A stretch of DNA of 20,000 bases, taken from the IMG/VR virus record IMGVR_UViG_3300017963_000205. One strand, written 5' to 3'. Below the pieces are notes generated by a model. The model was not told the origin of the DNA, searched no databases, and saw nothing but the letters and a program-made list of their open reading frames with translations. Origin of the DNA: an uncultured virus (IMG/VR IMGVR_UViG_3300017963_000205) (lineage: Duplodnaviria; Heunggongvirae; Uroviricota; Caudoviricetes). Of the stretch, positions 1 to 20,000 are shown piece by piece (position 1 is the stretch's first letter; each line of letters opens with the position of its first letter). A program made the translations under genes and the position numbers.

Positions 1-2
1 CC

Positions 3-2819
3 AACGGACCCATCGGGTTCAACGGCGTTACCGGAACGACCGGGCCAACGGGCGTGACCGGCGCTACAGGTTCTGCCGGGGCCCAAGGTGACTTAGGGGT
101 GACCGGCGTCACCGGAGCCACGGGCTCGGGAGGCGCTCAAGGAACAACCGGCGTCACTGGCGTCACTGGAGCAGGAGGCGCTCAAGGAACAACCGGCGTC
201 ACTGGCGTCACTGGAGCAGGAGGCGCTCAAGGAACAACCGGCGTCACCGGAGCCACGGGTTCGGGAGGGGCACAAGGAACAACTGGCATTACCGGCGTGA
301 CCGGCGCCACGGGCTCGGCTGGTAGTCAGGGCGTTACTGGCGCGACCGGACCCACGGGCGCGGGCGTGACTGGCGCGACAGGAGCGACGGGCCCGCAAGG
401 TGATCAAGGAACAACCGGCGTTACAGGCGCTGGAACTGCTGGCGTGACCGGGACAACCGGCGTGACTGGCGCTACGGGCTCTGCAGGATCGCAAGGCGAT
501 CAAGGCCCAACCGGCGTGACGGGTGTTACGGGCGCTACGGGCTCTGCAGGGTCACAAGGTGTCACTGGCGCGACCGGGCCTACGGGCGCGGGCGTGACCG
601 GCGCGACAGGGCCAACCGGAACGCAAGGGGTCACGGGGGCTTCTGGAACTACTGGAGCAACAGGTCCGGCCGGCGGTCCAACCGGCGTAACTGGCGCTAC
701 GGGCGTGACCGGCGTTACCGGGTCGGCAGGTACACAGGGCGTCACCGGCGCTACCGGATCGCAGGGAGACCCTGGCGCACCCGGCTCACCGGGCGCGACA
801 GGTCCAACAGGCGTGACGGGCGCAACGGGTTCGGCGGGCACACAGGGCGTTACCGGCGTCACAGGCTCTCAAGGCGATCCTGGTGCTCCGGGCGCTCCAG
901 GCGCACAAGGAACAACGGGTGTTACCGGCGCAACAGGTTCGGCCGGCTCCCAAGGCGTCACAGGCGTGACGGGCGTGACCGGAAGCCAGGGCGATCCCGG
1001 CACTCCCGGTGCTCCGGGTTCCCAAGGCACTACGGGTGTCACTGGCGCCACGGGAACTGCAGGCTCGCAAGGCACGACCGGTTCGACCGGTGTGACCGGG
1101 AGCACGGGCCCGGCAGGCGGACCCACCGGGGCAACAGGCGTCACTGGCGCGACAGGCCCTGCAGGCTCGCAAGGAGTCACGGGCGCTACCGGCTCGGCAG
1201 GTTCTCAGGGCTCTACCGGCGTCACTGGCGTCACTGGCGTCACTGGCGTTGCGGGCGATCCAGGCATTCCAGGCTCTCCGGGTTCTCCGGGCACGACTGG
1301 CGCTACCGGCGCTACAGGCAATGACGGCGTCACTGGCGTCACCGGTGTCACTGGCGTCACTGGTGTTGCAGGCGATCCGGGCATTCCAGGCTCCCCGGGT
1401 TCTCCGGGCACGACAGGCGTGACCGGCGTGACCGGCGTGACCGGCGTTGCGGGCGATCCAGGTATTCCAGGCTCCCCGGGTTCTCCGGGCACTACAGGCG
1501 CGACTGGGGCGACAGGTCCGGCCGGTTCGCAAGGAACGACTGGCTCGACGGGCGTCACTGGGGCGACAGGGCCGGCTGGAGGCCCAACAGGCGCTACGGG
1601 TGTTACAGGGGCGACAGGTCCTGCTGGCTCGCAGGGTGTGACCGGCGCGACGGGGCCAACCGGCTCTCAAGGCGTTACCGGCGTTACAGGATCGCAAGGT
1701 GATCCTGGCGCTCCGGGTGCTCCAGGCGTGCAAGGAACGACTGGCGTTACGGGCGTTACCGGCGTTACAGGAGCGCAAGGTGATTCTGGCGCTCCGGGTG
1801 CCCCGGGCGTGCAAGGAACGACTGGCGTAACGGGCGTAACGGGCGTTACTGGGTTGCAGGGCGACCCTGGTGCTCCGGGTGCTCCCGGCGTGCAAGGAAC
1901 GACAGGCGTGACCGGAGCCACGGGCGCGCAAGGAACAACTGGCGTCACGGGTGTTACTGGCGTTACGGGCTCTCAAGGCGACCCGGGCGCTCCAGGTGCT
2001 CCTGGCGTGCAGGGAACCACAGGCGTTACAGGCGTTACGGGCGTCACTGGTTCGGCAGGGAATCAAGGTACGACAGGCGTAACAGGGGCAACAGGCCCTG
2101 CAGGTGGACCTACCGGGGTCACAGGCGCGACCGGCGCTACGGGCCCTGCGGGCGCTACGGGTGTTACCGGGGCCACAGGGCCGACGGGCTCTCAAGGCGA
2201 TCCGGGCGCTCCTGGCGCTCCCGGCGTGCAAGGGACGACAGGCGTGACCGGCGCGACAGGACCGGCTGGAGCCACGGGCGTTACGGGGTCGACTGGACCG
2301 TCGGGCGTTACCGGGGCGACAGGCCCAGCGGGCGGTCCGACTGGTGCTACGGGTGTTACGGGCGCAACCGGCCCGGCAGGCTCGGACGGAAGCACAGGAG
2401 CTACGGGGCCGAAGGGAGTTACAGGCGTAACGGGAGCTACCGGCGCAGGCGGGGGATTAAAGAGCGTCACTACCGTCAATGCGTTCACTTACGGCCCCAG
2501 CTCGCCCTACAATATCAGCACGCCCAGCGAGCAGGATGAGATCTTCGAGATCACCAACACCGTCTCGCAAGCGGGCGCCGTTAAGTTGCCCGCTGCCTCC
2601 GCCGGGCAGCGATACACAGTTACGTACAGCGGCGTGATCGCCGGAATCGAAATCCACGTGACGTCCGGCGACTCCATTGTTGTTTTGGGAGTTGGTGGCC
2701 CTTATACGACCAAGGCCACGTGTAGCACGACAGCTTCCTACGTAAAAGCCGTCGTTGAGGCAATCAGCGCCAGCACCTGGCTCTGCGAGGTTACGAACGG
2801 ATCGTGGAGCGGCTCCTGA
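3..2819 (+). CDS. Collagen-like (Gly-X-Thr rich) fibre/surface protein with a ~115 aa C-terminal globular domain; 5' truncated by the window
   Basis: About 800 residues of Gly-X-Y repeats ([18 protein letters not shown]). The frame is open from base 3 ([18 protein letters not shown]...), so the GTG at 54 is not the true start. Non-repetitive, beta-rich-looking C-terminus (...[13 protein letters not shown]...[15 protein letters not shown]), TGA stop. Confidence 0.9.
129..247 (+). repeat. Exact 45-bp tandem repeat (about 2.6 copies) inside the collagen gene
   Basis: GGAGGCGCTCAAGGAACAACCGGCGTCACTGGCGTCACTGGAGCA starts at 129 and 174, with a partial copy at 219. Confidence 0.9.
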
Positions 2820-2838
2820 TTCAAAAGCAGTCTGGCTT

Positions 2839-2867
2839 AAAAACGCGGCCTTCGGGCCGCGTTTTTT
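2839..2867 (+). terminator. Intrinsic terminator, probably bidirectional
   Basis: AAAAA-CGCGGCC-TTCG-GGCCGCG-TTTTTT: 7-bp GC stem, cUUCGg tetraloop, U-tract on both strands, 20 nt after the collagen stop. Confidence 0.93.
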
Positions 2868-2883
2868 ATTGGGGGAAATTACG

Positions 2884-3132
2884 ATGACCCTGAAGGAATT
2901 GGTCAAGATCGCATCTGAGGCGTACCCGGACGATTTGGTTCAGCAGTATCACGACAGTGAAGGCGGCGGGGACACGCTCGCCGAGTTCATCGCTCGTGAG
3001 CTGTCGGACACGTTTGATGAGAAGGCTTCCGACGCCGAACAGCTCGAAGAGGCCCTTCGCGCCATGAGCACCGCTCACAGGGAACTGGGTAACGTCGTGA
3101 CCGCATTGGAGGAACATGATGGTCGAGGTTGA
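2884..3132 (+). CDS. Hypothetical acidic helical protein (82 aa)
   Basis: ATG 2884 follows a purine-rich GGGGGA. The track start at 2755 would cross the terminator. The stop overlaps the start of the next gene. Confidence 0.75.
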   Translation: MTLKELVKIASEAYPDDLVQQYHDSEGGGDTLAEFIARELSDTFDEKASDAEQLEEALRAMSTAHRELGNVVTALEEHDGRG

Positions 3133-3688
3133 TGCCGCCACGGGCGGCGCCTACGAGAAAATCGGCGCCTTCATTGTGGCGCTTGGCAGGGAAGACTCCT
3201 CCGGCCTCCGGCGAGCCCTCTTTGAGAAACTGGAGTTGAACGACTATGAGGGTTTCTACGCGCTGGTGTCTGTGGGAGAGGACTCCTTCAAAACGTTGCG
3301 GCAGATCTGCGGCTTTGAGGTAGAGCAGACAGCTGTCACGCTGGAGGTTTCGCCGAACCCGGAAGGCCCCCGGTTTTTGAACTTCGTGGTCAAGGAGTAC
3401 ATCGGAGCCGAAGTCTACCTCAAGGACGAGGAGCGCGGACTGGTCGTGGCGAAAAACTACGAGGATCTGCAGGAAGGCACGGAGATCTTTGTGCCGGCCC
3501 TATTCGGCGGGTACTATAAGCTCCTGATACTCGACATCGACGACACCAAGAAGGTTGCAGGGGCGGCCTCCACCAAGGAGGAGACGGGCACGGCCGCAAC
3601 GCTCGAATACGACAAGGACGACCGTCACTGCTGGGTGGCGAACGGCATCTTCAATATGGATGCCATGAAGAGGTTGGATTTTCGCTAG
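3116..3688 (+). CDS. Hypothetical protein (190 aa), TAG stop
   Basis: GGAGG upstream of the ATG; protein-like composition; the TAG overlaps the AGGAGG SD of the next gene. Confidence 0.75.
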   Translation: MMVEVDAATGGAYEKIGAFIVALGREDSSGLRRALFEKLELNDYEGFYALVSVGEDSFKTLRQICGFEVEQTAVTLEVSPNPEGPRFLNFVVKEYIGAEVYLKDEERGLVVAKNYEDLQEGTEIFVPALFGGYYKLLILDIDDTKKVAGAASTKEETGTAATLEYDKDDRHCWVANGIFNMDAMKRLDFR

Positions 3689-3696
3689 GAGGCTTC

Positions 3697-4395
3697 ATGC
3701 CCGATTACTTCCTTTGCACGGGACCAGGACGAACGGCCACGCGCTGGCTGGCCCAGTATCTCGACAAAGCGACGAAGGCCAACGTCATGCATGACGAGTT
3801 TTTGCCGATCAACTTCGAGAGTTCCATGCGCCGCTGGAAAAGGGCGTCCATTCCGAAGATCGGCACTGTCAGCGGCGCGGCGCGTTATCATATCCCGCAG
3901 CTGTGGACCGCATTCAAGCCCGTTGTGGTGTTTCTCTGGCGTGAGCCTTTTGGGTTAATCAAGTCCCATGTGGAGATTCAGCTTCGCACGGGAAACACGC
4001 CGCGCGTCAACGAGACAGGCCACCGGCAGCCGCCGGGCTACGAGACGCTCGACATGCTCGTCCGGCGGACCGCTCAGATCCTTTTGGGCGATCTGGAAGC
4101 CTCGATCGGTATCTGCAAGTACCACAATATCCCCCATAATCACGTCTCGATGGAGGATTTCCTGACGCCGGCAGGCGCTGCCGCGCTAGCACGCATGGTT
4201 GGCGTCAAGCCGCCGAGTTACACGGAGATGGTGGTCAACAAGACACCGGATGCCGACCGAATCCCTCACCAGGATTGGTGGGAGGAACGAACGAGATCAC
4301 GCATCATGGCCCTGGTCAATTCGCTCGTGAACGTGCGGGAGGGCTATGACAAGGCGAAGCAGTGGGGAAGTTCCCTGGAGAAAGCAAGTGAATGA
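3697..4395 (+). CDS. Sulfotransferase-like P-loop-fold protein
   Basis: N-terminal FLCTGPGRTATRWLAQYL matches the 5'-PSB loop pattern (GxxRSGTxxL), and VVFLWREP matches the 3'-PB pattern (hhhhRxP). SD AGGAGG. Confidence 0.6.
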   Translation: MPDYFLCTGPGRTATRWLAQYLDKATKANVMHDEFLPINFESSMRRWKRASIPKIGTVSGAARYHIPQLWTAFKPVVVFLWREPFGLIKSHVEIQLRTGNTPRVNETGHRQPPGYETLDMLVRRTAQILLGDLEASIGICKYHNIPHNHVSMEDFLTPAGAAALARMVGVKPPSYTEMVVNKTPDADRIPHQDWWEERTRSRIMALVNSLVNVREGYDKAKQWGSSLEKASE

Positions 4396-4744
4396 GACTC
4401 GTTCAACCCTATCCCAGATGAAAGAGCGGGCGAGGCAGGCAGCCGAATACAGGGCGAACCAAACGCCCGATCCCGAGGAAGACATTCCCAGCGAGGTGCC
4501 CGAGGGGTCCTTGCGCGGTGCTGCTGGCGAACTGAGCGTTCGCGCTCGCTCGCTCACTCAGATCGCGCATGAGCTGGAGGAGCGGCTGGGGGCTGTTTTG
4601 GCAGATCCCCGCCCAGCGGAGACTGCGAAGGGGACAGAACCTTGCGGGCAGTGCGGGCTTGCCACGGAGCTGTTGCGTACGTCCCAGAAGTTTGGCCACG
4701 TGGAAGACAAGCTGACTGAGCTTTTGGAGCGGCTTGGAATATGA
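4388..4744 (+). CDS. Hypothetical coiled-coil protein
   Basis: GTG at 4388 after GGAG overlaps the upstream stop (start uncertain; ATG 4418 is an alternative). Heptad-like helices. Confidence 0.65.
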   Translation: MNETRSTLSQMKERARQAAEYRANQTPDPEEDIPSEVPEGSLRGAAGELSVRARSLTQIAHELEERLGAVLADPRPAETAKGTEPCGQCGLATELLRTSQKFGHVEDKLTELLERLGI

Positions 4745-4920
4745 TGCGCCAGATCCCCACGTTATCAGACGCGGAGCTGGCCCGACGACTGCCTCGTGGT
4801 TTCACGTGGGAGCATGTGAACTCCTTCATGACCGATTTCTACAGCCCGGCCGGAAACCGCATTCTCAGGATCGTTTACGCGCGAAATCGGAAGCTCGCGC
4901 TGTTTGTGGAGGCAAGATGA
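4741..4920 (+). CDS. Small hypothetical protein (59 aa, MMRQIPTLSDAELARRLPRGFTWEHVNSF...ALFVEAR), not in the ORF track
   Basis: Exactly fills the gap between neighbours, with ATGA start/stop overlaps at both ends (4741-4744 and 4917-4920). Confidence 0.7.
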   Translation: MMRQIPTLSDAELARRLPRGFTWEHVNSFMTDFYSPAGNRILRIVYARNRKLALFVEAR

Positions 4921-6029
4921 GAATCGCATTTGCAGCAGATCTGCACCTGCACCCGCACGCTTGGGCTTCGATGCCCGAGGTCCACGGCGACGCCTACCGG
5001 GCGTTCGACCAGATCGTGGATTTTTGCGTGCAGACCAGTGACGTCCACGCGCTCATTCTGGGCGGGGACGTTTTCGACACGAGCCCGCCGGCCGATGCGG
5101 TTCAGCACTTTCTGGCCGGTTTGGAGCGTCTCAAGCGAGGGCGCGTCCTGGTTTATGCCGTTCAAGGCCAACACGGGCGCTCCAACCCGCCGTGGACGGC
5201 GATCGATCCCTACATCGTCCATTTGCAGGGGCAGCCAATCACGACACTCGAAGGCGTGTGCTTCACCGGCTTCGATCAGGACACGCCCGTCGAGATCAAG
5301 CGCAAACTCGAAGAGCTGGACCCCGGCGTCAACATGCTGATCCTCCATCAGCTGTGTCGGGGGACCGTGCCGGACATCAGCGACCAACAAACGTGGGATC
5401 TGGACCCGGAATGGGTGCCGGAGCACGTGAAGCTGGTGCTGCTGGGCGATTACCACATGCTTTGGGAGCAGCGGAACAGCAAGGGCACGCAGTTCTGCTA
5501 TCCGGGCTCCACGGCCGTCCAGGCCATCGACGAACCGGATCAGAAGCATTTCTTTTCCATCCTCGTCGACGGCCCGGGGCAGTTTCAGGTGGAGCGGGTG
5601 GACATTCGGGGCCGTGTTTACACCCGGATGGTCATCCAGGTGTCGGAGGCGCTGGAGAGCGCGCTCACGTACATCCAGCAGCGCTCGCCCGATGAGGTGG
5701 TTCACATCAAGTACAACACGGACCTGCCGGACGTGGAGAAGCGGTTCCGTGAGATCAACGACGGCGTGCACTTCATGTTCCGGCCGCTGCCGAAGCAACT
5801 GGTCAGTGATCAGGCGAGCATTGATGTAAGCAAACTCAAGAAGATTTCCCTGGAAGGCTGTCTTGGGATGGCCATCGACCGGGAGAAGGAACCGGAGGCT
5901 CACGCTCTGACGCTCCGGCTCCTCAAGGCTGAGGACCCGCGCGTTGCGTTGGCCGAAGCCAGGGAGCACTTTCTAAACCCGGAACCGGTCGCGCAGCCGG
6001 CCATTCCTGACGACGAGGTCCCTTTCTGA
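4917..6029 (+). CDS. sbcD: SbcD/Mre11-like metallophosphoesterase nuclease
   Basis: Motifs ADLH, GGDVFD, GQH (GNH variant), ILHQ, LGDYH, YPGS. The real start is ATG 4917 (MRIAFAADLH) after GGAGG; an SbcC-like gene lies downstream. Confidence 0.88.
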   Translation: MRIAFAADLHLHPHAWASMPEVHGDAYRAFDQIVDFCVQTSDVHALILGGDVFDTSPPADAVQHFLAGLERLKRGRVLVYAVQGQHGRSNPPWTAIDPYIVHLQGQPITTLEGVCFTGFDQDTPVEIKRKLEELDPGVNMLILHQLCRGTVPDISDQQTWDLDPEWVPEHVKLVLLGDYHMLWEQRNSKGTQFCYPGSTAVQAIDEPDQKHFFSILVDGPGQFQVERVDIRGRVYTRMVIQVSEALESALTYIQQRSPDEVVHIKYNTDLPDVEKRFREINDGVHFMFRPLPKQLVSDQASIDVSKLKKISLEGCLGMAIDREKEPEAHALTLRLLKAEDPRVALAEAREHFLNPEPVAQPAIPDDEVPF

Positions 6030-6952
6030 TGCCCGATAAACCGTTCAAGGACGCGCTTATTGAGATCGTCAATCAGGCGCAAACTTCGGGGGAATTCTTC
6101 CGTTTGGTGTGGAAGGCGTTCCCAGACTGGAGAGGCACGGCGCTTCTGCCGTTTCAGGATGCCCTTTGCAAAGAAGTTCACCTCGAAGGAAATCGGTGCC
6201 CTTTGTGCGATATTCTGCAGGTGCTTCGCCCGAACGGGTGGGAGCTAACGCTGGGGAAGACACTCATTTGTATCGCCGAGACCTTCATGGAAAAGGGGGA
6301 GTTGATCAAACCCAACGCTGACTTGCCCAAGCATCTGAACCGCCATCGTGGCTATCATGTTCTCCGCTATATGGGGCACCTTATTGCGCAACCTGCCTCG
6401 TGTGACCTGGAAAACGAAAGCACCAAGGAGGCCAAAAAGGGAAACTGGGCTCCTACCGTGGACGGTCTGGAGTTTTTGTATATGGACGATCCGTCACCGC
6501 GCTCGGTGTACGTCTTGAAGCGCGCGGTTTTGGGCGTTAGTCAGATGGGGGAGGCGGAACGAAGCAAGTGTGGCGGGGAGGTTCCGGCTGACGACGTTGT
6601 TTCTGTTGGAGACGTCATGCGGATGAAGGGCTTTGACATTTCTGCCGTGCGTGCCATGAACATCACGGACCCCGGAGCCTGGTCGAATTTTTGGGAGACT
6701 CCGACCCTTCCTAAGCGGGCGCTGGGATGGAAGGGCGCCAAAAAAGCCTGGCTTCTTTTCTGGTCCCAACATGTTAACAAGCACGGCGGATGGAAACTGA
6801 TCATGGATATTCGCAGGCAGCAGGGACAGTGGGCGGCCGATAACTTCGAGGCGGAATTTGCTAAGGCGCTCGATTGGCGGGAGCGCTTCTACCCTTTGTG
6901 GAAATCTCTCAAGGAAAGGGGCGTAGACTTCTACGGCACAAATGAGAATTGA
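6029..6952 (+). CDS. Hypothetical protein with a CxxC (RCPLC), inserted between sbcD and sbcC
   Basis: 307 aa ORF, TGATG-coupled to sbcD and overlapping the sbcC start. No recognised catalytic motif. Confidence 0.75.
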   Translation: MPDKPFKDALIEIVNQAQTSGEFFRLVWKAFPDWRGTALLPFQDALCKEVHLEGNRCPLCDILQVLRPNGWELTLGKTLICIAETFMEKGELIKPNADLPKHLNRHRGYHVLRYMGHLIAQPASCDLENESTKEAKKGNWAPTVDGLEFLYMDDPSPRSVYVLKRAVLGVSQMGEAERSKCGGEVPADDVVSVGDVMRMKGFDISAVRAMNITDPGAWSNFWETPTLPKRALGWKGAKKAWLLFWSQHVNKHGGWKLIMDIRRQQGQWAADNFEAEFAKALDWRERFYPLWKSLKERGVDFYGTNEN

Positions 6953-9062
6953 CACCGTAAGTCTGACGAACTTCTGTCAGCATCCCCAACGCAGCGACGA
7001 ACTCGGGCCTGGCGTCATTGGGATCATCGGTCCCAATGGCGCCGGCAAATCCAATTACGTGAAGGCCATATTGCGAGCACTCACCGGCTCTTCGGGCAAT
7101 CCGGGCCGCAAGGAGGAAGACGTTTCCTGGGGTCAGGACAAGGGCGTCGTGGAGGTCGGGTTTACCGTTAACGGTCATTCCGGCTCGGTCCGGCGACAGT
7201 TGGCCAGCTCAAGCTGTCTGTTGAAGTACGGCGAGGAGACCGTTCGCACCGCGCGCGAAGTCGACCGCAAGATGGAGTCGCTGATTGGCGTGGACAAGCA
7301 CGTGCTCACGGACATGGTCTTCGTGCAGCAGGGCGCCATCGAGGGCATCCTCTTCCAGCGGCCCTCCGAGCGGGCCAAGGCGCTCCAGAACTTGTTTGGG
7401 ACCGCCTCGGCCGAAGCCTTGCGGGGGCTGTTGCTGGACGAGATCAACCACACGCACATCGAAAGCCGTTCGGAGCCGATCGACCGGTTGGAGAAGATGA
7501 TCGGGGATGCCGACGCCCGACTGGCCGAGATTGACGCACGGATTGCGGCCTACCCGCCGGCGGATGTCACCAACATCGAGAGGCTGCGCAGGAACATCAC
7601 CGAGTACAGGGCGCGTCTTCAGGCCACGGAGAACCTCCGTGAGGTCGAGAAACGCTTTGCTGCCAGTCGGGAGGAACTTTCAGGAATCCATTCCCAATTG
7701 TCGAAGCAGACATCCGACAGGGACATCATGAAGCGGGTCGTGGACGACGCCCGGTCCGACTACGAAGCCTCCCAGAAACGTGTGCAAGCCGAACAGACGT
7801 TTCAGTACAAGTTGTCCAGACGCGCCGAGCTTCTGCAGGAGAAGGCGGACTTGGAAGCTGCGCTGAAGCAGCCCGAACCACAGTGCGACGTCGACAAGGA
7901 GAAGCTGGACGAGCTGCGAGCACACTGCGAGGAGCTTCGAGCCTCCGTGAACGCCAGCCACAAGATCATCGGGCTGGCTGGGGCACTTGGCAGCGAAAAG
8001 GCGGTTTGCCCCACGTGCGACCAGCCCATAACCGAGGCGCACGTCGACAGCCACAAACTCAAGCTGGCCTCGGAGGAGCCGCAGCTGGGAATGTACGACA
8101 AAGACGTGCAGACCCGGGAAGCGGAGATCGAGAGCCATCGGGTAGCACACTTCAACTGGTGCGCGTCGCAGTACAACGCCAAGAAGGATGCTCAGCGCGT
8201 CGAGGAGGGTCTGAAGGCGCTTGGTGAGATCAAAGAGGCCGATGCCGACATTTCCAAGGACGTGAGTCTGATCAACGACTTCCAGAAGGCTGAGAAACTC
8301 CTTCAGGAGGCTGAGGTTGCGTTAAGCGGCCTGCAGGCCAGGTTCGACCAGCTGGACAGCCAGCAGGACCAGTTCATGGGGCAAATCAATGACCTGCGCA
8401 AGCAGGCCGGCGAGGAGCCGCTTCCAGACATTGCCAAGTTAGAGGAGGAACTGCGCTCGCTGGAAGAGACGCGCGAGGCCATCTCCCGTCTTCACGGGGA
8501 GAAGGTCGAGCTGGAACGCAACCGGACCGTCAACAAGCAGCAGTTGGAGATCTACCATCAGGAAGAGGCCGCCTTGAGCCAGTTGAAGGGGTGGCGGGAA
8601 CTGATGGAGCGCGTGCGCATGGTTCTTCATCGGGACCAGCTTCCGAACATCGTCGCTCAGGCATATCTGGGGGCGCTGAACAAGAAACTGGCCGAGTACC
8701 TGGCCATCTTCGAGAGCCCCTTCATGGCGCAACTGAAGACGGACATCTCAATCGAGTGCCAGTTCCCGGGTGGACACATTGCTGCGGCGGAGAGGCTGTC
8801 GGGCGGCCAGAAGGTGATGCTGGGCATCGCGTTTCGGTTCGCCATCTACGATCTCTTTGCCGAGAACCTGGGATTCATGGTTCTCGACGAGCCAACGGTG
8901 TATCTCGACACGGACCACGTGGAATCCGTGTTCACGCTGTTGGAAAGGGTGAAGAGTTATTCGGCCACGGCCGGTCTGCAGCTGATCATTCCCACGCACG
9001 AGGCGCGGCTGGCCGGGGTCCTTGATAAGGTGATCAGGCTTGGACTACCTGCTGCAGTGTGA
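6942..9062 (+). CDS. sbcC: SbcC/Rad50-like SMC ATPase
   Basis: Walker A GPNGAGKS, Q-loop FVQQG, coiled coils around a central zinc hook CPTC, signature LSGGQ, Walker B MVLDEPT, D-loop LD, H-switch PTH. Confidence 0.95.
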   Translation: MRIDTVSLTNFCQHPQRSDELGPGVIGIIGPNGAGKSNYVKAILRALTGSSGNPGRKEEDVSWGQDKGVVEVGFTVNGHSGSVRRQLASSSCLLKYGEETVRTAREVDRKMESLIGVDKHVLTDMVFVQQGAIEGILFQRPSERAKALQNLFGTASAEALRGLLLDEINHTHIESRSEPIDRLEKMIGDADARLAEIDARIAAYPPADVTNIERLRRNITEYRARLQATENLREVEKRFAASREELSGIHSQLSKQTSDRDIMKRVVDDARSDYEASQKRVQAEQTFQYKLSRRAELLQEKADLEAALKQPEPQCDVDKEKLDELRAHCEELRASVNASHKIIGLAGALGSEKAVCPTCDQPITEAHVDSHKLKLASEEPQLGMYDKDVQTREAEIESHRVAHFNWCASQYNAKKDAQRVEEGLKALGEIKEADADISKDVSLINDFQKAEKLLQEAEVALSGLQARFDQLDSQQDQFMGQINDLRKQAGEEPLPDIAKLEEELRSLEETREAISRLHGEKVELERNRTVNKQQLEIYHQEEAALSQLKGWRELMERVRMVLHRDQLPNIVAQAYLGALNKKLAEYLAIFESPFMAQLKTDISIECQFPGGHIAAAERLSGGQKVMLGIAFRFAIYDLFAENLGFMVLDEPTVYLDTDHVESVFTLLERVKSYSATAGLQLIIPTHEARLAGVLDKVIRLGLPAAV

Positions 9063-9930
9063 GGGGCACACGTATGTCAGGCGAGTGGAGGGGCCAAAAG
9101 GCTACCGTCTTTTGGCTCACCCCTCGCAGGTGCCCCTGATTGAATCTTGCGCCAAGCTCGGCGATACCCGATTCTGCTGTTCCAACCTTCTGCGCGGCTC
9201 AAACCTTATGGATGGCGAGCAGGTGGTGGACCGGATGACTTCGCTGGGAGAACCCGAATACGTTTTTAGGGATGATGTCCGTGACGGCTTGAAGTTTGCC
9301 GCTGCATACAACGAGACCGAGTTGAGAAGCAGCGGCGACGTTCAGCGGCTTCTTCTGCGCTTGCGCCATCACCCGGCCGTTTTTGGTGGACTGGGTTTTG
9401 CTTTCAGAAACATGTTCACACCACATATAGCCCGTCTTCTGGCGGAGATCTACGACATACGGCGTTTCTTCAAGCCCGGGCATTCCAGAAGCATTTCCCG
9501 GCTGAAGAACTACTTCCGAGTGGTCACGCCGAAGCGCGTACGGAGCCTGCACGGAAGGACGACCCAGACGCTGGGTGACGTCCGTTTGATGATCGCGTTG
9601 GACGCATGGCGGGATCACCCGATGACGGGCGACGCCATTGGGGAGGACCGGCCCACGGATGCATACTTTCCGGGGTTCTACTATGTGATGTGCAACGACA
9701 TGGAGCAGGCTCACATAGATCCTCATGTTTTCACGGCTTATGCCGCCTGGCGCACGACGGTCGCGTTCCTGCAGTTCGTCTTCTGGACGTGGGGCCAGCA
9801 GGTGGGGGCACCTCGGTTCGATCCCGAAAAACTCTTTCGTGGGCAGTACATTTGTGAGGGAGATGTGGCTCAAAGTTTCCGCAAGTATATCAGTCAGCTC
9901 GATCTTGACGACATGGAGATGCTGTTTTAA
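9040..9930 (+). CDS. Hypothetical protein containing a degenerate IS110/IS116 (Transposase_20)-like HhH segment
   Basis: ARLLAEIYDIRRF...SRLKNYFRV resembles the AAxILAEIGDIxRF...LxxYxGL pattern. The TTG start is uncertain. Confidence 0.55.
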   Translation: MDYLLQCEGHTYVRRVEGPKGYRLLAHPSQVPLIESCAKLGDTRFCCSNLLRGSNLMDGEQVVDRMTSLGEPEYVFRDDVRDGLKFAAAYNETELRSSGDVQRLLLRLRHHPAVFGGLGFAFRNMFTPHIARLLAEIYDIRRFFKPGHSRSISRLKNYFRVVTPKRVRSLHGRTTQTLGDVRLMIALDAWRDHPMTGDAIGEDRPTDAYFPGFYYVMCNDMEQAHIDPHVFTAYAAWRTTVAFLQFVFWTWGQQVGAPRFDPEKLFRGQYICEGDVAQSFRKYISQLDLDDMEMLF

Positions 9931-9933
9931 GCT
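9905..9933 (+). promoter_or_regulatory. Candidate sigma70-type promoter for the lipoprotein-glycosylase-tRNA-Pth cluster
   Basis: TTGACG (9905-9910), 17-nt spacer, TAAGCT (9928-9933), just upstream of SD TAAGGAGG and ATG 9955. Confidence 0.5.
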
Positions 9934-9954
9934 ATACGGGTAAGGAGGAATCCC

Positions 9955-10251
9955 ATGCGAAAAATCCTCGCAGCCCTCGCTCTCACCGTTCTTCTGACCG
10001 GGTGTGTAGACGACCGCATCAAGCGCCAGATCAGTCTGACCAACACTCGGACGCAGGTGGCTGCCAAGGAGTTCAATGAGGCAGCCACGCCAGAGGAAAA
10101 GGTGAAGGTCGCCGACAGATACATCAACGGGGTGCCCGAAAGAGAGGTGCCTGGGATGAAGCACATGACCCAGGTGGCCGACGACTACTTTCAGGGCAAG
10201 GACCCGAAGGACCCGTTGAACATCCTCAAGAAAAAGAAGCCGGACGAGTAG
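9955..10251 (+). CDS. Small lipoprotein (98 aa), TAG stop
   Basis: MRK + hydrophobic stretch + lipobox LTG-C; strong SD TAAGGAGG. Confidence 0.8.
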   Translation: MRKILAALALTVLLTGCVDDRIKRQISLTNTRTQVAAKEFNEAATPEEKVKVADRYINGVPEREVPGMKHMTQVADDYFQGKDPKDPLNILKKKKPDE

Positions 10252-10254
10252 AAG

Positions 10255-10848
10255 GTGGCTTCACTTCTCCGGGAACGCACAGATGAAGAGCTGGAATGGT
10301 TTCTCTTCTTCTCGATCGCTGTTGCCGGCAAAACAGGACTCATTGTCGAGCAGGCCGTCGAGCGCTTCTTCCAGTTTGCGCATGAGCGGCCTTTTGAATA
10401 CATACGACAGTTGATGGCTGATGGTTGGTACACGGCGGCCCTGCGCGCGGCGCGGGTCGGTCAGTACACCAAGATGAACCGAGCCATGAGGCACATCATT
10501 CAAAGCGGGCTCAACCCACGGACCTGCACGCTGGATGAGCTGGAAGCCGTGCCTGGCATCGGGCCGAAGACGGCCCGGTTCTTTCTGCTTTACACGCGCC
10601 CCGGGCAGCGCGTGGCCGCGCTTGACATTCACATCCTGCGGTTTCTGCGCAGGATCGGCGTGGACGCGCCCGACAACACGCCACAGAACCCAAAAACATA
10701 CCGTCGGCTGGAGAAAGCGTTTCTGGATGCTGCCGACGGGTTGGAGATGACCCCTGCCGAGCTGGACGACGTTCTCTGGCGGGGAAGCTCATACAAGCCC
10801 AAAGCGCCTGTAGCTCAGCTGGCAGAGCCGGGTCTTCTAAAGTCCTGA
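10255..10848 (+). CDS. HhH-GPD superfamily DNA glycosylase/AP lyase-like protein (8-oxoG glycosylase-like)
   Basis: HhH motif LEAVPGIGPKTARFFL with Lys, a downstream AALDIHIL Asp motif, and C-terminal YRRLE...ELDDVLW. GTG start with a weak SD. Confidence 0.75.
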   Translation: MASLLRERTDEELEWFLFFSIAVAGKTGLIVEQAVERFFQFAHERPFEYIRQLMADGWYTAALRAARVGQYTKMNRAMRHIIQSGLNPRTCTLDELEAVPGIGPKTARFFLLYTRPGQRVAALDIHILRFLRRIGVDAPDNTPQNPKTYRRLEKAFLDAADGLEMTPAELDDVLWRGSSYKPKAPVAQLAEPGLLKS

Positions 10849-10880
10849 GAGCGTAGGTTCGAGTCCTACCGGGCGCACCA
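10804..10880 (+). tRNA. tRNA with CUA anticodon (amber suppressor), encoded CCA end
   Basis: Acceptor GCGCCTG/CGGGCGC; D arm GCTC-AGCTGGCA-GAGC; anticodon arm GGGTC-TTCTAAA-GTCCT (CTA at 10837-10839; one U-U mismatch, one G-U); T arm GTAGG-TTCGAGT-CCTAC; ends ACCA. Confidence 0.88.
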
Positions 10881-10890
10881 AACCACGAAG

Positions 10891-10973
10891 GGAGGCATCA
10901 TGGGATAGGGCTGTCGCTGTCGTGATCCTCCACGTTTCAGAGCCGTAGACCATTTAACCCTGAATCTGGAGGA
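10891..10973 (+). promoter_or_regulatory. Putative translational switch leader: SD + ATG-GGA-TAG mini-ORF with two mutually exclusive hairpins
   Basis: GGAGG 10891-10895, ATG 10900, TAG 10906-10908. CCTCC (10927-10931) can pair with the upstream GGAGG or, as TCCTCCA, with TGGAGGA (10967-10973), the SD of the next gene. Confidence 0.55.
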
Positions 10974-10980
10974 AATTGGA

Positions 10981-11586
10981 ATGGAAATCACAGTAAGAGA
11001 TGTGGCCGTTCACCACCATCAACGGGTATGTGAGCTGCTGATGGAAACCAAAGACGAGCTGGACGAGATCATGGAGCTGGAGTCGGCCGAAGGCGTGACC
11101 AAGCCCGGTGAACTCGTCTGCAAGAAGAAGAATGGCCGCAGGGTGTACAGCATCTTCTGCGGAGCGCCCGAGGGTTCGAAGGCAAAGGAGGCGTTCAAAG
11201 TCTACGCGCGGTATGAGGGGCTCCGGCACCAATCCAGGATCTGGCACAACATCACGTACGCGTTGAAGCTGTGCGAGCGGCATGGGGTGAGCCCTGAGTC
11301 TGTTGCATTTTCGGGGGTTGCTCTTGCCAAAAGCATGAAAACCGAGAATCACCGCAAGGACTTCTGTGCGGCCACAATGCACATTGCTCCGAAGGCTATG
11401 GGGCGCGGTGAGGTGCGGGCGCTCACATTGGGCGCAGCCAAACAGTTGTTCAAGATCAAGGCGCGCCTCGATAATGGAGGCTACCGCTACGTCCGTGAGT
11501 GGAAGGAGAAGCGGGAAACCGAACGCGCCGAGCGCCAGCAGCAGATGGCAGACACAAAATCTGGGAGGGAACCCGTAACGGTTTAA
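10981..11586 (+). CDS. Hypothetical basic protein (201 aa) upstream of the Pth2-like gene
   Basis: SD GGAGG at 10968-10972; its TAA stop overlaps the TAAGGAGGT SD of the next gene. Confidence 0.8.
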   Translation: MEITVRDVAVHHHQRVCELLMETKDELDEIMELESAEGVTKPGELVCKKKNGRRVYSIFCGAPEGSKAKEAFKVYARYEGLRHQSRIWHNITYALKLCERHGVSPESVAFSGVALAKSMKTENHRKDFCAATMHIAPKAMGRGEVRALTLGAAKQLFKIKARLDNGGYRYVREWKEKRETERAERQQQMADTKSGREPVTV

Positions 11587-11596
11587 GGAGGTAGCC

Positions 11597-11911
11597 ATGA
11601 AGATGTACGTGTTGACCCGGCGTGACCTCACGCCGGCGCAGCGCGTCGTCCAATCATGCCACGCCGTCGCGCAGCTTGTGCTGCGCAGCGGCACGGACCC
11701 ATAGGTCCGGCATTGGGGGGACGCGCATCAGACGCTCGTCGTATTGGGCGTGAACGACCAGGAAGAGCTGGAACGTTGGGAGTCGAGGCTCAAGCAGGAG
11801 AGGGTACACCATGAGGTGTTCGTCGAACCGGATTTCGGCGAACAGAAAACAGCTTTGGCGGTGAGCCCGGCTACCGACCCACGACTATTCAGAGAGCTGC
11901 GGCTTCTCTGA
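11597..11911 (+). CDS. Pth2-like peptidyl-tRNA hydrolase (104 aa) with an in-frame TAG at codon 36 (readthrough gene or pseudogene); absent from the ORF track
   Basis: Reads MKMYVLTRRDLTPAQRVVQSCHAVAQLVLRSGTDP*VRHWGDAHQTLVVLGVNDQEELERWESRLKQERVHHEVFVEPDFGEQKTALAVSPATDPRLFRELRLL. Pth2-fold hallmarks (YvlxRxDL, QxxHA, W, VVL, EPD, TALA, terminal LxLL) lie on both sides of the TAG at 11702-11704. Perfect SD TAAGGAGGT. Confidence 0.85.
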
Positions 11912-11918
11912 AACGGGA

Positions 11919-11937
11919 CGCCCGGCTCGGCCGGGCG
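11919..11937. other. GC-rich hairpin downstream of the Pth2-like gene (no U-tract)
   Basis: CGCCCGGC-TCG-GCCGGGCG, a perfect 8-bp inverted repeat. Confidence 0.6.
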
Positions 11938-11976
11938 CCTCCATTCGGATTGGTCCCGGCCAGAAAGGAGCACAAG

Positions 11977-12303
11977 ATGGCTTTTGATTGGGATCAAGTC
12001 CTTGAGGTGGCAGAGGACAGCGGCAAAGAGCTGCTGGATCTTCTGAAGCCATACATTCCCGCTTTGAAGCGGGAAGGCAAAGAGGTCTATGAGGGTTTCC
12101 TGAAGCATCTGTTCGATGCCGACTGGGAGGCCATAGACCGTCAAATGTACGAACACATGACGCCGGAAGAGCGCGAGGTTCTCGATTCACAAGTCTACAA
12201 GGACGCCATACAGGCCACGCGCGCCAAGTTCCGGCAAAAGGAGCTGGTGCGTGAGGTCATGTTCAGGGTCAGCCTCCGACTCTTGATGGTGGCAATCCTT
12301 TAA
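11977..12303 (+). CDS. Hypothetical protein (108 aa) with a hydrophobic C-terminal tail
   Basis: ATG 11977 after SD AAGGAG; ends VSLRLLMVAIL-TAA. Confidence 0.75.
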   Translation: MAFDWDQVLEVAEDSGKELLDLLKPYIPALKREGKEVYEGFLKHLFDADWEAIDRQMYEHMTPEEREVLDSQVYKDAIQATRAKFRQKELVREVMFRVSLRLLMVAIL

Positions 12304-12331
12304 GCGCTCCTTCCGGCGAAAGGAGGAGCAC

Positions 12332-12646
12332 ATGCAAACGGCGAAGCGATGCCAGATCATCCTATCCCCCCGGTGTTTCGATGACATGTTTGGAAGACGC
12401 ATGAAAATCGTGAACGCCTTTTTAAGTTGGGGGCGGTTAGTCATCAATGTAGAGGGTGTCGGCTTTACCGGAGACTCCGCCGAGGAGGTCATGGTGGAGG
12501 AGTTCGATTCTCTCCCGCAGTTGCGAAACTGGATTGGGAGGCAGCTGACCAATGGAAGTGGTAGCCACGCTCCGGTTTCTAACGCCCAGCCTCGGCAACG
12601 CAAGAGGCGAGCGTCGGGACCGCATGCTGTACAGCACCGAAGGTGA
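12332..12646 (+). CDS. Hypothetical protein (104 aa)
   Basis: Strong SD AAGGAGGAG; the last 95 nt overlap the next gene. Confidence 0.6.
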   Translation: MQTAKRCQIILSPRCFDDMFGRRMKIVNAFLSWGRLVINVEGVGFTGDSAEEVMVEEFDSLPQLRNWIGRQLTNGSGSHAPVSNAQPRQRKRRASGPHAVQHRR

Positions 12647-13001
12647 GGTGGTGTATCTGCAATCCTGGTGGCGGTCGAGCCTGGGCTATGCCGCGCAGGC
12701 TCTCTGCCGCCACCAGGGGACAATAGACAAGATCCAGGCGGACCCTGTTGTGCGGGGCCCGGTATCCATACACAAGAGGTTCTATAGTCCGACTTCGTTT
12801 AAGGAGCATGAAGCGTTCCTCGCCGGAACCGAGGTTGAGGTTCGCTTCATGCTGCCAAAGAAACTGCGTTTGGAGGCGTTCAGGGAGCTTCTTGAAACGG
12901 CCGGCAAGTACGCCGGTATCTCCCCGTACGGCTACAAGCAGGATTACGGGAGGTTCATCGTTGTCGACGTCCGTTCCGGTTCAAATCACAAGGATCGGTG
13001 A
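12552..13001 (+). CDS. Stand-alone minimal RAMP (Cas7/Csm3-like RRM fold) protein
   Basis: N-terminal strand TLRFLTPSLG, central HEAFLAGTEVEVRFML, and a C-terminal helix plus Gly-rich loop LLETAGKYAGISPYGYKQDYGRFIV. This is the motif order typical of RAMPs. SD GGGAGG. Confidence 0.6.
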   Translation: MEVVATLRFLTPSLGNARGERRDRMLYSTEGEVVYLQSWWRSSLGYAAQALCRHQGTIDKIQADPVVRGPVSIHKRFYSPTSFKEHEAFLAGTEVEVRFMLPKKLRLEAFRELLETAGKYAGISPYGYKQDYGRFIVVDVRSGSNHKDR

Positions 13002-14406
13002 TCTCGTCCGCGTGCCGAGGGTTGTATTCGACTACGCCGGGCTGGACCCGCTCCTGACCTATTACCGACGTGTTCAAGACGGCGCCAACCCCGCTGACGC
13101 CGATTTGGAGGAAACGAAGCTGTACGCGTTCGACGGGAACGGCGACGCGCTGGTTCAGGCGGGGCTGATTTCTCGCATGTTCCAGCGTTTGCGGGATGTG
13201 GGGTACGCCCCGTTCATCGACGATCGGCGTGGAGCGGTGCTTCCGCCTCCCGATTACAACCGGCTGGACCTGCACACGCTTCGTGAGGACCAGATACAAA
13301 TGATCGCCTCCGTCGTCTCTCACGATCGGGGGATCATCGAGGGGCCCACTGGCTCCGGCAAGTCCTTCGTGATCGGGCAGCTCTGCAAAATGTGGCCGAG
13401 CGCCAAGGTCATCATCTGTTCACCCGTCATGGGCGTTCTGCACACGGCCGTCGAGGAGCTGCGTGCCTGCTTCCCGAAGAACCAGGTGGGCATGTGCGGT
13501 GACGGCTTCAGAGAGATTCGCAGGATCACCTGCAGCACAACCAAGAGCCTCGGGTATTGCGATCTGGACGACTGTCAGCTCTTCATCTTTGATGAGGTGC
13601 ATAGGGCTGCCGCGCCCGAGACGTCCAGAATGATCGCCCGGGTGCGCAACGCGCGCAGGTACGGATTCTCGGCCTCGCCCGACGGCAGAAGCGATCTTGC
13701 CGACATGGAGGCTGAAGCCATGTTCGGCCCGATCGTCTACAAGGGCACCTACCAGGAGTCCCAGGCGCGCGGCGCCGTGGTTCCGATCGAGGTGTACATG
13801 GTCAGCTGCTACGCAGTGCCGAACGAGGACTACGACGGCACCGTGGCGCTGGAACGCAATATGTTGTGGCGTTGCGCGCACAGGAACGGATTGATTGTGT
13901 CCGCAGTGCGCTGGCTGCAGCGAACTTTTGATCCTGACATGCAAATTCAGATCATAGTAGCCAAGGTGGAGCACGCCGCTCACCTTGCCCCGGCTCTCCC
14001 CGATTTCGAGCTGGTCTACGGCAGCATGCATGCCAACGATCGGAAGAAATGGGAGAACAACAACCTCATTCCGAAGGACAAGCACCCGATCACGGCCGCC
14101 GAGCGCGAGGAAATGCGCCGGGCCTTTCGGGCGGGCACGCTCCGTCGCGTGATCTCCACGCATACGTGGGGCACCGGCGTCGACTTCCCCAAGTTGGGTG
14201 CGATGATCCGCGCCGACGGCGGTTCCGGCAAGATCGCCAACATCCAGCTCACGGGACGCGTAACACGCCCCTCCGACGGCAAGGAGGTGGGCGTCGTCAT
14301 CGACTTCGACGATGTTCACAACCGCCGATTGTCGGGCAGGGCCCTCAAACGGATCGTAACTTACAGGAGCAAAGGATGGAAGGTCGGGAGCCTGCGCCTG
14401 AACTGA
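12961..14406 (+). CDS. Superfamily 2 DExH helicase (UvsW/XPB-like)
   Basis: Q-motif LREDQ, Walker A GPTGSGKS, DEVH, SAS, GVDFP, QLTGRVTR. Probable TTG start at 12961, 7 nt after GGGAGG; the track start at 12748 lies deep inside the RAMP gene. Confidence 0.9.
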   Translation: MSTSVPVQITRIGDLVRVPRVVFDYAGLDPLLTYYRRVQDGANPADADLEETKLYAFDGNGDALVQAGLISRMFQRLRDVGYAPFIDDRRGAVLPPPDYNRLDLHTLREDQIQMIASVVSHDRGIIEGPTGSGKSFVIGQLCKMWPSAKVIICSPVMGVLHTAVEELRACFPKNQVGMCGDGFREIRRITCSTTKSLGYCDLDDCQLFIFDEVHRAAAPETSRMIARVRNARRYGFSASPDGRSDLADMEAEAMFGPIVYKGTYQESQARGAVVPIEVYMVSCYAVPNEDYDGTVALERNMLWRCAHRNGLIVSAVRWLQRTFDPDMQIQIIVAKVEHAAHLAPALPDFELVYGSMHANDRKKWENNNLIPKDKHPITAAEREEMRRAFRAGTLRRVISTHTWGTGVDFPKLGAMIRADGGSGKIANIQLTGRVTRPSDGKEVGVVIDFDDVHNRRLSGRALKRIVTYRSKGWKVGSLRLN

Positions 14407-14924
14407 TTGCCGAGTACGCGGAGCGCCTGAAGGACAGCTACCTTTTTCTGAGAAAAAGAATCCGGCCCAACATCAAGCGTATCGCTTCGGGGCAGGATCA
14501 CTTATGGAAAAGGGCGGCCGTGGCGCTGATCAACAACGAGGCGGACCCGGCGGAATTTGTCCAATTCGTGTTTGACAAAATCCTTGTCAACCACGATGAC
14601 GTGTTCGTGAACATGGTCACATCGATCGCTCTGGTCGGTGAGTTCACGGAGGAGGCTAAACCGTTACGTGATAAGAGGTTGGAGGTCGTTGCGGCTTCCC
14701 AACTGCATGCCCTTGCTACCCGTATTCGGGACGGTCAGGACATGCGCAAAGCGTTAACGGACCCGGACGCGAACTTCTCGGCGGTTTTCCGATATGTTGT
14801 GGCTCTGGAGCATGGGCACCACGACATAGCGGATCGTTATCGCTCTGACGCCGAGCGTATGATGCGGTTCAAACCGCATTACAAAAAGCTGTTCAAAGAG
14901 TGGCTGAGGAAAGCCGATGCCTGA
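14376..14924 (+). CDS. Hypothetical helical protein (182 aa) in the replication module
   Basis: ATG 14376 after AGGAG; overlaps both neighbouring genes by a short stretch. Confidence 0.75.
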   Translation: MEGREPAPELIAEYAERLKDSYLFLRKRIRPNIKRIASGQDHLWKRAAVALINNEADPAEFVQFVFDKILVNHDDVFVNMVTSIALVGEFTEEAKPLRDKRLEVVAASQLHALATRIRDGQDMRKALTDPDANFSAVFRYVVALEHGHHDIADRYRSDAERMMRFKPHYKKLFKEWLRKADA

Positions 14925-16407
14925 CCGCAGCAACCATCCGATTCGGACCGTGCTCAAGGCCGATTTGGATGTCATCATGTGCCATCTCATCCGATGCGGT
15001 GAGGTGTGCCAGCAGCTCTCGAACCAGATCCGCCTCGAAGACTTCGACGAGTCCTACGAGCGGAATTACCAATTGCTGTTCGCCGTCACGCAGCAGTTCT
15101 GGATGAAGTTCCAGAAGCCCATCACGTGGCACGTTCTGAACGCGGAGATCATTAACCGCACGCAGGGTGTGCCCGATTATGAGCCGGCCGTCGTCCAGAG
15201 CATCATCAACCAGGCGTACAGCTACTTCGTTCCAGGCCCGGAGGAACTCTGCCCGGAGTACGCGCTTTCCGTGGCCGAGGACTTCCTGTACCAGCGCCGC
15301 GTTGCGGCGAAGATGGTCACGGCCGTCGAGCAATACGGCATGCAGCACATGCCACGAACGATCGTGGAGGAGCTGCACAGCCAACAACAGACGGTTCTGG
15401 CCTGCCGGGACATCGCACCAATCAATCCGTTCGAGACGTTGATGCTGGGCGTGGAGCCTCGCATCAAGTTGGGTGAGCGGGTGATGTTTTTGGAGACACA
15501 GCTTGGCGGCGGGGTGCGCACGGGGGCGATGTACGGTTTCATCGCGCCCTCTGGCGGCGGCAAGACGACGATGTCGCACCAGTTGGCATATTCGTTTGCT
15601 TCGCTGGGCAACCATGTGGTGGTTTTCACTTACGAGCAGCCCATTACGCCGGAATACATGATGTCCCTGTACGCGACGGCCGGGCAGATCGATCGGAAAG
15701 AGCTTGAGGCGTTACGCCCCGGCGAGCAGCTTCCCGCTGACAAACAGGAGAAGCTCACCAAGGCCGGCGAGACGTGCGCGACATATCTGCACTATGTCGA
15801 CATGTCCGGTGTGCGTAATCGCATGGGTGCCGGAGGCCCTCCCGAAATCGATGCCGTGCTTCTGGCCATGGAGCGAAAGTACGGCATCAAGATAGGCTGC
15901 TACATTCTTGACTGGTTCTGGCCGATGTTGGTGCGCTACTACGCCAACTACGATGTGGGCTACGGCAAGAGACAGGAGCTGCGCCATTTTGCGCAGGACA
16001 TGACCTACCAGCTTCGACAGGTGGGCGAGCGTCACGGCGCGTGGTGCTGGATCAACCAGCAGGTTGCGCCCGACGTGGCTGCCAAGAAGAAGGAAGTGGA
16101 TTTCGAGGATGCCGCCGAGTTCAAGTCCTTTGCCTGGTACATGGATGGCTGCTTCGCGCTGTCCAAGCTCGATGCCAACAAATACGGCGTCCTGAAATAC
16201 GGCAAAGGCCGTTACGAAAAGGTAGACAAACAGGTCATTCAGCTGAAGGGGCACCTGAGCACGTTCGTGCCCGTCGGCGAGGACATGGTCTACGACGACT
16301 TGCAGGGACAGCACGTCGCGCGGGGACGGCAGCATCGCGTGCCAACCGGCGACGAAGAACCTTCGCGCTCGCAGCGTGTTGCTGATTTAGAGGGTACTGA
16401 TGGATGA
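14917..16407 (+). CDS. DnaB-like (SF4) replicative helicase
   Basis: Walker A APSGGGKT, FTYE (catalytic Glu), Walker B YILDW, NQQ, KGR arginine finger; directly upstream of the primase. Confidence 0.85.
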   Translation: MPDRSNHPIRTVLKADLDVIMCHLIRCGEVCQQLSNQIRLEDFDESYERNYQLLFAVTQQFWMKFQKPITWHVLNAEIINRTQGVPDYEPAVVQSIINQAYSYFVPGPEELCPEYALSVAEDFLYQRRVAAKMVTAVEQYGMQHMPRTIVEELHSQQQTVLACRDIAPINPFETLMLGVEPRIKLGERVMFLETQLGGGVRTGAMYGFIAPSGGGKTTMSHQLAYSFASLGNHVVVFTYEQPITPEYMMSLYATAGQIDRKELEALRPGEQLPADKQEKLTKAGETCATYLHYVDMSGVRNRMGAGGPPEIDAVLLAMERKYGIKIGCYILDWFWPMLVRYYANYDVGYGKRQELRHFAQDMTYQLRQVGERHGAWCWINQQVAPDVAAKKKEVDFEDAAEFKSFAWYMDGCFALSKLDANKYGVLKYGKGRYEKVDKQVIQLKGHLSTFVPVGEDMVYDDLQGQHVARGRQHRVPTGDEEPSRSQRVADLEGTDG

Positions 16408-17440
16408 ATTGAACCCAAAGCTGTTTGCAGCTTTGGAGAAACGCTTCGGGAAAGTGCTGATTTCCAACCCCGGCGAGCGTTTAGTGGAGCGCAAGATACC
16501 CGACCCGGTGCGGCCAGGACGACACAAGCAGTTGATCCTTCGCAGCGGGGAGTATTACAGAGTGGACTGCCCCTATTGCAGCGACAAACGGGGCAGGTTG
16601 TACATCAACTACAGATGGAACACGCGCACCCGGAATGGCGACCGTTTTGGCCGCTTTTTGGCCGTCTGCTTCAATGAAGGGTGTGACCTGAGTGGCTTGG
16701 ACATGGAACTCGGGGCTCTGGCGAAGAACTGGCCGGTCGTGGACCGTCCCTACACAAACAAGCCGGACAGCGGGCCGGAGTTTGCCCCGCAGGTCATGCC
16801 GGGAGTCTGTCTCCCGTTGGACACGCTGCCGCCGGAGCACGAGGCGTGCAAGTACGTTCGTGAGAAACGGGGGTTTGACCCGGTCGAGCTGGGGCGGATG
16901 TGGGGCGTTTCCTATTGCGTCCACTGCGGGGTGACCGACAAGACGCCATATCCCGGGCTGGTCCGGGGGAGGCTGGTCATTCCCATCTGGCGTTCGGGTG
17001 TTCTGGTTGGGTGGCAAACAAGGGCTCTCAATGAGCACGACAGCCCGAAGTATTACACCATGCCGGGTTTCCCGAAGTCGAGGATGCTTTTCAACCAGGA
17101 CCGCGCGCAGCAGTATCGCTTTGGCGTTGTAGTAGAGGGGGTCTTTGACGCTTTCCGCGTCGGCGACCGTGCCGTGGCGCTGTTCGGCAAATCGATGAGT
17201 CAGACGCAGCGCGAACTTGCCGTTGCTTACTGGGGGCAGGGGGCGCTGTGCATCGTTCTGGATGATGACGCGACGGAGGACATGGACCGTCTCAGCCAGG
17301 TCATGGACCCGATGAAGTTCAAGGACGGGTCCTTTATTGTTAGGCTGCCAATCGGGAAAGATCCGGGCAACATGGATCGAGACGAATTGTGGAGGTTGAT
17401 CGCGTCAAATGCCCGAAATCATGGAGTACGGCTTGCCTGA
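16400..17440 (+). CDS. DnaG-like primase (Zn-binding + TOPRIM)
   Basis: CPYC...CFNEGC, RLVIPI, GWQTR, PKY, VVEGVFD, LDDD, KDP. Confidence 0.9.
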   Translation: MDELNPKLFAALEKRFGKVLISNPGERLVERKIPDPVRPGRHKQLILRSGEYYRVDCPYCSDKRGRLYINYRWNTRTRNGDRFGRFLAVCFNEGCDLSGLDMELGALAKNWPVVDRPYTNKPDSGPEFAPQVMPGVCLPLDTLPPEHEACKYVREKRGFDPVELGRMWGVSYCVHCGVTDKTPYPGLVRGRLVIPIWRSGVLVGWQTRALNEHDSPKYYTMPGFPKSRMLFNQDRAQQYRFGVVVEGVFDAFRVGDRAVALFGKSMSQTQRELAVAYWGQGALCIVLDDDATEDMDRLSQVMDPMKFKDGSFIVRLPIGKDPGNMDRDELWRLIASNARNHGVRLA

Positions 17441-20000
17441 TTACGCAAGCGCCAGAGACAAGACAGCTCCAAAACCGGCTCCCGAGCCGGTTCAAGAGCT
17501 GGAACCTGTGCCGACGCCGGAACCTACGAGCGTGTATGCTCGTTTTCCGCTCACGCAGTCCTACATGGAAGCCTCGACGATGTACGGGATGGACCCGGTT
17601 GCCGTGGCTGAACAACTCCTTCACCGGGCAACGGACGTTCCCATCATCGACGTGAAGGGCGAGCCGCTTCGGCCAGTGCTCTGGATTCCCAGCTGCGTGC
17701 TGGGGACGGGGCGCAAATTGCTGCCGGGGGTGGATTTTCATACGAGGCTGATGGTTGTGGGTAAGCGCCCCGGCGTTGACGAGATCAGGGACCGTCGGGT
17801 CTTCGTCGGCGAGACGGGAAGGCTGCTCAGGGACGTGGCCAACGAAGTGGGAATGGGTTCCGAAATCGAAGCTGCGTTCGGGACCAACGTGTTGCGCTTC
17901 ATCCCCTTTGACGGTGGCAAGACGTTGAGGCCCCACCACGTTCGGGACTGCCTGCCGCTTCTGGCGCGTGAGATCGACCTCATCAAACCGCAGTTCATCC
18001 TGCTCTTGGGCACGGATGCGGTGAAGGTCTTCTTTGGCAGCAAACAAACCCTCCAGCGCGTGAGGCATCGCTTGTTCCTCATGCGAAGCATTCAGGACAT
18101 GGGCACCAATCGCGTCATCGACGCCAGCAAGATCTCCGTCGACAATCCCGTCTGGCGGGACAGCGTTAAAATATACGCGACTGTGCACCCCGCCGCTGTT
18201 CTCAGGGAAGGGGGCCTTCGAGACGGCTTCAAGTCTGACATGGCCCAAATGCGCATGATCATGGGCGGTCACGTCTCCAACCCCACGCCCGGCGAGGGCA
18301 TGGATTACCGCTACGTCAATACGGCACGGGACCTGCAGGCTGTCATTCAGCAGGCTGAACAGGAGAGCCCGGTGATCGCCGTTGACTGTGAGTGGGGTGA
18401 TGGTGAGTGGTCCCGAGGCGGTAAGCTGCGCTGTATCCAGTTCTCGTGGAAGCCGGGCAGCGCTTGTGTGGTGATCCTTCGTCACGCGGACATGGTCGAC
18501 TCCCAGGCGCCGACTGAACGACTGGAGATGCTCCGGCTGCTCCGAGAGTATTTCATCAAGATGCACATCGTTGGCCACAATTTCAGGGCTGACGCTCCGT
18601 GGCTACAGGAGTTGGGCATTGACGTTATGCCAAATCTTTGCTTCGACACCATGTTGGCCGATCACGCGTTGAACGAGAACGCGGAACACGCATTGGAGTC
18701 CTGCGCGGCCCGTTACACCAACATGGGCCGTTACGACTGGGATCTGAACGAGTGGGTTCGGCGCAACAATGTGGAGAAGGGAGAAGGCTACCGGGACGTG
18801 CCCGATGAGCTGCTCTTTCCGTACGGTGCCGCCGACGCGGATGCGACGCTTCGCTGCTACGTGACATTGCGTGACATGTTGCAGAAGCCGGAGAACAACG
18901 GGGTTGCCCGACTGTTCTACACGACGGTCATGCCGGCTAACTACCCGCTCTACGAGATGGAACGCAACGGGCTGCTGGCCGATTTCGAGCGCATGGAGGT
19001 TCTGGTTCACCTCTATGCCAACCGGAAGGAAGAGCTGGTTCAGGAGTTACGGGATCTGGTCAAGAAGCCAGAATACAACTTCCGTTCGATTCCGCAGACC
19101 CAGCGGCTGTTGTATGGCCCGATCTCCGAAGGCAACCTTGGGCTGACGCCGGTCAAGACGACCGAGAAGCCCGCCAGGATGTGGTTTGACGTGCCGGAGT
19201 TCGACCTCAAGCGCGTCAGCCCCTCCACGGATGCCGAATCGCTCGAAGCACTGGCGCCGGAGCATGAGGCTGCCAGTAAGCTGCGTGACGTGAAGATCGT
19301 CGATCAGATCTGCAAGAACTTCCTCCGTCCCAAGCAGGATGACGGTCACGGCGGCCTTATCTATAAGGGCGGTGTGACAGGGGAGGTGGACCCGGACGGT
19401 CGGGTGAGGACGAGGCTGTCGCAGATGTCCGAGACGGGGCGGCAGCGCTCGTCCGCGCCCAACATGCAGAACCTCCCGAAGCGGCAGGACAAGGAAACCA
19501 GCCGCATCATGGGAGACGACGTTCACAAGATCCGTAGTTGTTTTGTTGCCCCACCAGGCAGCGTGTTGATCGAGGCCGACTACAAGTCGGCCGAGATCTT
19601 CACGCTTGGCTACCTCGCAAATGACATGAAGTTGGTCGAGGACGCGAAGGCCGACCTGCACGCACGCGGCGCGGTAACCCGAATGGGTTGCCCGCCATGG
19701 GAGGGCTTCGACCAGGGCAAGCCTCCACCAAAGGAATGGTTGGACACTCACAAGGCCATGCGCGTGGCCAGCAAGACCATCAGCTTCGGCATCCCGTACC
19801 AGCGGGGACCGAAGGCCATCGCGCGCGAGATTGAAAAGTCCACACATGGCGCCGTTCCGTGCGACACGCCACGGGCCCAGTCGTTCATCGACGGATTCTA
19901 TGACGACTACAAGGGTGTTGGCACATACGTGGATTACTGCAAGGATTGTGTGGTTACGGAACCGCACTTCATCGAGAACCCGTACGGCCGTCGGCGAAGG
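17409..20000 (+). CDS. polA: Family A DNA polymerase with N-terminal uracil-DNA-glycosylase-like domain and 3'-5' exonuclease; 3' truncated; absent from the ORF track
   Basis: Open frame of 864 codons to the window end. UDG-like region: MVVGKRPG, FVGETG, TNVLRF, HPAAVLR. Exonuclease motifs: AVDCE, HNFRAD, YGAADAD. Polymerase motifs: ETGR, NMQNLP, motif A DYKSAE, DLH, motif B RVASKTISFGIPYQ, NPYGRRR. ATG 17421 is an alternative start. Confidence 0.93.
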   Translation, partial: MPEIMEYGLPDYASARDKTAPKPAPEPVQELEPVPTPEPTSVYARFPLTQSYMEASTMYGMDPVAVAEQLLHRATDVPIIDVKGEPLRPVLWIPSCVLGTGRKLLPGVDFHTRLMVVGKRPGVDEIRDRRVFVGETGRLLRDVANEVGMGSEIEAAFGTNVLRFIPFDGGKTLRPHHVRDCLPLLAREIDLIKPQFILLLGTDAVKVFFGSKQTLQRVRHRLFLMRSIQDMGTNRVIDASKISVDNPVWRDSVKIYATVHPAAVLREGGLRDGFKSDMAQMRMIMGGHVSNPTPGEGMDYRYVNTARDLQAVIQQAEQESPVIAVDCEWGDGEWSRGGKLRCIQFSWKPGSACVVILRHADMVDSQAPTERLEMLRLLREYFIKMHIVGHNFRADAPWLQELGIDVMPNLCFDTMLADHALNENAEHALESCAARYTNMGRYDWDLNEWVRRNNVEKGEGYRDVPDELLFPYGAADADATLRCYVTLRDMLQKPENNGVARLFYTTVMPANYPLYEMERNGLLADFERMEVLVHLYANRKEELVQELRDLVKKPEYNFRSIPQTQRLLYGPISEGNLGLTPVKTTEKPARMWFDVPEFDLKRVSPSTDAESLEALAPEHEAASKLRDVKIVDQICKNFLRPKQDDGHGGLIYKGGVTGEVDPDGRVRTRLSQMSETGRQRSSAPNMQNLPKRQDKETSRIMGDDVHKIRSCFVAPPGSVLIEADYKSAEIFTLGYLANDMKLVEDAKADLHARGAVTRMGCPPWEGFDQGKPPPKEWLDTHKAMRVASKTISFGIPYQRGPKAIAREIEKSTHGAVPCDTPRAQSFIDGFYDDYKGVGTYVDYCKDCVVTEPHFIENPYGRRRR

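What the first reader, a model, noticed from the sequence alone, without database searches (positions are those of the whole stretch)
9905..11937. Local amber-suppression module: CUA tRNA clustered with three in-frame TAG codons and a peptidyl-tRNA hydrolase
Seen: a CUA-anticodon tRNA (10804-10880) and in-frame TAGs at 10249, 10906 and 11702, each followed by continued coding sequence in the same frame. All lie behind one candidate promoter. The large genes (collagen, SbcC, helicases, primase, PolA) have no internal TAG, and all but two of the called genes with a visible stop end in TGA/TAA. Known: some phages reassign or suppress TAG and carry suppressor tRNAs, and Pth enzymes recycle peptidyl-tRNA released from stalled ribosomes. 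Inference: this is a compact circuit in which the element's own suppressor tRNA gates a few translation-related genes, acting as a timing or feedback switch rather than a window-wide code change.
Basis: partly seen in the sequence, partly recalled or inferred. Interest (0 to 1): 0.9.

Follow-up and report, generated by a model that had tools for sequence, protein, structure and literature searches.

The report
Amber suppressor tRNA gating a Pth2-like gene
A large phage carries a tRNA that reads the stop codon TAG next to a small hydrolase gene interrupted by one TAG, and the same pairing recurs in many unrelated phages, which suggests a compact switch that ties the enzyme's production to stop-codon read-through.

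Summary
The tRNA with anticodon CUA at 10804-10880 is real (ARAGORN; Rfam 53.3 bits). Only one of the three TAGs clearly interrupts a gene. TAG 11702 is codon 36 of a 104-codon Pth2-fold gene (Pfam PTH2 E 1.7e-11; AlphaFold pLDDT 98; TM 0.84 to archaeal Pth2). TAG 10249 is the ordinary stop of a lipoprotein gene. TAG 10906 lies in a probable leader, ATG-GGA-TAG, upstream of the conserved start at 10981.

The new result concerns relatives. I fetched 21 loci from public collections using this protein family alone. 19 carry a tRNA-CUA and 2 carry a tRNA-UCA, all on the same strand, and every measured gap is at most 1.3 kb. In 12 of 12 loci where ARAGORN found a single tRNA, that tRNA is CUA. The hydrolase gene carries an in-frame TAG in 10 of the 21 loci, which fall into 5 lineages. 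In two of those lineages the TAG sits in the same alignment column as here. Two relatives read whole (234 kb, 133 kb) use the standard code.

My reading is a conserved suppressor-tRNA and Pth2-like module in which hydrolase synthesis depends on amber read-through. Whether the rest of this 186-kb contig is recoded could not be tested.

The parts
9955..10251 (+). Lipoprotein gene (signal peptide with LLTGC lipobox) that ends in TAG at 10249-10251. This is an ordinary stop, not a recoded codon.
   Evidence: Coding signal +0.71 bits per codon. Weak LPAM_1 match (E 0.026, 15.4 bits, below its 20-bit cut-off) over residues 1-17. The next gene's family profile starts just behind the TAG.
10255..10848 (+). 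HhH / Ogg-like DNA glycosylase gene that starts at GTG 10255. Its last 15 codons and its TGA stop (10846-10848) lie inside the tRNA gene.
   Evidence: phrog_11575 E 1.7e-43, profile positions 11-185. Pfam Ogg-HhH and HHH. Sequence read directly.
10804..10880 (+). tRNA with anticodon CUA (amber suppressor type). It has a class I cloverleaf, an encoded CCA, discriminator A, a U.U mismatch in the anticodon stem and a 6-nt variable region.
   Evidence: ARAGORN. Rfam RF00005 at 53.3 bits. Alignment with phage tRNA-Arg(UCU) and tRNA-Lys(UUU).
10889..10908 (+). Shine-Dalgarno-like GGGAGG followed by the mini-ORF ATG-GGA-TAG, in frame with the 10981 gene and with no stop between them. It is either a leader mini-ORF or a suppressor-dependent alternative start.
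   Evidence: Sequence. It is one of 8 SD-preceded mini-ORFs on the + strand and the only one I see in an intergenic stretch. The frame behind it has low coding signal.
10926..10973 (+). Predicted hairpin that pairs UCCUCCA (10926-10932) with the Shine-Dalgarno UGGAGGA (10967-10973) of the 10981 gene. This is a lead only.
   Evidence: MFE fold. The whole stretch is no more stable than shuffles (z = 0.27).
10981..11586 (+). Gene for a 201-aa protein of unknown family, lying between the tRNA and the Pth2-like gene.
   Evidence: Coding signal +0.45 bits per codon. No Pfam or PHROG match. One relative at 43% identity starts with the same 12 residues.
11597..11911 (+). Pth2-fold (peptidyl-tRNA hydrolase 2-like) gene of 104 codons with an in-frame TAG at 11702-11704 (codon 36, at the start of helix 2, just after the loop that follows helix 1).
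   Evidence: Pfam PF01981 at 44.7 bits against a cut-off of 23, aligned over residues 1-95. 938 homologues at E<=1e-3, mostly about 100 aa and spanning the site. AlphaFold pLDDT 98.1. Foldseek TM 0.84 to 2zv3. TAG in the same column in L007 and L014.

Best explanation
The window is the replication region of a large phage. It is positions 113503-133502 of a 186-kb metagenome contig. It contains a conserved two-part module: an amber-suppressor tRNA (anticodon CUA) and, 717 bases downstream on the same strand, a Pth2-fold hydrolase gene whose codon 36 is TAG.

Shown. The tRNA is real. The TAG is inside the domain, and the gene shows coding signal in one frame on both sides of it. The family is physically linked to stop-anticodon tRNAs across many phage lineages. 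The TAG recurs in the family, in the same alignment column in two other fetched lineages and at other positions in further lineages.

Inferred. The full-length hydrolase is made only when the phage's own charged suppressor tRNA outcompetes release factor 1 at that codon. The amount of hydrolase would then track the level of suppression. It works as a sensor, by the same logic as the in-frame stop codon in the release-factor-2 gene prfB (recalled).

Most likely purpose (inference). The hydrolase deals with by-products of read-through: dropped-off or stranded peptidyl-tRNA from ribosomes that run past TAG stops or abort on very short ORFs. Alternatively it acts on the suppressor itself, which would make a negative feedback loop. 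The suppression is partial and local, not a change of genetic code. TAG 10249 is an ordinary stop, and TAG 10906 is at most a leader mini-ORF.
For: The tRNA.

The TAG is inside the domain: Pfam alignment over residues 1-95; a profile of 59 family members matches archaeal Pth2 2zv3 at E 4.8e-11; fold TM 0.84; same-frame coding signal on both sides. No ATG, GTG or TTG follows the TAG until codon 50, so reinitiation is unlikely.

The TAG is conserved. A relative in another study's metagenome, differing at 7 of 188 bases, shows a synonymous change in the codon before the TAG (11701 A>G) and a change at 11712, with none listed in the TAG itself. L007 (36% GC, 54% protein identity) has T-D-P-TAG-V where the window has T-D-P-TAG-V. 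L014 has its TAG in the same column and L008 in the same loop.

Further in-frame TAGs. The L010/12/13/15/19 clade has a TAG at codon 5. In L043 a TAG sits at a domain junction that is continuous in L011 and L045, with no start codon behind it. Four database representatives begin exactly one residue after the TAG column.

Linkage. 19 of 21 family loci have a tRNA-CUA in the held flank and 2 of 21 have a tRNA-UCA. All lie on the gene's strand. The gaps measured for 19 of the 21 loci are 28-1223 bases, and in L055/L056 the tRNA starts about 210 bases behind the read-through frame. In 12 of 12 loci where ARAGORN found a single tRNA, that tRNA is CUA. Rfam confirms 12 of 12 checked.

Rescue theme. 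A tmRNA gene lies directly behind the hydrolase gene in L009, L016 and L017 by Rfam, and in L016, L017 and L018 by ARAGORN.

Not a change of code. The window's coding density is 0.923 under code 11 and 0.874 under code 15. The whole relatives G001 and G002 give 0.936/0.917 and 0.904/0.921, with TAG ending 60 of 325 and 31 of 153 greedy ORFs. The 8 flagged in-frame TAGs I read in context all had a Met a few residues downstream, as at a gene boundary (7 clear; the short, low-complexity G002 36286 frame is uncertain); the ninth flagged is the hydrolase gene's own TAG in G002.
Against: Only 20.9 kb of the 186-kb contig could be read, so late genes rich in TAG elsewhere are not excluded.

Two genes in the window end in TAG. 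A working suppressor would extend them by 90 and 199 residues, which is a cost.

About half of the family loci (11 of 21) have no TAG in the gene, so gating is not obligatory.

Of 8 loci from named phages with more distant homologues (30-35% identity), 5 have no tRNA within 4 kb: RAS14, Xoo-sp13, XacN1, phiAS5 and RaK2.

The family lacks the GKGK loop of canonical Pth2. A conserved Gln aligns where I recall the catalytic Lys to be, so hydrolase activity is unproven.

The tRNA has a U.U mismatch in its anticodon stem, and the amino acid it carries is unknown.

The TAG column is variable in homologues (Q, S, R, L, G, F, V). The closest full-length homologue has Q there, so a recent CAG>TAG mutation is formally possible for this one genome.

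There is no RNA or protein evidence of any kind.
Confidence: 0.6

Rival explanations
1. Genome-wide or late-gene TAG reassignment (code-15-like). Under this reading the tRNA-CUA is the code-change device of a recoded phage, and the Pth2-like TAG is one of many in-frame TAGs. Most of the others would lie in structural and lysis genes outside the window.
For: This is the published pattern for recoded phages: replication genes in standard code, late genes recoded, and suppressor tRNAs present (Borges et al. preprint 10.1101/2021.08.26.457843, passages read). The window is a replication region: SbcCD, helicases and a UDG-PolA fusion. Only about 11% of the contig was visible.
Against: TAG terminates 2 genes in the window, and behind TAG 3686 the read-through frame is non-coding at -0.52 bits per codon. 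Code 15 lowers the window's coding density. The two relatives read whole that carry the same module, including the in-frame TAG, are standard-coded and use TAG for about 18-20% of stops. The published route to recoding starts from low-GC genomes with rare TAG stops, whereas this contig is about 60% GC.
Confidence: 0.2
2. The Pth2-like gene is a fresh pseudogene, for example by a CAG>TAG mutation. The tRNA-CUA would then be unrelated to it, or non-functional.
For: The closest full-length homologue has Q at this column, which is one transition away from TAG. The XacN1 paper found no target for that phage's two tRNA-CUA genes (PMC5852040, passages). The abstract of the phage Summit announcement says the same of its one predicted suppressor tRNA; its anticodon was not seen (PMC9022506, abstract in the listing).
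Against: The coding signal is intact behind the TAG. A diverged relative keeps the TAG while the neighbouring codon changes synonymously. The same-column TAG occurs in L007 and L014, and other in-frame TAGs occur in three more lineages, always beside a tRNA-CUA.
Confidence: 0.04
3. TAG 10906 is also a true gated start. Translation of the 10981 gene would begin at ATG 10900 and need the suppressor at codon 3, or read-through would melt a hairpin that hides the 10981 Shine-Dalgarno. Two genes would then be gated, not one.
For: A strong SD (GGGAGG) lies 5 nt before ATG 10900. The mini-ORF is in frame with the 10981 gene with no stop between them. A predicted 7-bp anti-SD:SD pairing exists. There is a parallel in the L010/12/13/15/19 clade, where the gene after the hydrolase gene starts ATG-AAA-TAG in 5 of 5 loci.
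Against: The 24 codons behind the TAG have GC3 of 0.38 and no coding signal. ATG 10981 has its own SD. The one relative begins with the identical MEITVRDVAVHH. The fold is no more stable than shuffles. SD-preceded mini-ORFs occur 8 times on this strand by chance-like counts.
Confidence: 0.3
4. The tRNA is a pyrrolysine tRNA, as ARAGORN labels it.
For: ARAGORN prints 'tRNA-Pyl' for any CTA anticodon.
Against: The tRNA aligns end to end with the general tRNA model, with a normal D-loop, a 6-nt variable region and a 5-bp anticodon stem. As I recall, pylT is atypical in these features. No Pyl synthesis or PylS family appeared in the Pfam scans of 19 window frames, from which the collagen-like frame 3-2819 was left out. 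The tRNA body resembles phage tRNA-Arg and tRNA-Lys.
Confidence: 0.01

Closest known systems
Suppressor tRNAs and 'code-change modules' of stop-codon-recoded phages (crAss-like, Lak, Jade, Agate; Borges et al., preprint 10.1101/2021.08.26.457843, passages read)
   Same: A phage-encoded tRNA reads a stop codon. In-frame stops make some phage genes depend on that tRNA. The proposed role is post-transcriptional control of phage gene expression.
   Different: In those phages many late genes are recoded, the module genes themselves are in standard code, and the genomes are low-GC. Here and in the two relatives read whole, the code is standard. The one clear target is the neighbouring Pth2-like gene itself. 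The partner is a Pth2-fold protein, not a release factor or an aminoacyl-tRNA synthetase; 'peptidyl' occurs 0 times in that preprint.
Autoregulation of release factor 2 (prfB) by an in-frame stop codon (recalled, not from a call)
   Same: A gene for a factor acting at the end of translation carries an in-frame stop. Its own expression therefore reports how stops are being read.
   Different: prfB uses a UGA and a +1 frameshift and senses RF2 itself. Here the event is plain read-through by a dedicated tRNA, and the direction of any feedback is unknown. There is no homology.
PTH2-like genes in tRNA arrays of cluster C mycobacteriophages (Bxz1 gp154), with tmRNA (Morgado and Vicente 2018, PMC5966550, passages read)
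   Same: It is the same protein family at about 34% identity, sitting among phage tRNAs. That paper already suggests 'extra rescue factors' go along with extra tRNAs. In Bxz1 the first tRNA behind gp154 (annotated 'tRNA-OTHER') has anticodon CTA by ARAGORN.
   Different: The word 'suppressor' occurs 0 times in that paper. No in-frame TAG is annotated in gp154. There the gene sits in an array of 17 tRNAs, whereas here and in 12 other loci the suppressor is the only tRNA nearby.
Orphan suppressor tRNAs of cultured phages: two tRNA-CUA in XacN1 (PMC5852040, passages read); one predicted suppressor tRNA in Summit (PMC9022506, abstract seen in a search listing only; anticodon not seen)
   Same: A standard-code phage with a suppressor tRNA and a Pth-like gene somewhere in the genome.
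   Different: Those authors report finding no target gene. Here a target is identified next to the tRNA. In XacN1 the family member (ORF364) has no tRNA within 4 kb.
Lambda bar minigenes and Pth (recalled, not from a call)
   Same: A two-codon ORF behind a Shine-Dalgarno (ATG-GGA-TAG at 10900) is the kind of element whose translation releases short peptidyl-tRNAs and creates a demand for Pth activity.
   Different: No test was made here. The mini-ORF may be chance, and bar acts in hosts that are defective in Pth.

Membership tests
tRNA (Rfam RF00005), amber-suppressor type | Cloverleaf scoring above the family's gathering score | tested here: met
   53.3 bits against 29, model positions 1-71. 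ARAGORN agrees.
tRNA (Rfam RF00005), amber-suppressor type | Anticodon CUA at positions 34-36 in a 7-nt loop with U33 and a purine at 37 | tested here: met
   The loop is UUCUAAA. An alternative 8-nt loop reading UAGA was considered and rejected, because the Pth2-like frame needs triplet reading and its TAG is followed by G.
tRNA (Rfam RF00005), amber-suppressor type | Is aminoacylated and suppresses UAG in vivo | not testable with these tools
   No RNA run holds the stretch. The amino acid is unknown. By my recall of identity elements the tRNA lacks A20 and C35, which argues against Arg; Lys or Gln are plausible.
Pfam PTH2 (PF01981), peptidyl-tRNA hydrolase 2 | Sequence score above the curated cut-off over the whole domain | tested here: met
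   44.7 bits against 23; residues 1-95 on profile positions 1-103 of 115.
Pfam PTH2 (PF01981), peptidyl-tRNA hydrolase 2 | Pth2 alpha/beta fold | tested here: met
   pLDDT 98.1. The top 12 Foldseek chains are all Pth2 or Bit1 entries, with TM 0.81-0.84.
Pfam PTH2 (PF01981), peptidyl-tRNA hydrolase 2 | Canonical active-site residues (Lys of the GKGK loop, Asp of the DAG motif; residue roles recalled, not from a call) | tested here: inconclusive
   In the profile alignment to 2zv3 the GKGK loop is shortened and a conserved Gln aligns with the second Lys. An invariant E77-P-D79 lies at the Asp motif.
Pfam PTH2 (PF01981), peptidyl-tRNA hydrolase 2 | Hydrolyses peptidyl-tRNA | not testable with these tools
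   A biochemical assay is needed.
Stop-codon-reassigned phage (NCBI code 15-like) | Coding density clearly higher with TAG read as sense, and many genes with in-frame TAG | tested here: not met
   For the window, density is 0.923 under code 11 and 0.874 under code 15, and there is one domain-internal TAG. The other 165 kb of the contig were not available.
Stop-codon-reassigned phage (NCBI code 15-like) | TAG not used as a terminator | tested here: not met
   TAG 3686 and TAG 10249 end genes, and the frame behind 3686 is non-coding.
Pyrrolysine system | Atypical pylT structure together with pylS/pylBCD genes | tested here: not met
   The cloverleaf is standard. No such family appeared in the Pfam scans of 19 window frames, from which the collagen-like frame 3-2819 was left out. 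The rest of the contig is unseen.
Proposed 'suppressor tRNA plus Pth2-like' module (defined here) | A family member within about 1.5 kb of a stop-anticodon tRNA on the same strand | tested here: met
   In the window the gap is 717 bases between the two genes (698 to the start of the read-through frame). Among loci fetched by protein alone, 21 of 21 meet the feature: 19 with CUA and 2 with UCA. Among loci of named phages with distant homologues, 3 of 8 meet it.
Proposed 'suppressor tRNA plus Pth2-like' module (defined here) | In-frame TAG in the family member | tested here: met
   The window has it at codon 36. Among the fetched loci, 10 of 21 have it: L007, L008, L042, L014, L010, L012, L013, L015, L019 and L043. 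All the in-frame stops are TAG.

The most novel reading that the evidence does not exclude
Phages that otherwise use the standard code carry a widespread, self-contained translation-control module. It consists of a stop-codon suppressor tRNA (amber, sometimes opal) and a Pth2-fold enzyme, sometimes with a tmRNA. An in-frame TAG in the enzyme's own gene serves as a sensor of suppressor activity. The pair would set or buffer the level of stop-codon read-through in the infected cell. It would be an autoregulatory circuit of a kind not described before, and it would explain the 'orphan' suppressor tRNAs of cultured phages such as Bxz1-like mycobacteriophages.
Probability: 0.35. Interest if true: 0.9.

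Novelty: new variant of a known kind. Interest (0 to 1): 0.78.

Why it matters
Phage suppressor tRNAs are usually explained as tools for a wholesale change of genetic code. In standard-code phages they are left unexplained, with 'no target found'.

Here the target sits next door, and it is a gene whose product handles peptidyl-tRNA. The pairing holds across phages from 33% to 60% GC.

If the reading is right, it gives a testable function to a common family that is annotated only as 'hydrolase' or 'peptidyl tRNA hydrolase'. It gives a reason for orphan suppressor tRNAs. It offers a natural, compact read-through sensor of interest for work on genetic-code expansion.

It also matters for annotation. 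Gene callers split these genes at the TAG; database fragments begin exactly one residue behind the TAG column.

Tried and rejected
Genome access. No whole genome is held for the window. The rest of the 186-kb contig therefore stayed unseen.

Searches that found nothing. An exact 60-mer from the window's end is absent from viral contigs. Close relatives were sought in viral contigs with three window proteins and with fragment P0020, without result. The word-based protein search with the Pth2-like protein found nothing. Earlier findings of this scan held nothing by place, words or sequence.

RNA evidence. No RNA holder was listed for the stretch.

Alignments too diverse. Alignments A3 and A5 were too diverse for locus searches, so I used the smaller A4 and single proteins instead. 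Loci L044 and L046 were spurious short matches and were dropped from all counts; neither has a tRNA.

Ideas considered and dropped. Quadruplet (UAGA) decoding through an 8-nt anticodon loop was dropped, because the Pth2-like frame needs a triplet and its TAG is followed by G. Homology between the 201-aa protein and the N-terminal domains fused to the family in L011 and L043 was not found (E 3.9 and 34). Termination followed by reinitiation behind the TAG is unlikely because no start codon follows. The Pyl reading was rejected.

Method limits. The crude scans for in-frame stops cannot see a TAG within 25-40 codons of a gene end. In the GC-rich window they also flag antisense frames. They only exclude heavy recoding.

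Literature. No paper in the held library contains both 'PTH2' and 'suppressor tRNA' (0 papers). Searches found none that link the two. A search for Pth2 catalytic residues gave no usable passage, so the residue roles I give are recalled.

Full report
OBSERVATION

ARAGORN finds one tRNA in the window, at 10804-10880 on the + strand, with anticodon CTA. Rfam's general tRNA model matches it end to end at 53.3 bits against a gathering score of 29. The match shows one non-standard pair (U.U) in the anticodon stem, a 6-nt variable region and an encoded CCA. TAG triplets stand at 10249, 10906 and 11702, each in frame with an open frame downstream. What they are differs from case to case.

CONTEXT

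All convincing genes are on the + strand, and G+C is about 0.60. The genes comprise:
- a collagen-like repeat protein;
- an SbcD-like phosphoesterase;
- an SbcC/SMC-like ATPase;
- a DEAD/ResIII helicase;
- a fusion of a uracil-DNA-glycosylase domain, a 3'-5' exonuclease and a family A polymerase.

This is the replication region of a large phage. An exact 40-mer of the tRNA finds the window on a 186,023-base metagenome contig, at positions 113503-133502. No genome is held for the window, and the record could not be searched further. About 89% of the element stayed unseen.

THE THREE TAGS

TAG 11702 is codon 36 of a 104-codon frame (11597-11911) preceded by AAGGAGG.
- Pfam PTH2 matches residues 1-95 across the TAG (E 1.7e-11; 44.7 bits against a cut-off of 23).
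- A codon-usage model trained on ten confident stretches of window genes gives +0.44 bits per codon before the TAG and +0.36 after it, in the same frame.
- No ATG, GTG or TTG follows in frame until codon 50.

TAG 10249 ends a lipoprotein gene (MRKILAALALTVLLTGC...). The next gene's family profile (phrog_11575, E 1.7e-43) starts at the GTG three bases further on. This is a gene boundary that happens to be in frame.

TAG 10906 is the third codon of ATG-GGA-TAG, which lies behind a good Shine-Dalgarno 19 bases after the tRNA.
- The 24 codons that follow have GC3 of 0.38, against 0.72 in genes, and no coding signal.
- ATG 10981 has its own Shine-Dalgarno.
- The only relative of the downstream protein (43% identity) begins with the identical MEITVRDVAVHH.
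- I read it as a leader mini-ORF at most. A predicted pairing of UCCUCCA with the 10981 Shine-Dalgarno is a lead, not evidence (z = 0.27).

A fourth TAG, at 3686, is a plain terminator. The frame behind it is non-coding at -0.52 bits per codon.

READS

Logan contigs of two runs, which may be the source data, match 9000-13000 with no difference at depth of about 10. A third sample holds identical pieces that include 10192-10342.

A fourth run, from another study, holds a relative. Its piece over 11650-11837 differs at 7 of 188 bases. The differences include 11701 A>G (CCA to CCG, synonymous, in the codon before the TAG) and 11712 A>G. None is listed in the TAG itself. That table omits 6 rows, so this is good evidence but not absolute.

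THE FAMILY AND ITS NEIGHBOURS

Read with TAG as a residue, the protein finds 938 proteins at E<=1e-3 among 1.84 billion representatives. Most are about 100 residues long and span the TAG site. AlphaFold with 59 of them gives pLDDT 98.1. The 12 best Foldseek matches are all archaeal or eukaryotic Pth2 or Bit1 structures, with TM 0.81-0.84.

I then fetched DNA from public collections using only protein motifs of this family:
- 16 loci from IMG/VR;
- 1 locus from the species genomes, which is the same phage as L008;
- 4 more true family loci found with two fragment queries. Two spurious short matches were dropped.

Of these 21 loci, 19 hold a tRNA with anticodon CTA and the other 2 (near-identical to each other) hold one with TCA. 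All are on the gene's strand. The gaps measured for 19 of the 21 loci are 28-1223 bases, and in L055/L056 the tRNA starts about 210 bases behind the read-through frame. In the 12 loci where ARAGORN finds a single tRNA, it is the CTA one in 12 of 12. Rfam confirms all 12 stop-anticodon tRNAs that I re-checked.

By protein similarity the loci fall into about ten lineages, with G+C from 0.33 to 0.57. In the 234-kb record behind L007, the CUA tRNA stands alone in mid-genome while the other five tRNAs cluster at the contig start. In L009, L016 and L017 by Rfam, and in L016, L017 and L018 by ARAGORN, a permuted tmRNA gene lies directly behind the family member.

Among eight loci of named phages with more distant homologues (30-35% identity):
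- Bxz1 has a CTA tRNA 306 bases behind gp154, where it is annotated 'tRNA-OTHER';
- a huge-phage assembly has a CTA tRNA;
- Lak-B5 has a TTA-anticodon tRNA;
- RAS14, Xoo-sp13, XacN1, phiAS5 and RaK2 have no tRNA within 4 kb.

The linkage is therefore strong but not universal.

THE TAG RECURS

Every in-frame stop found in family members is TAG.
- L007 reads ...T-D-P-TAG-V-Q-D-W where the window reads ...T-D-P-TAG-V-R-H-W.
- L014 has its TAG in the same alignment column.
- L008 (and L042, the same phage) has it in the same loop.
- Five loci of one low-GC clade have ATG, three varying codons, then TAG at the start of the gene. In these the next gene starts ATG-AAA-TAG.
- In L043 a TAG sits at the junction of two domains that form one continuous frame in L011 and L045, and no start codon follows it.

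That makes 10 of 21 loci, in five lineages and at four or more positions. In addition, four database representatives begin exactly one residue after the window's TAG column, as a gene caller would produce. Sites tolerant of any residue, varied flanks and a kept TAG argue for selection on the stop codon itself.

NOT A CHANGE OF CODE, AS FAR AS CAN BE SEEN

The window's coding density falls from 0.923 to 0.874 when TAG is read as sense. I read two relatives whole: G001, 234 kb, with the same-column TAG, and G002, 133 kb.
- They give 0.936/0.917 and 0.904/0.921 under code 11 and code 15.
- TAG ends 60 of 325 and 31 of 153 greedy ORFs.
- A scan for stops with coding signal on both sides flagged no more TAG than TAA.
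- The 8 flagged TAGs that I read in context all had a Met a few residues downstream, as at a gene boundary. Seven are clear; the short, low-complexity G002 36286 frame is uncertain. The ninth is the hydrolase gene's own TAG in G002.

That scan is blind to TAGs near gene ends.

THE tRNA'S MAKE-UP

The nearest phage tRNAs are Arg(UCU) of Bacillus phage G and DSS3_MAL1 (81-82% identity) and Lys(UUU) (about 78%). The window's tRNA shares the string CTTCTAA with the Arg(UCU) anticodon loops, but the stem register is shifted by one, which turns UCU into CUA.

By recalled identity rules it lacks A20 and C35, so Arg is unlikely. Lys or Gln are plausible. This cannot be settled here. The suppressor tRNAs of the other loci have quite different bodies, so the partnership is with the anticodon, not with one tRNA lineage.

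MECHANISM

Shown: a real CUA tRNA; a Pth2-fold gene that needs TAG to be read; conserved linkage; a recurrent TAG.

Inferred: the hydrolase is made in proportion to amber suppression, which makes the TAG a sensor.

There are two directions between which I cannot decide.
(a) Feed-forward protection. Read-through of ordinary TAG stops, which end about a fifth of the greedy ORFs in the two relative phages read whole, sends ribosomes into 3' ends. Very short ORFs release peptidyl-tRNA. Both create work for a peptidyl-tRNA hydrolase and for tmRNA, and a tmRNA gene is indeed adjacent in three lineages.
(b) Negative feedback. The enzyme acts on the suppressor's own acyl or peptidyl form and caps read-through.

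There is one caveat on the chemistry. The family lacks the GKGK loop of canonical Pth2 and has a conserved Gln where I recall the catalytic Lys to be, although E77-P-D79 is invariant.

COMPARISON AND NOVELTY

Suppressor tRNAs that gate recoded late genes are known (preprint 10.1101/2021.08.26.457843, passages). PTH2-like genes and tmRNA within mycobacteriophage tRNA arrays have been noted, with the comment that extra rescue factors may be needed (PMC5966550, passages). Orphan suppressor tRNAs with no identified target are reported for XacN1, with two tRNA-CUA (PMC5852040, passages). One is also reported for Summit, with one predicted suppressor tRNA, seen as an abstract in a listing only, anticodon not seen.

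I found no paper in the held library that links this family to suppressor tRNAs or reports the in-frame TAG. The searches were made, and 0 papers hold both 'PTH2' and 'suppressor tRNA'. Subscription journals and supplements are not covered.

I file it as a new variant of a known kind.

LIMITS

- Only 11% of the contig was seen.
- There are no expression data.
- The locus counts include close relatives, so lineages rather than loci are the independent units.
- E-values of the locus searches are relative to candidate stretches only.
- My density and in-frame scans are crude.

Noticed in passing
window 10804-10848: The HhH glycosylase frame has no stop before the tRNA gene. It runs 45 bases into the tRNA and ends at a TGA in the 3' strand of the anticodon stem. 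If the tRNA is cut out of the transcript, the upstream message would lose its stop codon. That would make it a natural source of non-stop ribosomes next to a Pth2-like gene.
   Followed up: partly
window 10830-10846: The tRNA shares the string CTTCTAA with the anticodon loops of phage tRNA-Arg(UCU) genes, and also shares their acceptor and T arms. The stem register is shifted by one base, so the anticodon reads CUA. This may be a route from an Arg tRNA to an amber suppressor.
   Followed up: partly
L009 4274-4663; L016 4247-4598; L017 and L018 about 4299-4656: A permuted tmRNA gene lies directly behind the Pth2-like gene, with the tRNA-CUA 0.5-1.2 kb upstream. The result is a three-part set: suppressor, hydrolase, tmRNA.
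   Followed up: partly
L010 596-850 and the same gene in L012, L013, L015, L019: The 84-codon gene after the Pth2-like gene starts ATG-AAA-TAG-ATT in 5 of 5 loci. The Pth2-like gene itself has TAG-ATT at codon 5. The shared TAGATTAA may be a signal of its own.
   Followed up: no
L050 4657-4730 (Mycobacterium phage Bxz1, gt155): The feature annotated 'tRNA-OTHER, tRNA-like product', 306 bases behind gp154 (the 'peptidyl tRNA hydrolase' of cluster C phages), is called by ARAGORN as a tRNA with anticodon CTA.
   Followed up: partly
L053 3341-3413 (Prevotella phage Lak-B5): A tRNA with anticodon TTA (ochre type) lies about 590 bases upstream of the family member in a Lak phage.
   Followed up: no
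window 17409-20000: A single frame joins a uracil-DNA-glycosylase-superfamily domain, a 3'-5' exonuclease and a family A DNA polymerase.
   Followed up: no
window 3-2819: A collagen-like Gly-X-Y repeat protein of more than 900 residues (about 69% G+C over the first 2 kb) ends in a non-repeat C-terminal domain. It is probably a fibre.
   Followed up: no
G001 and G002 gene boundaries (for example G001 114812, 197632, 163032): Many TAG stops are followed directly by GAG or GAA and then a start a few codons later. The stop overlaps the next gene's Shine-Dalgarno (TAGGAG), and adjacent genes then sit in one frame. This mimics in-frame TAGs.
   Followed up: partly
L043 5413-6183 compared with L011 and L045: An N-terminal domain of unknown family (motif FR.[KR]HVA...G[RQ]..E..DSGD) is fused to the Pth2-like domain in L011 and L045. 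In L043 the two are separated by a TAG. Longer two-domain forms also occur in L009, L016-L018 and L020-L022. The annotated frame over the match is likewise longer (about 260-280 aa) in RAS14, Xoo-sp13 and XacN1, but I did not examine their N-terminal parts.
   Followed up: partly

What the first reader, a model, noticed from the sequence alone, without database searches (positions are those of the whole stretch)
10891..10983. Amber-containing leader with mutually exclusive SD-sequestering hairpins right after the tRNA
Seen: just after the tRNA CCA comes GGAGG-CATC-ATG-GGA-TAG. Past the TAG the frame stays open for 24 codons and joins ATG 10981 in frame, so readthrough gives a 27-aa N-terminal extension. 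Hairpin A pairs GGAGG-C-ATCATG (10891-10902) with CGTGAT-CCTCC (10921-10931) and hides the leader's SD and ATG. Hairpin B pairs TCCTCCA (10926-10932) with TGGAGGA (10967-10973), plus TTCAG/CTGAA, and hides the SD of the downstream gene. Both use the same CCTCC. Inference: an attenuator-like sensor in which termination versus suppression at the UAG sets translation of the 201-aa gene and the coupled Pth2-like gene. Caveat: the leader SD-ATG spacing is only 4 nt.
Basis: partly seen in the sequence, partly recalled or inferred. Interest (0 to 1): 0.78.

Follow-up and report, generated by a model that had tools for sequence, protein, structure and literature searches.

The report
Suppressor-tRNA-sensing leader in a phage
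A two-codon reading frame ending in the stop codon UAG sits just after a phage's own UAG-reading tRNA; it is kept in many distant phages and probably lets that tRNA's activity switch on the two genes behind it.

Summary
The window belongs to a large phage (about 186-198 kb) that uses the standard code. It holds tRNA(CUA) 10804-10880, then GGGAGG-CATC-ATG-GGA-TAG, an anti-SD UCCUCCA, and a second SD before the 201-aa gene. On its own the window is weak evidence: fold z = +0.2, and SD2 masking is matched by 64 of 1000 spacer shuffles.

Relatives decide the matter. I found the same layout in 15 leaders, which fall into 12 clusters with median PTH2 identity 40% and GC 33-60%. Each has an SD, a start, 1-4 further codons, a stop, an anti-SD 12-37 nt on, SD2, a small gene and nearby a PTH2-like gene. 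The leader's stop codon matches the phage's suppressor tRNA: TAG with CUA, TAA with UUA. An automated tally over all gate types, including TGA with UCA, gave 26 of 26 matches.

The read-through frame reaches the anti-SD in 14 of 15. The 27-aa extension and hairpin A are not conserved. The PTH2-like gene itself carries an in-frame TAG at codon 36, which is also conserved.

Best reading: suppression at the leader stop unmasks SD2. No experiment exists. Earlier notes of this scan (e1-3412305, e1-6005110) described amber-gated genes on other DNA; this is the leader form.

The parts
10804..10880 (+). Phage amber-suppressor tRNA, anticodon CUA, with encoded CCA end. The amino acid it carries is not resolved.
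   Evidence: ARAGORN. Rfam RF00005 53.3 bits, E 7.8e-11. The nearest phage tRNAs are annotated Lys, Arg or Thr at 76-82% identity.
10890..10895 (+). SD1 (GGGAGG) of the leader minigene, 9 nt after the tRNA's CCA and 4 nt before the ATG.
   Evidence: Sequence. The same 9-nt gap after a CCA end is seen in relative G003, there after a tmRNA.
10900..10908 (+). Leader minigene ATG-GGA-TAG: a start, one codon and an amber stop.
   Evidence: A start plus one codon plus TAG is seen in 12 of 15 related leaders. The other three have a start plus 2 codons plus TAG (1) or a start plus 4 codons plus TAA (2).
10891..10931 (+). Hairpin A: 10891-10902 pairs with 10921-10931 and masks SD1 and ATG1. It is a minor alternative fold.
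   Evidence: -13.9 kcal/mol with pair probability 0.03-0.08. Probability 0.21 in a transcript cut before SD2, and strong in only 3 of 8 relatives.
10926..10932 (+). Anti-SD (UCCUCCA), 17 nt after the leader stop and inside the read-through frame.
   Evidence: TCCTCCA occurs only twice in 20 kb on the + strand.
10926..10973 (+). Hairpin B: anti-SD 10926-10932 pairs with SD2 10967-10973, plus 10936-10940 with 10960-10964. It masks the SD of the 201-aa gene.
   Evidence: It is in the MFE. Pair probabilities 0.72-0.90 and SD2 unpaired 0.04. An equivalent helix is in the MFE of all 15 related leaders, with G-C to A-U covariation.
10967..10973 (+). SD2 (UGGAGGA) of the 201-aa gene, whose GGAGG core ends 8 nt before ATG 10981.
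10981..11586 (+). 'Gene X': a 201-aa helical orphan protein and the first gene of the gated pair.
   Evidence: No Pfam or PHROG hit. One homologue, P0005, at 43% identity and starting at the same MEITVRD. AlphaFold model with pLDDT 66, and no fold match at E <= 0.001.
11597..11911 (+). PTH2-like (peptidyl-tRNA hydrolase 2 family) gene with its own SD (AAGGAGG) and an in-frame TAG at 11702-11704 (codon 36).
   Evidence: Pfam PF01981 44.7 bits against a cut-off of 23, with the match spanning residues 1-95 across the TAG. TAG confirmed in frame. The same codon-36 TAG is in L090 and L133. A related strain keeps the TAG next to a synonymous change.

Best explanation
The 100 nt between the phage's amber-suppressor tRNA and the 201-aa gene are a translational sensor of that tRNA's activity.

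In the resting fold, the anti-SD UCCUCCA (10926-10932) pairs with the SD of the 201-aa gene (10967-10973) and keeps it closed. Ribosomes load on the leader's own SD and AUG (10890-10902). If release factor wins at the UAG, they leave after two codons. Their footprint ends short of the anti-SD, which begins 17 nt after the stop, and the gene stays shut. If the phage tRNA(CUA) reads the UAG, the ribosome runs on through the anti-SD and melts the helix. It then either frees SD2 for new ribosomes or delivers itself to the start codon; in this phage it enters the gene in frame.

The PTH2-like gene behind has its own SD and a second amber gate at codon 36. So the small helical protein and the PTH2-like hydrolase are made only when the suppressor tRNA works.

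Shown: the sequence anatomy, its conservation, and the match between stop codon and anticodon. Inferred: the direction of control, the ribosome-unmasking step, and the purpose. For the purpose, I guess that the hydrolase deals with peptidyl-tRNA or stalled ribosomes produced when stops are read through, or that it tunes the suppressor itself.
For: 1. Anatomy in the window. SD2 unpaired probability is 0.04, hairpin B is in the MFE, and AUG1 is 0.86-0.93 unpaired.

2. The same architecture appears in 15 leaders that form 12 clusters at 70% or more PTH2 identity. Median PTH2 identity is 40% and locus GC is 0.33-0.60. Each has an SD-like tract, a start, 1-4 further codons and a stop, then 62-98 nt to the ATG of a small gene. 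A PTH2-like gene lies downstream, from overlapping that gene to about 0.9 kb beyond its end.

3. G003 repeats the 5' part almost to the letter after a CCA-ending RNA gene, a tmRNA (Rfam 123 bits): CCA, 9 nt, AGGAGG, 6 nt, ATG TCT TAG. The strict pattern found only 5 places in all of IMG/VR. Four of these are chance hits inside reading frames with no tRNA in the locus.

4. My automated rule finds such a leader upstream of PTH2 in 13 of 64 loci, against 1 of 261 other ORFs in the same loci.

5. The stop codon follows the tRNA. Leaders: 9 TAG with CUA, 3 TAA with UUA, none mismatched, and one TAG with no suppressor in the locus. All gate types together: 26 of 26 matched, including 3 early TGA with UCA. 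L097-99 carry a TAG leader, and the L099 phage has tRNA(CUA) about 11 kb away.

6. In all 15 MFE folds the GGAG core of SD2 pairs with a pyrimidine tract 12-37 nt after the leader stop. In 14 of 15 that tract lies inside the read-through frame or within 12 nt of its end. The pair next to the core covaries: G-C in 5 leaders and A-U in 5.

7. SD2 unpaired probability is 0.07 or less in 10 of 15. Spacer shuffles reach the observed masking in 0-14 of 300 for L090, L092, L093, L094 and L095.

8. Read-through frames end on the next start in three relatives: an ATGA overlap in L097 and L143, and 5 nt before the ATG in L093.

9. TAG is really decoded in this lineage. The PTH2 gene has an in-frame TAG at codon 36 in the window, L090 and L133, with Pfam homology on both sides.

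10. A suppressor tRNA lies within 3.5 kb of the PTH2-like gene in 49 of 64 loci.
Against: The window's own leader folds no better than shuffles (z +0.20). Its SD2 masking is matched by 6-10% of spacer shuffles.

The SD1-to-ATG spacing is only 4 nt here, against 6-8 nt in the relatives whose sequence I read (G003, L090, L093).

In 5 of 15 leaders SD2 is only partly masked (unpaired 0.19-0.39). For G003 and L097 shuffles do as well (154 and 120 of 300).

Any SD will pair with any CU-rich tract, so some complementarity comes for free.

In L135 the read-through frame stops 19 nt before the anti-SD.

The SD-like and anti-SD-like rules, and the choice of minigene in 8 leaders, are mine. L094's minigene starts with GTG and rests on a weak SD.

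The closest syntenic complete phage, G001/L006, has tRNA(CUA) in the same place but no PTH2 gene. I recognised no such leader when reading the 130 nt after its tRNA.

The amino acid inserted, the host, and the transcript's ends are all unknown.
Confidence: 0.62

Rival explanations
1. The minigene acts by itself, like the bar minigenes of phage lambda or a 'start-stop' ribosome trap. Ribosomes that translate AUG-GGA-UAG release or drop off fMet-Gly-tRNA, or sit on the site. This loads the cell's peptidyl-tRNA hydrolase system or sets how many ribosomes reach the next gene. The PTH2-like gene downstream is the matching remedy. The suppressor tRNA is not the signal that is sensed.
For: The minigene is a two-codon ORF with a strong SD, the same form as lambda bar (start, one codon, stop; passages of PMC8012679 read). 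It sits upstream of a peptidyl-tRNA hydrolase family gene. Twelve of 15 leaders have exactly a start, one codon and a stop.
Against: The second codon is not conserved: GGA, TCT, CTC, ACG, TTG, CGT, TGG, ACC and ATG all occur, so no single tRNA is targeted. The stop codon follows the phage's suppressor anticodon in 12 of 12 leaders, which this model does not require. The TAA leaders have four codons after the start. The model does not explain the anti-SD lying in the read-through path in 14 of 15.
Confidence: 0.15
2. The real gene starts at ATG 10900 and TAG is simply a sense codon. The product is a 228-aa protein and there is no regulatory leader.
For: The frame is open from the TAG to ATG 10981 and in phase. 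TAG is decoded elsewhere in this phage, in PTH2 codon 36. In 23 of 63 related loci the PTH2-like gene itself begins M-x(1-4)-TAG in frame.
Against: GC3 of the 24 codons is 0.375 against 0.58-0.79 in 19 genes. Homologue P0005 starts at MEITVRD. ATG 10981 has its own GGAGG at ideal spacing. In 14 of 15 related leaders the read-through frame is closed or out of phase before the next gene. In this phage read-through ribosomes would still make some 228-aa form as a by-product.
Confidence: 0.06
3. The leader senses release factor 1 (or general termination capacity) of the host rather than the phage tRNA. Slow termination at the UAG holds the ribosome and alters the fold.
For: The logic resembles that of the RF2 gene's in-frame UGA (recalled knowledge). 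A ribosome waiting at the UAG would keep hairpin A open and leave the anti-SD free for SD2.
Against: The stop codon tracks the phage's own suppressor anticodon across TAG, TAA and TGA (26 of 26). TAA is read by both release factors. A ribosome paused at the stop would not reach the anti-SD, which begins 12-37 nt after the stop's last base.
Confidence: 0.07
4. The region is an ordinary spacer, or a 3' processing signal of the tRNA, and the SD, ATG, TAG and hairpins are chance.
For: The window's own statistics are weak. In both the window and G003 the motif follows a CCA-ending RNA gene at the same 9-nt distance.
Against: In 11 of the 13 other leaders no RNA gene was called just upstream of the leader. 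In L159 a tRNA(CUA) lies 85 nt upstream of the minigene. In L133 one lies about 850 nt upstream. In most of the rest the tRNA is downstream of PTH2. The leader is conserved across 12 clusters, against 1 of 261 background ORFs.
Confidence: 0.04

Closest known systems
Translational attenuation by leader ORFs (ermC and cat type), and translational coupling through SD-masking hairpins
   Same: A short leader ORF has its own SD. The downstream SD is locked in a hairpin. A ribosome that reaches or stays on the 5' arm opens the hairpin.
   Different: There the signal is a drug-stalled or amino-acid-starved ribosome (recalled knowledge). Here the signal would be read-through of the leader's stop codon by a phage-encoded suppressor tRNA, and the leader is only two codons long. 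I found no paper describing this.
Autoregulation of release factor 2 (prfB) by an in-frame UGA
   Same: An early in-frame stop codon serves as a sensor of the decoding machinery, and the outcome at the stop decides whether the protein is made (recalled knowledge).
   Different: prfB uses a +1 frameshift and senses the release factor it encodes. Here read-through by a tRNA is sensed and the output is another gene, through RNA structure.
Stop-codon recoding in phages (TAG read as Gln, 'code 15': crAss-like, Lak and others) as a gate on late genes
   Same: The phage carries a tRNA(CUA), and genes with in-frame TAG can only be made once it acts. I saw only the listings and abstract starts of 10.1101/2021.08.26.457843 and PMC9523058.
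   Different: This phage is not recoded. One of 19 genes in the window has an in-frame TAG and 2 of 19 end in TAG. The gate sits on one small operon, and partly in an untranslated leader.
Amber-gated PTH2-like genes noted earlier in this scan (e1-3412305, e1-6005110)
   Same: A standard-code phage, its own suppressor tRNA, and a small hydrolase-like gene with TAG at about the third codon. I reproduced this: 23 of 63 loci start M-x(1-4)-TAG, and 21 of the 23 have tRNA(CUA) in the locus.
   Different: Here the start-codon-TAG unit is detached. It lies 62-98 nt upstream of another gene and works, as I read it, through an anti-SD hairpin. PTH2 carries a further TAG at codon 36.
Lambda bar minigenes
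   Same: A two-codon ORF plus stop, and a link to peptidyl-tRNA hydrolase (PMC8012679, passages).
   Different: bar depends on a particular last codon (AUA) and on limiting Pth. Here the codon varies and the stop codon is what is conserved.
Orphan suppressor tRNAs of jumbo phages (XacN1, Atu_ph07)
   Same: Standard-code phages with CUA or UCA suppressor tRNAs and PTH genes (PMC5852040 and PMC6102473, passages).
   Different: For XacN1 the authors report that in-silico read-through of its 18 amber stops found no target. For Atu_ph07 the authors only note that UGA stops are abundant. The present family offers targets. XacN1's own PTH2-like domain is fused to an HD-type domain and has no TAG.

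Membership tests
Leader-ORF translational attenuator (SD-masking hairpin opened by leader translation) | Short leader ORF with its own ribosome-binding site upstream of the regulated gene | tested here: met
   GGGAGG-N4-ATG-GGA-TAG at 10890-10908. An equivalent is present in 15 leaders.
Leader-ORF translational attenuator (SD-masking hairpin opened by leader translation) | The downstream SD is paired with an upstream complementary segment | tested here: met
   In silico only. SD2 unpaired 0.04 in the window. The helix is in the MFE of 15 of 15 leaders, SD2 unpaired is 0.07 or less in 10 of 15, and the pairs show G-C/A-U covariation. The window alone is not significant (64 of 1000 shuffles).
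Leader-ORF translational attenuator (SD-masking hairpin opened by leader translation) | The position of the leader ribosome decides the fold (the masking arm lies in the ribosome's path only in the 'on' state) | tested here: met
   The anti-SD begins 12-37 nt after the leader stop's last base. It lies inside the read-through frame or within 12 nt of its end in 14 of 15.
Leader-ORF translational attenuator (SD-masking hairpin opened by leader translation) | Downstream expression responds to the signal in vivo | not testable with these tools
   Needs reporter, toeprint or profiling experiments.
   Hairpin A exists in the window (-13.9 kcal/mol) but has probability 0.03-0.08, or 0.21 before SD2 is made. 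It is strong in 3 of 8 relatives and near zero in 4.
Stop-codon-recoded phage (code 15) | TAG used as a sense codon in many genes and avoided as a stop | tested here: not met
   One of 19 genes has an in-frame TAG and 2 of 19 end in TAG. The 938-aa tail fibre has none. Only this 20-kb window was examined.
Lambda bar-type toxic minigene | Two-codon ORF plus stop with an SD | tested here: met
   12 of 15 leaders.
Lambda bar-type toxic minigene | A specific last sense codon whose tRNA is sequestered, and toxicity when Pth is limiting | tested here: not met
   The second codon varies among 9 different codons. Toxicity cannot be tested here.
PTH2 peptidyl-tRNA hydrolase family (PF01981), for the downstream gene | Profile match over the domain above the curated cut-off | tested here: met
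   44.7 bits against a cut-off of 23, residues 1-95 matching profile positions 1-103 of 115, with X at the TAG. Also phrog_3668 and phrog_1866. Catalytic activity was not tested.
tRNA (RF00005), amber suppressor | Cloverleaf above the gathering score, with anticodon CUA | tested here: met
   53.3 bits against 29. Anticodon CUA. There is one U-U mismatch in the anticodon stem. Charging identity is unresolved.

The most novel reading that the evidence does not exclude
Standard-code phages carry a dedicated circuit that senses stop-codon suppression. A PTH2-like hydrolase, often with a small partner gene, is locked behind a stop codon that only the phage's own suppressor tRNA can read: UAG with CUA, UAA with UUA, UGA with UCA. 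The lock takes three interchangeable forms: a detached two-codon leader minigene acting through an anti-SD hairpin (this window), a stop at about codon 3 of the gene, or a stop inside the gene. This would give the long-unexplained 'orphan' suppressor tRNAs of large phages a defined target. It would also mean that the hydrolase and the suppressor form a functional pair, for example cleaning up after read-through or setting the suppressor's level.
Probability: 0.5. Interest if true: 0.9.

Novelty: new variant of a known kind. Interest (0 to 1): 0.82.

Why it matters
Large phages that keep the standard genetic code often carry suppressor tRNAs for which no target is known. The XacN1 authors, for example, looked for targets and found none (PMC5852040, passages read). 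This leader, with its relatives, supplies a concrete and conserved target, and a mechanism that can be tested with simple reporters.

It would be a natural case of gene control by stop-codon read-through of a leader ORF coupled to an SD-masking hairpin. My four literature searches did not find this design described. It ties together three pieces of translation quality control that phages carry: the suppressor tRNA, PTH2, and in one relative a tmRNA placed directly before the leader.

It also matters for annotation. Gene callers split or truncate these PTH2-like genes and miss the minigenes.

Tried and rejected
- Close relatives of the 201-aa gene. None were found in IMG/VR or in GTDB genomes. 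The JGI scan returned only the identical contig, with 0 differences in 8603 bases.
- No whole genome is held for the window.
- Sequencing runs. No RNA holder was listed. Contigs of the two partial holders did not cover 10908-11075, so the leader's variation within the population could not be read.
- G001/L006, the closest syntenic complete phage. It has no PTH2. A look-alike GGAGATCATGGGATAG turned out to be antisense inside a gene, so it is a chance hit at the rate of the reversed-pattern control.
- The word-based search for PTH2 homologues found nothing.
- Function of the 201-aa protein. There was no Pfam or PHROG hit, the Atlas hits were all below 0.9 and TM below 0.5, the AlphaFold model had pLDDT 66, and Foldseek on the PDB gave nothing at E <= 0.001.
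- Amino acid at the TAG. Aligned residues in relatives are S, Y, Y, C and E in a variable loop, and the tRNA's nearest relatives are Lys, Arg and Thr. This stays undecided.
- Second tRNA or known RNA family in the leader. None was found.
- Terminator or promoter between the tRNA and the gene. None was predicted.
- The 8-sequence PTH2 alignment was too diverse for a locus scan, so a 5-sequence subset was used.
- I did not build a covariance model. The leaders are too diverged to align by MAFFT; A4 already misaligns SD2.
Full report
WHAT IS IN THE WINDOW

All credible genes lie on the + strand, and they are those of a large tailed phage. They include:
- a collagen-like tail fibre (3-2819);
- SbcD- and SbcC-like nucleases;
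- a small lipoprotein (9955-10251);
- an HhH-GPD glycosylase (10255-10848, phrog_11575);
- a helicase, a DnaB-like helicase, a primase and a family-A polymerase.

Identical sequence lies on contigs of 186-198 kb. GC is about 0.58-0.69.

One tRNA is present, at 10804-10880, with anticodon CUA and an encoded CCA. It is a normal cloverleaf by Rfam (53.3 bits). Its nearest phage tRNAs are annotated Lys, Arg or Thr at 76-82% identity, so I cannot say which amino acid it carries.

The phage is not recoded. Of 19 genes, 14 end in TGA, 3 in TAA and 2 in TAG. Only one gene has TAG in frame.

That gene is the PTH2-like gene at 11597-11911. TAG 11702-11704 is its codon 36, and the Pfam PTH2 match (44.7 bits against a cut-off of 23) runs across it from residue 1 to 95.

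CHECK OF THE OBSERVATION

After CCA (10878-10880) come 9 nt, then GGGAGG (10890-10895), CATC, ATG 10900, GGA and TAG 10906-10908. An open frame of 24 codons then joins ATG 10981 in phase.

Hairpin A is 10891-10902 with 10921-10931. It has 11 standard pairs and one bulge and scores -13.9 kcal/mol. Hairpin B is 10926-10932 with 10967-10973, plus 10936-10940 with 10960-10964, and scores -14.0 kcal/mol. Both exist and share CCUCC.

In the ensemble B dominates (0.72-0.90) and A is minor (0.03-0.08). Forcing A costs 2.5 kcal/mol.

Taken alone, this is weak:
- The leader folds no better than shuffles (z +0.20, with 108 of 200 as good).
- SD2 is as well masked in 64 of 1000 and 30 of 300 spacer shuffles.
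- Another gene of the window (12332) has an equally masked SD.
- Only the motif GGAGG-N3-10-ATG-NNN-TAG is unusual: 0.04 are expected per window, and the looser GGAG form occurs 8 times in about 650 kb of unrelated loci on both strands.

THE 27-aa EXTENSION IS NOT THE POINT

GC3 of the 24 codons is 0.375, against 0.58-0.79 in 19 genes. ATG 10981 has its own GGAGG 8 nt upstream. The only protein homologue, P0005 (43% identity), starts at the same MEITVRD.

RELATIVES

Direct searches with the 201-aa protein failed. The way in was synteny.

The glycosylase led to L006, a complete 211-kb phage with the order lipoprotein, glycosylase, tRNA(CUA) (I scanned 50 of the 77 loci for tRNAs). The gene after PTH2 (11977-12303) has a homologue there. 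An alignment of the two found a second relative, G003.

G003 has, in order:
- the lipoprotein and a tRNA(CUA);
- further on, a phage tmRNA (Rfam 123.4 bits);
- directly after the tmRNA's CCA, 9 nt, AGGAGG, 6 nt, ATG TCT TAG;
- 77 nt later, an SD and the ATG of a 169-aa gene;
- then a PTH2-like gene.

The 5' part aligns with the window almost base for base. The strict pattern CCAAAC-N7-GGAGG-N4-6-ATG-NNN-TAG occurs at 5 places in all of IMG/VR. One is G003. The other four are chance hits inside reading frames with no tRNA in the locus.

Searching with PTH2 alignments gave 10 loci and then 64 loci. Reading them by eye and with a fixed rule gave 15 leaders in all. These fall into 12 clusters at 70% or more PTH2 identity, with median identity 40% and locus GC 0.33-0.60.

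THE SHARED PLAN

1. An SD-like tract, then a start codon. The start is ATG in 14 leaders and GTG in L094.
2. A very short frame:
   - start plus one codon plus TAG in 12 leaders;
   - start plus two codons plus TAG in L097;
   - start plus four codons plus TAA in L095 and L143.
3. A pyrimidine anti-SD 12-37 nt after that stop.
4. SD2 and the ATG of a small gene, 62-98 nt after the stop.
5. A PTH2-like gene behind. It overlaps the end of the small gene in L092-L094, lies 10 nt after it in the window, about 200 nt after it in G003 and about 0.9 kb after it in L090.

The second codon is not conserved; nine different codons occur.

With my rule, such a leader is found upstream of PTH2 in 13 of 64 loci, against 1 of 261 other ORFs of the same loci.

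THE STOP CODON FOLLOWS THE tRNA

A suppressor tRNA lies within 3.5 kb of the PTH2-like gene in 49 of 64 loci: 41 CUA, 4 UUA and 4 UCA.

Among leaders found by the rule, 9 TAG leaders go with CUA and 3 TAA leaders with UUA. None is mismatched, and one TAG leader has no suppressor in its locus. L097-99 have a TAG leader and no suppressor nearby, but the L099 phage has a tRNA(CUA) about 11 kb away.

The rule counts every kind of gate it detected. It gives 26 gate-tRNA pairs with no mismatch:
- leader TAG/CUA 9;
- leader TAA/UUA 3;
- early TAG/CUA 6;
- early TGA/UCA 3 (L157, L182, L190);
- internal TAG/CUA 5.

By the looser test, 23 of 63 loci begin the PTH2-like gene itself with M-x(1-4)-TAG in frame. 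Of these, 21 have tRNA(CUA) in the locus, 2 have none, and none has another suppressor.

This reproduces what earlier notes of this scan reported on other DNA (e1-3412305 and e1-6005110, seen).

THE HAIRPIN

In all 15 MFE folds the GGAG core of SD2 pairs with the anti-SD. SD2 unpaired probability is 0.07 or less in 10 leaders and 0.19-0.39 in 5 (G003, L097, L133, L135, L170).

Of the 8 leaders tested by spacer shuffles, the number of shuffles out of 300 that reach the observed masking was:

| Leader | Shuffles as well masked (of 300) |
|---|---|
| L093 | 0 |
| L095 | 0 |
| L090 | 7 |
| L092 | 9 |
| L094 | 14 |
| window | 30 |
| L097 | 120 |
| G003 | 154 |

The pair next to the core covaries. 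GGAGG pairs with CCUCC in 5 leaders (window, L092, L093, L095, L143). GGAGA pairs with UCUCC, or UCUCU in L094, in 5 (L090, L094, L147, L149, L159). Between the window and G003, A10932-U10967 corresponds to a U-A pair (and my reading of A4).

The read-through frame contains the anti-SD, or ends within 12 nt of it, in 14 of 15; L135 is the exception. It ends on the next start in L097 and L143 (ATGA overlap) and 5 nt before it in L093. It is open into the next gene only in the window.

Hairpin A is less general. In transcripts cut before SD2, the anti-SD pairs with the SD1/AUG1 region at 0.67-1.0 in L090, L092 and L093, at 0.21 in the window, at up to 0.26 in L094, and at 0.08 or less in G003, L095 and L097.

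TAG IS DECODED

The codon-36 TAG of PTH2 (…DP-TAG-V[RK]xW…) is shared by the window, L090 and L133. L136, L165 and L180 have a TAG at codons 31-39 of the match.

A low-depth contig of a related strain (run X4, 188 nt, 7 differences) keeps the TAG, with a synonymous change in the codon before it.

MECHANISM

Shown:
- the anatomy;
- its conservation;
- the match between stop codon and anticodon;
- the anti-SD lying in the read-through path.

Inferred:
- With hairpin B closed, ribosomes start on the minigene.
- Release at the stop leaves B closed.
- Read-through by the phage tRNA carries the ribosome across the anti-SD. This opens SD2 or couples the ribosome directly to the next start.
- PTH2 then needs the tRNA again at codon 36.

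Why a hydrolase should be tied to suppressor activity is a guess. It may clear peptidyl-tRNA and stalled ribosomes that read-through produces; a tmRNA sits before the leader in G003. Or it may act on the suppressor itself.

I give the sensor model 0.62. The rivals are:
- a bar-like minigene acting by itself (0.15);
- an RF1 sensor (0.07);
- a plain 228-aa gene (0.06);
- chance or a tRNA processing signal (0.04).

LITERATURE

- Phage PTH2 is known as part of an RNA-repair and ribosome-rescue kit of jumbo phages (PMC7824862, passages; the word 'suppressor' does not occur in its main text).
- The XacN1 authors found no target for its two CUA suppressors (PMC5852040, passages).
- Atu_ph07 has a UCA suppressor and two PTH genes (PMC6102473, passages).
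- Bar minigenes are described in PMC8012679 (passages).
- Recoding as a gate on late genes: I saw only listings and abstract starts, plus passages of PMC13037316.
- Four full-text searches found no paper on a leader or gene gated by a phage's suppressor tRNA in standard-code phages. Supplements were not read.

LIMITS

- Everything is in silico.
- The motif rules are mine.
- The 15 leaders are not independent draws, although they form 12 clusters.
- Loci overlap between the two scans: L132/L090, L134/L092, L137/L093, L139/L094 and L140-141/L095-096.
- Many CUA loci (25 of 41) had no gate by the strict rule, though most of these are early-TAG.
- The host, the transcript ends and the tRNA's amino acid are unknown.

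Noticed in passing
window 11597-11911 (TAG at 11702-11704): The PTH2-like gene has an in-frame amber codon at codon 36, with Pfam homology on both sides. The same codon-36 TAG is in L090 and L133, and a related strain in run X4 keeps it.
   Followed up: yes
L084 3434-3800 (G003): A phage-encoded tmRNA (Rfam 123.4 bits) that ARAGORN did not call. The conserved leader starts 9 nt after its CCA, the same spacing as after the tRNA(CUA) in the window.
   Followed up: partly
L094 4806-5102: A phage-encoded bacterial-type RNase P RNA (RF00010, 173.9 bits) inside a cluster of 12 tRNAs, next to the PTH2-like gene and tRNA(CUA).
   Followed up: no
L190 about 1700-1732; L182 and L157 about 3440-3500: PTH2-like genes preceded in frame by a short ORF ending in TGA (for example M-E-H-TGA in L190), in loci whose suppressor tRNA has anticodon UCA. 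These are opal versions of the gate.
   Followed up: partly
window 10249-10257: The lipoprotein gene ends in TAG, followed by AAG GTG, and the GTG is the glycosylase start in the same frame. Read-through by the tRNA(CUA) would fuse a lipoprotein signal peptide to a DNA glycosylase. In relative L006 the two genes overlap as ATGA instead.
   Followed up: partly
window 10804-10848: The glycosylase ORF runs 45 nt into the tRNA gene and stops at a TGA in the anticodon arm. In L006 it stops at a TAG in the tRNA's 5' part.
   Followed up: no
window 12273-12334: The SD of gene 12332 is also predicted to be fully masked (unpaired 0.00). A CCTCC at 12273 lies in the end of the preceding gene.
   Followed up: no
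L090 2273-2349: A tRNA-like gene (Rfam 55 bits) for which ARAGORN reads a four-letter anticodon 'gaaa'. It lies between the gated small gene and the PTH2-like gene.
   Followed up: no
L079 961-1800 (Xanthomonas phage XacN1 ORF364); L080 (Xoo-sp13): The PTH2-like domain is the C-terminal third of a 279-aa protein whose N-terminal part has an HD-like motif. There is no in-frame TAG, although XacN1 carries two CUA suppressors.
   Followed up: partly
L092, L093 and L094, about 3001-3089: The small gene before PTH2 overlaps the PTH2 start in another frame, by about 90 nt in L092 and L093 and about 26 nt in L094. This may be a real overlap or a frameshift site.
   Followed up: no
L084 1410-2315 (G003): A caspase-like (HG…CH motifs) 301-aa gene and a MazG-like gene sit where the window has the glycosylase, directly before the tRNA(CUA).
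   Followed up: no

What the first reader, a model, noticed from the sequence alone, without database searches (positions are those of the whole stretch)
11597..11911. Pth2-like gene with an in-frame amber codon sitting in a stem-loop
Seen: TAG at codon 36 of a 104-aa gene whose fold motifs are intact on both sides, with a perfect SD and no frameshift. The TAG lies at the loop/3'-stem junction of a perfect hairpin, CGGACC-CATA-GGTCCG (11694-11709), extendable by two more G-C pairs. It falls between the QxxHA helix and the conserved Trp, a region I would expect to tolerate substitution. Inference: full-length hydrolase is made only when the suppressor tRNA about 0.8 kb upstream is active, and the hairpin may tune readthrough.
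Basis: partly seen in the sequence, partly recalled or inferred. Interest (0 to 1): 0.85.

Follow-up and report, generated by a model that had tools for sequence, protein, structure and literature searches.

The report
Conserved amber codon in hydrolase gene
A small phage gene for a peptidyl-tRNA-hydrolase-like protein carries a stop codon at one fixed spot that is kept in distant relatives, always beside a suppressor tRNA gene able to read it, so the protein is probably made only when that tRNA works.

Summary
ORF 11597-11911 is a PTH2-fold gene (Pfam PF01981, E 1.7e-11; model pLDDT 98, TM 0.85 to solved Pth2) with TAG at codon 36 (11702-11704). A tRNA with anticodon CUA lies at 10804-10880.

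The TAG is neither an error nor a private mutation. The same Asp-Pro-TAG-Val codon recurs in six other loci whose proteins are about 47-54% identical to the window's: two 234-247 kb phage records and four Acidobacteriota genomes. All 7 loci have a tRNA(CUA) gene within 1.4 kb and an unknown ORF ("ORF-X") directly upstream. A 96%-identical variant from another study also keeps the TAG.

Both halves of the gene are under purifying selection while synonymous sites are saturated. The two whole phage records are not TAG-recoded: coding density is 0.93 and 0.895 under code 11, and TAG ends about 20% of their ORFs.

The hairpin is not conserved and not significant. The conserved context is Asp-Pro before the stop, which papers report as the poorest termination context.

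Best reading: a tRNA(CUA) / ORF-X / PTH2(TAG) cassette in which hydrolase synthesis is gated by amber suppression. What the cassette achieves is inferred, not shown.

The parts
10804..10880 (+). tRNA gene with anticodon CUA (amber suppressor type), CCA encoded, discriminator A; amino acid unknown
   Evidence: ARAGORN; Rfam RF00005 53.3 bits, one mismatched pair in the anticodon stem; about 77% like phage tRNA-Lys/Arg/Thr genes
10981..11586 (+). ORF-X, 201 aa, unknown function, directly upstream of the hydrolase gene; its TAA stop overlaps the hydrolase's ribosome-binding site
   Evidence: No Pfam, NCBIfam or PHROG family. AF2 model pLDDT 76.8, mostly helical, with no PDB match. The ORF-X HMM built from six relatives ranks it first of the ORFs outside the HMM's own members (4806 ORFs searched), but only at E 0.16.
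11585..11591 (+). Shine-Dalgarno sequence AAGGAGG of the hydrolase gene
   Evidence: read
11597..11911 (+). PTH2-fold gene (PTH2*), 104 codons including one in-frame TAG, ends in TGA
   Evidence: Pfam PF01981 E 1.7e-11; AF2 pLDDT 98.1; Foldseek TM 0.81-0.85 to 2zv3, 1q7s, 1xty, 3erj
11696..11707 (+). conserved recoding site GAC CCA TAG GTC (Asp-Pro-amber-Val); TAG at 11702-11704
   Evidence: GAY CCR TAG GTN in 7 of 7 loci; the TAG is kept in a 96%-identical variant from another study
11694..11709 (+). local hairpin CGGACC-CATA-GGTCCG; judged incidental

Best explanation
The TAG at codon 36 is a selected, programmed amber codon. It is read by the cassette's own tRNA(CUA), so the full-length PTH2-fold protein is made only when, and in proportion as, that suppressor tRNA is expressed, charged and wins against release factor 1. 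The Asp-Pro pair just before the stop slows termination and so favours the tRNA. Position 36 itself is an exposed, variable helix start where any residue will do. What is conserved is therefore the stop, not an amino acid. The gene belongs to a three-part cassette, tRNA(CUA) + ORF-X + PTH2(TAG), found in large phages and in bacterial chromosomes that otherwise use TAG as an ordinary stop.

Shown here: the site, its conservation, the linkage to the tRNA and to ORF-X, selection on both halves, the PTH2 fold, and the lack of genome-wide recoding.

Inferred: that readthrough happens, and that the TAG works as a sensor coupling hydrolase level to suppressor activity.

I think a feedback or damage-control role is the most likely purpose. 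The hydrolase would either clear peptidyl-tRNA made by suppression or limit the charged suppressor. The logic resembles the in-frame UGA of prfB; that comparison is recalled knowledge and was not tested.
For: (1) TAG at the same alignment column, in the context GAY CCR TAG GTN, in 7 loci: the window, G001, G102, G402 and G403, G411 and G412. The window's protein is 47-54% identical to the three intact ones aligned.
(2) All 7 loci have a tRNA with anticodon CTA 16 to about 1300 nt away. The tRNAs differ in acceptor stem and discriminator, so no single amino acid is conserved.
(3) Unbiased profile searches. In the phylum sample, 3 of 401 genomes have a match: 2 with one TAG, 1 without. In the family of G102, 3 of 14 have a match, all with one TAG.
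(4) Purifying selection on both sides of the TAG. G411-G412: N-terminal part 5 synonymous and 0 non-synonymous changes; C-terminal part 3 and 2 (dN/dS 0.22). G402-G403: N-terminal part dS 1.39, dN/dS 0.15. Other pairs have saturated dS with the TAG kept.
(5) A 188-nt contig from another study, 96% alike, keeps the TAG and has a synonymous CCA>CCG next to it.
(6) Of the 150 listed family representatives, 4 start with M exactly at codon 37 and 3 start at codons 47-49. One of these clusters has 7 members, all 68 aa, as expected if gene callers stop at the same TAG.
(7) No recoding: coding density is 0.932 (G403) and 0.895 (G402) under code 11, and 0.910 and 0.903 with TAG read as sense. TAG ends 66 of 343 and 99 of 450 ORFs. 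PTH2* is the only ORF pair between the two phages with aligned in-frame TAGs and a convincing match (66% identity, E 2e-40).
(8) The TGA and TAA versions of the site pattern give 0 true hits of 3 and 0 of 1 in viral contigs; the TAG version gives 2 of 3.
(9) Asp-Pro-stop is the most depleted C-terminal dipeptide (odds ratio 0.33 in 1582 genomes), and Asp-Pro and Pro-Pro stall termination most strongly (passages of bioRxiv 10.1101/751305 and PMC3985003).
(10) Residue 36 is the second residue of helix 2 in a hypervariable column.
Against: No protein, RNA or ribosome data: readthrough is inferred. Whether, and with what, the tRNAs are charged is unknown, and the window's tRNA has a mismatched pair in its anticodon stem. 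The G001 copy also has a 1-nt frame break in its N-terminal part, so that copy may be decaying or misassembled. In G402 the tRNA lies on the opposite strand. The distant relative in G023 has a tRNA(CUA) right downstream but no stop in the gene, so the tRNA is not there only for this codon. The family tree is unresolved (5 of 70 inner branches supported), so one origin with losses cannot be told from repeated gains. G402 and G403 were found with a pattern that required the TAG. The residue aligned to the Lys of the GK motif of solved Pth2 is Gln in this family, so enzymatic activity is uncertain. Only 20 kb of the window's own 186-kb phage was seen.
Confidence: 0.75

Rival explanations
1. The phage uses a TAG-reassigned code (as in code 15 phages), and this TAG is one of many sense TAGs, most of them in late genes outside the window.
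For: A phage-encoded tRNA(CUA) is the hallmark of such phages (abstract of bioRxiv 10.1101/2021.08.26.457843 in the listing). Only 20 kb of a 186-kb contig could be read.
Against: In the window, only this ORF of the 20 tabulated carries an in-frame TAG, and 2 of them end in TAG. The two whole relatives show no gain in coding density with TAG as sense and use TAG as the stop in 19-22% of ORFs. Only PTH2* shares an aligned TAG between them. The cassette also sits in bacterial chromosomes beside MreC, PBP2 and RodA.
Confidence: 0.08
2. The local hairpin around the TAG is a functional readthrough-stimulating structure.
For: A perfect 6-bp stem with the TAG at the loop/3'-stem junction. In G402 and G403 the TAGGT segment can also pair with an upstream ACCT.
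Against: z-scores run from -1.88 to +0.06 in the five loci and +1.31. The predicted structures differ between loci. 4% of window bases lie in such hairpins. Part of the complementarity follows from the codons CCA-TAG-GTN themselves.
Confidence: 0.1
3. The TAG is a nonsense mutation, assembly error or decaying pseudogene.
For: A single stop in a short gene. The G001 copy carries a frame break as well.
Against: The same codon is found in 7 loci and in a variant from another study. dN/dS is well below 1 on both sides. The other six copies have an intact frame.
Confidence: 0.02
4. The TAG encodes pyrrolysine or another special residue needed at position 36.
For: ARAGORN labels any CTA tRNA 'Pyl'.
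Against: PylS is over its cut-off in 0 of 5 records searched. The tRNAs are ordinary cloverleaves of differing sequence. Position 36 is variable and often deleted in homologues.
Confidence: 0.02
5. Termination at TAG followed by re-initiation at codon 37 makes two separate peptides.
For: Codon 37 is GTG in G102, G402 and G001, and gene callers start 68-aa proteins there.
Against: Codon 37 is GTC in the window, G411 and G412 and GTA in G403. The PTH2 fold needs strand 1 and helix 1 from the first 35 residues. The tRNA linkage would be left unexplained.
Confidence: 0.03

Closest known systems
Pth2 / PTRH2 peptidyl-tRNA hydrolase (Pfam PF01981), including the PTH2 genes of jumbo phages (PMC7824862, passages read)
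   Same: Same fold (TM 0.81-0.85 to 2zv3, 1q7s, 3erj and 1xty). Pfam and PDB profile matches. The Q-x-x-H-A and D...T-A motifs are kept. Found in large phages.
   Different: A divergent subfamily: NCBIfam Pth2 equivalogs score 28.8 and 26.7 bits against cut-offs of 126 and 82. The residue aligned to the Lys of the GK motif is Gln. It carries a conserved in-frame amber codon and is tied to a tRNA(CUA) and to ORF-X. None of this appears in the passages read.
Stop-codon recoding in phages with suppressor tRNAs (code 15 crAss-like and Lak phages; bioRxiv 10.1101/2021.08.26.457843 and PMC9523058, listing and abstracts only)
   Same: A phage-encoded tRNA(CUA) and an in-frame TAG whose reading may time or gate expression.
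   Different: Here one gene carries one fixed codon, and the rest of the genome uses TAG as a stop. The gene lies in the replication region, not the late region. The cassette also occurs in bacterial chromosomes.
prfB (release factor 2) autoregulation by an in-frame UGA (recalled knowledge, no call)
   Same: An in-frame stop in a gene of the translation apparatus that could sense the activity acting on that stop.
   Different: prfB uses a +1 frameshift and senses a release factor. Here the reading would be by a dedicated tRNA. Neither the sign nor the existence of feedback is shown.
pylT-pylS pyrrolysine cassette (recalled knowledge)
   Same: A tRNA(CUA) gene linked to genes with in-frame TAG.
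   Different: No PylS, ordinary tRNAs of several kinds, and a variable target position.
Suppressor-like tRNAs of Acidobacteria near toxin-antitoxin genes (PMC5389517, passages read)
   Same: Acidobacterial genomes with nonsense-suppressor-type tRNA genes. In G001 a Gp49-like/HTH_37 pair lies next to the cassette.
   Different: Those are 8/4 or 9/3 'allo-tRNAs'; the ones here fold as ordinary cloverleaves. The word 'hydrolase' does not occur in that paper (0 occurrences).

Membership tests
PTH2 (PF01981) peptidyl-tRNA hydrolase 2 | Sequence match above the curated cut-off | tested here: met
   44.7 bits against a cut-off of 23, residues 1-95. The profile of 70 members hits 2zv3 at E 7.6e-12. 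NCBIfam equivalog cut-offs are not reached.
PTH2 (PF01981) peptidyl-tRNA hydrolase 2 | Pth2 alpha/beta fold | tested here: met
   AF2 pLDDT 98.1. Foldseek TMq 0.81-0.85 to six solved Pth2/Bit1 entries, probability 1.00.
PTH2 (PF01981) peptidyl-tRNA hydrolase 2 | Catalytic residues (a Lys and an Asp, as I recall from work on the Sulfolobus enzyme; not confirmed by any search) | tested here: inconclusive
   H22 is invariant and E77, T85 and A86 nearly so. The Lys of the GK motif aligns to Gln. The one paper found was not read.
PTH2 (PF01981) peptidyl-tRNA hydrolase 2 | Hydrolysis of peptidyl-tRNA | not testable with these tools
   Needs an enzyme assay.
Programmed stop-codon readthrough by a dedicated suppressor tRNA | In-frame stop conserved at one site among diverged relatives | tested here: met
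   7 of 7 loci.
Programmed stop-codon readthrough by a dedicated suppressor tRNA | Cognate suppressor tRNA gene present | tested here: met
   tRNA(CUA) within 1.4 kb in 7 of 7 loci.
Programmed stop-codon readthrough by a dedicated suppressor tRNA | Coding constraint downstream of the stop | tested here: met
   dN/dS 0.22 for the C-terminal part in G411-G412 and in window-G102. The Pfam match and the fold span the stop.
Programmed stop-codon readthrough by a dedicated suppressor tRNA | Full-length product detected | not testable with these tools
   No RNA-run holder was listed and no proteome is available.
Genome-wide TAG reassignment (code 15 type) | Coding density and gene length rise when TAG is read as sense | tested here: not met
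   0.932 to 0.910 (G403), 0.895 to 0.903 (G402), 0.923 to 0.866 (window).
Genome-wide TAG reassignment (code 15 type) | TAG avoided as a terminator; many genes with in-frame TAG | tested here: not met
   TAG ends 66 of 343 and 99 of 450 ORFs. Only PTH2* has a shared in-frame TAG.
Pyrrolysine system | PylS present | tested here: not met
   Over the cut-off in 0 of 5 records; the control rings over the cut-off in 1 of 14 genomes. The window's own full contig could not be searched.

The most novel reading that the evidence does not exclude
The tRNA(CUA) / ORF-X / PTH2(TAG) trio is a mobile, self-governing amber-suppression module. [quoted passage not shown] The amber codon inside the hydrolase gene is the sensor of a feedback loop: suppressor activity sets hydrolase level, and the hydrolase, perhaps aimed by ORF-X, acts back on the suppressor tRNA or on its peptidyl-tRNA by-products. 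It would be a tRNA-based counterpart of prfB autoregulation, used by large phages and by soil bacteria alike.
Probability: 0.3. Interest if true: 0.9.

Novelty: new variant of a known kind. Interest (0 to 1): 0.8.

Why it matters
Natural amber suppressors in standard-code organisms are usually seen as costly accidents or as part of whole-genome recoding. Here a single amber codon is kept at one exposed position of a translation-related enzyme. It is kept across phages and bacteria whose proteins are only about half identical to the window's. It always lies next to a suppressor tRNA, although the tRNAs themselves differ. That points to selection for the stop itself, that is, a built-in gate or sensor of suppression. 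If so, it is a compact natural circuit for regulated readthrough. It would give a reason for lone suppressor tRNAs in large phages: in one 247-kb record the CUA tRNA is the only tRNA found. It also makes a simple prediction that a reporter assay can test. Three full-text searches and passages of four papers found no description of it.

Tried and rejected
- Word-index protein search with the readthrough product: no hit.
- Close relatives of the window in the phage collection and in viral contigs: none.
- The one metagenome scan returned the window's own contig (100% identical over 18,404 bases) and 37%-identical relatives.
- The window's full contig is not held for whole-record searches, so its late genes were not seen.
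- Family tree of 73 rows to test a single origin of the TAG: unresolved, 49 of 70 forks open, and the careful search did not finish.
- Amino-acid identity of the tRNAs. The window tRNA is about 77% like Lys, Arg and Thr tRNAs of phages. The G102-type tRNA is only 75% like host Met and Asn tRNAs. No assignment is possible.
- ORF-X function. No family in Pfam, NCBIfam or PHROGs. Atlas hits are all under 0.9, with DUF6788 and prefoldin-like leads only. No Foldseek match at E <= 0.001. 78 homologous clusters, all 'hypothetical'.
- Homology of the window's ORF-X to the others. hhalign E 0.061. HMM E 0.16, but ranked first of the ORFs outside the HMM's own members. This is suggestive only.
- Complex prediction of ORF-X with the hydrolase: not obtained, so whether they bind stays open.
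- Promoter and terminator scan of 10200-12400: no promoter-like site; 3 terminator-like sites against 1.9 expected, none flanking the cassette.
- RNA evidence: no RNA holder listed.
- CAG version of the site pattern, as a control: 0 PTH2-like of 3 hits, so it gave no sense-codon comparison set.
- Earlier-findings look-ups: nothing.

Full report
**What is in the window**

The window is 100% identical over 18,404 bases to part of a 186,023-bp metagenome contig. It is 60% G+C, and all its convincing genes lie on the + strand. They include a collagen-like repeat protein, an SbcD-like phosphoesterase, an SbcC-like ATPase, an SF2 helicase, and a family A DNA polymerase with exonuclease and UDG-superfamily domains. 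This is the replication region of a large phage.

ARAGORN finds one tRNA gene, at 10804-10880, with anticodon CTA. Rfam's tRNA model gives it 53.3 bits against a gathering score of 29, with one mismatched pair in the anticodon stem.

ORF 11597-11911 has a strong ribosome-binding site (AAGGAGG, 11585-11591). It has 104 codons, one in-frame TAG at codon 36 (11702-11704), and a TGA stop. Read through, it matches Pfam PTH2 over residues 1-95 (E 1.7e-11). With a 70-sequence alignment it folds at pLDDT 98.1. The model superposes on solved Pth2/Bit1 structures at TM 0.81-0.85.

**The TAG is not an accident**

A HMMER search of 1.84 billion representatives found 924 relatives; the best full-length ones are 49-51% identical. 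Among the 150 listed, four start with M exactly at the column of codon 37 and three start at codons 47-49. One of those clusters has seven members, all 68 residues long. That is what gene callers produce if they meet a stop at the same place.

The DNA confirmed it.
- A Pyrinomonadaceae MAG contig (G001, L007) reads ...GAT CCA TAG GTG..., with a tRNA(CTA) 16 nt after the gene. This copy also has a 1-nt frame break in its N-terminal part.
- An unbiased profile search of 401 genomes of that phylum found matches in three: G001 and G102 with one TAG each, and G023 without a stop.
- In the family of G102, 3 of 14 genomes match, all three with one TAG.
- A pattern scan of viral contigs for the site gave three loci. 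Two are true PTH2-like genes in phage records of 246,684 and 233,959 bp (G402, G403).

All seven loci read GAY CCR TAG GTN, that is Asp-Pro-amber-Val. The same pattern with TGA or TAA gave only chance hits (0 of 3 and 0 of 1).

A 188-nt contig from a different study, 96% identical to the window, covers the site. It keeps the TAG and carries a synonymous CCA>CCG in the preceding codon. Its depth is only 2.7, and the two runs that hold the window exactly may be its source.

**Selection**

Between G411 and G412 the N-terminal part has 5 synonymous and 0 non-synonymous differences; the C-terminal part has 3 and 2 (dN/dS 0.22). Between G402 and G403 the N-terminal part has dS 1.39 and dN/dS 0.15. 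In the more distant pairs synonymous sites are saturated, yet the TAG is kept. Both halves are therefore under protein-level constraint.

**Linkage to a suppressor tRNA and to ORF-X**

Every one of the seven TAG-bearing loci has a tRNA gene with anticodon CTA nearby:
- 717 nt upstream in the window
- about 840 nt upstream in G102
- about 1000 nt upstream in G411 and G412
- about 1300 nt upstream in G403
- 16 nt downstream in G001
- 480 nt away on the other strand in G402

. The tRNA was not part of any query.

The tRNAs are ordinary cloverleaves but differ in acceptor stem and discriminator base (A, A, G, A, G in the five). G102, G411 and G412 share one type. Their closest host paralogues are only 75% alike, and PylS is over its cut-off in 0 of 5 records. 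So no particular amino acid is conserved at position 36. That fits its place: the second residue of helix 2, after a short loop, in a column that is hypervariable and often deleted in the family.

Directly upstream of the hydrolase gene, often overlapping it, lies an ORF of 109-201 residues, ORF-X, in all seven loci.
- The G102 and G001 versions are 31% identical (E 3e-26).
- A six-sequence HMM ranks the window's ORF-X first among the ORFs outside its own members (4806 ORFs searched), but only at E 0.16. hhalign gives E 0.061. Its homology is therefore likely but not shown.
- The HMM finds no ORF-X in L004, L006 or L013, the loci searched that hold TAG-less relatives.
- ORF-X has 78 homologous clusters, all 'hypothetical', with no Pfam domain, and no convincing structural neighbour.

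**Not a recoded genome**

I fetched G402 and G403 whole. Coding density under code 11 is 0.895 and 0.932. Reading TAG as sense changes it to 0.903 and 0.910. TAG terminates 99 of 450 and 66 of 343 ORFs.

Among ORFs conserved between the two phages, the hydrolase gene is the only convincing pair with aligned in-frame TAGs (66% identity, E 2e-40). The other 14 rows are low-identity shadow frames. G402's only tRNA is the CUA one.

In the window, only this ORF of the 20 tabulated has an in-frame TAG, and 2 of them end in TAG.

In G001 the cassette lies between RodA and YndJ/YceI-like genes, beside a Gp49-like/HTH_37 pair. In G102 it lies among kinase, HEAT/TonB and Usp genes. That is a cellular, not prophage, context within the 6-10 kb seen.

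**The hairpin**

The stem-loop exists, but it is not unusual. The z-score is -0.78 over 66 nt (49 of 200 shuffles as good) and -1.32 over 43 nt. The window has 66 perfect 6-bp hairpins covering 4% of its bases. The relatives fold differently or not at all: z from -1.88 to +0.06 and +1.31, and the G411 and G412 folds also differ. Part of the pairing follows from the codons CCA-TAG-GTN themselves. I judge the hairpin incidental.

What is conserved is Asp-Pro before the stop and G after it. Passages of two papers state that Asp-Pro-stop is the most depleted C-terminal dipeptide in 1582 bacterial genomes (odds ratio 0.33). They also state that Asp-Pro and Pro-Pro cause the strongest stalling and SsrA tagging at termination in E. 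coli. A slow-terminating context is what a programmed readthrough site would need. Some sense-codon relatives also have Asp-Pro here, so part of this may be ancestry.

**How it most likely works**

Shown:
- a fixed amber codon in a PTH2-fold gene
- its physical linkage to a tRNA(CUA) and to ORF-X
- constraint on both halves of the gene
- ordinary use of TAG as a stop elsewhere in the genome

Inferred:
- The tRNA reads the codon, so hydrolase synthesis is gated by suppressor activity, and proportional to it.
- The Asp-Pro context tips the competition with release factor 1.
- The stop itself is the selected feature, because the tRNAs and presumably the inserted residues differ.

What the gate is for is open. 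I favour a feedback or damage-control role. The hydrolase would either recycle peptidyl-tRNA produced as a by-product of suppression or limit the charged suppressor. This is comparable in logic to the in-frame UGA of prfB (recalled).

Four facts weigh against over-reading this:
- G023 has the tRNA but no stop.
- The residue aligned to the Lys of the GK motif of solved Pth2 is Gln in this family.
- The tree is unresolved.
- There is no expression evidence.

**Comparison with what is known**

PTH2 genes in jumbo phages have been noted and linked to ribosome rescue. The word 'suppressor' does not occur in that paper (PMC7824862, passages). Phage stop-codon recoding with suppressor tRNAs is known (listing and abstracts), but it concerns many genes and a changed code. 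Acidobacterial suppressor-like tRNAs near toxin-antitoxin genes are described; the word 'hydrolase' does not occur in that paper (PMC5389517, passages). Three full-text searches found no description of this cassette; supplements were not examined.

I rate it a new variant of a known kind: programmed readthrough by a dedicated suppressor tRNA.

Noticed in passing
window 10255-10848 and 10804-10880: The Ogg/HhH-type glycosylase-like ORF (Pfam Ogg-HhH, PHROG 11575) runs 45 nt into the tRNA gene and stops inside it. The family match ends at residue 182, just where the tRNA begins, as if the tRNA gene had replaced the ORF's natural end.
   Followed up: partly
window 9955-10251: A lipoprotein-like ORF ends in TAG and is in frame with the glycosylase-like ORF, whose GTG start lies one codon later (TAG AAG GTG). 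Amber suppression would fuse the two into a 297-residue product.
   Followed up: no
window 3116-3688: This ORF also ends in TAG. Readthrough would add 89 codons that overlap the next gene in another frame, a likely cost of carrying the suppressor.
   Followed up: no
window 3-2819: An open-ended protein of at least 938 residues made of collagen-like G-x-y repeats, with a non-repeat C-terminal domain.
   Followed up: partly
window 17409-20000: The family A DNA polymerase has a UDG-superfamily domain in front of its 3'-5' exonuclease domain.
   Followed up: partly
L004 10411-10483; L003 and L001 1537-1609: A TAG-less PTH2-like relative (37% identical) lies beside a tRNA with an 8-nt anticodon loop, which ARAGORN reads as anticodon 'ttca'. 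This may be an opal or quadruplet suppressor, so the family may associate with suppressor-type tRNAs more widely.
   Followed up: partly
L013 9873-10454 (-), tRNA 9788-9859 (-) (G023): A distant PTH2-like gene with an N-terminal extension of about 95 residues and no in-frame stop. A tRNA(CUA) gene follows directly downstream.
   Followed up: partly
G402 (L029-L041), tRNA at 301-374: The only tRNA gene that Rfam finds in this 246,684-bp phage record is the amber-suppressor-type one.
   Followed up: partly
L007 about 5950-5960 (G001): The TAG-bearing hydrolase gene also has a 1-nt frame break after 'ACHA'; a -1 shift restores the family sequence 'CHALAEF'. It is either a decaying copy or a homopolymer assembly error.
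   Followed up: partly
L049 1-1690 (G412:C42): Eleven tRNA genes are packed into 1.7 kb at a contig end.
   Followed up: no
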